Below, piece by piece: positions 1 through 31,081 of a stretch of 31,081 bases of DNA. A model generated the notes under the pieces. That model searched no databases. It was not told the DNA's origin and saw only the letters and a list, made by a program, of their open reading frames with translations. Origin of the DNA: an uncultured Clostridia bacterium. GTDB taxonomy: Bacteria > Bacillota > Clostridia > Oscillospirales > Ruminococcaceae. How positions within the stretch are numbered: the stretch's first letter is position 1; every line of letters begins with the position of its first letter. The stretch spans positions 1 through 31,081 of the forward strand of contig CANPXN010000031.1 in assembly GCA_947586185.1 (NCBI GenBank). Direction: 5' to 3'. The position numbers and the translations under genes are program-made.

Positions 1-150
1 GTTGGTTTTTCTCTTTCCCCCTCCCTCCTATAGGTTGTCCCTTTGCATTTACCTTTCCGCACGCTTTCGGAAAGCGGTAAATATAAAAAGTTTTCCCATA
101 GCTTTTCCAAAAGCGATAAACAGTTTCCATTATGCTTTTCTAAAGCAAAA
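1..150. repeat. Dispersed structured non-coding element, copy A (right-hand part only, cut by the window edge)
   Basis: nt 1-53 are near-identical to 5518-5570 and 9327-9379. They are followed by the same phased GCTTT-N-AAAGC mini-hairpin units seen in copies B and C. Confidence 0.8.
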
Positions 151-183
151 AATTTCCCGTCACTGAAAATCATCAGTGACGGG
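146..183 (-). terminator. Rho-independent terminator downstream of the cellobiose phosphorylase gene
   Basis: An 11-bp stem (cccgtcactga / tcagtgacggg, 156-166 / 173-183) is followed by a T-run on the minus strand (A-run 146-152 on the plus strand). It lies just after the stop at 205. Confidence 0.75.
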
Positions 184-204
184 ATTCTTTATTTGTATTG
201 TAAA

Positions 205-2661
205 TTAGCCCATAATAGCTTCAACAACGTGAGTTTTTCCGTCGCCGAATACAGGGAGGATATTGCCTTCGATAGCCTTGCCGTCAACAGTTACAGACTT
301 AATACCCTTTGAAACGTGGTCAGGGTTCTTGAATGTAATGTCGTAGGTAGCTCCTCTGTACTGTCTTGTAGCCTTGAAGCCGTCCCATGCCTTCTGGATG
401 CTTGGATCGAGCTTTAAGCCATCCCAATCAGGGATAATACCGAGGATGTACTGTGAAACTGCAACAAAGTTCCATGCAGCAGTACCTGTCAGCCAGCTGT
501 TCTTAGCCTCGCCGTGGCGCTTAGCGTCCTTTCCGGCGATCATCTGAGCGTAAACGTATGGCTCAGTTCTGTGGAGGTCTGAGTACTTTTCTTCTCTGTA
601 TGCCGGAGCGATCTTTGAATAGTATTCAAACGCCTTGTCGCCATGACCTACGAAAGCCTCAGCGCAGATTATCCATGCGTTGTTGTGGCAGAAGATACCT
701 GCATTTTCCTTATATCCAGCCGGATATGTTGAGATTTCACCGTATTCAATATAGTATTTTGTGAATGCAGGGTTATTAAGAACAAGACCATGCTCGCTGT
801 TGAGATATTTGTCAACGCTTTCAAGAGCCTTGAGGTCAGCGCCTGTTTCCTTGCCAACACCTGACATAACGGCAAAGCCCTGAGGTTCAATGAAGATCTT
901 ACCCTCTTCACATTCCTTTGAACCCATTTTCTTTCCGAAGTCGTCGTAAGCTCTGAGGAACCACTCGCCGTCAAAACCAAATTCCATAATGTTTTTCTTC
1001 ATCTTTTCGATCTCAGCCTCAGCCTTCTGAGCTTCAGCCTCGTCGCCTCTTCTTCTGCAAAGCTCAGCGTAGTTAGGGCCTGCATATGTAAACAGCGCTG
1101 CAACAAAGATGGATTCAGCAGTCTTACTGTACTTGTCCTCACCGTACTTTGGTGAAGTTGATGTCTGGAAGGATTCGCCCGGCTCTGCGGAGAAGCAGCT
1201 CAAATTGATGCAGTCGTTCCAGTCAGCACGCATAGCCAGCGGAAGTCCGTGAGGGCCAACGTTTTCGCATACATGATAGAAGCTCTGCTTCAAGTGGTGC
1301 ATCATAGACTGAGCTCTGCTCATATCGTTATCGTAAGGAACCTTTTCGTCAAGGATCGAGTAATCGCCTGTTTCCTTAATATATGCTGCTGTTGAAAGGA
1401 TCATCCACAGCGGATCGTCTGAGAAGTCGCCGCCGATCTCGTCGTTGCCCTTTTTAGTAAGAGGCTGATACTGGTGGTAGCAGCCGCCGTCTTCAAGCTG
1501 TGTAGCCGCTAAGTCGAGTATTCTCTCTCTTGCTCTTTCAGGTATCTGGTGAACGAAACCAAGGAGGTCTTGGTTGGAGTCACGGAAGCCCATGCCTCTG
1601 CCGATACCGCTTTCAAAGTATGAAGCGGAACGTGACATATTGAAAGTAACCATGCACTGATACTGATTCCAGATGTTTACCATTCTGTTCATCTTGTCGT
1701 CGCATGTCTGAACTGTATATTTTGAAAGTAAAGCGTCCCATTCAGCCTTTAACTCAGCGAGTGCAGCGTCAGCCTTTTCAGCTGTGTTAAACTGCTCCAT
1801 CATAGCATAAGCCTTTGATTTATTCATTGAGCCGTCAGCATTGAATTTTTCTTCAACAGGGTTTTCAACATAGCCCAGCATGAACACGAGGTCCTTTGAC
1901 TCGCCCGGTTCAAGAGTGATCTCGATGGAGTGTGAAGCGATAGGCGACCAGCCGTCTGCAACGGAGTTATTAGACTTGCCTGCTGTAACAGCCTGAGGAT
2001 TTTCAAAGCCGTTATAAAGACCCATGAAGCTTTCTCTGTCACTGTCGAAGCCGTCGATCTTTGTATTTACTGTATAGAAAGCGAAGTGATTACGTCTTTC
2101 CTTATATTCTGTCTTGTGGAAAAGGGTTGAGCCTTCAATCTCAACTTCGCCTGTGTTAAAGTTTCTCTGGAAGTTTGTTGAGTCGTCCTGAGCGTTCCAC
2201 AGGCACCATTCAACGAATGAGAAGAGCTTGATTGTTTTCTTTTCGCTGCCCTCGTTTTTTACGACCATTTTCTGAATCTCGCCGTTAAAGTTATGAGGAA
2301 CAAAGAAAGTAACTTCTGCGCTTACGCCATTTTTAGCGCCCTTGATGATTGTGTAGCCCATACCATGACGGCACTCGTAGGAGTCAAGGTCTGTCTTGAC
2401 CGGAGCCCAGCCAGGTGACCAGATAGTACCGCCGTCGTTTATGTAGAAATAGCGTCCGCCCATATCGACAGGAACGTTGTTATAGCGGTAACGGGTAATT
2501 CTTCTGAGTCTTGCGTCCTTATAGAAGTGATAACCACCGGCTGTATTTGAAATCAGTGAGAAGAACTCCTGAGTTCCGAGGTAGTTGATCCACGGATATG
2601 GTGTTTTTGGGGAAGTAATGACATATTCTTTTTTAGCGTCATCGAAAAATCCGAATTTCAT
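205..2661 (-). CDS. cbp: Cellobiose phosphorylase (glycoside hydrolase family 94)
   Basis: The 818-aa ORF has the size and N-terminus ([24 protein letters not shown]...[16 protein letters not shown]) typical of clostridial cellobiose phosphorylases. An AAAGGAG RBS precedes the ATG. Confidence 0.9.
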
Positions 2662-2841
2662 AATTTTCTCCTTTAAATATAATTTTTTATTTGCAAAAGA
2701 GCAGAAATGACTTTCACTCAGTTATCAGCTTGCAGAAAAAATTATTATACAGAAAGATTTTTTCGACAGACTGAATTGTAATTATTATACCATAAGTGCT
2801 CTTTATATTCAAGGCTTTTTTGTGAAAAACACTGAGAATTT

Positions 2842-3849
2842 TCAGGCAATAGTAAAGAACCTCTGATGAGCTGTAAAGCTTTCGTTTGGTCTTATTTCTC
2901 TGTATCCGCTTACCTCCGGAGGCAGAGAAAGGTTCGGAGCGTCGATCATAGCGGTCATAGGCTCCGGGCAGAAGTATTTGTTAAAGCCTCTGTCGTTCCA
3001 GAATATCCAGAACCTGTATTCGTCGCTTACTTCATAGCATAGCTTTTTGCCGCTTTCGGTATCCTCGGCAACGACTCCGTGGAAAGGCTGACCGTTAAGG
3101 TTCATGGTTTCGCCGAAGTACATCTCATTGTCCACCACCTGAAGAACAGGGCGTTTTCCACCCTTTAAGTATTCCGTATCCGAGGTATTAAGCTCCAGCA
3201 GCTCCTCCGTCGGCAGGCATCTGTCATTAAGCTCACAGCGCTTGCCAATAGGAGCGTGAAGTCTTATATTGCCCTCCTTGCCACCGTCTGCAAAAGGCGA
3301 GTTGATAGTGGTGTGTGTTGCAAGGGATATCGGCATCATCTTGTCCGACAGATTTGTAAGCTTCACCTCATGCTCCAGACCGTGCTCGGAAAGAGTGAAG
3401 GTAAATTCTGCCAAGAACCGTACAGGGAAGTATCTGAAAAATTCGTCGTTTTCGTCATATCTGTAGCAGGTCTTTACAACTGCGCAGTTATCGTCTGCGT
3501 GATGCTCCTTCAGAGTATGGGCTCTCTTGTGAAGAAAGCCATGAATGTGGTTGTTGTACGGAGCTTTTTCGTTTACCGGCAGATGATAAACAGCGTCGCT
3601 TGTTTTTAGTATTCCGTCTGCAAATCTGTTAGGCAGATACAGAGTCGGAAGACCCCAGACCTCCGCTGACTGTCTTATATTATCGGCAGTGTTGTTCGGG
3701 TCAAAGCGGAAAAACTCCATGCCGTTTTTATCGTCGTGAAGTCTTATGACATTTGAACCTATTTCATAAGCCACAAGAGCCTTATAGCCTCCTGCGGAAA
3801 ATTCAACGCATGGCGTTCCGCCGAAATTAATAAGCTTTGTATAGTTCAT
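2842..3849 (-). CDS. Aldose 1-epimerase (galactose mutarotase-like) family protein
   Basis: The ORF of 335-339 aa looks like the aldose epimerase fold family, based on length and the motif pattern around HGF and FCPEP. I prefer the ATG at 3849 because the ATG at 3861 abuts the GGAGA RBS with no spacing. Confidence 0.65.
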   Translation of the reverse strand: MNYTKLINFGGTPCVEFSAGGYKALVAYEIGSNVIRLHDDKNGMEFFRFDPNNTADNIRQSAEVWGLPTLYLPNRFADGILKTSDAVYHLPVNEKAPYNNHIHGFLHKRAHTLKEHHADDNCAVVKTCYRYDENDEFFRYFPVRFLAEFTFTLSEHGLEHEVKLTNLSDKMMPISLATHTTINSPFADGGKEGNIRLHAPIGKRCELNDRCLPTEELLELNTSDTEYLKGGKRPVLQVVDNEMYFGETMNLNGQPFHGVVAEDTESGKKLCYEVSDEYRFWIFWNDRGFNKYFCPEPMTAMIDAPNLSLPPEVSGYREIRPNESFTAHQRFFTIA

Positions 3850-3906
3850 GCTTATTCTCATTCTCCTTTCAATAAGGGGCTTGCCCTAAGTTATAGCATT
3901 TAGTAT

Positions 3907-3935
3907 ATTTTAACATAAAATTCAGATTTTGTCCA
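3907..3935 (-). promoter_or_regulatory. Sigma-A type promoter for the epimerase/cbp genes
   Basis: Minus strand reads TGGACA-17 nt-TAAAAT with an upstream TG (extended -10), about 50 nt before the RBS. Confidence 0.55.
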
Positions 3936-3945
3936 TACTTTTTAG

Positions 3946-4785
3946 TTATTTTCTAAAAAGCTGACAAAAAACAATTTCAGAGGGATTGAACACTCTGAGC
4001 TTTCCGATACCCGTACTTACAAGCATAGTCGAGCCGTCCTTAGTGTAAAGACCCTTGGTGTATTTCGGGAAAAATTTTCGTTCCGGGGAGAGAATACCGC
4101 CGATCACAGGAAGTCTTCCTACGCCGCCGTGGACATGTCCTGAGAAAATGATCTCCGCTCCCCACTGGGCATAGCTTTCAAGAAAGAGGGGATTGTGAGC
4201 CATAAGAATTGTAAAGCCTTTTTTAGAGCCGATGTCATGTCTTATGTCTTCGGGCTGAACGTCCTTTAAGTCCTTATAGCCGCCATTTTCGTTTTTATAG
4301 TTTGCTCTTTCGAGGCTGAGTCCGGCAATGGTAATGCTTTCGCCGTCCTCGGTTATCTCAGCGGTATTGTTGTTCAGAACCGTACAGCCGCAGTTTTCGA
4401 TTATCCCCATAAGCCTTGAACGGTTTCTGTCGGAGAGGTCAAGCTCGTGGTTGCCCAGCGAGCATATTACCGGGGCGATGCCCTTGAGCTTTCTGAGCAG
4501 CACCTCAGTTTTGCGGTAGTCAGTCATTTTCCGGGAAATAAGATCTCCGGTTATCAGAATAAAGTCCGGTTCAAGCTCCTTTATTCTCCGGACAAGCTGC
4601 TGCCAGCCGTTTTTGTAGGTTTTGCTGTGAATGTCAGAGATCTGGACTATTTTCATGCCGTCAAAGCTCATTGGGAGCTTCATTGAGCATATCTCATAAC
4701 GCCTTGTTACCAGAAGTCTGCTTTCTACATAAACATAGATCAAAAAAAGAAGAAAAAGAAGAAGTAATGCTATAGCATATCTCAT
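3946..4785 (-). CDS. Membrane-anchored metallophosphoesterase (calcineurin-like, YkuE/YaeI type)
   Basis: An N-terminal TM segment is followed by the motifs QISDIH, GDL, GNHE and GHVHGG. The start at 4785 has an AAAGGAG RBS; the longer track ORF (to 4854) runs into the promoter. Confidence 0.85.
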   Translation of the reverse strand: MRYAIALLLLFLLFLIYVYVESRLLVTRRYEICSMKLPMSFDGMKIVQISDIHSKTYKNGWQQLVRRIKELEPDFILITGDLISRKMTDYRKTEVLLRKLKGIAPVICSLGNHELDLSDRNRSRLMGIIENCGCTVLNNNTAEITEDGESITIAGLSLERANYKNENGGYKDLKDVQPEDIRHDIGSKKGFTILMAHNPLFLESYAQWGAEIIFSGHVHGGVGRLPVIGGILSPERKFFPKYTKGLYTKDGSTMLVSTGIGKLRVFNPSEIVFCQLFRK

Positions 4786-4822
4786 AAGATCGCTCCTTTC
4801 CGGTATTGACTTAGTTACTATT

Positions 4823-4851
4823 ATTATACCCTTACAAACTGATATTGTCAA
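4823..4851 (-). promoter_or_regulatory. Consensus sigma-A promoter of the metallophosphoesterase gene
   Basis: Minus strand reads TTGACA (4851-4846), a 17-nt spacer, then TATAAT (4828-4823). Confidence 0.75.
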
Positions 4852-5712
4852 CAAAGCTTTTGAGCGCTTTCCCGAAGGGGAAAGCCGAAAAGGCTTTTTA
4901 ATGCTTTTGAAAAAGCATTAATGGAAAATTTATAAGGCTTTGGCAAAGGCTTGTTTTGTTTGGGGTAGCCGCTTTCCGAAAGCGACCTCAAAGGTTTTGT
5001 ATGTTCATTTCTTTGCTCCTGCAAAGAAACGAACCAAAGAAACAGGCTGCTCAAACGCCGCAGAGCTTGAAACCCGCACCCGGTAGATACGCATAGAAAT
5101 CTGAAATTTTGCAAGCAAAATTTACAGACTTTCCATGCGTATCTACATGGGGGTTACTTTGACGGCTTAAGGAACATCTTTTTGATTGCTTGTACTCATT
5201 GGCACTGTCCCTTGTATGGTTTATCCTTAATTGTTACGTTAATTCTCCCACGGGGAGGCAAGGTGATATTCTACCTATTGCTGACTGAGGAGGCTTGTCC
5301 GGCATCGCTTTGCTTGCCTCAATTCCTTGAGCGACTCTCCCAAATTTGTTGAGAGTATCTTTTCCCTTTCTGCTCCCAGCACCTGCGATGTTTTTGCCGC
5401 TTTCAGCGGCAAAAGAGCAAGCGGCGAGAGTTAAAAATGCGGAATGGGGGTAGGAGGTGTGTGGAAAGAGAGTGCAGAGGGAAAACCTACAGGAGGGAGG
5501 GGGAAATCCGCATTTTTGTTGGTTTTTCTCTTTCCCCCTCCCTCCTATAGGTTGTCCCTTTGCATTTACCTTCAAGGTCGCTTTCGTAAAGCGGCGAAAA
5601 AAGTTTACCTATCGCTTTGTTTAAAGCAATAAAAGTTTCCCTATAGCTTTAACCAAAGCTATAAAAAGCCTTTTCGGCTTTCCCTTAAAGGGAAAGCATT
5701 CAAAAGCTTTTG
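4852..5712. repeat. Dispersed structured non-coding element, copy B (complete, with ~48-bp terminal inverted repeats)
   Basis: The core 5003-5570 aligns with 8649-9379. The ends 4852-4899 and 5664-5712 are inverted repeats of each other. Arrays of ~32-36-nt mini-hairpin units lie on both sides in mirrored orientation. Confidence 0.85.
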
Positions 5713-5751
5713 GTGTTATGAATATCGGAGAGAGAACCGGTATATAATTGA

Positions 5752-6618
5752 ATGAATGGAGGGATCGAATTGAGCATGAAGAATCCAGAAGAGTATAAGC
5801 AGGAAATGCTTCGTATGTATAGACAAAATCCGGCTGCCCGTCAGGCGGCAGTACAGACCATACAGCCTGCCATGGAAAACACTCTCAGACCGGTTAGCAC
5901 AGGGAATGTACCAGCGCAGGGAGAGTCCGCCATGGAGAACTCCCTCAGACCGGACGGCACAGGGAATATGTCACCGATGGAGGGGGCTGTCATAGAGGAC
6001 TCGCCTGAGCCTGCTGCCGGAGAAGATATGCCGGTGCAGGAGGAATCTGCTGTGGAGGACATTGCTAATACTGAGAATGCGTATCTTAAAGAAGAAGCTT
6101 TACCCGTAAAGGAAAGTGGCAGGGATGAAATGCCGCCGGTGACCGAAAGATATCCTGAGCCAAGGCTTCCGTCATATATTTCTCCGATGTTTGCCCCGGA
6201 GGAGGAAGAGCCTTATGAGATACCGAAAAACGAACAAGGCACGGGCTATATCGAGGTGAGAGTTACTACCGGAAGAGGAGCTGTTCCTGTGGAGGGGGCG
6301 GCGGTCATTATATCCTCCGGAGGAAATGGAAAGCAGGAGATCATACGCACCCTTACAACGAACAGCAGCGGAAATACCGGAAGAACAGCGCTTCCTGCGC
6401 CTAAAAGAAGCGGAGCACAGACCCAGGAGGCTTTAAACGACTATTCCATATACAACGTATCGGTGTATTTCAAGAGCTTTTTCAGGGAGGAAAGTCAGGA
6501 TATACCCGTATTTGACGGAATAACCTCTGTACAGAGCTTTGACCTTATTCCAAAACCATATGAATACGACGGACAGGACGGCACGATCATGTATGAAAAT
6601 CCTGAACCGGTCGTTTGA
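5752..6618 (+). CDS. Protein resembling the N-terminal pre-pro region of spore cortex-lytic enzyme SleC (low-complexity region plus a carboxypeptidase-regulatory-like beta domain)
   Basis: 288-aa ORF. The C-terminal segment (GYIEVRVTTGRGAVPVEGAAVIIS...YNVSVYF) resembles the CarboxypepD_reg-like N-domain that starts clostridial SleC. The gene sits immediately upstream of the SleC-like catalytic gene. The start is uncertain (5752 or 5776). Confidence 0.5.
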   Translation: MNGGIELSMKNPEEYKQEMLRMYRQNPAARQAAVQTIQPAMENTLRPVSTGNVPAQGESAMENSLRPDGTGNMSPMEGAVIEDSPEPAAGEDMPVQEESAVEDIANTENAYLKEEALPVKESGRDEMPPVTERYPEPRLPSYISPMFAPEEEEPYEIPKNEQGTGYIEVRVTTGRGAVPVEGAAVIISSGGNGKQEIIRTLTTNSSGNTGRTALPAPKRSGAQTQEALNDYSIYNVSVYFKSFFREESQDIPVFDGITSVQSFDLIPKPYEYDGQDGTIMYENPEPVV

Positions 6619-6632
6619 GAGGAGGACGAAAA

Positions 6633-8024
6633 ATGACGGGAGAACCGATTATTCCGGAAATGATAACAGTGCATCTGGGAACTCCCCAGTCGGGAGCTGA
6701 CAATGTTACGGTGTCCTTTCCGGACTATGTAAAAAATGTTGCAAGCAGTGAGATATATCCGACATGGCCGGAAAATTCCCTGAGGGCAAATATCTATGTT
6801 ATAGTAACCTTTGCTCTTAACAGGATATATACTGAGTGGTATCGCTCAAAGGGATATGATTTTGACATTACAAGTTCGACTCAATACGACCAGAAATTTA
6901 TTTACGGCAGGGAGATCTTTGAAAATATTTCAGTGCTTGTAGATGAGCTTTTCAACGACTACATAAGAAGACAGGGTACTGTTGAGCCGCTTTTTGCTGC
7001 GTTCTGCAATGGAACGACAGTTACATGCAACGGTCTTTCCCAGTGGGGGACTGTTGATCTTGCAAATCAAGGGATGACTCCTTTTGAGATTTTGCAGTAC
7101 TATTACGGCGACGACATAGAGATTGTAGAAAACGCTCCGGTAATGCAGAATCAACCGTCGTATATGGGGCAGCCCCTCAGATTAGGAGATGCGTCAAACG
7201 AAGTAAAGACCCTACAGGTAAGGCTTAACCGCATATCCCGTAATTATCCGGCGATACCTAAGATACCGTCGGCGGACGGATATTTCGGACTTTATACGGA
7301 AGAAGCGGTAAAAGAATTCCAGAGAATATTTAATCTTGACCCTACCGGAGTAGTCGACAAGTCCACATGGTATAAGATAGAGTATATTTTTACAAGCGTA
7401 AAGCGATTAAGCGAACTTAATTCCGAGGGCCTCAGGCTTGAGGAAGTTGCAAAGCAGTTTACCGAGGTCCTTTCCATGGGAATGCAGTCCAATGAAGTCA
7501 AAAATCTCCAGTATTTTCTTGCAGTCATAGGCGCATATTATGAGCAGGTTCCGCCGGTTCCTATAACGGGTTATTTTGGGGAGCAGACCGAAAACTCCGT
7601 AAAGGCATTTCAAAGAGTGTACGGACTTCCGGAGACCGGTATCGTCAACAGACAGACATGGGAGGATATTTACAGAGCCTATGACGGAATAGTGCAGTCA
7701 GTACCTGTAACTGCCGGAAATGACGTAATACTTTATCAGGGCAGGATATTACAGGAGGGAATGACCAGCGACAGCATAAGGATATTACAGGAATATCTTA
7801 CTTTTATCCATGAAACATATCCGGATATTCCGGCGGTAAATAATACGGGATATTTCGGACCGGTGACCAGATCCGCCGTTATTGCGTTCCAGAACAGGTT
7901 CGGTATCCAGCCGACCGGGGTGGTGGGAGCTGTTACATGGAATGAAATTGCCGGAGTTTATTCAGACCTCAGGTACGGCTATGACAAAAGACCGTATCAG
8001 AATCCGGGATATACTATCAGTTAG
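6633..8024 (+). CDS. sleC: Spore cortex-lytic enzyme SleC-like protein with three PG_binding_1 repeats
   Basis: The N-terminal ~170 aa (ITVHLG...NVASSEIYPTWPENSLRANIY...LNRIYTEWYRSKGYDFDITSSTQYDQ) match my recollection of the conserved lytic domain of clostridial SleC. Three ~65-aa peptidoglycan-binding repeats follow (...GYFG......AV..FQ....L..TG.V...TW..I). A GAGGAGGA RBS precedes the ATG at 6633. Confidence 0.65.
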   Translation: MTGEPIIPEMITVHLGTPQSGADNVTVSFPDYVKNVASSEIYPTWPENSLRANIYVIVTFALNRIYTEWYRSKGYDFDITSSTQYDQKFIYGREIFENISVLVDELFNDYIRRQGTVEPLFAAFCNGTTVTCNGLSQWGTVDLANQGMTPFEILQYYYGDDIEIVENAPVMQNQPSYMGQPLRLGDASNEVKTLQVRLNRISRNYPAIPKIPSADGYFGLYTEEAVKEFQRIFNLDPTGVVDKSTWYKIEYIFTSVKRLSELNSEGLRLEEVAKQFTEVLSMGMQSNEVKNLQYFLAVIGAYYEQVPPVPITGYFGEQTENSVKAFQRVYGLPETGIVNRQTWEDIYRAYDGIVQSVPVTAGNDVILYQGRILQEGMTSDSIRILQEYLTFIHETYPDIPAVNNTGYFGPVTRSAVIAFQNRFGIQPTGVVGAVTWNEIAGVYSDLRYGYDKRPYQNPGYTIS

Positions 8025-8035
8025 GAGGAAGCGCT

Positions 8036-8545
8036 ATGGCATATACCGATAAAGAGAAGTCGGAGCATATTAGAGAGGCTCAGCGATATATTTATGGCAT
8101 ATCCTTTCACAACAAGAGGATACCCAGGGTGATCCCCGATGGGATTTACGGAGAGAAAACGGCTGAGGCTGTGAGGATATTCCAAGAGGAGTATGGGCTT
8201 AAACCCACCGGCGAGATAGACAAGGCGACATGGAACAGGCTTGTTCAGGTGTATTCTGAATATACAAGGGATATTGTTCTTCTTGATGTTTTTCCGGAAA
8301 ACTATGTTTTAAAGCCGGGGGACAGCGGTGCAGTTGTTTATATAATTCAGGTCATACTCAATACTCTTTCTGTCAGGTTTTCAAATATACCTTCCGTGGA
8401 GTTGAGCGGTGTTTATGATGAAAGCACAGCCGACGCTGTGAGAAAGTTCAGGGAAACCGCTGCTCTTTCCCCCTTTGAGGGTATTGACTTTGAAGCATGG
8501 AACAAGCTTGCTTCCGGATTTAATATGATGAAGAAAAACGTTTAG
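8036..8545 (+). CDS. Peptidoglycan-binding (PG_binding_1 x2) protein
   Basis: The 169-aa ORF has two putative PG-binding repeats (DGIYGEKTAEAVRIFQEEYGLKPTGEIDKATWNRL and GVYDESTADAVRKFRE). A GGAGGA RBS is present. Confidence 0.7.
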   Translation: MAYTDKEKSEHIREAQRYIYGISFHNKRIPRVIPDGIYGEKTAEAVRIFQEEYGLKPTGEIDKATWNRLVQVYSEYTRDIVLLDVFPENYVLKPGDSGAVVYIIQVILNTLSVRFSNIPSVELSGVYDESTADAVRKFRETAALSPFEGIDFEAWNKLASGFNMMKKNV

Positions 8546-8565
8546 GCTTTTCGTGAAAAGCCCTT

Positions 8566-9506
8566 CAAAAGCTTTTGAGTGCATTCCCGAAAGGGAATGC
8601 CGAAAAGGCTTTTTTTATAGCTTTACGAAAGCTTTAGCAAAAGTTTATGTTCATTTCTTTGCTCCTGCAAAGAAACGAACCAAAGAAACAGGCAGCTCAA
8701 ACGCCGCAGGGCAGCAAGGCAACACGCACAAAACTTGCACGCAATCTGCTTGATTATTTTCCGCCATATTGCATAGAAACTCCTTGAAATACAAAAGTAT
8801 TCCTGCGTCGTTTCTATACAATCTGGCAAAAAATCCTGCGGCGCATCTTCCGCACAAGTTTTATACGTGTTGCCTTGATTTCGCACCCGGTAGAAACAAA
8901 TAGAAATCTGAAATTTTGCAAGCAAAATTTACAGACTTTCTATTTGCTTCTACATGGGGGTTACTTTAGTGATTTATGAAACATCTTTTTGATTGCTTGT
9001 ACTCATTGGCACTGTCCCTTGTACGCTCTGCTTGTAACTGTTACGTTAATTCTCCCACGGGGAGGCAAGGTTGAGTTCTACCCATTGCTGACTGAGGAGG
9101 CTTGGTCGGCATCGCTTTGCTCGCCTTATTCCTTGAAAGATTCTCCCATCTAAGCGGAGTCTTTGCTTTCTTTTCTTTTCTGCTCCCAGTAACCTGCGAT
9201 GTTTTTGCCGCTATGCGGCAAAAGAGCAAGCGGCGAGAGTTAAAAATGCGGAATGGGGGAGGGAGGTGAGTGGAAAGGGAGTGCAGAGGGAAAACCTACA
9301 GGAGGGAGGGGGAAATCCGCATTTTTGTTGGTTTTTCTCTTTCCCCCTCCCTCCTATAGGTTGTCCCTTTGCTTTTACCTAAGAGGTTTGTCTTCGCTTT
9401 CCCCAAAGCGAAAAAAGTTTTCCGGTCGCTTTCGTAAAGCGGCTAAAAAGTTTACCTATCGCTTTATTCAAAGCAATAAAAGTTTTCCCATAGCTTTTTC
9501 AAAAGC
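8566..9506. repeat. Dispersed structured non-coding element, copy C (carries an extra ~170-nt hairpin domain)
   Basis: The core 8649-9379 aligns with 5003-5570, except that 8710-8881 replaces 11 nt of copy B. The left end matches the left end of copy B. The right mini-hairpin array ends at the rpsT terminator. Confidence 0.85.
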
Positions 9507-9536
9507 AAAAAAGCGTATCCTTAAAAGGATACGCTT
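9506..9536 (-). terminator. Rho-independent terminator of rpsT
   Basis: The hairpin gcgtatcc-ttaaa-aggatacgc is followed by a T-run on the minus strand, about 35 nt after the stop at 9571. Confidence 0.75.
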
Positions 9537-9570
9537 TCATGTATTACTATTCTGATTGCTTAGAGAAAAA

Positions 9571-9831
9571 TTAGCCAGCGGCGTTCAGCTTCTTAGCAAG
9601 CTGAGATTTCTTTCTTGCTGCACAGTTCTTGTGCATAAGGCCCTTGGCAGCAGCCTGATCCACTCTCTTGATTGCAACTCTTACAGCCTCGTTCTTGTCA
9701 GCTGAATTAGCTGCACAGGCAGCGTCTGCCTTCTTGAGAACAGTCTTGAGATTTGACTTTCTTGCCTTGTTGGCAGCAGCCTTTGTCTTATTGACCTTAA
9801 CTCTCTTTGCTGCGGATTTAATGTTAGGCAT
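9571..9831 (-). CDS. rpsT: 30S ribosomal protein S20
   Basis: The 86-aa lysine/alanine-rich ORF starts MPNIKSAAKRVKV, which is typical of S20. A GGGAGG RBS is present. Confidence 0.93.
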   Translation of the reverse strand: MPNIKSAAKRVKVNKTKAAANKARKSNLKTVLKKADAACAANSADKNEAVRVAIKRVDQAAAKGLMHKNCAARKKSQLAKKLNAAG

Positions 9832-10118
9832 CTTGTAAGCACCTCCCTCAAATTATTGGAAACCAAATATATTATTGACATAAAATGTAATAATAATTCG
9901 GAATAAACAGCATAAAATAAAAACAACCGATACTTTAAAAATAAAGCCGACACGACCGTTGTTTTCAGCGGATGTAATGATCATCCGTTTATAACGCTAT
10001 TAATAATTTTACCATTTTACACACTGAATTGCAATAGGCAATTTCCAAATAATATTACAAACTTATACGGTTAAATTAAAGCAATATGCACAACTATGCT
10101 GTGGGAAAGGAGATTTTT

Positions 10119-10967
10119 ATGAATATTAGAACAGACCTTGCCCTTGAGGGGATAAACGCTGCAAAAGTCAGAGATGGAATACGCCGCACTGAAAGGGGAG
10201 AGGCATTTAAGATAACGGAGATAATAATCGAGGAGGACAGGTTCGGCGTTCCCATTGGAAAAAAGAAGGGCAGATATATAACCCTTGAGGGACAGCCGCT
10301 GGGTAGATTTTCGGATAATTACCGTGAAATGGCATATGAGCTTGCCCATGAAATAACGCCTCTTATTCCCGACGGACCTGTGCTTGTTGCAGGGATAGGA
10401 AACAGCGATATTACCCCCGACGCTTTGGGACCGCTGGCGGCAGCGCAGATTCTTGCCACAAGGCATCTCAAAAAGGAGCTTGGGGAGGAAGACGAATTTT
10501 TGTCCAGTCTTAGGCAGGTAAGCGTTCTTGCACCGGGAGTTCTGGGTCAGACCGGCATTGAGGCAGGGGAGCTTCTTTCATCGCTGGAAGAAAGCGTAAA
10601 GCCCTCCTCAATAATAGCGGTTGACGCTCTTGCATGCTCTGACGTAAACCGTCTTGGAACTACCATTCAGATATCCGACTCCGGTATTTCTCCGGGAAGC
10701 GGCGTTCAGAACAGCCGCAGGGAGCTTTCTAAGGAAACCTTAGGAGTACCTGTTATAGCCGTAGGAGTTCCCACAGTTGTGGACATGCACACCATTGTTC
10801 AGGGGCTTACGGGAAAACCGGTCAGCTCGTCGGTGCCCAATATGATGGTTACTCCGAGGGATACGGACAAGCTCACTGAAAGAGCGGCAGGACTTATCGC
10901 ATGCGGAATAAATCTTGCTTTGCACAGTGAGCTTGATTTTGAGGATATTCAGAATATTATGATGTAA
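10119..10967 (+). CDS. gpr: Germination protease GPR (peptidase A25)
   Basis: MNIRTDLALE at the N-terminus, the GIGN..ITPDALGP motif and a length of ~280 aa fit GPR. An AAAGGAG RBS precedes the ATG at 10119, so the longer track ORF start at 10086 is unlikely. Confidence 0.88.
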   Translation: MNIRTDLALEGINAAKVRDGIRRTERGEAFKITEIIIEEDRFGVPIGKKKGRYITLEGQPLGRFSDNYREMAYELAHEITPLIPDGPVLVAGIGNSDITPDALGPLAAAQILATRHLKKELGEEDEFLSSLRQVSVLAPGVLGQTGIEAGELLSSLEESVKPSSIIAVDALACSDVNRLGTTIQISDSGISPGSGVQNSRRELSKETLGVPVIAVGVPTVVDMHTIVQGLTGKPVSSSVPNMMVTPRDTDKLTERAAGLIACGINLALHSELDFEDIQNIMM

Positions 10968-11802
10968 AAAGTCTCCAGAGGCATGCCGCAGCGGCGCAGA
11001 GTATGATTCCGCAAAGCTCCGGTATAAGTACGGCTGCGGCAGTCCATTTAAGGCTGCCGGTTTCTTTTTTTACGGTAAGGCATGCTGTTGAACAAGGGAA
11101 GTGGAACAGTATCATAATTATCATACATAGCGCTGTAAGAGTGCTCCAGCCGTTGTTTACGAAAATTTCCTTCATGACTGCAAGGTCGCCTACCTCAACG
11201 ATTTTCCCCTGAGCTGTATATGCCATAATAATTATCGGGATAACTATTTCATTTGCCGGAAAGCCAAGGAAGAATGCAAGGAGAATAACGCCGTCAAGCC
11301 CTAAAAACAGTCCTATAGGCTCAAGTAACTGGGAGAGGTGGGAGAGCAGGGATGCGTCGGATATGTTTATATTTGCAAGAAGCCATATAAGAAGTCCAGC
11401 CGGAGCGGCGGCGGCACAGGCTCTTCCCAAAACGAAAATTGTTCTGTCAAAAATGGAGCGGACAATGACCTTTCCGATTTGCGGTCTTCTGTATGGCGGA
11501 AGCTCTAAGGTGAACGAGGATGGAACTCCCTTTAAAAGTGTGTGGGAGAGTATCCATGAAACGGCAAAGGTCATAAATATTCCGGCAAGGACTGCCAGAA
11601 GCAGCAGCGCTGAGGAGGCGACTGAGCCTGAAAATCCCTTTGATACGGCAAAAAACATTGCGATTATGGATATGAGCGCCGGAAAGCGTCCGTTGCATGG
11701 CACAAAGTTGTTGGTAAGTATAGCAATAAGCCTTTCCCTCGGAGAGTCGATTATTCGGCAACCGGTTATTCCTGCGGCATTGCAGCCAAAGCCCATGCAC
11801 AT
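10957..11802 (-). pseudogene. feoB: feoB, C-terminal (membrane) fragment, separated from the rest of the gene by the inserted element
   Basis: The ORF begins MCMGFGCNAAG..GCRIIDSPRERLIAILTNNFVPCNGRFP, the conserved gate/membrane region of FeoB. It has no RBS or G-domain of its own. It continues the reading frame of 21573-22828 once the element is removed. Confidence 0.9.
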
Positions 11803-11879
11803 GGATAGTATTAAACCGTTAGTAATTTATGCATACAGTTTATTGCCATGCTAAGCAAGGTGGTTAACCGTATGCCATT

Positions 11880-13508
11880 TTAGTTTATATACTCTTTGGT
11901 TTCGGATTTGCAGGTAAAGCGAAAATAAATTTTTATTTTCTGATGTTTGATTTTTTTGTTTCCTGACTTTTCATAATGTCCTTGGTACACGTCAATTCGT
12001 TCAATCAATTTAAAAAGCAGTTCTGAATTAAGTTCCTTGATGTCAGAATATTCATTAAGAAGATTAAAGTATTTTTGATATGCCTGTTTCTCAAGGGACT
12101 TATTTTCTTGCATCTCTGCATTTTTTTGACATTGCTTTAGCTTTTCCGCAAGCAGTTTACTTTCATTTTCATATTTTTCAAGAAGCTTATTAAAATTATC
12201 ATTGCTTAATCGACCGGAAAAGTTATCGTCATAAATTTTTTCAATTTTGCTGTCAGATTGTTTTATTTTTTTCTGCAATGTTTCCAATTCATCAGATGCT
12301 TTACTTCGCTTTTGGGTTTTGCTGTTTTCCTTTAAAACTTCATTTAAAATTTCCTGTTTGTCCTGTTCTGAAAGATTTATTTGTTCTCTCAGCGTATCAA
12401 GAACGATTTTATAAAGAATATCATAATCAATGAAATGATTTGTACAGGCTTTTGCACCTTTTAATTTATAAGCTCCGCATTCAAGGTTAGCTGTTGAGCC
12501 TTTTTTTCTTGTGCCGACAGTACTCATATTTTTACCGCAGTCGGCACATTTTGCGAGTCCTGAAAAAATATTTACAAAGCTGTTTTTCTTATTGTATGCT
12601 CTGCTCTGGGAATATCTTTGCACTACTTCAAAAGTTTCCTTGTCGATAATAGGTTCATGCGTATTTTCAACAACAAACCAATCGTCTTTGGATTTTGCAA
12701 TAGTAGTTTTAAGTCTGAAAGATACCTTTGTTGTTTTACCCTGTGCCATGTGACCTATGTACACTACATTTTTAAGCATTCGGGAAATAGTTCCAGCTCT
12801 CCATTCTCCGTCTGTTTTATATTTGTTCATATCAAGATGATATTTATTACAACGGTATGTAAGCGGTGAGGGTATATTTTTCATATTAAGATGTTTTGCT
12901 ATATCTGCCGGCTTATTTCCTTTTGAAGCCATGTAAAAAATTTCTTTTACAATGGGTGCGGTTTCTTCGTTAATAAGAAAATGATTTTTGTTTTCAGGGT
13001 CTTTGCAGTAGCCGTATGGAGCAAAATTACCTATGTAATTGCCTTCTTTCATTTTGACAGTAAAAGAAGAACGAATTTTTTTAGAAATGTCACGTGCGTA
13101 CATTTCATTAATAACATTTTTAAATGGTGCAATATCATTGTTTACAGCATTTTCAGAATCATAACCATCATTAATGGCAATATATCTTACCTGTTTTTTT
13201 GGAAAATACACTTCGGTATATTGTCCGGCTGTAATATAATCACGTCCTAAACGTGATAAATCCTTTGTGATAACGGTATTGATTTTATTTTCCTCAATAT
13301 CGTTAATCATTCGGTTAAAGCTTGGTCTGTCAAAGTTTGTGCCTGTGTAACCGTCATCAATATATTCATCATAAATGATGAAATTATTTTCCTTTGCAAA
13401 TGCAGTAAGCATTTTTCTTTGCGTTGTTATACTTGCACTTTCATTTTCTCCGTCTTCTCTTGACAATCTCATATATAAGGCTGCTATATAGCGTGGTTGC
13501 GGTTTCAT
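11880..13508 (-). CDS. Large serine recombinase (resolvase N-domain + recombinase domain + zinc ribbon + coiled coil)
   Basis: The 542-aa ORF has the catalytic-serine context AALYMRLSRED, then DGYTGTNFDRP and LSRLGRDY. It also has a Cys cluster (CADCGKNM...CGAYK....ACTNH) and a K/E-rich coiled-coil tail. An AGGAGG RBS is present. Confidence 0.92.
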   Translation of the reverse strand: MKPQPRYIAALYMRLSREDGENESASITTQRKMLTAFAKENNFIIYDEYIDDGYTGTNFDRPSFNRMINDIEENKINTVITKDLSRLGRDYITAGQYTEVYFPKKQVRYIAINDGYDSENAVNNDIAPFKNVINEMYARDISKKIRSSFTVKMKEGNYIGNFAPYGYCKDPENKNHFLINEETAPIVKEIFYMASKGNKPADIAKHLNMKNIPSPLTYRCNKYHLDMNKYKTDGEWRAGTISRMLKNVVYIGHMAQGKTTKVSFRLKTTIAKSKDDWFVVENTHEPIIDKETFEVVQRYSQSRAYNKKNSFVNIFSGLAKCADCGKNMSTVGTRKKGSTANLECGAYKLKGAKACTNHFIDYDILYKIVLDTLREQINLSEQDKQEILNEVLKENSKTQKRSKASDELETLQKKIKQSDSKIEKIYDDNFSGRLSNDNFNKLLEKYENESKLLAEKLKQCQKNAEMQENKSLEKQAYQKYFNLLNEYSDIKELNSELLFKLIERIDVYQGHYEKSGNKKIKHQKIKIYFRFTCKSETKEYIN

Positions 13509-13548
13509 ATTTTACCTCCTGAACCCAACCTATAACTTATATTATAGG

Positions 13549-13689
13549 CTAATTATACCATGTTTCAGGGCTTGTTTCAATATGAGTATTTAATATTAAT
13601 TCTTTTATTAATTCCTTAATGTTTTTATCTTTAAAATCCGTTTCTATAATGTAAATATCCTTATTTTCTTCAATACTTTCATTATCCAT
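13549..13689 (-). CDS. Small acidic ORF (46 aa) immediately upstream of the serine recombinase; candidate accessory/directionality factor
   Basis: My own translation: MDNESIEENKDIYIIETDFKDKNIKELIKELILNTHIETSPETWYN. A GGAGGTG RBS lies ~7 nt upstream. The ORF is co-oriented with, and 40 nt from, the recombinase ATG. No homology was recognised. Confidence 0.35.
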   Translation of the reverse strand: MDNESIEENKDIYIIETDFKDKNIKELIKELILNTHIETSPETWYN

Positions 13690-13791
13690 TAATAAGCACC
13701 TCCATATTAATGTTTATGTTTAAAGTGCTTTGCTATGCGTATAATTTTAGTATAATAATCCTTAAATTTGCTAATTGCAGAATAATAAAAT

Positions 13792-13847
13792 AAAAAAATA
13801 CTGTCAAGGGCACGAAGTGTGCATTTACCCTTGACAGTATTTTTTTA
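13792..13847. terminator. Bidirectional Rho-independent terminator
   Basis: A perfect 13-bp stem (atactgtcaaggg / cccttgacagtat) is flanked by an A6 run on the left and a T7 run on the right. Confidence 0.7.
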
Positions 13848-13936
13848 TGAGTTATAATGTGCAATCAAATTTAAGGATTTATTGTCATATATAAGTATCG
13901 AATGAATAATATGTAACAATGAAATTTGACAAAAAT

Positions 13937-13963
13937 ATTCGCAGAGTTAGTCACTCTGCGAGT
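13937..13963. other. Candidate tyrosine-recombinase core site L (10-7-10: ATTCGCAGAG TTAGTCA CTCTGCGAGT)
   Basis: Inverted 10-bp arms surround an asymmetric 7-bp spacer. The reverse complement of site R matches it at 26 of 27 positions. Confidence 0.5.
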
Positions 13964-14158
13964 AGAATTTCTAATATTTTATAGATTTATTCTACAACAT
14001 TGAAGAATAAAAGTCAACTCGATTTGTCAATATTTACTATATTTCTGCTTTTTTACTAATTAAGTTACAATTTTTTTGTATAGGTTATATGCTAAAATGG
14101 CTTTAAATTAATCTATTCGGGGTCAAAATATGGGTCAATTATTCAGGAGGTTGTGATA

Positions 14159-15247
14159 ATGCCAAGACGTGGGGAAAATATCAGAAAAAGAACGGACGGA
14201 CGCTGGGAGGGACGCTATATTGAATCCTATTCAAACAGCGGAAAAGCTTGTTATCGCTCTGTTTATGGCACAACATATTCAGATACAAAAGAAAAGTTAA
14301 AGGAATACAAAAAGCTATGTAAAAATACAGTGAGTAAAATAACAGTTAAAGACCTTTGTATAGAATGGCTTAAAATGAAAGAGGACGCTTTAAAACCGTC
14401 CAGTTATGTGAAATACTATAGCTCTATAGAAAAACATATAATACCATGCTTTAAAAGCGTTAAAGCGATGTATTTAACATGTGACCTTGTAAATGATTTT
14501 GTACAAGAAATAAGTTATTTGTCAGAAAAGACAATTCACGATTTACTTACACTATTTATTCAGATAATAAAATACGGACAGTCAAAAAATTATATCGGCT
14601 ACTTTGATTTTAACTCTATTGCATACCCTAAAATCGCAAGTAAGGAATTGGCAGTGTTTAAAAGTTCAGAAGTTACAAGACTTGTAAGCTATGTACAGAT
14701 AACCTTTAAAATAGAGAAAATAGGCGTTTTGCTGTCATTGTTTATGGGCATTCGATTAGGAGAAATTTGTGCATTAAAATGGAAAGATGTAAATTTTTCC
14801 GAAGAAACTATCAGAATTGAAAAAACAATGCAGAGAATAAAAAATATTGATGAAAATGCAGAATCCAAAACTAAGATTGTAATAGACATGCCAAAAAGTC
14901 AAAAATCAATAAGGGATATTCCAATACCGTCATTTATACTTGAGTTATTGAAAAAATATAAATCAGCTGGAAACAATTATTTGCTTACGGGTACGCCGGA
15001 GTTTATAGAACCACGAGTATATCAGGAAATGTTTAAAAGGTATTTGAATGAAGCAGGGGTAGAGGATATAAATTTTCATGCTTTAAGACATACCTTTGCC
15101 ACGAGAGCGGTAGAACAGGATTTTGACGTAAAAAGCCTTAGTGAAATACTAGGGCATTCAAGCGTGAAGTTTACACTTGAAAGATATGTACACCCATCAG
15201 ATGAGTATAAAAAGAAGAATCTTGAAAAGCTGAAAATTTTCTATTAA
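14159..15247 (+). CDS. Tyrosine site-specific recombinase/integrase
   Basis: The N-terminus has an arm-binding-type motif (RKRTDGRWEGRY). The C-terminal catalytic signature includes GIRLGE, HALRHTFATRA, LGHSSVKFTLERYVH. An AGGAGG RBS lies 8 nt before the ATG at 14159. Confidence 0.9.
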   Translation: MPRRGENIRKRTDGRWEGRYIESYSNSGKACYRSVYGTTYSDTKEKLKEYKKLCKNTVSKITVKDLCIEWLKMKEDALKPSSYVKYYSSIEKHIIPCFKSVKAMYLTCDLVNDFVQEISYLSEKTIHDLLTLFIQIIKYGQSKNYIGYFDFNSIAYPKIASKELAVFKSSEVTRLVSYVQITFKIEKIGVLLSLFMGIRLGEICALKWKDVNFSEETIRIEKTMQRIKNIDENAESKTKIVIDMPKSQKSIRDIPIPSFILELLKKYKSAGNNYLLTGTPEFIEPRVYQEMFKRYLNEAGVEDINFHALRHTFATRAVEQDFDVKSLSEILGHSSVKFTLERYVHPSDEYKKKNLEKLKIFY

Positions 15248-15308
15248 TGGTCAAAATTATGGTCAGAAAATCTCATCAATCCCTTATTTGCGTTGTTTAT
15301 AAACGAAA

Positions 15309-15335
15309 ATTCGCAGAGTGACTAACTCTGCGAAT
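15309..15335. other. Candidate tyrosine-recombinase core site R (10-7-10: ATTCGCAGAG TGACTAA CTCTGCGAAT), inverted relative to site L
   Basis: The arms are perfectly palindromic. The 7-bp spacer TGACTAA is the exact reverse complement of the site L spacer TTAGTCA. Confidence 0.5.
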
Positions 15336-15407
15336 AAGGTCAGGCTTTTGGGTTATTTTTAGGTTAACCGAAAAATGAGGAATTATGCAAGTTTAGGGGG
15401 AGTGTTT

Positions 15408-15992
15408 ATGAGTAAAAAGAAAAAAGTATTTATTTTTATTGTAGCAATTTTATTGATTATAGGAATAATAACCAGTTTGTATATCTTTTTTATTATGAAA
15501 AAAGAAAAGTCAGCATTGATATTTGAGACGAGTATGAACGCTATTATTAGTGGGGAATATGATGATAACTTTAAGTACATTAGTTTAGATGGGAAAATTC
15601 AACATAATTTATCTAATGGTGATATATCATCTGCAATAATGGAAAATATTGATTATAAAATTATTGATGTAGAAGAAAATGAAGATTCTTCTATTGTTAC
15701 TGCGGAGTTTACCTATCCTGATGCTGTTGAAATACAAAATAAAATCGTAAATGAAAATTCGAAAATTTCAGAAAAAGACTTACTTTCTAAGTTTCTTTCC
15801 ATTATAAAGTCAGGTGATTTTTCTACAGTAAATTGTACTGCAAAAATTCCATTAATTTGCTTAAATAATGAATGGTATATTTTAGAATCAGAACAGTTCA
15901 GTAATATAATTACTGGTGGAATATATTCGGAGTACATGAAACAAAATGAAGAAGTTTATCAGAAGCTTAAAGAAGTAGAAAGCAAAAAATGA
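15408..15992 (+). CDS. Hypothetical membrane-anchored protein (N-terminal TM, extracytoplasmic domain)
   Basis: MSKKKKVFIFIVAILLIIGIITSLYIFFIM forms a signal-anchor. An AGGGGGA RBS precedes the ATG at 15408. No family was recognised. Confidence 0.6.
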   Translation: MSKKKKVFIFIVAILLIIGIITSLYIFFIMKKEKSALIFETSMNAIISGEYDDNFKYISLDGKIQHNLSNGDISSAIMENIDYKIIDVEENEDSSIVTAEFTYPDAVEIQNKIVNENSKISEKDLLSKFLSIIKSGDFSTVNCTAKIPLICLNNEWYILESEQFSNIITGGIYSEYMKQNEEVYQKLKEVESKK

Positions 15993-16007
15993 AAGGTAAT
16001 AAATTAA

Positions 16008-17306
16008 ATGAAGATTAGACAGTTAATGACTTTTTTTATAGCATGGTTTGTAATGCTAAATTTTTGTTCTCAAGTAACTTTTGCAGATGAGACTTATGAA
16101 AAATGTATTATACCTATTATAAGTGATAAGACAGAAGAACTTACTTGGAATGGACTAAAAAAAGATGGGATAATTTATATTACTTTAGAAGATGCCTGCA
16201 ATCTAACTGGAAGCAAAATTGTTACAAATTCTAATAAAGAATTTGTAACGGAGCGGAACACTGTTAAAATATTTGGAAATTTAGAAGATAATGCAGCTTG
16301 TCTAAGTATTACTGAAATGAGCGCCAATTTGTTTTCGTGGGATGGTAAAAATTTAACATACCCACAAGGTGGACTTTCCAACAGAATATTGTATGAACAG
16401 GCTTTTCATATGGATATGACATATTTTGAAGGTAAAGTATGGGTAGATTTATTTTCTTATGTCAATTGTTTAGGTGCTGACATTAATATTCTTACAGAAG
16501 ATTCTGAAAGTTATAAATATCTTGGTAAAATAAATCTAACGCAATTTGATGGCTGTTATGCTATTGAAATTGGAATTCCGTTTGATGAAATATACTTAGA
16601 ATTTATGAATCATTCTGAACTTCGGTTTGAGTGGATTGACTGGGGACAAGAGGTTGGTGTTTCTGTTGCAAAAGGCTATGATGCAGTAATTAACGATTAT
16701 CAGAATATATTTACTCAAACTTATTATGATAAGTTTAATTCTTCAGATGCCTACTATGATGTTTTATTGAAAGTACTTCAATGTAAACCAATTGATTTTG
16801 GTGAAGAAAATGATTTGCTTGATAACTTGAAAAAGATTCAGGAAGAATATGACAGTCAAGTGAATAGGGGGTTCTTTGTTGCTGATAGATTTTTAAAGAG
16901 CGATGATCCACTTGTTAAAGAAGCAAAAAGTCACCTTGAATTATCAAAAGTGATTTATTCTGCGGCGACTGATTCAGCCAAAGTAGAACAAAAATACATG
17001 ACACTCATTGATACTGTAAGTAAAATGAATGGGATTGAGTTGTCAATTCTTGAAAAGAGTTTACTTGATAATAATCGATATTTACAGATATATGAATATG
17101 ATATTAATAAAACTGGAGACGAACAAGAAAAGATTTTTGTATTAGTTTATGTTGATAACATTCAAAAAAATCCGGATGGTACAATAAGTTGGGACATTGA
17201 ACTTGAATCAACAGGTTATAATAAATACGATGATTTAATAACCGATTATGTTACTTCTGAAAAAGAATTTTATAATGTTACAGAAATAAAAGATAAAGAA
17301 GAATAA
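16008..17306 (+). CDS. Hypothetical secreted protein (432 aa)
   Basis: The N-terminus is signal-peptide-like (MKIRQLMTFFIAWFVMLNFCSQVTFADE). The gene is 15 nt downstream of the previous gene. No family was recognised. Confidence 0.6.
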   Translation: MKIRQLMTFFIAWFVMLNFCSQVTFADETYEKCIIPIISDKTEELTWNGLKKDGIIYITLEDACNLTGSKIVTNSNKEFVTERNTVKIFGNLEDNAACLSITEMSANLFSWDGKNLTYPQGGLSNRILYEQAFHMDMTYFEGKVWVDLFSYVNCLGADINILTEDSESYKYLGKINLTQFDGCYAIEIGIPFDEIYLEFMNHSELRFEWIDWGQEVGVSVAKGYDAVINDYQNIFTQTYYDKFNSSDAYYDVLLKVLQCKPIDFGEENDLLDNLKKIQEEYDSQVNRGFFVADRFLKSDDPLVKEAKSHLELSKVIYSAATDSAKVEQKYMTLIDTVSKMNGIELSILEKSLLDNNRYLQIYEYDINKTGDEQEKIFVLVYVDNIQKNPDGTISWDIELESTGYNKYDDLITDYVTSEKEFYNVTEIKDKEE

Positions 17307-17341
17307 ATGAATTTATAAAAATAACTGGAGAATACGTAAAA

Positions 17342-17812
17342 ATGATTATATACTTTTTTAATCCTACAGGTATAATTATAGCGGCTGTTATTATAATATT
17401 AGTAATGGCAGCCGGATTAATGGAAATAATAACAGTTTTATCAGTAATAGTATACATAATTTTGGAAATACTTCTTACAATTTTTAAATATGAATATATT
17501 AATTTGCCATCATATAAATACGCTACATTAGTTATAAGAATTATTGTATGGGGAATATCTATCAATAGATTTTTTGCTCAAATAGTAAAATATTATAATG
17601 AAAACTCACTTGGTGGATTAATAGTTGGTGGACTTGTAATGCTTTTTGGAGTATATGCATGGCTTTTAATTCTTAGTATTTACTATGAAATAGAATTAAA
17701 ATATTTAGAGTCAAAATCTTATAATGGAATTATAGACGTGTCTTTGTCACTGATAATACCTATAATAGTCGGAATCACAATGGTAAATGCTGTTCATTCA
17801 TTACTTTTTTAA
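17342..17812 (+). CDS. Hypothetical polytopic membrane protein (about 4-5 TM)
   Basis: The 156-aa ORF is dominated by I/L/V-rich hydrophobic stretches. It is the last gene of the plus-strand operon, just before a terminator. Confidence 0.55.
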   Translation: MIIYFFNPTGIIIAAVIIILVMAAGLMEIITVLSVIVYIILEILLTIFKYEYINLPSYKYATLVIRIIVWGISINRFFAQIVKYYNENSLGGLIVGGLVMLFGVYAWLLILSIYYEIELKYLESKSYNGIIDVSLSLIIPIIVGITMVNAVHSLLF

Positions 17813-17861
17813 ATTCAATTATAAACGAATTGATTTCTTACTCCCCACAAAAATAATAATC

Positions 17862-17905
17862 AAAAAAATTCTGTATGTTCTTTCAAAACATACAGAATTT
17901 TTTTG
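17862..17905. terminator. Bidirectional terminator between convergent operons
   Basis: The stem attctgtatgtt / aacatacagaat is flanked by an A7 run and a T7 run. Confidence 0.7.
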
Positions 17906-17933
17906 CATTTCAGCAATTAAGGAGTTAAGAATA

Positions 17934-18836
17934 TTAATATTCGCTTTGCTCATCAAAACTTTCAAGATATTCAATACGTTTAGTAATTCTTGGGTGACTG
18001 GATATCATTTTTTGAACAATAGTACTATTATCCCCTAAAGAAATCTTTTCCAGTAAATATAAAGCTTCTATCATTTCACGGTCATAGCCTATATCATAAG
18101 AAAATTTGTCAGCGCTAAATTCATTTTTTCTGCTGTTTATCATCATAACTGTATGGAATCCAAATGTTAAGAATAAAATGGACATTTCCAGTATAAATCT
18201 TGAAATTCTTATTATAAAGCTTAATATGTTTCTTTTCCCATTAATTATTTTTAATATATACTCCCAAAAAAGCAGCATCAGCTTATACATGAAAATGATT
18301 ATTGTAAAAATACCGTTTCCAATTATTGCGTATAAACTTGCTATTGTATCGCCATGTACAATGTGTGCTATTTCATGTCCAATAATTGCCTTTAGTTCCT
18401 CTTCTGTAAATGTCTGCATTGCTCCTTTTGTAACTGCAATAGTGTGTCTGCCCAGAGCCATAGCATTAACTGTCATATTATCTATTATGCAGATTTCAAT
18501 TTTATTAAGATATTTATTTTTGATTTTTGCCTGTTCGTAGACTTCTTCAAATAACGGTAAAATATATTCTTTTTCCCTTGATGTTTCAAGCGGTCTGACA
18601 TTATTAAGAAATCTTAACAATTTTTCTCCTGCTGGAGTAAAAGCACACATTATTGATAATGTATAAATTATCAAGAGAAAAATAAAAGATTTAAAAGTGT
18701 TGCCGAAAAGATAGAAAGATATGTAAAAATAAGTAACAGTACAAACAAAATAAAATTTGTTATTTCCCCAAAAAGTTAAAATATCATCTATAATTTCAAT
18801 TATATATTTAAAAAAATTCTTTAACTCAATATTCAT
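17934..18836 (-). CDS. M48-family (HtpX-like) zinc metallopeptidase, membrane-embedded
   Basis: The HEIAH zinc motif appears in the context NAMALG...IAVTKG......EELKAIIGHEIAHIVHGD. Hydrophobic segments lie on both sides. An AAGGAG RBS is present. Confidence 0.75.
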   Translation of the reverse strand: MNIELKNFFKYIIEIIDDILTFWGNNKFYFVCTVTYFYISFYLFGNTFKSFIFLLIIYTLSIMCAFTPAGEKLLRFLNNVRPLETSREKEYILPLFEEVYEQAKIKNKYLNKIEICIIDNMTVNAMALGRHTIAVTKGAMQTFTEEELKAIIGHEIAHIVHGDTIASLYAIIGNGIFTIIIFMYKLMLLFWEYILKIINGKRNILSFIIRISRFILEMSILFLTFGFHTVMMINSRKNEFSADKFSYDIGYDREMIEALYLLEKISLGDNSTIVQKMISSHPRITKRIEYLESFDEQSEY

Positions 18837-18847
18837 AACGCTACTCC

Positions 18848-20236
18848 TTAAAACGGTTTAAAGATTTTAAGTTTACTGTGAATATTTAAATCCCTTGAAA
18901 GGAAAATGCCGTTTCCTGTTTCCAGCCTTTTTATATCGTCTGGATGATATACATATTCTCTTACACATTTAGCAGAACCAAAACCGGTTTGTGAAATATC
19001 AAGTCCCTTTTGCTGTAGCTGATATGTTACTTCCATAGTTTGTCTTGTGCCTAAAATATTCGCCCAGTTTTCGGAATTTACTGCGCTGTTCTGACGCAAT
19101 ACAAGATAATTATTGCAATTTTCAATAATTTGCTGTGTAAAGTCTTCATTTTCCGCAATTGCAAGGTCGGAAAGACTTTGTGTGGCAAGAACGCAAGTAA
19201 CGTTTGCACTTCTTGATTTATTTACAAGGTCAATTAACGTCTTTGAAGCGTATACATTGATTTCATCAAAAATAAAAAACGTTCTCTTATAATTATTTTG
19301 AAATAGCTTACTTATTGCTTTTTTACTGTCAATTAAAATCAGTCTGCCGAAAGCCTGAGAAATTTCAGGATAAATAAGGGGGTTCAAAATAAAAACAATA
19401 ATAGCACTTTGTTTTAATGCAGTATAAATATCAATGCCGTTATCGTCAAAAATATATCCTAATTCACTTTCGACAATAGTAGAAAATCTTGCAATAGAAT
19501 TTTCTGCAACCTTGCCGGAGGTTTTACAAATTTCTATATTTTCAAGATGTTCAGGTTTATCTATTAATCCTTGCTTTAAAAGTATTGCAGACAGCTCTTT
19601 AAATTTATCAATATTCATGAATTTAACAATAGTTTTCAAGGTCAATTTCATTTCAGCTTTATGCATCAGCATTATAAGCTTTTGTAAATATCTTTCTGCA
19701 TTTAATTTATAATGCTCCTCAGACCAGTCCGTCATATTTATCAGCATATCTTTTGCAATAGTTGGAGATGCATTGCAAAACGGATTGTACTTGTCAGACT
19801 GTTCAATATCAGTAAGATTTATTGTATACATCGGCTTGTTCTTTGTGTTCAGTTTGTTTACAATATCAATTAAGCTGTTTTGGTTTGTATCACCTTTACC
19901 GTCAATAATCAAAAGGGGAAAATTCTTGTCCATTGCGTTTTTTATGTAATTGCTGAGAGCGACAGTTTTCCCGCTCCCTGTAGTACCGCAAACAAAAACA
20001 TGTTTTGAATTATCAGAACAGAAAACAGGCTTTTTACCGTTATAACCAATTAAAGCCGCATTATCCTTGTTTAAGTTAGGTTTTTTCATTTTAAATTTCA
20101 CCTTTCTTAGTTCTTTAGTAAAATTAAAAATTTTTCTAAGTTGTAAATGCCTTTTTTCTCCGTAAATTATCATTAAAGTAGCAATAAAAATAATAAGAGA
20201 TACTAAAATATACTGGAATTTTTCAACTCCGTTCAA
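18848..20236 (-). CDS. Type IV coupling protein-like ATPase (TraD/TraG/VirD4 family) with an N-terminal TM anchor
   Basis: Walker A is VCGTTGSGKT, Walker B-like is FFIFDEINVY, and an ATQSLSDL motif is present. An N-terminal hydrophobic helix is present. The apparent TTG start overlaps the upstream stop (TTGA). Confidence 0.75.
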   Translation of the reverse strand: MNGVEKFQYILVSLIIFIATLMIIYGEKRHLQLRKIFNFTKELRKVKFKMKKPNLNKDNAALIGYNGKKPVFCSDNSKHVFVCGTTGSGKTVALSNYIKNAMDKNFPLLIIDGKGDTNQNSLIDIVNKLNTKNKPMYTINLTDIEQSDKYNPFCNASPTIAKDMLINMTDWSEEHYKLNAERYLQKLIMLMHKAEMKLTLKTIVKFMNIDKFKELSAILLKQGLIDKPEHLENIEICKTSGKVAENSIARFSTIVESELGYIFDDNGIDIYTALKQSAIIVFILNPLIYPEISQAFGRLILIDSKKAISKLFQNNYKRTFFIFDEINVYASKTLIDLVNKSRSANVTCVLATQSLSDLAIAENEDFTQQIIENCNNYLVLRQNSAVNSENWANILGTRQTMEVTYQLQQKGLDISQTGFGSAKCVREYVYHPDDIKRLETGNGIFLSRDLNIHSKLKIFKPF

Positions 20237-20865
20237 ATAAACTTACTAACATAATTTTTAACCTCCTCAAGATTTATAATTTCTGTATTAGTATAAATCA
20301 TCTGACTATCAATTAATATCTGTTTTATTTTTGGCTGAGAATCCGGAACAATCCAGAATTGAGTATCATAAGCCAAAAAATTATCTTTTATAATATTTTC
20401 AAGTCTTGTTTTTGCTTTTAAAGATAGTTCAACTTCAACGCAGTTTGTTTTATCAATATCATTAAAAATAAAATCAGGTCTGTGTTTACGTATTCCAAAA
20501 CCGTCTGAGCGGTGTAATTGTTTTTCTGTTGTAATTTTATCAAAATCAATATTATTTTTCAGATTAAAGTATATAGCAGCATCTATTACAGTCATATCAT
20601 GAACAATCTGTTCAACCTTGATTTTTTCCATTCTCTTGGGAGCGTTAATTAATATCTTGCCTTTGGAAGTAATAGAATAAATACTTGGAACGCCGTACAA
20701 ATATTTTTTTCGGCTAATATAATCGGCTTCAATTAAAAGTTTAAGTCTTCTGTCTGCCGAACGCTGACCGGAAAAGCCGGACAAAAATTTAATATGTTTT
20801 CCAGTACAAGCTCTCCATCTGTCGATTTCTTTCATAATCTTATAATCTCTTTCAGTCAATCTCAC
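20233..20865 (-). CDS. Replication-relaxation family protein (putative mobilization/relaxase-like)
   Basis: The N-terminal wHTH-like pattern is LTERDYKIMKEIDRWRACTGKHIKFL.....RSADRRLKLLIEADYISRK...G.PSIYSITSKG. The start is GTG with a GGAGGTGG RBS. It is the first gene of the operon with the T4CP. Confidence 0.6.
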   Translation of the reverse strand: MRLTERDYKIMKEIDRWRACTGKHIKFLSGFSGQRSADRRLKLLIEADYISRKKYLYGVPSIYSITSKGKILINAPKRMEKIKVEQIVHDMTVIDAAIYFNLKNNIDFDKITTEKQLHRSDGFGIRKHRPDFIFNDIDKTNCVEVELSLKAKTRLENIIKDNFLAYDTQFWIVPDSQPKIKQILIDSQMIYTNTEIINLEEVKNYVSKFI

Positions 20866-20913
20866 AAATTAACCACCTCCTGTATTATAAAAACTAACTA
20901 CATAAACAATACC

Positions 20914-21056
20914 TATAACAAAAAACTCGCTGTGAACTTTCAAATATAATTTATTATATGTATTGTATGTTGTTATAGTGGGGTCTCGTATGAAATAGGA
21001 GACCCCACTATAACAACATCTATTGAAAGTGCCTAAACAGCGAGGTTTTTGTTATA
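20914..21056. other. Large compound palindrome, candidate oriT or regulatory region
   Basis: There is a perfect 19-bp inner stem (20969-20987 / 20999-21017). Outer imperfect arms lie at about 20916-20934 and 21037-21055. The palindrome starts 50 bp upstream of the replication-relaxation gene. Confidence 0.4.
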
Positions 21057-21096
21057 TTTAATATATATTGCGTGGCGTGTGTAGTTAGAACGCTTT

Positions 21097-21333
21097 TTGT
21101 TCCTGTTGTTGGAATAGGTATAAAATATAGATATAAGGTCGGAGGTGTTATTTATGAATAAAAAATATCGGATTATCATAGGCTAATCATCAGCACAAGA
21201 GATATGTTTTAGGCATGTAACAGAGAGTGGGGGAGTCTCTTTATCAAGAAGACAAAAAACTATATTTAGTTGAGTGAAAATTAAATATATAACAAAAGTA
21301 CAAGAACCTAAAATTCTTGTACTTTGTTTTTTT
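21097..21333 (+). ncRNA. Orphan small transcription unit: promoter, strong SD, 10-codon mini-ORF and terminator (small RNA or peptide)
   Basis: The promoter is TTGTTC-16 nt-TATAAA (21097-21124), followed by GGAGGTG and ATG at 21154 (MNKKYRIIIG, stop at 21184-21186). A 12-bp hairpin plus T7 terminator lies at 21295-21333. Confidence 0.35.
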
Positions 21334-21572
21334 ATAAATATTTAGAACTTCTTAAGAAAAATAACAGCATATATTTTTCAAGAATGCATTTTTAATTAAG
21401 AGTATAAATTTTAATATAAGTTATAAGGTCGGGATTTATTTTATTCTTGCAAACGGTTTTACACCATACCATGTATAGTAAAAAAGCGACTGCTATAATT
21501 GCATCCAGTTTAATCCCATGCTATGCATGGAAAGAAAGTGTTTGCAAAAATGGCATCCAGTTTTTCGCCAAC

Positions 21573-22828
21573 CACATAGTAAGCGCCTGTTTTCCGCATG
21601 CTCCGCAGCGGCGGAAGTGCTTATCAAGATTAAAGGCGACACGGGGCAGATATCCGGAATCCTCAAGTAGAGTGAACAACGGGAAAAATATTGCCATAGG
21701 CGGCAGCATAACCGATACTACCCAGGCAAGGACCCTGTATATGCCGTTTATCAGCATATCCGTAAGCCATTCCGGAGAGTTTACATATATAAGGAGCTTT
21801 TCCAGCTTTCCGCCAACAAAGAACAGTCCACGGCTCAATAGCTCTGACGGATAGTTTGCGGCAGTGATAGTAAGCCAGAAAACCACTGCCAGCATCATGA
21901 GCATTATGGGGATTCCAAAAATACGGCTTGTGAGGATCCTGTCTATTTTTCTGTCCCTTTCGTAGTATTTTTCATTTGCAAAGCTTGTGACCTTTCCGGC
22001 GATCTCCTCGCCTCGCTTTATAATTGCTGATATTATCTCATCACTGATCTTTTCTTTGGTAAAGCCTTCTACAGAACGGCTCTTAAGCTCACAGCCTGTG
22101 CACTGGCATATCCCTTCGCATAGCTTTTCATCATAGTCAATAAGCTTTACCGCTGTCCAGAATGGGGAAAGCCTGCCTCCTAAAAGAGGTGATATTTCCC
22201 GGGAAAGAGCTTCTGCCTCTTTTTCTATTTCCGGAGGATAGCATACAGGCCTTATGAAGTCCATTTCCTTTGCAACCATTTCGTCAAGAGCATCCATAAG
22301 CTCTGGAAGACCTTCTCCGCTTCTTGCGGTAACTCCCACTACCGGAACTGAAAGCTCATGTGAAAGAGCCTCAAGGTCTATGGTTATGTTTTTCTTTTTA
22401 GCCTCGTCAAGAAGATTTACACATACAATAGTTTTAGGGGTTATTTCTATTGTCTGAAGCACAAGATTCAGATTGCGTTCTATACAAGTTGCATCGCATA
22501 CAACGATAACTGCATCAGGATTTTCAAAGCATACAAAATCTCTTGCGACCTCCTCTTCGGCAGAGTGAGCCATAAGAGAGTATGTTCCCGGGAGATCCAC
22601 GAGAATATAGCTTTTATCCCCGTGTGAGCATCTTCCACATGCGTTTGTTACAGTTTTGCCTGCCCAGTTTCCTGTATGCTGTTTCATGCCGGTAAGCGCA
22701 TTGAACACTGTGGATTTTCCTACGTTTGGATTTCCGGCAAGGGCTACTACATATTCGTTTTCAGCTCTGTTTAAAAAAAGGCCGCTGTCAACTGCTCCTT
22801 TTCCTGTTGAATCGGAAGTAAGTCCCAT
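21573..22828 (-). pseudogene. feoB: feoB, N-terminal fragment (G-domain and first membrane segments)
   Basis: The start at 22828 has a GGAGGA RBS. The G-domain motif is GNPNVGKSTVFNALTG, followed by ..DLPG..SL. FeoB-like sequence runs to ...GACGKQALTM at the junction. The frame then continues for 17 foreign codons to a stop at 21521. Confidence 0.9.
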
Positions 22829-22896
22829 AGTTTTTCCTCCTTGCAAAATAAATGCTATACAAAAAACTATATGAATCTTCCGGGGTGTCCTATTAC

Positions 22897-22920
22897 AAAA
22901 AAACGAGGCTTTAAGCCTCG
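22897..22920 (-). terminator. Rho-independent terminator after the coiled-coil gene
   Basis: On the minus strand, the hairpin cgaggc-ttaaa-gcctcg is followed by T7. Confidence 0.65.
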
Positions 22921-22940
22921 CTGAAAAAATCAATATGTAA

Positions 22941-23504
22941 TTAGGTAAGAACATTAAGCTTTTTAAGCTCATCAATAAGACAGTCAAGCCTTTCGCCGTT
23001 GTAATTTACCGCAGTTCTTGTGATTTCTGCTTCTTCCTTCATCTCTGATATGTCATTTTCTATCTTTGTTACTCTCTTGTTCATATCGGACATTTCAGTT
23101 TTCAGGGTTGATACGTCTGATTTAAGGTCTGATACGTCAGTTTTCAGGTTTTCTACATCTGTTTTCAAACCTGATACATCGGTTTTCAGTTCTGCTACGT
23201 CTGTTTTAAGACCTGCTACATCGGTTTTCAGTTCTGCTACGTCTGTTTTAAGACCTGCTACGTCTGTTTTAAGACCTGCTACATCGGTTTTCAACTCTGC
23301 TACGTCAGTTTTCAAACCTACAACATCGGTTTTCAACTCTGCTACATCTGTTTTTAAACCTGCTACATCGGTTTTCAACTCTGCTATATCTGATTTCATT
23401 TCAGACATTTCAGATTTCATTTCTGACATTTCGGACTTCATGTCTGAAAAGCCGATAGTTAAGGTTTTTAGAGCGGAAAGCACTTCTGTTTCAAAATCGT
23501 TCAT
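22941..23504 (-). CDS. Heptad-repeat coiled-coil protein (18 consecutive 7-aa units, consensus AELKTDV/AGLKTDV)
   Basis: 187-aa ORF. An AGAGGTGA RBS precedes the ATG at 23504. Residues 20-145 are uninterrupted heptads with L and V at the a/d positions. Confidence 0.75.
   Translation of the reverse strand: MNDFETEVLSALKTLTIGFSDMKSEMSEMKSEMSEMKSDIAELKTDVAGLKTDVAELKTDVVGLKTDVAELKTDVAGLKTDVAGLKTDVAELKTDVAGLKTDVAELKTDVSGLKTDVENLKTDVSDLKSDVSTLKTEMSDMNKRVTKIENDISEMKEEAEITRTAVNYNGERLDCLIDELKKLNVLT
23070..23447. repeat. 21-bp (and 42-bp) tandem repeat array inside the coiled-coil gene
   Basis: The unit gttttcagttctgctacgtct/gttttaagacctgctacatcg is visibly iterated about 18 times. Confidence 0.85.
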
Positions 23505-23522
23505 GAGATCACCTCTGTAAAT

Positions 23523-23551
23523 ATTATAAAGCATAAAATATAAAAAGTCAA
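23523..23551 (-). promoter_or_regulatory. Near-consensus sigma-A promoter of the coiled-coil gene
   Basis: Minus strand reads TTGACT (23551-23546), 17 nt, then TATAAT (23528-23523). Confidence 0.65.
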
Positions 23552-23757
23552 TAACAGAAGCGGCAATCCCACAGAAATTAATTTTTGAAACACTATGCGG
23601 TGGACTCTGTCCCCCGCACCCCCTGCTAAAGGGACAAAGTCCCTTTAGAATCCCGATTTAATTTTATTTTCGTCCCTTTAAGGAACGAAAATAAAATTGA
23701 AAGGAAGCAAAAAAACTTTTTCTTAACAAAGATATGGGGATAGAATACACCAAATTT
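23526..23757. repeat. Intergenic direct repeat, copy 1 (paired with 26226-26430)
   Basis: It shares the blocks aatttttgaaacactatgcggtggactctgtcccccgcaccccctgctaaagggacaaagtcccttta and aaaaactttttcttaaca.agatatggggatag.gtaca with copy 2. Copy 1 has an extra ~35-nt hairpin insertion. Confidence 0.85.
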
Positions 23758-23764
23758 TCAAAGG

Positions 23765-24913
23765 CTATTCAAGCATTATTTCTTTTACTGATACCCTTTC
23801 TATTCTTTTAGCGCATATATAGATCGCAAGTTCATACAGCACCGCAAACGCTGCCAGTGAAACTATTGCTGCGGCAAGGTCAAATTTGTAATCCGGAATG
23901 TTTTCAACATCCTTGAACACAATATTCACTGCGATTTTTAGGAGCAGATACTGATAACCGGTACCCAGCGCAAAGCCGGCATATGACCATGGACGATAGC
24001 CGTCAAGAAGCGCTGTACGGCATTCCTTGTCCGAATACCCGAAAGCCTTCATCATGGCGATTGTCTTTGTGTTTCCGCCAACTGCGGCAGAGGAGGCAAG
24101 AATCAGAGTTGTACATGCCAGGGTAACGCCTATCAGCATAATTATTGCTCCCATTAGGAAGCTGGAAAGCTCATTCATGCTAAAGGACATCTGGGTCATT
24201 GCAGAAAAGCAGAATGAGGAAAATACCATAAAAAATACAAGGGCTTTTTTCGTTTTAAGATTGCTTTTTCTAAGCTCCGCTGTAAAGGAAAGCTCTGCTG
24301 AGGAGCTTTCCCTGAGCTTTTTTATTTTGCCATTGGTCTGGAGGGTATCCTTTAAAAGAGATATTACAGGCTTTTTAAGCATGCGGCTGGCGCTGAAAAC
24401 AGAGAGCGCTGCAAAGAATATCCCCGGGAGGATCACCAAGTACAGCAAAAGGGAGGGGTGAAAGTCTATATCAATATCGGGCAGAAGTCCGTCTTTGTTT
24501 TGAGTCTTATAGAACAGCGGCATTACGGCATAAGCTGCGCAGAAGCCTGCCGCTGCTCCGGCAAGAACGCTTATTCCAAAAATACCAAAGCTCATAGATG
24601 CTTGTAGGTCTGTATACCCCAGGGCTTTCAATATGCCCAACTCCCTTTTGCGAAGGGTAACATAGTGTTTTACATAAAACAGCAGCATCACAGCGGATGT
24701 AATAGCAAGGCAGCCGCCGCTCAGAGAGCATGCCATTTTGGAACAGGAAAGCATTGCACTGTAAAGAGCCTTTGCCTCGGGAGAGGTTATTTCACTGCTG
24801 ACAGCTCCAATATCAATATTGTAGTTTAAAAACATAGTGCAGACGAATACCGCACAAAAAGCCATTACTGCAATTGCCGCAAGCCTTGAGGTATCCTTTA
24901 TTCCTACGATCAT
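23765..24913 (-). CDS. ABC transporter permease, FtsX-like family
   Basis: The 382-aa polytopic membrane protein sits 4 nt downstream of the ABC ATPase gene. Its topology is FtsX-like, including the region LRKRELGILKALGY. Confidence 0.75.
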   Translation of the reverse strand: MIVGIKDTSRLAAIAVMAFCAVFVCTMFLNYNIDIGAVSSEITSPEAKALYSAMLSCSKMACSLSGGCLAITSAVMLLFYVKHYVTLRKRELGILKALGYTDLQASMSFGIFGISVLAGAAAGFCAAYAVMPLFYKTQNKDGLLPDIDIDFHPSLLLYLVILPGIFFAALSVFSASRMLKKPVISLLKDTLQTNGKIKKLRESSSAELSFTAELRKSNLKTKKALVFFMVFSSFCFSAMTQMSFSMNELSSFLMGAIIMLIGVTLACTTLILASSAAVGGNTKTIAMMKAFGYSDKECRTALLDGYRPWSYAGFALGTGYQYLLLKIAVNIVFKDVENIPDYKFDLAAAIVSLAAFAVLYELAIYICAKRIERVSVKEIMLE

Positions 24914-24917
24914 ACTT

Positions 24918-25610
24918 TCACCAGCCTATCTCGTATGCGGTTTTCTTTTCACTGTTGCTATAAATTTCAGTTATTTTCCCGCTGTTCATTTTTACTACCG
25001 TATCTGCCATTTGTGCTATGTTCAGGTTATGGGTAACCATTACAACCGTAAAGCCGTATTCCCTTTGCAGCGTTGATATGTAATCGAGGATCTGGCGACC
25101 GGTCTGTTCGTCAAGAGCTCCTGTCGGCTCGTCCAGAAAGAGTATCTCCGGCTTTTTGGCAAGCGCTCTTGCTATTGATACCCTCTGCTGCTGACCTCCG
25201 GAAAGCTCTCCCGGATATTTTTGCAGCTTGTCTTCAAGACCTACTGCTTTAATTACTTCCCGGTAATTTTTGTTGCCGGCAAGGTCCGCTCCCATTTTTA
25301 CATTTTTATCCACATTAAGATTCGGCAGGAGATAATACTGCTGAAAAATGAAACCTGTGTGTTTTCTTCTGAATTGTGTAAGCTCTTTGTCCGTAAGCCC
25401 TGCAATATCCGTTTCGCTGTAAATGATATTGCCGTCATCCGGACGCTCAAGCCCGGATGCAATATTCAAAAGAGTTGACTTCCCTGAGCCGGAGGCTCCG
25501 GTCACCACATAAAAGCCTCCTTTTTTTAGTTTAAGACTTACGCTTTTTAACGCTTGAAAGCGGCTTTGTCCTGTTCCGTAAAATTTGCTTGCATTTACTA
25601 TATCTATCAT
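24918..25610 (-). CDS. ABC transporter ATP-binding protein (MacB/LolD-like)
   Basis: Walker A is GASGSGKST, the signature motif is LSGGQQQRV, and Walker B is ILFLDEPTGALD. The ATG at 25610 overlaps the TetR stop (TAATG). Confidence 0.9.
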   Translation of the reverse strand: MIDIVNASKFYGTGQSRFQALKSVSLKLKKGGFYVVTGASGSGKSTLLNIASGLERPDDGNIIYSETDIAGLTDKELTQFRRKHTGFIFQQYYLLPNLNVDKNVKMGADLAGNKNYREVIKAVGLEDKLQKYPGELSGGQQQRVSIARALAKKPEILFLDEPTGALDEQTGRQILDYISTLQREYGFTVVMVTHNLNIAQMADTVVKMNSGKITEIYSNSEKKTAYEIGW

Positions 25611-26179
25611 TATTCCTGCCTCATTCCTTTCAGCAGACATATTGCTGCTTCTGATATCATTTTATTTATTTCCTCCGGAGTAAAGCGGCACATTTCTGTA
25701 GCGCAGAGTGTGGCTATACCGTGGGTATATATCCACATATGCTGGTACAGTCTTTGAGCACATTCTCCTTGAAGACCATAGTCGCTGTTTATGGATGAAA
25801 GTATTTTCCCGTAGTTGTCATCAATAATTGGCAGTATTTCCGTAATGCCGGAAATCTGTTTTTGTTCCCTCATAAACAATAGCTGAAACAGCTTAGGTTC
25901 TTTGATTGAAAATAAAATGTACTGAGTTCCTACTCCCTTAAACGCCATTGGCTGGGACAGTCCATTGTCAATATAACTGCTGTAAAGACTTTTGGCTTTG
26001 CTTATTACTGCCTGCTGTACCTCTTCCATACTGCGGAATACTGTGAATACAGGTCTTGCCGAGCTGCCAAGCTCTGCTCCCAAGGCTCTTGCAGTAAGGG
26101 CGGAAAATCCGTTTTTCCGGACGATTTCAAGGGCTGCGTCAATAATTTCGGCTTCTGTGAATTTTGCTTTTGGCGGCAT
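25610..26179 (-). CDS. TetR/AcrR family transcriptional regulator
   Basis: The 189-aa ORF has an N-terminal HTH (IIDAALEIVRKNGFSALTARALGAELGSSARPVFTVF). A GGAGAA RBS is present. Confidence 0.85.
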   Translation of the reverse strand: MPPKAKFTEAEIIDAALEIVRKNGFSALTARALGAELGSSARPVFTVFRSMEEVQQAVISKAKSLYSSYIDNGLSQPMAFKGVGTQYILFSIKEPKLFQLLFMREQKQISGITEILPIIDDNYGKILSSINSDYGLQGECAQRLYQHMWIYTHGIATLCATEMCRFTPEEINKMISEAAICLLKGMRQE

Positions 26180-26223
26180 GCCGGTTCTCCTTTCTAAAGC
26201 GGATGTTTTATAACACTTGTTTT

Positions 26224-26252
26224 ATTATAGCATATAAAATTCTGAGTGTCAA
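26224..26252 (-). promoter_or_regulatory. Consensus sigma-A promoter of the TetR-ABC operon
   Basis: Minus strand reads TTGACA (26252-26247), 17 nt, then TATAAT (26229-26224). Confidence 0.7.
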
Positions 26253-26430
26253 TAAAAAAGCCGTACACAACACGGAGATCAATTTTTGAAACACTATGCG
26301 GTGGACTCTGTCCCCCGCACCCCCTGCTAAAGGGACAAAGTCCCTTTAAGGGACGAAAATAAAATTGGAAGTGAACTAAAAAACTTTTTCTTAACAGAGA
26401 TATGGGGATAGAGTACAACAAATTTTTAAA
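26226..26430. repeat. Intergenic direct repeat, copy 2 (paired with 23526-23757)
   Basis: See copy 1. Both copies are in the same orientation, and each carries a promoter at the equivalent position. Confidence 0.85.
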
Positions 26431-26455
26431 AATTAATTTTCGTGGGTATACAATT

Positions 26456-26484
26456 AGAGCCGTATACGTTTTGTATACGGCTCT
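26456..26484 (-). terminator. Terminator-like hairpin after the LRR gene
   Basis: A perfect 12-bp stem (agagccgtatac / gtatacggctct) with a 5-nt loop lies 7 nt after the stop at 26491. The T-tract is weak. Confidence 0.45.
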
Positions 26485-26490
26485 GATTTG

Positions 26491-27828
26491 TTAATATTCA
26501 CTTTTCTTCTTGACAAGAACCACAATGAAAACAACAATACCTGCAAGGACTACTGCACCGATGATACAGCCTATAACTATAGGACTTATCTCGATTCCGT
26601 CCAGGGAGTGAAAATCAATATCGTTTTTGTCGGCATATGTTTTAGCGGCAGTCGCTTTATAGCCTGTTATTTCAAAATCCTTATACTTGAAATAATTTCC
26701 GTTTTTGTCGTCGAAATATCCTAAACAGTTGTCGTTAAGTCTTGCAACGCCTGACGGTATCGTGATCTTTCTTATTCCACAGTTCAGAAACGCATATTCG
26801 TATATCGTCTGGACTGTATTCGGTATCTCGATATTTTTAAGGGCTTCACAGTCACAGAACATACTCTCTGAAATGTAATTGAGAGTTGACGGAATGTTTA
26901 CATCTGTAAGGGAGGTACAGTTTGAGAATACTGCGCTTCCCACATAGACTATGCCCTCGGGCATAACGACCTTTTTAAGATAGGGATTTGCAAAGAATAC
27001 GGCATCTCCAAGGGTTGTAATTCCCTCAGGGATCGTGTAGCTTTCAACATCCCTTCCTGCGCCGTAGAAATACATGGTTTTCTTATCCTTTGAAAACATT
27101 ATTCCGTGGTCGTCGCTGTAGATCTCGTTTCCGTCGGCAACGTTTACGTCCTTTAGGTTTTTGCTGCCAAGGAATGCAAGAGTGCCAAGATCCGTCAGAG
27201 TGGAGGGAATGGTCACGGATTCAAGGGTATCGCAGTAATAAAGCGCCATTGAACCCATAGTCGTTACCCCCTCAGGGATCACAAACTCTGCCGGAACACC
27301 TGAATATGAAAAAGCGTAGTTTCCTATTTCCGTAAGCCCCTTCGGAAGCGTAAGCCAGCTCATATCCTCAATTGATGTAAAGGCGTTGTTTCCGATCTTC
27401 TGCACTCCCTCCGGAATGCTGCACTGTGAAAGAACAGTACAAAGGGCAAAGCAGTTTTCGGGAATCTCCGTTACCTTTTCGGGAATATTTACAGTTGTAA
27501 GGGAAGAACATCCTGCAAAGGCTGAAACTCCAAGGGAAGTTATTGTTTCCGGAAGCTTTACGCTTATCAGGCTTTCATGCTCTGCGAATGCGTTTTCGTC
27601 TATTCCGGTAACGGGATGACCGTCAATTTCCTCCGGAACCTCCACAGAAGAGGCGTCCTCCGAACAGCCGGAAATAAAGGCGTTTTCGCTTACTATCCTG
27701 TATGTAACATCGCCTTCGGTAATAGTCTGTCCCTGTTCCTCAGCGCATGCCGGCGAAAATGGCAGAATTACTGTAAGCACTGCGGCCGCCGTAATAGCTG
27801 CGGCTTTAAATATCCTCTTTGTTTTCAT
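26491..27828 (-). CDS. BspA-type leucine-rich-repeat surface protein with signal peptide and C-terminal TM anchor
   Basis: The signal peptide is MKTKRIFKAAAITAAAVLTVILPFSPACA. Repeated ~23-aa units of the type IPEGVT.IG..AF..C..L..V.IP follow. The C-terminus has a hydrophobic helix plus KKKSEY. Confidence 0.8.
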   Translation of the reverse strand: MKTKRIFKAAAITAAAVLTVILPFSPACAEEQGQTITEGDVTYRIVSENAFISGCSEDASSVEVPEEIDGHPVTGIDENAFAEHESLISVKLPETITSLGVSAFAGCSSLTTVNIPEKVTEIPENCFALCTVLSQCSIPEGVQKIGNNAFTSIEDMSWLTLPKGLTEIGNYAFSYSGVPAEFVIPEGVTTMGSMALYYCDTLESVTIPSTLTDLGTLAFLGSKNLKDVNVADGNEIYSDDHGIMFSKDKKTMYFYGAGRDVESYTIPEGITTLGDAVFFANPYLKKVVMPEGIVYVGSAVFSNCTSLTDVNIPSTLNYISESMFCDCEALKNIEIPNTVQTIYEYAFLNCGIRKITIPSGVARLNDNCLGYFDDKNGNYFKYKDFEITGYKATAAKTYADKNDIDFHSLDGIEISPIVIGCIIGAVVLAGIVVFIVVLVKKKSEY

Positions 27829-29095
27829 CTGATTCCTCCAAATTATCTTCCCCTGTTTCCTCTAAAAGATCATAGAGGTCCTGCTTTATTTCCTCAGAGG
27901 ACTTAGCCGTCTTTTTGACAGGCTTATCCTTATTTTTCTTTTTAACGGCAATAACGATTATAATAATGGCTGCCCCTGCGATAACCGCTGCTCCCGCACA
28001 GATGAGAACGATCTGCCATGTTTTAATGCCCTTCTCCTTATCCTTATCCTTTTCCTCATCGCCGGATGTAGAAAGGTCATGAGCTACAAAGGTCAGCTCG
28101 TTTTCCGAGGCGTATGTCTGAGCATAGCTGCCCTTATAGCCATAGATAGTAAAGGAGGAATTTTTAACAAACTGGTCGTTTTCATCAACGTTGTAGCCAA
28201 AAGCGCTGTAACCGATACCAGTGATAGTTGCCGGAATATCTACGCTTTTCATTGCCGTTGCCGCAAAGCAAGCCTGTCCTATGGAATTTAGGTATTGCGG
28301 CCACTGGATTTCCGAAAGGCTTTTGCACTGATAAAACACAGAGTCGCCCAGTGTGGTAAGGTTTGCAGGAAGCTTTACATTGGAAAGAGCAGTGCAGCCG
28401 GCAAAGGTTGACTGATCAAGGCTTGTTATGTTATCCGGCAGCTCTATGCTCTCAAGAGCCGTACATTCTGCAAAGCAGTATCTTCCGATAAAGGTAAGGT
28501 CCTTCGGCAAAGTTATGCTTTTAAGCTTTGAGCACATTGCAAAAGCACTTGCGGAAATACCCTGAACAGTATCCGGAACGGTATAGCTTTCAGGGTTAAG
28601 CCCTGTTGGATAGGCAACGATAGTGAGGTCGTCCTTTCCCATAAGTATTCCGTTTTCTGCTTTGTATATCTTGTTTTTGTCGCTTACCTTAAATTCAGTA
28701 AGAGAGGTACAGCCGTAAAAAGAATAATAGCCGAAATATTCAACGCTTTCGGGGATAGCTATGGATTTAATATTGGTTTTCATAAAAAAGGTTCTGTCCC
28801 CAAGCTCTGAAACCTTGATGCCGTCGATTTTTCCAGGTACTTCGACTTTTGTATCCTTTCCCAGATACTCCTCCAGTACTGCGCATTTATTTCCGTCCTC
28901 ATCGGTTGAGGTTTTATATGTATACTGGCCGTCCTCACTGGTAATAAGATCATTGTCGGTTATTTCGACTTCGTCATAGCTGTAGTCGTCGTTCCATGGA
29001 TCATATTCGCTTTCTTCAGCTGAGGCATAAGTAAAAGGGATGCTGAAAGCGATAATACCTGAGCAGAAAAGCGCAAGCAGTTTGTTTATTTTCAT
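27806..29095 (-). CDS. BspA-type leucine-rich-repeat surface protein (paralogue) with signal peptide, C-terminal TM anchor and acidic tail
   Basis: The start at 29095 (MKINKLLALFCSG...) has a GGAGGA RBS. It uses the same LRR unit type (LP..LT.IG...F..C..L.SI.LP). The 3' end overlaps the next gene by 23 nt. Confidence 0.8.
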   Translation of the reverse strand: MKINKLLALFCSGIIAFSIPFTYASAEESEYDPWNDDYSYDEVEITDNDLITSEDGQYTYKTSTDEDGNKCAVLEEYLGKDTKVEVPGKIDGIKVSELGDRTFFMKTNIKSIAIPESVEYFGYYSFYGCTSLTEFKVSDKNKIYKAENGILMGKDDLTIVAYPTGLNPESYTVPDTVQGISASAFAMCSKLKSITLPKDLTFIGRYCFAECTALESIELPDNITSLDQSTFAGCTALSNVKLPANLTTLGDSVFYQCKSLSEIQWPQYLNSIGQACFAATAMKSVDIPATITGIGYSAFGYNVDENDQFVKNSSFTIYGYKGSYAQTYASENELTFVAHDLSTSGDEEKDKDKEKGIKTWQIVLICAGAAVIAGAAIIIIVIAVKKKNKDKPVKKTAKSSEEIKQDLYDLLEETGEDNLEESDENKEDI

Positions 29096-29260
29096 TTTAT
29101 CCTCCGGTAATTGGTTTGTTTTATAACCGACGCTTATGTCCTCCGCCTCCATAGGCGGAGAGCGTCTTTAGATTCAGCAGATGTACGATCTCCTACTGGA
29201 TCACAGCTTGATATCCCAAGCCGTCTGCTTGTTGAAAGCATAGCTTTGAAGGTCAGTTTC

Positions 29261-31081
29261 TTATTCAACAGTAACGGACTTTGCAAGGTTTCTTGGCTTA
29301 TCAACATCGTTTCCTCTCAGCACCGACGTATAGTATGCAATGAGCTGGAGCGGAACTACCGCCGTCATAGGCATTAGTATATCGTCAATATCCGGCAGAC
29401 CGAACTTGTAATCCGCAACGTCCTTTTCAGGCTCATAGCCGTTTCTGCATACGATAACCACCTTAGCGCCCCTTGCCTTAACCTCTTTGATATTGCTTAT
29501 TGTCTTGTCGAACAAAGCAGTCTGTGTGGCAACTGCGATAACGGGCATACCGTCGGAAATAAGGGAGATCGTGCCGTGTTTAAGCTCTCCTGCTGCATAG
29601 GATTCCGAGTGGATATATGATATTTCCTTGAGCTTTAATGAACCCTCCATACTAAGGGCATAGTCAAGGCCTCTTCCTATATAGAGCAGGCTATCGGCTG
29701 TGATAAGCTTTGAGGCTATGTACTGAGCCTGTTTCTTTTCTTCAAGAATCTTTTCGATAAGCTCAGGGGTACTCTGTAAGAGAGCGGTGAGCTGTCTGCA
29801 CTGAGATTCGTCGATCGCTCCTGAGGCAAGGGCAAGCTCAAATGCCAGCAGATACATTACAGCGATCTGTACCATGTATGCCTTTGTGGAGGCAACTGCT
29901 ATCTCCGGACCTGCATGGGTGTAAATAAGCATATCCGCTTCACGGGCAATGGAGCTGCCCTTGGCGTTTACGATTGCAAGAGTCTGAGCACCCAGCTTTT
30001 TGGAAAGGCGCATAGCCGCAAGACTGTCTGCGGTTTCTCCGGACTGGGAGATTATTATTACAAGGTCCTTGTCAGTCAGCAGAGGGTCCCTGTACCTGAA
30101 TTCCGATGCGATATCCACAACCACCGGGACTCTTGCAAGCTTTTCTATAACGTATTTGCCAACCATTCCGGCATGCATGGCAGTGCCGCAGGCTACAATA
30201 TAGATCTTGTCGAAACTCTTGAGTTTTTCAGGAGTTATGCCGCATTCCTCAAGGCATGGAAGACCGTCGCTGATTCTTGGGGCAATAGTCTTTTTGATTG
30301 ACTCCGGCTGTTCGTGGATCTCCTTTAGCATAAAATGCTCAAAGCCGCCCTTTTCGGCAGCGTCCATATCCCAGTCGGCGGTTTTAAGCTCCTTTTCGAT
30401 CTCGCGCTTATGTATATCATAAAATTTTACGCCGTTGCGGTTGAGCATAGCAACTTCACCATGCTCTAAAAGGTAGTAGTCCTTTGTGTATTTAAGTATA
30501 GCCGGAACGTCGGAGGCAATAAAGCTTTCGCCCTCTCCCTTACCGATAATGAGCGGACTTTCCATTCTGACAGCATAAACCGTATCCGGAAAGTCTGCAA
30601 AGACGATTCCTAAAGCGTAGGAGCCTTCAAGCTCATGAACCGTTTTGATAATGGTTTCAAGAGGATTGCCGTCATAGTAGTAGTCAAGAAGCTGCGCTAC
30701 GACTTCGGTATCCGTTTCGCTTAAAAAGTTTTTGCCCTGCTTTACAAGGAAGTCCTTTAGCTTCTTATAATTTTCGATTATTCCGTTATGGACGATAGTA
30801 ACTCTCTTTCCGCTGTGAGGGTGTGAGTTAATATCGGACGGCTCTCCGTGGGTTGCCCATCTTGTATGACCGATACCGGCATGCCCCTGAGGTCTGCCCT
30901 CGGTTTCCATTTTGTTTTCCAAATCCTTGAGGCGTCCTTTGGATTTTGCAACGGAGATTTTTCCATTATCAAAAACAGCTATACCAGCCGAGTCATAGCC
31001 TCTGTATTCAAGCTTAGAAAGGGCGTCGATCAGTACATCCGTACAGTCACGGGGTCCTACATATCCAACTATTCCACACAT
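29261..31081 (-). CDS. glmS: Glutamine--fructose-6-phosphate aminotransferase (isomerizing)
   Basis: The 606-aa ORF has the MCGIVGY N-terminal nucleophile, SIS-domain motifs and the C-terminus DKPRNLAKSVTVE. The ATG is the last triplet of the window. Confidence 0.95.
   Translation of the reverse strand: MCGIVGYVGPRDCTDVLIDALSKLEYRGYDSAGIAVFDNGKISVAKSKGRLKDLENKMETEGRPQGHAGIGHTRWATHGEPSDINSHPHSGKRVTIVHNGIIENYKKLKDFLVKQGKNFLSETDTEVVAQLLDYYYDGNPLETIIKTVHELEGSYALGIVFADFPDTVYAVRMESPLIIGKGEGESFIASDVPAILKYTKDYYLLEHGEVAMLNRNGVKFYDIHKREIEKELKTADWDMDAAEKGGFEHFMLKEIHEQPESIKKTIAPRISDGLPCLEECGITPEKLKSFDKIYIVACGTAMHAGMVGKYVIEKLARVPVVVDIASEFRYRDPLLTDKDLVIIISQSGETADSLAAMRLSKKLGAQTLAIVNAKGSSIAREADMLIYTHAGPEIAVASTKAYMVQIAVMYLLAFELALASGAIDESQCRQLTALLQSTPELIEKILEEKKQAQYIASKLITADSLLYIGRGLDYALSMEGSLKLKEISYIHSESYAAGELKHGTISLISDGMPVIAVATQTALFDKTISNIKEVKARGAKVVIVCRNGYEPEKDVADYKFGLPDIDDILMPMTAVVPLQLIAYYTSVLRGNDVDKPRNLAKSVTVE

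Follow-up and report, generated by a model that had tools for sequence, protein, structure and literature searches.

The window analysed here, a stretch of 31,081 nucleotides from one contig of an uncultured Clostridia bacterium, contains three intergenic copies (A, B and C) of an element of approximately 0.9 kb, at 1-152, 4853-5711 and 8568-9506, as the original prediction held. Copies B and C are alignable end to end with approximately 84-87% identity, and copy A, which is cut by the edge of the window, matches their 3' part. The three copies and the units from which they are built are the following.

1-152, unstranded: copy A, cut by the window edge, comprising the 3' third of the conserved core and a hairpin array, just before the cbp terminator.
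4853-5711, unstranded: copy B, a composite element of ~0.86 kb, with the promoter of a metallophosphoesterase gene on one side and a gene that starts at 5752 on the other.
8615-9506, unstranded (8568-9506 with the 45-nt hairpin): copy C, a composite element with the PG_binding gene on one side and the rpsT terminator on the other.
4853-4899, 5665-5711 (inverted) and 8568-8614, unstranded: a 45-nt REP-like compound hairpin that also stands alone in relatives.
5575-5664, unstranded: an array whose units, ~33 nt long, each contain a GCTTT-N3-6-AAAGC hairpin.
4900-4998, 8617-8645, 9380-9512 and 50-152: similar GCTTT...AAAGC arrays.
5000-5431 in copy B and 8646-8715 plus 8877-9240 in copy C, unstranded: a lineage-specific segment that includes the hairpin 5083-5146 / 8890-8953.
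8716-8876, unstranded: a MITE of 161 nt, independent and nested in copy C, with AAGGCAACACG / CGTGTTGCCTT as terminal inverted repeats, missing from copy B.

Each copy in the window is a composite of REP-like hairpin units, approximately 430 nt of private sequence and a conserved core of 134 nt. The two ends of copy B form an inverted repeat (4853-4995 versus 5568-5710, 73%), and the GCTTT-N3-6-AAAGC hairpins, of which the window has 14 compared to 0.6 expected, all lie in or beside the three copies. The 45-nt compound hairpin is found solo in relatives that lack the element (L001, at 4566-4622 and 12617-12662); thus, the hairpin at 8568-8614 is a separate REP-like unit and not the start of copy C, for which the predicted extent stands from 8615 to 9506 but not from 8568 to 8614. 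Copy C is longer than copy B because of the nested MITE, homologs of which are located at the copy-B site in L001 (7414-7590), L002 and L005.

The open reading frames of copy B match those of copy C neither in position nor in length, the alignment of the two copies contains indels of 1, 2 and 4 nt, and none of the seven open reading frames matches Pfam at E<=0.1, so that the earlier view of them as not conserved is upheld. The lineage-specific segment is 84% identical between copies B and C and has no homolog in any other locus fetched, as is true of the ~700 nt outside the core in general. The hairpin 5083-5146 within this segment does contain the three compensatory changes that had been read from it (T5088:A5141 to A8895:T8948, G5091:C5138 to A8898:T8945, and C5092:G5137 to A8899:T8944), all of which RNAalifold recovers from the comparison of copies B and C; there is likewise an A-C mismatch at A8896/C8947, and the apical ~40 nt are identical in both copies. 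The region is much more structured than expected by chance: z is -21 for the minus strand and -15 for the plus strand of the whole element folded as RNA, and -6.6 for the core folded as DNA. No Rfam 15 covariance model matches the window at gathering thresholds, and at E<=10 the interval 4700-9700 yields only generic miRNA-hairpin models, on the long stem alone and far below gathering. Comparison of copy B by BLASTN to 72,556 plasmids and 50,697 phage records matched nothing. Counts of promoters and terminators predicted in 4700-9700 are not above those in shuffled sequence. The sole perfect promoter in that interval (4851-4823, minus strand) is that of the metallophosphoesterase gene.

In lineages that are approximately 5% diverged in the flanking genes, the element is missing at all three sites. 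Eight related contigs with 94-96% identical flanking genes have 48 unrelated nt at the copy-C site; L001 and L002 have 55 unrelated nt at the copy-A site; and L001, L002 and L005 have a different MITE of 177 nt at the copy-B site. The rpsT site is occupied in L003 (99.3%) and L004 (95.9%), and both contigs break inside the element. Two loci in different genera (L012 and L014) have in common a palindromic version of ~800 nt with 83% identity in unrelated contexts. Ends that are inverted repeats are found in copy B, where they consist of REP-like units of which the right-hand one is missing in copy C, and in the versions at L012, L014, L020, L031 and L047; the single-module versions from the rumen have no terminal inverted repeats. 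The sequence AAAGCTTTT is present on both flanks of copy B and is itself part of the palindromic end unit. Neither a clean empty site nor an unambiguous target-site duplication was found, the "empty" sites being occupied by 48-55 nt of other sequence or by another MITE, and no transposase-like open reading frame adjoins any of the ~45 copies of the core, judged by open reading frame context as the sole criterion. In being small, non-coding, multi-copy and polymorphic in presence or absence, the element resembles a MITE, and it is very probably a polymorphic, mobile repeat: its presence or absence by lineage, the nested insertions, the unrelated insertion contexts and the occurrence of inverted pairs point to spread, or gain and loss, as non-coding DNA. 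The original reading is supported to this extent: the element is non-coding, multi-copy and polymorphic in presence, its structure is conserved and co-varying, and Rfam does not contain it.

The 134-nt core is the sole part that the window copies have in common with copies from other genera. Pattern scans together with the covariance model R1 identified ~45 copies on the true strand, in 14 genome loci, 22 metagenome loci and one phage contig, and the family is spread over Oscillospiraceae (Ruminococcus, Huintestinicola, and further rumen and gut genera). All copies are intergenic. Two contigs of ~120 kb have three copies each, and the family includes six inverted pairs, of which five are divergent. 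The sequence TGCAAAGGGACAACC is invariant in the family. A divergent, GC-rich subgroup (L028, L038, L040 and L046) has a weak S1 stem and favours the opposite strand. Six further loci from a looser scan of viral sequences, none of which fits the covariance model, and two from the genome scan (L019 and L023) are chance matches. The only genuine phage locus is L047, so there is no general association with phages. The parts of the core, most of which are named after their proposed roles in folding, are as follows.

5432-5564, plus strand: core (triplex-pseudoknot module) of copy B, 128 bits with R1.
5432-5443, plus strand: 5' strand of stem S1, TAAAAATGCGGA, which pairs with 5507-5518.
5443-5472, plus strand: L1, a purine-rich linker and the proposed third (reverse-Hoogsteen) strand, an ungapped mirror of 5477-5506.
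5473-5476, plus strand: TGCA, the centre of the mirror repeat as read off the sequence and the proposed turn between third strand and purine arm.
5477-5506, plus strand: purine (5') arm of stem S2.
5507-5518, plus strand: 3' strand of S1, TCCGCATTTTTG, within the apical loop of S2.
5531-5564, plus strand: pyrimidine (3') arm of S2, the last 15 nt of which, GGTTGTCCCTTTGCA, are nearly invariant in the family.
9241-9373, plus strand: core of copy C, 126 bits with R1, its parts being those of copy B shifted by +3809 (S1 at 9241-9252 / 9316-9327, L1 at 9252-9281, TGCA at 9282-9285, purine arm at 9286-9315 and pyrimidine arm at 9340-9373, all plus strand).
1-47, plus strand: core of copy A, made up of the pyrimidine arm (14-47) and some of the apical loop.

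Stem S1 has 10-12 contiguous pairs in 30 of 36 copies and occurs as 17 sequence variants, such as AAAAGCCGGC/GCCGGCTTTT and AAAAGCGGAG/CTCCGCTTTT. Stem S2 is a hairpin of ~31 bp, of which the lower half is nearly invariant and the upper half co-varies freely. Among 16 copies, 95.1% of cells are paired, compared to 52-64% if the partner strand is slid, and both sides have changed at 11 pairs versus 3.9 +/- 1.6 in shuffles, none of 500 of which reaches the observed number. Among 37 unique copies, S2 comprises 980 Watson-Crick, 49 G.U and 13 A.C cells, with changes on both sides at 20 of 30 pairs and a G.U pair at its base that is kept in 30 of the 37. On this comparative evidence both stems almost certainly form, and because the 3' strand of S1 lies in the apical loop of S2, the fold is a pseudoknot. 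The pseudoknot and the mirror-repeat (triplex) relation described below, which are the most distinctive features of the core, were not part of the original prediction.

The folded strand of the core, as judged from its sequence variants, is the G-rich plus strand rather than the minus strand that had been favoured, since the hairpin is more stable on the plus strand in 33 of 36 unique copies (by a mean of 6.1 kcal/mol) and G.U cells outnumber A.C cells by 49 to 13. The 22-bp stem 5485-5506/5531-5552 from which the minus strand had been argued is present in both copies with its single C-A (C5490/A5547), but this C-A is a peculiarity of the window copies. With respect to genes, the module is co-oriented with the upstream gene at ~20 of 30 loci (9-11 of 12 in the rumen group), and it often either follows a stop codon at a distance of 35-90 nt or precedes a start codon by 40-55 nt (for example, at L033, L034b, L041 and L043b, and 38 nt before terS in the phage contig L047). 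Window copy B runs antisense to its upstream gene, as do the copies at L011, L017 and L034a. By GC skew, ~28 of 45 copies are on the G-rich strand, which is suggestive but confounded with gene strand, and gene orientation is itself confounded with the direction of replication. In the rumen subgroup a TATAAT box is conserved on the plus side, 4-5 nt ahead of S1, and the best promoter of the L022 subgroup, TTGTAA-17-TATAAT with an upstream TG, is on the minus side ~30 nt before the hairpin. A search of both sides of the core found no promoter that all subgroups share, and neither box is present in the window copies.

The linker L1, 27-30 nt between S1 and S2, is related to the purine arm of S2 as a mirror image. 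Counting G.G-C, A.A-T and T.A-T as canonical triads, L1 of copy B placed ungapped against its arm gives 23 of 30, versus 13.1 +/- 2.6 for shuffled L1 and 11 in the direct register, and that of copy C gives 25 of 30, which none of 100,000 shuffles reaches. In the family, L1 scores 12.35 in mirror orientation on its own arm, 9.57 on arms from other copies and 9.26 when placed in direct orientation; the observed sum is reached by none of 20,000 permutations, in copies that are phylogenetically related and in sequence that is G-rich and of low complexity. The aligned triads are 289 G.G, 190 A.A, 67 T.A and 75 other, and the rules are broken where the middle of L1 faces ACC-T of the arm, at 5-7 positions. 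The pair of columns with the highest mutual information flanks the TGCA turn and changes from G,G to T,A in three clades; the mutual information of other L1-arm columns is mostly swamped by indels and phylogeny. The core has a single observed insertion, a hairpin of 15 nt in L013, which falls exactly at the TGCA turn, and in the window copies the length of L1 tracks that of the stem. These relations suggest that L1 is probably the third strand of an intrastrand triplex of class I (purine motif). Purine-motif triplexes that are rich in G are disfavoured by the high K+ inside cells. Two other roles for L1 are rejected or set aside: that of a switch, in which L1 as a direct repeat of the purine arm competes for the pyrimidine arm, because the direct register fits no better than unrelated arms; and that of a G-quadruplex as the primary explanation, which the six runs of G permit but which leaves the mirrored positions of the interrupting A's unconstrained.

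The closest known kind of sequence, to which the core would be a new relative, is the triplex repeat of E. coli. PIT/BoxC triplex repeats were reportedly described by Hoyne et al. in 2000. The BoxC/PIT (potential intrastrand triplex)/TMECO repeats occur in E. coli and other Proteobacteria, and TMECO repeats form inverted pairs and are associated with rearrangement (Holder et al. 2015, PMC4666352). Like the core, they consist of three consecutive blocks on the same strand (reverse-Hoogsteen, purine and pyrimidine) that obey purine-motif rules; they are G/C-rich, strictly intergenic, present in tens of copies per genome, associated with no gene and often arranged as inverted pairs, and their loci vary between close strains. 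There is no homology: the TMECO consensus, CCCTCNCCC-N3-6-GGGNGAGGG-N3-GGGNGAGGG (PMC4666352), has a CCCTCNCCC...GGGNGAGGG pattern that is absent from the family alignment. The core has the block order third strand, purine, pyrimidine, which is class I as defined in PMC4666352, whereas BoxC/PIT/TMECO are class II, with the blocks in the opposite order; it has ~27-30 triad positions in 134 nt, compared to nine in 37-56 nt. Its purine-pyrimidine loop of 24 nt pairs with the 5' flank as a pseudoknot clamp that BoxC lacks, and of its two loops the 4-nt TGCA fits the range of PIT loops (1-6 nt) but the 24-nt loop with the S1 strand does not. Also unlike BoxC/PIT/TMECO, the core is found in Firmicutes (Oscillospiraceae), inside elements of 0.2-0.9 kb, with a third strand that co-varies with the duplex across genera.

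Other kinds of repeat and RNA are more distant. REP/BIME/REPIN sequences stabilise upstream mRNA and are mobilised as single-stranded DNA. They are short palindromic units that cluster downstream of genes and where genes converge, either alone or in inverted pairs, and the likeness extends to the flanking 45-nt compound hairpins and 33-nt GCTTT...AAAGC units but not to the core, which is four times longer than a REP unit and has a pseudoknot and a mirror repeat. In the 31 kb of this genome that the analysis covered, no RAYT transposase (IS200/IS605-like Y1) was seen. MITE and foldback elements (Correia, ERIC, RUP, bcr1) are similarly non-autonomous, non-coding and insertion-polymorphic, with nested insertions, but what the core conserves with compensatory changes is an internal single-strand fold rather than terminal transposase-binding repeats, the single-module versions have no terminal inverted repeats, and no target-site duplication could be demonstrated in the family. 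In H-type pseudoknot RNA triplexes (telomerase RNA, SAM-II, preQ1-II) a linker lies along the major groove of the second stem, as L1 is predicted to do, and in these as in the MALAT1/PAN ENE triplexes the triplex gives an unusually stable, closed structure. Their third strand is U-rich, parallel to an A-rich strand and Hoogsteen-bonded in at most ~11 triples, whereas that of the core would be G/A/T-rich, antiparallel and reverse-Hoogsteen-bonded in up to ~25. The ROOL, GOLLD, OLE, HEARO, raiA and group II intron RNAs, which like the element are long, non-coding, highly structured and sometimes associated with phages, were named in the original prediction, which matched the element to no known family; none of their covariance models matches at E<=10, and the core is 134 nt compared to their 0.5-0.9 kb.

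The overall account that we favour, while giving it no better than an even chance, is that the core is a triplex-pseudoknot intergenic repeat that acts as single-stranded DNA. L1 would occupy the major groove of S2, running antiparallel to the purine arm; the resulting triads would be G.G-C, A.A-T and T.A-T, and S1 would clamp the top of the triplex. Such a fold is predicted to form whenever the G-rich strand is single-stranded, which might be as lagging-strand template, as non-template strand, or as an intermediate of transfer or transposition. A structure of this stability could block polymerases or nucleases and promote recombination, and the persistence and spread of the repeat may depend on the fold, as for the BoxC/PIT/TMECO repeats of E. 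coli. The preference for DNA over RNA as the form in which the fold acts is slight, and is given because DNA strands are the only ones for which extended purine-motif triplexes have been established.

The strongest competing explanation, somewhat less probable, has the same plus-strand fold acting in mRNAs (as part of a 3' UTR, intercistronic spacer or 5' leader) or in its own transcript, as a nuclease-resistant block that tunes mRNA stability or processing as REP/BIME do, with the DNA repeat as a mere vehicle. The excess of G.U over A.C cells and the G.U kept at the base of S2 are consistent with RNA, as are the co-orientation with upstream genes, the placement near stop and start codons, the TATAAT box of the rumen subgroup, which would put the start of transcription at the first base of S1, and the H-type pseudoknot topology, which is typical of RNA triplexes (PMC7583470). 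The orientation is not universal, given the four antisense copies and the frequency of divergent inverted pairs, and is confounded with the direction of replication; no promoter is common to all subgroups, that of the L022 subgroup being on the opposite strand; and the core is not followed by a terminator. The triplexes of natural folded RNAs are of the pyrimidine motif (PMC7583470), the antiparallel purine motif being absent from those known, and purine motifs are reported not to form with RNA strands (PMC4666352). The specific claim that a transcribed plus-strand core RNA forms a pseudoknot-clamped, antiparallel purine-motif triple helix of ~25 triads is accordingly graded as unlikely; if true, this would be the first extended purine-motif triplex in a natural RNA, and a mobile nuclease- or polymerase-blocking cassette that bacteria and phages have placed in 3' UTRs, spacers and leaders to tune the fate of mRNA.

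It is improbable that the core is a plain MITE or foldback element with no triplex, in which the hairpin and S1 are kept for transposition or by palindrome maintenance and the likeness of linker to arm reflects shared G-rich composition. The repeat is indeed multi-copy, non-coding and lineage-polymorphic, copy B has inverted-repeat ends with AAAGCTTTT on both sides, other MITEs are active in the same genome, and G-rich tracts give a high background of triads (~13 of 30 in shuffles). Composition alone is insufficient, because the fit of L1 is better with its own arm than with those of other copies; the mirror register also exceeds the direct (12.35 versus 9.26), the length of L1 follows the length of the stem in the window copies, and mirror repeats have no known mechanism of duplication and presumably cannot be equivalent protein-binding sites.

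Far less probable is a minus-strand RNA with a class III pyrimidine-motif triplex (C+.G-C and U.A-U) that would form at low pH, possibly as an acid-responsive element. The pyrimidine motif is compatible with RNA, and the complement of any class I motif is class III; the TTGTAA-17-TATAAT promoter of the L022 subgroup is on the minus strand, where S1 ends in a run of U and one C-A per window copy would become G.U. On that strand, 49 plus-strand G.U pairs turn into C.A mismatches (with 13 cells changing the other way), 33 of 36 hairpins are weaker, 67 T.A triads become non-canonical A.A-U, and five or more C+ triads in a row are not stable at the pH of the cell (PMC4666352). Hardly credible any longer is the original proposal that each copy of 0.85-0.95 kb is one gene for a large structured RNA, in a new class to be set beside ROOL, GOLLD or OLE. 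This proposal could account for the very low folding energies of the whole element, the three compensatory pairs in the 5083-5146 hairpin and the want of coding potential, but is contradicted by conservation beyond the lineage that is limited to 134 nt, rumen versions with a total length of just ~200-300 nt, lineages 5% diverged that do without the element, the 161-nt MITE that is tolerated in copy C and makes up its excess length, ends that are REP-like units also found alone, best hairpins (two) that favour opposite strands, and the result with Rfam.

Intrastrand triplex repeats are known mainly from BoxC of E. coli, and prior evidence for selection on the triplex consists of conservation and folding in vitro. 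In the core family, the proposed third strand and the duplex vary together from genus to genus, in a mirror register that only a triple helix explains, and would thus provide comparative evidence for a long purine-motif triplex maintained in living cells. The family also offers natural sequences among which compensatory variants already exist, and these could be used to test whether such triplexes form in DNA, RNA or both. It is abundant in Oscillospiraceae of the rumen and gut, it breaks metagenome assemblies, and it marks intergenic sites that vary between strains; it is therefore relevant to genome assembly, strain typing and annotation of the Oscillospiraceae.

The original prediction of a non-coding element present three times in the window is confirmed. 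Copies B and C can be aligned end to end with approximately 84-87% identity and with indels of 1, 2 and 4 nt, the ORFs in the copies differ in position and frame, and a Pfam search of seven ORFs found no match. The base pairs named in that prediction are all present, among them the three compensatory pairs of the hairpin at 5083-5146 / 8890-8953 and, in the 22-bp stem, the C-A.

Copies of the element and neighbouring genes
1-152: copy A, cut by the window edge
205-2661, minus strand: GH94 cellobiose phosphorylase
4853-5711: copy B
5752-6618, plus strand: gene without known function
8568-9506: copy C
9571-9831, minus strand: rpsT
Minus strand: metallophosphoesterase, with a perfect TTGACA-17-TATAAT promoter at 4851-4823
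Also neighbouring: aldose epimerase, two PG_binding proteins, gpr

The metallophosphoesterase promoter is immediately adjacent to the left end of copy B and is kept in relatives without the element; its position implies the start of the 279-aa protein, not that of the 302-aa ORF.

Relatives were chosen as contigs encoding exactly identical S20 protein. Eight of these (L001, L002, L005-L010) have flanking genes 94-96% identical to those of the window, no core was found anywhere in them, and the spacing of rpsT and the PG_binding gene is approximately 182 bp versus 1 kb in the window. The site of copy C holds 48 unrelated nt in the eight contigs; contigs without the core have 55 unrelated nt at the site of copy A and a different MITE of 177 nt at that of copy B. 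In the relatives' contigs L003 (99.3% identical) and L004 (95.9%), the element adjoins rpsT and both contigs end within it, as expected for an assembly-breaking repeat. The extra length of copy C relative to copy B is a 161-nt block (8716-8876) homologous to the 177-nt MITE, and thus copy C contains a nested insertion. This MITE is an independent unit of approximately 160-180 nt with terminal inverted repeats AAGGCAA(C/T)AC(C)G...CG(G)T(G/A)TTGCCTT, and in related strains it is found precisely at the copy B site, immediately following caacaaagctttt. Relatives without the element also have the 45-nt compound hairpin of 8568-8614, which occurs after another gene too and is therefore an independent REP-like unit; its pattern is AAAGCTTTTGAG-GCnTTCCC-GAAA-GGGAAnGC-CGAAAAGGCTTTTT, and it stands alone after several genes as well as making the inverted ends of copy B. 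GCTTT-N3-6-AAAGC hairpins number 14 in the window versus 0.6 expected, all in or adjoining the three copies, and the arrays of units that carry them may be a separate REP/BIME-like family.

Repeated units associated with the element
MITE: window 8716-8876; L001 7414-7590; L002 ~4061-4194; L005 ~7334-7467
45-nt REP-like compound hairpin: window 4853-4899, 5665-5711, 8568-8614; L001 4566-4622, 12617-12662
Arrays of ~33-nt units with one small co-varying GCTTT-N3-6-AAAGC hairpin per unit: window 50-152, 4900-4998, 5575-5664, 8617-8645, 9380-9512

Other features of the window were noted. The gene feoB is split into a C-terminal part (10957-11802) and an N-terminal part (21521-22987) by a low-GC (28-33%) integrative element of approximately 9.7 kb (~11850-21500). 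Encoded on this element are a large serine recombinase (11880-13508), a tyrosine integrase (14153-15247), a type IV coupling protein (18848-20236) and an M48 peptidase. Relatives L004 and L008-L010 have a whole feoB (698 aa), and L001, L003 and L005-L007 an interrupted one. A 21-nt tandem repeat of at least 15 copies (23011-23459) is part of a coiled-coil ORF (22941-23534, minus strand) and so encodes heptad repeats, not a non-coding array. Two intergenic stretches of approximately 210-240 nt (23522-23762 and 26223-26430), 82-89% identical and 2.7 kb apart, lie at the 5' side of minus-strand genes for an FtsX-like permease (23765-24913) and a BspA-type LRR protein (26491-27828).

Comparison of copy B with plasmid and phage records found no resemblance, and the Rfam search proposed with the original prediction was run and returned no matching family. 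Searching with a pattern based on the long stem gave 12 true loci among MAGs (Ruminococcus, Huintestinicola and other Oscillospiraceae), another pattern gave 22 metagenome loci, with at most three copies per ~120-kb contig, and one contig of a phage collection (L047, IMG/VR) was the only true viral match. By BLAST, only 5432-5565 of the window (with 9241-9372 and 1-47) is common to the other loci, at 78-95% identity; the other ~700 nt of the window element had no homolog in any of these genome, metagenome or phage loci. Judged from these comparisons, the ~0.9-kb unit is a lineage-specific composite, and the large minus-strand RNA originally proposed is not upheld, with only 134 nt conserved beyond the lineage. 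A covariance model of this core, R1, recovered approximately 45 true-strand copies. In L012, L014 and L020 the core occurs twice, divergently, within an imperfect palindrome of ~800 nt; the unit that contains it measures ~370-460 nt in L015, L016, L017 and L022, and ~200-300 nt in the rumen metagenome group. Several genera share a further conserved segment on the 5' side of the core that the window copies lack, with the motifs ATGGACGTATGCCCCATAA, GAACCGCAAA and GAACAAAACC (L012 4700-4960; L014 820-1100; the 130 nt preceding the core in L015, L016, L017, L020, L021 and L022). The phage contig has a divergent inverted pair of cores (2446-2590, minus; 2628-2769, plus) in the intergenic region that separates an antiterminator-like gene from the genes of the small and large terminase; the only convergent pair, in L024 (2958-3084, plus; 3117-3253, minus), has its 3' ends facing 33 nt apart, and its second core is much more diverged (41 bits).

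Parts of the core in copy B, plus strand
5432-5443: S1 5' strand, TAAAAATGCGGA
5443-5472: purine linker L1, proposed third strand
5473-5476: turn, TGCA
5477-5506: S2 purine arm
5507-5518: S1 3' strand, TCCGCATTTTTG
5519-5530: loop
5531-5564: S2 pyrimidine arm

The predicted hairpin S2 is strongly supported by comparison of copies. In 16 copies, 95.1% of cells are paired versus only 52-64% in slid controls, and both sides change at 11 pairs versus 3.9 +/- 1.6 in shuffles (0/500); in 37 unique copies, both sides change at 20 of 30 pairs. The lower half, GAGGGAAAACC / GGTTGTCCCTTTG, is almost invariant, including an A.G mismatch and a G.T that are both conserved; the upper half is free to vary, with compensatory changes. 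S1 pairs the apical loop of S2 with the 5' flank, so that the fold is a pseudoknot; 10-12 contiguous pairs are found in 30 of 36 copies, and there are 17 variants, such as AAAAATGCGG/CCGCATTTTT, AAAAGTCGGC/GCCGACTTTT, AAAAGCCGGC/GCCGGCTTTT, AAAAGCGGAG/CTCCGCTTTT and AAAAGTGCGG/CCGCACTTTT. In the reverse complement of a hairpin the Watson-Crick stacks are unchanged, but each G.U becomes C.A. The plus strand of S2 is more stable in 33 of 36 unique copies, by 6.1 kcal/mol on average, and its cells contain 49 G.U versus 13 A.C; the window copies are near neutral (-1.0 and -0.7 kcal/mol), which accounts for the original choice of the minus strand from two copies. The mismatches of the lineage-specific hairpin at 5083-5146 are A-C on the plus strand, and this disagreement with the core hairpin is further evidence against a single 0.9-kb RNA.

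L1 is neither a direct nor an inverted copy of the purine arm; it mirrors the arm, with TGCA at the centre. When the 30 nt on each side of TGCA are compared as mirror images by purine-motif rules (G facing G, and A or T facing A), 25 of 30 positions match in copy C and 23 of 30 in copy B; shuffled L1 gave 13.1 +/- 2.6 matches and reached the observed values in 0/100,000 (C) and 14/100,000 (B), and the direct register gave 11-12 matches in the window copies. Among 33 distinct copies, L1 scored 12.35 with the mirrored arm of its own copy, versus 9.57 with other copies' arms and 9.26 in the direct register; 0/20,000 permutations reached the observed own-arm sum, and the own arm ranked first in 14 of 33.

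Purine arms and L1 of four copies
L016: arm AGAGGAGGGGGAAA, L1 AAAGGGGGAGGAG
L020a: arm GGGGAGGGAGAAA, L1 AAAGAGGGAGAGG
L025: arm GGAAGGGGG, L1 GGGGGAAGG
L031b: arm GGAGGGAGGGGGAGGG, L1 GGGAGGGGGAGAGAGG

The aligned triads are G.G (289), A.A (190), T.A (67) and others (75). The top mutual-information column pair flanks the TGCA turn, where G,G becomes T,A in three clades. Exactly at this turn, one Huintestinicola copy (L013, ~2610-2625) has the sole insertion observed in the core, a self-complementary 15-nt hairpin (GAAACCAAAGGTTTC), with TGTG in place of the 5' TGCA and TGTA in place of the 3' TGCA. Had L1 and the arm drifted independently from a symmetric ancestor, no preference for the own arm over those of other copies would be expected. 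Mirror repeats are made by no known duplication mechanism, and they would not be equivalent to one another as sites for a DNA-binding protein. From these two considerations and the own-arm preference, we infer that L1 would lie antiparallel to the purine arm in the S2 major groove, with S1 clamping the top. Five to seven positions of L1 opposite ACC-T of the arm do not follow the triad rules; a bulge or crossover is probable there. The order of the core fits the class I purine-motif intrastrand triplex, which is defined by the order reverse-Hoogsteen, purine and pyrimidine domain (PMC4666352).

Extended purine-motif triplexes are established for DNA and reported not to form with RNA strands (PMC4666352), the triplexes of natural folded RNAs have the pyrimidine motif (PMC7583470), the nearest known repeats, BoxC/PIT/TMECO, fold as single-stranded DNA and mark rearrangement-prone loci (PMC4666352), and the core has z = -6.6 with DNA folding parameters; DNA is, on balance, slightly favoured over plus-strand RNA as the folding form. 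Plus-strand RNA, with a probability a little short of even, would fit the co-orientation of the core with the upstream gene at approximately 20 of 30 loci (9-11 of 12 in the rumen group), but gene orientation is confounded with replication direction. The core is often 35-90 nt past a stop codon or 40-55 nt ahead of a start codon, and the sense core of the phage contig ends 38 nt before terS, downstream of the antiterminator-like gene. The rumen subgroup has a conserved TATAAT box from which transcription would begin at the first base of S1, yet no promoter is common to all subgroups, the best promoter of one subgroup is on the other strand, and divergent inverted pairs of cores are frequent (5/6). 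Complementary-strand RNA, which would use the pyrimidine motif, is disfavoured by the G.U asymmetry and the 67 T.A triads.

The alternative of a non-autonomous element in the original prediction was broadly right. The element shares its population behaviour with MITEs and REP/BIME, but has terminal inverted repeats in some versions only, and neither a clean target-site duplication nor, in the ORF context of the copies, a partner transposase was found; it is none of the Rfam families, and a literature search found no description of such an element in Firmicutes. The element works like the BoxC/PIT/TMECO repeats but has no homology to them and differs in class (I versus II), in number of triad positions (~27-30 versus 9), in its pseudoknot clamp and in host phylum. 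The object of interest is the 134-nt pseudoknot-triplex core, the function of which is inferred, and a putative third strand that co-varies with its duplex is, as far as could be found, new comparative evidence.

Follow-up and report, generated by a model that had tools for sequence, protein, structure and literature searches.

A tyrosine recombinase gene enclosed by inverted core-type sites as a candidate autonomous invertible-promoter switch in gut Clostridia

Our data suggest, with somewhat better than even probability, that a 1.4-kb cassette (13937-15335) is an autonomous invertible-promoter switch resting in its OFF state. The cassette lies within the window, i.e., the whole 31,081-nucleotide stretch of DNA from an uncultured Clostridia bacterium that was analyzed here. 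The switch would be assembled from a recombinase gene similar to those of lambda Int and Tn1549 Int, candidate arm repeats flanking that gene, and a predicted outward sigma-70 promoter on the opposite strand at the far end, all bounded by two identical 10-7-10 core sites in inverted orientation. We observed the anatomy of the cassette, its conservation and co-variation across a family of homologous loci, and natural inversion at a site pair of the same type elsewhere.

The left site (site L, 13937-13963) reads ATTCGCAGAG-TTAGTCA-CTCTGCGAGT and the right site (site R, 15309-15335) reads ATTCGCAGAG-TGACTAA-CTCTGCGAAT, both with the 10-7-10 pattern of core-type recombination sites. A first-pass annotation had proposed the two sites, and their positions and sequences were found exactly as it gave them; recomputation returned the same 26/27 identity as inverted repeats versus 23/27 as direct repeats, and the spacer of site R is indeed the exact reverse complement of the spacer of site L. 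As in known invertons, inverted repeats bound the 1.4-kb segment, with a perfect inverted repeat of 26 nt at 13936-13961 and 15311-15336. We found no places in the 31-kb window other than sites L and R that matched the 10-7-10 pattern with three or fewer mismatches, and 100 shuffles yielded 0 matches at the same threshold. Homology to the P0037 relatives stops exactly at 15335, the end of site R. The assignment of both sites as inverted core sites of the tyrosine-recombinase type, also made in the first-pass annotation, is backed by family co-variation and by sites of the same type that bound a naturally inverted segment, both described below.

The cassette appears to encode its cognate site-specific recombinase within the segment itself. 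This is a tyrosine recombinase of 362 amino acids with three predicted domains (14159-15247, + strand; PF00589 and PF14659), whose ATG at 14159, placed correctly in the first-pass annotation, is preceded by AGGAGG. No other substantial ORF lies between the sites, in agreement with the earlier description of the recombinase as the sole gene there. Residues at the catalytic-motif positions (R199, K222, H307, R310, H333, and Y343) are invariant across the family. The PF00589 and PF14659 matches represent the catalytic and core-binding domains found in heterobivalent integrases, and residues 1-65 had no Pfam match. In the structure model (pLDDT 85), the N-terminus contains strands at residues 8-10, 16-24, and 30-37 followed by a helix at residues 40-55. 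The top Foldseek matches of this model were Tn1549 Int (TM 0.64/0.72) and lambda Int, and the full-length alignment to lambda Int spans 356 columns. Since the enzyme is a tyrosine recombinase, the cassette does not belong with the serine invertases (i.e., Hin/Gin), and the neighboring large serine recombinase (11880-13508) lies outside the repeats.

Tandem GGTCA-N7-GGTCA pairs are located just 5' of the recombinase RBS (14121-14137, + strand) and immediately past the stop codon (15249-15265, + strand), the second pair in direct orientation relative to the first. Among 56 family loci, GTCA-N7-GTCA occurs on the + strand upstream of the recombinase in 38 and downstream in 27, while on the - strand it occurs in 0 of 56 on either side. 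With a background of 0.005 per window, these tandem repeats are strand-specific and far above background, and we consider the repeats on either side of the recombinase ORF to be candidate arm-type binding sites.

We found that approximately 55 distinct homologous loci (37-96% protein identity) contain the recombinase gene flanked, at the same distances, by an inverted repeat that is perfect or near-perfect over 20-36 nt. Of 90 loci, 74 (56 distinct) keep the inverted-repeat pair, even where protein identity is as low as 37%; the left repeat precedes the start codon by approximately 170-280 bp, and the right repeat follows the stop codon by 60-130 bp. Among the family loci, scores for inverted repeats are far higher than those for direct repeats, and the spacers are exact reverse complements in every family locus examined. 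The arms co-vary with the protein, reading TCGCAGAG in the window, TCGCTTAG in P0037, TCTCAAAG in P0033, and TCGAAGAG in L099, and throughout these arm changes the spacers remain exact reverse complements. No third copy of the site was found within approximately 6 kb in any family locus. A truncated homologue (P0088), considered as a junction, was rejected since it is a split pseudogene. The first-pass annotation regarded a self-contained cassette as unusual, which is correct relative to textbook switches, but the cassette is a member of a widespread family rather than a one-off. Our literature search found no description of a recombinase-carrying cassette with this inverted-site architecture.

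The first-pass annotation had also pointed to T-rich sequence after both minus-strand stems and named terminators as an alternative. Both sites are in fact terminator-like on the minus strand, with stems of 9-11 bp, folding energies of approximately -16 to -18 kcal/mol, and z-scores near -4, followed by T-rich tails. Leftward transcripts meet the first tail (ATTTTTGTCAA, 13926-13936, - strand) immediately past the site L hairpin, and this tail is fixed upon inversion because it lies outside the cassette; the second (TTTCGTTTAT, 15299-15308, - strand) lies on the inner side of site R and moves with the cassette. These window features would fit ordinary intrinsic terminators, or insulators, that keep leftward transcription out of the recombinase gene and were duplicated by chance or locally. 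The family weakens this explanation, since only 23 of 55 loci retain a perfect stem of 6 bp or more at each of the two sites, with the hairpin not conserved in 32 of 55, while every locus preserves the L/R inverted repeat. Furthermore, there are no minus-strand genes at 13964-17860 to terminate, the arms co-vary with the recombinase, and the loops are exact reverse complements instead of the identical loops that direct duplication would give. We rejected termination as the conserved function because of the 23/55 count, and we give the terminator explanation as a whole hardly any credence. Among 21 hairpin-forming loci, a T-run is present at the leftward exit in 9 and at the rightward exit, toward the cargo, in 0. 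An Rfam search of the window gave no match.

Directly past site R is a promoter-less leader (15336-15407, + strand) that has no T-run after the hairpin, contains a block (GGAATTATGCAA) conserved in relatives, and ends in the RBS GGGGGAG. The leader is followed by the presumed regulated target, a cargo operon of three ORFs of unassigned function (194, 432, and 156 amino acids; 15408-17812, + strand). The first of these has a hydrophobic segment at its N-terminus, and the three proteins had no matches in PADLOC, Pfam, or NCBIfam. The operon starts 73 nt after site R, a position typical of an inverton target gene directly past a repeat, and approximately 42 of 50 family loci have a co-directional ORF starting 0-150 nt past site R. 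The left neighbor of the family cassettes has no strand bias (27/50). Family loci differ widely in what follows site R: this hypervariable cargo includes surface proteins, regulators, a resistance methylase, and conjugation genes, and homology ends at site R or shortly beyond it.

The first-pass annotation found no convincing promoter for this operon and noted that a promoter within 15336-15407 would weaken the proposed switch; we found no promoter-like site on the + strand of that interval. Inside the cassette, a putative outward promoter (TTGACT-17-TAGAAT, 14017-13989, - strand), with a -10 element that ends 27 nt from site L, is predicted to fire leftward through site L at present. By consensus match only, it would be the promoter that invertons direct outward across one repeat. 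In the window this promoter matches only 10 of 12 consensus positions. Of 56 distinct family loci, 47 have a promoter on this strand and at this position, in many cases with the 12/12 match TTGACA-17-TATAAT. These promoters lie 25-40 nt from site L, and the recombinase is in every case encoded on the other strand; only 6 of 56 loci show a promoter match on the recombinase strand of this region. An outer promoter (TTGACA-16-TATAAT, 13831-13858, + strand) has 12/12 matches and reads into the cassette through site L, and an equivalent is found in only approximately 12-15 of 56 family loci. Just outside the cassette, a palindrome at 13790-13848 (21-nt arms, a 17-nt loop, and TTGACA in each arm) reads as a divergent promoter region; it could also serve as an operator or terminate transcription in both directions. 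Its arms co-vary in a relative of 67% identity (L009), and it forms the left edge of a module common to different contexts. The outer 12/12 promoter, the conserved internal promoter, and the tandem GTCA repeats had been missed in the first-pass annotation.

Since site L lies between these two head-on promoters, and since 10-7-10 symmetry is typical for dimer operators, the palindromic sites might be operators at which the recombinase or another dimeric regulator represses the facing promoters without strand exchange. Operators have no need for reverse-complement spacers or for sites 1.4 kb apart that are identical over 26 nt. In addition, all catalytic residues are invariant in the family and the same type of site bounds DNA that does invert. 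We give this explanation very little credence.

The first-pass annotation proposed that inversion uncouples the operon. This was not borne out: the conserved internal promoter faces away from the operon at present, and therefore inversion most likely couples the operon to a promoter, so that the transcription logic is probably the reverse of that proposed. For an invertible-promoter switch we infer that the cassette flips, which of its states is ON, that the GTCA repeats are bound, and that the hairpins have terminator effects. The recombinase would bind the four half-sites, probably bridging them to the internal GTCA repeats, and strand exchange across the identical 7-bp overlaps would flip the segment. 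In the present orientation, which would be OFF for the strong promoter, the internal promoter would fire leftward and, in the clade of the window, its transcript would meet the site L hairpin and then a T-run; the operon would depend solely on read-through, either from the outer promoter or from the recombinase gene. In the flipped orientation (i.e., ON), the internal promoter would be located approximately 50 nt upstream of site R and would drive transcription through a hairpin lacking a T-run into the leader and operon. The outer promoter would then meet a hairpin plus T-run, as the moved tail of 15299-15308 would lie on the + strand past the site L hairpin.

We found no inverted copy among assembled recombinase-bearing cassettes, which included approximately 30 contigs of the window element and more than 100 relatives, and in these the internal promoter points away from the cargo. 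Exact-protein look-ups with the recombinase and the first cargo protein of the window element returned 14 and 16 contigs, respectively, and those with P0037 and P0033 returned 24 and 14; none of the contigs inspected was flipped. A junction census of 52 metagenome loci contained approximately 20 complete cassettes and approximately 12 partial junctions, all in the reference state, and a flank-swap BLAST of approximately 100 loci gave 586 same-side flank matches and 0 swapped matches. One IMG/VR scan gave a single ordinary cassette and no flipped copy. The self-inversion of the 1.4-kb cassette put forward in the first-pass annotation was thus not observed, and the two orientations that invertons show in populations were absent from assembled contigs of recombinase-bearing cassettes. 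The flipped junctions predicted from the sequence are AAAAATATTCGCAGAGTTAGTCACTCTGCGAATTTTCGTTTAT and AGAAATTCTACTCGCAGAGTGACTAACTCTGCGAATAAGGTCAGG, with GACAAAAATATTCGCAGAGTTAGTCACTCTGCGAATTTTCGTTTATAAAC and TTAGAAATTCTACTCGCAGAGTGACTAACTCTGCGAATAAGGTCAGGC as the predicted flipped-junction sequences for read matching. Samples carrying the window element include ERR10663686-ERR10663689. Among cultured strains, cassettes of this kind are carried by Ruminococcus albus 7 (pRUMAL02, NC_014825.1, approximately 139.2-140.7 kb), Butyricicoccus pullicaecorum DSM 23266 (NZ_FUXW01000001.1, approximately 105.3-106.7 kb), and Porcipelethomonas ammoniilytica (NZ_JAOQKH010000006.1).

Both termini of contigs L079 and L099 fall precisely on the outer edges of the inverted repeats, which means that the assembly graph branches at these points; of the contig ends considered, only theirs coincide exactly with the repeats. 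Such breaks are ambiguous since one module in several contexts also produces them. The P0033 module occurs in two contexts, one adjacent to cotJC and the other behind an LSR in feoB, and the module common to both accounts for the full length of four 1618-bp contigs; contig ends were rejected as general proof of inversion for this reason.

Both orientations were found only for a recombinase-less element with the same arms. This 218-bp segment is bounded by TTTTCG(T/C)A(T/G)AG-N7-CTCTGCGA sites and lies upstream of a NusG-like gene and a glycosyltransferase (polysaccharide) operon. It occurs in both orientations in metagenome assemblies: L118 has the opposite orientation to L124, L127, L128, L130, L141, and L150, with the inversion running precisely from one site to the other. 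No recombinase of the cassette family was found near the invertible element, and therefore the enzyme and the sites are linked there by the identical arms only. We also found a solo site without a cassette, in which the core is preceded by approximately 20 nt of the outer-left flank and followed by 58 nt of the outer-right leader, with 95% identity to the flanks of the P0033 cassette. The solo site occurs together with a same-core cassette in assemblies ERZ1673722, OCPR01, and OJMH01, and its locus was never occupied in 10 contigs.

These observations bear on the possibility that the sites are real but the cassette is effectively fixed, with the recombinase acting in trans elsewhere (i.e., on small recombinase-less invertible elements, on solo sites, or in downstream cargo exchange) and the flanking pair being autoregulatory or a by-product. 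Every assembled cassette being in one orientation, small same-arm invertible elements and solo sites without a nearby recombinase, the co-occurrence of a solo site with a same-core cassette, and hypervariable cargo with homology that breaks at or just after site R are all consistent with a fixed cassette. However, selection for recombination between L and R is the simplest explanation for the perfect identity of the two sites over 20-36 nt in each of approximately 55 diverged loci, the outward promoter at a set distance from site L has no consistent target unless the segment flips, and there is no third site within approximately 6 kb in any locus. We consider a fixed cassette unlikely.

The solo site also resembles an empty site, as would be expected if the cassette were a minimal integrative element (integrase plus attP arms) in a palindromic attB-like site, with L and R as attL and attR for excision and integration. 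Arm-like repeats lie inside and adjoining each core as in integrated lambda-type or Tn916-type elements, the best structural match, Tn1549 Int, is tolerant of heterologous crossover regions, L079 and L099 are bounded exactly by the repeats, and the same module is found in different contexts. Integration, however, needs or yields overlaps in direct orientation or unrelated coupling sequences, and a direct attL/attR overlap was found neither here nor in any family locus. Homology between contexts extends past site L to the outer palindrome and approximately 60 nt past site R, and therefore more than the repeat-to-repeat stretch moves between contexts. The lack of any occupied copy of the solo-site locus in 10 contigs likewise argues against integration, which offers no role for the conserved outward promoter or the tightly apposed downstream gene. 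After detailed consideration, we disfavored a mini-transposon or integrative element because the spacers are never direct, and we regard it as distinctly unlikely.

As an invertible-promoter switch, the cassette would combine properties of several known systems. In fimS (Escherichia coli FimB/FimE) and the invertons of gut Bacteroidales, a tyrosine recombinase flips a promoter on a short segment bounded by inverted repeats, turning an adjacent surface-structure operon on or off, with one state strongly favored. In those systems, enzymes without an arm-binding domain are encoded outside a 300-bp element that has repeats of 9-20 bp, whereas the window cassette contains the recombinase gene and candidate arm sites inside a 1.4-kb element with full 10-7-10 sites and is located on mobile elements upstream of hypervariable cargo. 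The Hin/hix H-segment of Salmonella likewise holds a recombinase gene and an outward promoter for the adjoining operon, and hix sites are 26-bp imperfect palindromes similar to the window sites, but Hin, a serine recombinase, depends on a Fis-bound enhancer and has a 2-bp crossover, in contrast to the tyrosine recombinase and 7-bp overlap of the window cassette. FLP/FRT of the yeast 2-micron plasmid shares a tyrosine recombinase gene between its own inverted arm-spacer-arm sites (13-8-13). It differs in that FRT lies within 599-bp plasmid repeats, inversion serves copy-number amplification, and FLP lacks an arm-binding domain.

Within Clostridia, the RecV switches of Clostridioides difficile (cwpV, flgB, and cmrRST) are also tyrosine-recombinase inversions. 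In the cwpV switch a leader terminator is either formed or not (PMC2784873), which resembles the movable T-run of the window cassette. From a gene located elsewhere, RecV works in trans on numerous switches of 150-300 bp (PMC5903667), in contrast to the window recombinase, whose gene lies inside its cassette. As described in the hCom2 PhaseFinder survey, inverton group 139/invertase group 35 of Clostridia is approximately 230 bp with repeats of up to 26 bp and is linked to a nearby tyrosine recombinase/integrase group (PMC11892184). Going by that description, its size is similar to that of the 218-bp same-site element (L127/L118), and it differs from the cassette in having the recombinase outside the element. 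The Tn1549 and Tn916 integrases and lambda Int have a three-domain heterobivalent fold that the window recombinase appears to share, a 7-bp crossover, and tandem repeats (candidate arm sites in the window), with only 15-20% sequence identity to the window recombinase. They differ in that they integrate and excise, with att overlaps that are direct or heterologous and never reverse-complement pairs.

We tentatively suggest, as a possibility we hold with some doubt, that such cassettes are "autonomous invertons," i.e., portable units of recombinase, arm sites, promoter, and two cores that mobile elements of gut Clostridia set before hypervariable cargo, with lineage-specific, orthogonal arm and spacer specificity. 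Their recombinases may, in addition, drive solo sites and recombinase-less elements of matching arms elsewhere in the genome, in the way that an autonomous transposon supports its non-autonomous copies. If such cassettes flip, standard inverton finders would probably overlook them, given an element 1.4 kb long with an entire gene inside. Even if the cassettes do not flip, perfectly kept inverted core sites around an integrase gene call for explanation. If they do flip, the family would offer many compact recombinase/site pairs with different, co-evolved specificities for genetic memory devices, and only subpopulations would express the cargo of mobilizable or conjugative elements, such as an Erm-type methylase and surface proteins. 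A widespread and portable class of switch would then be added to the known phase variation of gut Clostridia.

The tyrosine recombinase gene (14159-15247, + strand) is the single real gene between two 10-7-10 (arm-spacer-arm) sites, site L (13937-13963; spacer TTAGTCA) and site R (15309-15335; spacer TGACTAA), and we re-read both sites in the window with the positions and sequences that the first-pass annotation had reported. Recomputed identity between site L and site R was likewise 26 of 27 nt in inverted and 23 of 27 in direct orientation, and a perfect 26-nt inverted repeat pairs 13936-13961 with 15311-15336. Allowing up to 3 mismatches, no further copy of the site pattern was found in the window, nor any in shuffled sequences. 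The recombinase is 362 amino acids long, contains PF00589 and PF14659, and is preceded by AGGAGG 8 nt 5' of its ATG. Its AlphaFold model (pLDDT 85) has an N-terminal domain of three strands and a helix, for which there was no Pfam match; the best structural alignment was to Tn1549 Int, and lambda Int aligned over the full length. NCBIfam held no named family for this recombinase.

We confirmed this arrangement and extended it to a large family. Sampling one genome per species, we kept 80 of 578 relatives, with hosts including Ruminococcus, Oscillospiraceae and Lachnospiraceae. An inverted repeat of 17-36 nt flanks the recombinase gene in 74 of 90 loci (56 distinct), 170-280 bp 5' of the start codon and 60-130 bp 3' of the stop codon, with the consensus TTTCGyArAG-N7-CTyTrCGAAA; the inverted score was well above the direct score in every case. 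In P0037, a 67%-identical homologue (loci L009-L018), the upstream site is ATTCGCTTAG-TTAGCTC-CTAAGCGA and the downstream site ATTCGCTTAG-GAGCTAA-CTAAGCGAAT; both arms have changed in concert relative to the window, and the spacers are still exact reverse complements of each other. The homologous cassette P0033 carries ACTCTCAAAG-TTTATTA-CTTTGAGAG and a partner site with TAATAAA, and contig L099 carries AAGTCGAAGAG-TTGGCTA-CTCTTCGACT with its complement as partner. We considered whether the sites might instead be terminators, a reading that we disfavour, since only 23 of 55 loci retain, at each of the two sites, a perfect stem of 6 bp or more, and many family sites are non-palindromic (e.g., TTCGTAGAG-TATTCTC-ATTGACGA in L021). 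The conserved trait is therefore identity between the left and right sites in inverted orientation rather than a hairpin, which argues against terminators and for core sites with identical overlaps set for inversion. At one locus (L064, 502-610 and 1948-2056) the inverted repeat is 109 nt long with approximately 93% identity, so that approximately 80 nt of it lies outside the core site, in the outer flank. An 81%-identical relative (L111-L113) has a split, pseudogenised recombinase and keeps both sites, with arms and spacer as in the window.

In 47 of 56 loci we found a near-consensus sigma-70 promoter inside the cassette, on the strand opposite the recombinase and facing out through site L. 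Between the end of its -10 element and the inner edge of site L lie 25-40 nt, and the promoter is often a 12/12 match to TTGACA-17-TATAAT; the opposite strand of this region matched in only 6 of the 56. The window copy (14017-13989, - strand; TTGACT-17-TAGAAT) is a near-consensus match. On the recombinase strand, tandem GTCA-N7-9-GTC(A/G) repeats lie just 5' of the ribosome-binding site (RBS) in 38 of 56 loci and just 3' of the stop codon in 27 of 56 (14121-14137 and 15249-15265, + strand, in the window); none occurs on the opposite strand in the 56 loci, against a background of 0.005 per window. Given the recombinase fold, with its N-terminal domain and its alignment to Tn1549 Int and lambda Int, these repeats are plausible candidate arm-type sites. 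An outer promoter (13831-13858, + strand) matches the consensus at 12/12 positions. A perfect palindrome at 13790-13848 has 21-nt arms with TTGACA in each. It supplies the 12/12 promoter in the rightward direction and, in the leftward direction, a 10/12 promoter that faces a 46-aa ORF and the serine recombinase. Three Logan contigs begin exactly at 13790.

This palindrome is the left limit of homology between the window and its relatives, and the module common to different contexts starts there. On the right, homology to P0037 stops exactly where site R ends on its outer side, and homology to P0033 continues for approximately 60-80 nt past site R, to around the first cargo ORF start. A co-directional ORF begins 0-150 nt after site R at approximately 42 of 50 loci, and the left neighbour shows no strand preference in the same comparison. 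These downstream genes are extremely diverse, including XRE regulators, BspA-type LRR proteins, S8 peptidase, sortase, Wzy, dockerin proteins, a dynamin-like protein, patatin, an Erm-type methylase and RepA_N. Within the leader of the window, a three-codon mini-ORF (ATG CAA GTT TAG, 15386-15397) ends in a stop codon overlapping the cargo RBS, and P0033 and a locus with a solo site both conserve the leader block GGAATTATGCAA.

As noted previously, the operon at 15408 lacks its own promoter, so in the present orientation only transcripts reading through, either out of the recombinase gene or from the outer promoter, would reach it. The internal promoter would fire leftward, its transcript forming the site L hairpin after approximately 20 nt, followed by AUAUUUUUGUC. 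When we constructed the inverted state in silico from the window, the internal promoter would lie approximately 50 nt upstream of site R, and its transcript would pass the site R hairpin and then AAUAAGG with no U-run before reaching the leader and RBS. Transcription from the outer promoter would run into a hairpin followed by UUUUCGUUUAU. Among 21 hairpin-forming relatives, a T-run follows the hairpin toward the cargo in none and toward the left in 9. The first-pass annotation had proposed that inversion uncouples the operon; promoter layout and T-run placement suggest that this is probably reversed, as the internal promoter would face the operon only after the flip. The first-pass interpretation is thus supported in part, its ON/OFF logic being corrected.

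Scanning metagenomes with a degenerate site pattern, we found a 218-bp element without a recombinase, lying between TTTTCGTATAG-TTTGTTA-CTCTGCGAAAA and TTTTCGCAGAG-TAACAAA-CTCTGCGA, whose arms are those of the window, upstream of NusG/KOW-like genes and a sugar-transferase (glycosyltransferase) operon. It occurs in both orientations in different assemblies (L127 6053-6316; L118 52-314): six contigs share one orientation, and L118 has precisely the segment between the sites inverted. No recombinase homologue lies within 6 kb, and its enzyme would therefore act in trans. An IS (DDE transposase) adjoins this element. For contigs L079 (1378 bp) and L099 (1408 bp), both the first and the last base coincide with the outer repeat edges, indicating that assembly graphs branch there; such breaks can also stem from one module in several contexts. 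No flipped recombinase-bearing cassette was found among assembled copies of the window element, P0037 and P0033, nor in a metagenome census of approximately 20 complete cassettes and approximately 12 partial junctions, and flank comparisons among family loci gave 586 same-side matches and 0 swapped. Among the inverton features tested, occurrence in both orientations was the only one absent from assembled recombinase-bearing cassettes. Since assemblies report the majority state, this uniformity is what a strongly OFF-biased switch would give; inversion of the window cassette itself is putative.

A solo 10-7-10 site occurs at an unrelated chromosomal locus (L114 4775-4861; also L119, L125, L148, L158 and L160), where it precedes a small ORF and an RNHCP-domain gene. 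Its outer-left flank extends for approximately 20 nt and its leader for 58 nt; it matches site R and the leader of P0033 at 95% identity and has no partner site within at least 6 kb. Three assemblies contain both the solo site and the matching cassette, and the site may represent either a target in trans or the scar of a deletion. Near the cassettes themselves, we found no third copy of the site at any locus.

The cassette lies within an approximately 9.7-kb mobilizable element (about 11803-21520) interrupting feoB (C-terminal part 10957-11802, N-terminal part 21521-22987, both - strand). The element also encodes an M48 peptidase, a TrwB/TraG-like (T4CP-like) coupling protein and a MobC-like protein. 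At the junction with feoB lies the gene for a large serine recombinase with DUF4368 (11880-13508), which is therefore likely the integrase; for the tyrosine recombinase, no such role is obvious. The related P0037 element interrupts feoB approximately 100-170 bp from this position. As a whole it occurs in both orientations with respect to the feoB halves (L009/L011/L016 versus L010, L012-L015, L017 and L018), and either junction shows an identical end sequence, ATGGCTGACTAC. A non-coding block of approximately 140 nt at 8730-8880, with no Rfam match, is 76-85% identical to the stretch that separates site R from the first cargo gene in P0037 (L009 7290-7440). The right end of the element is non-coding and contains, close to the genes for the MobC-like and coupling proteins, a hairpin (20967-21019; stem of 19 bp, GTTGTTATAGTGGGGTCTC...GAGACCCCACTATAACAAC) that could be an oriT or a terminator. 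A coiled-coil ORF at 22941-23534 contains internal repeats of approximately 42 nt, with staggered self-matches at 23044-23396.

The cassette resembles fimS and Bacteroidales invertons in function, Hin/hix in layout, with recombinase and promoter inside the segment, and FLP/FRT in enzyme class with self-bracketing sites. Unlike all of these, it combines a lambda/Tn1549-type three-domain tyrosine recombinase, candidate arm sites inside the invertible segment and full 10-7-10 core sites, and mobile elements carry it in front of hypervariable cargo. The literature searched yielded no description of a recombinase-carrying invertible-promoter cassette of this design; the nearest lead is Clostridia inverton group 139 (PMC11892184), likened through its published description. 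On balance, we lean toward reading the cassette as an autonomous invertible-promoter cassette that would rest in the OFF state.
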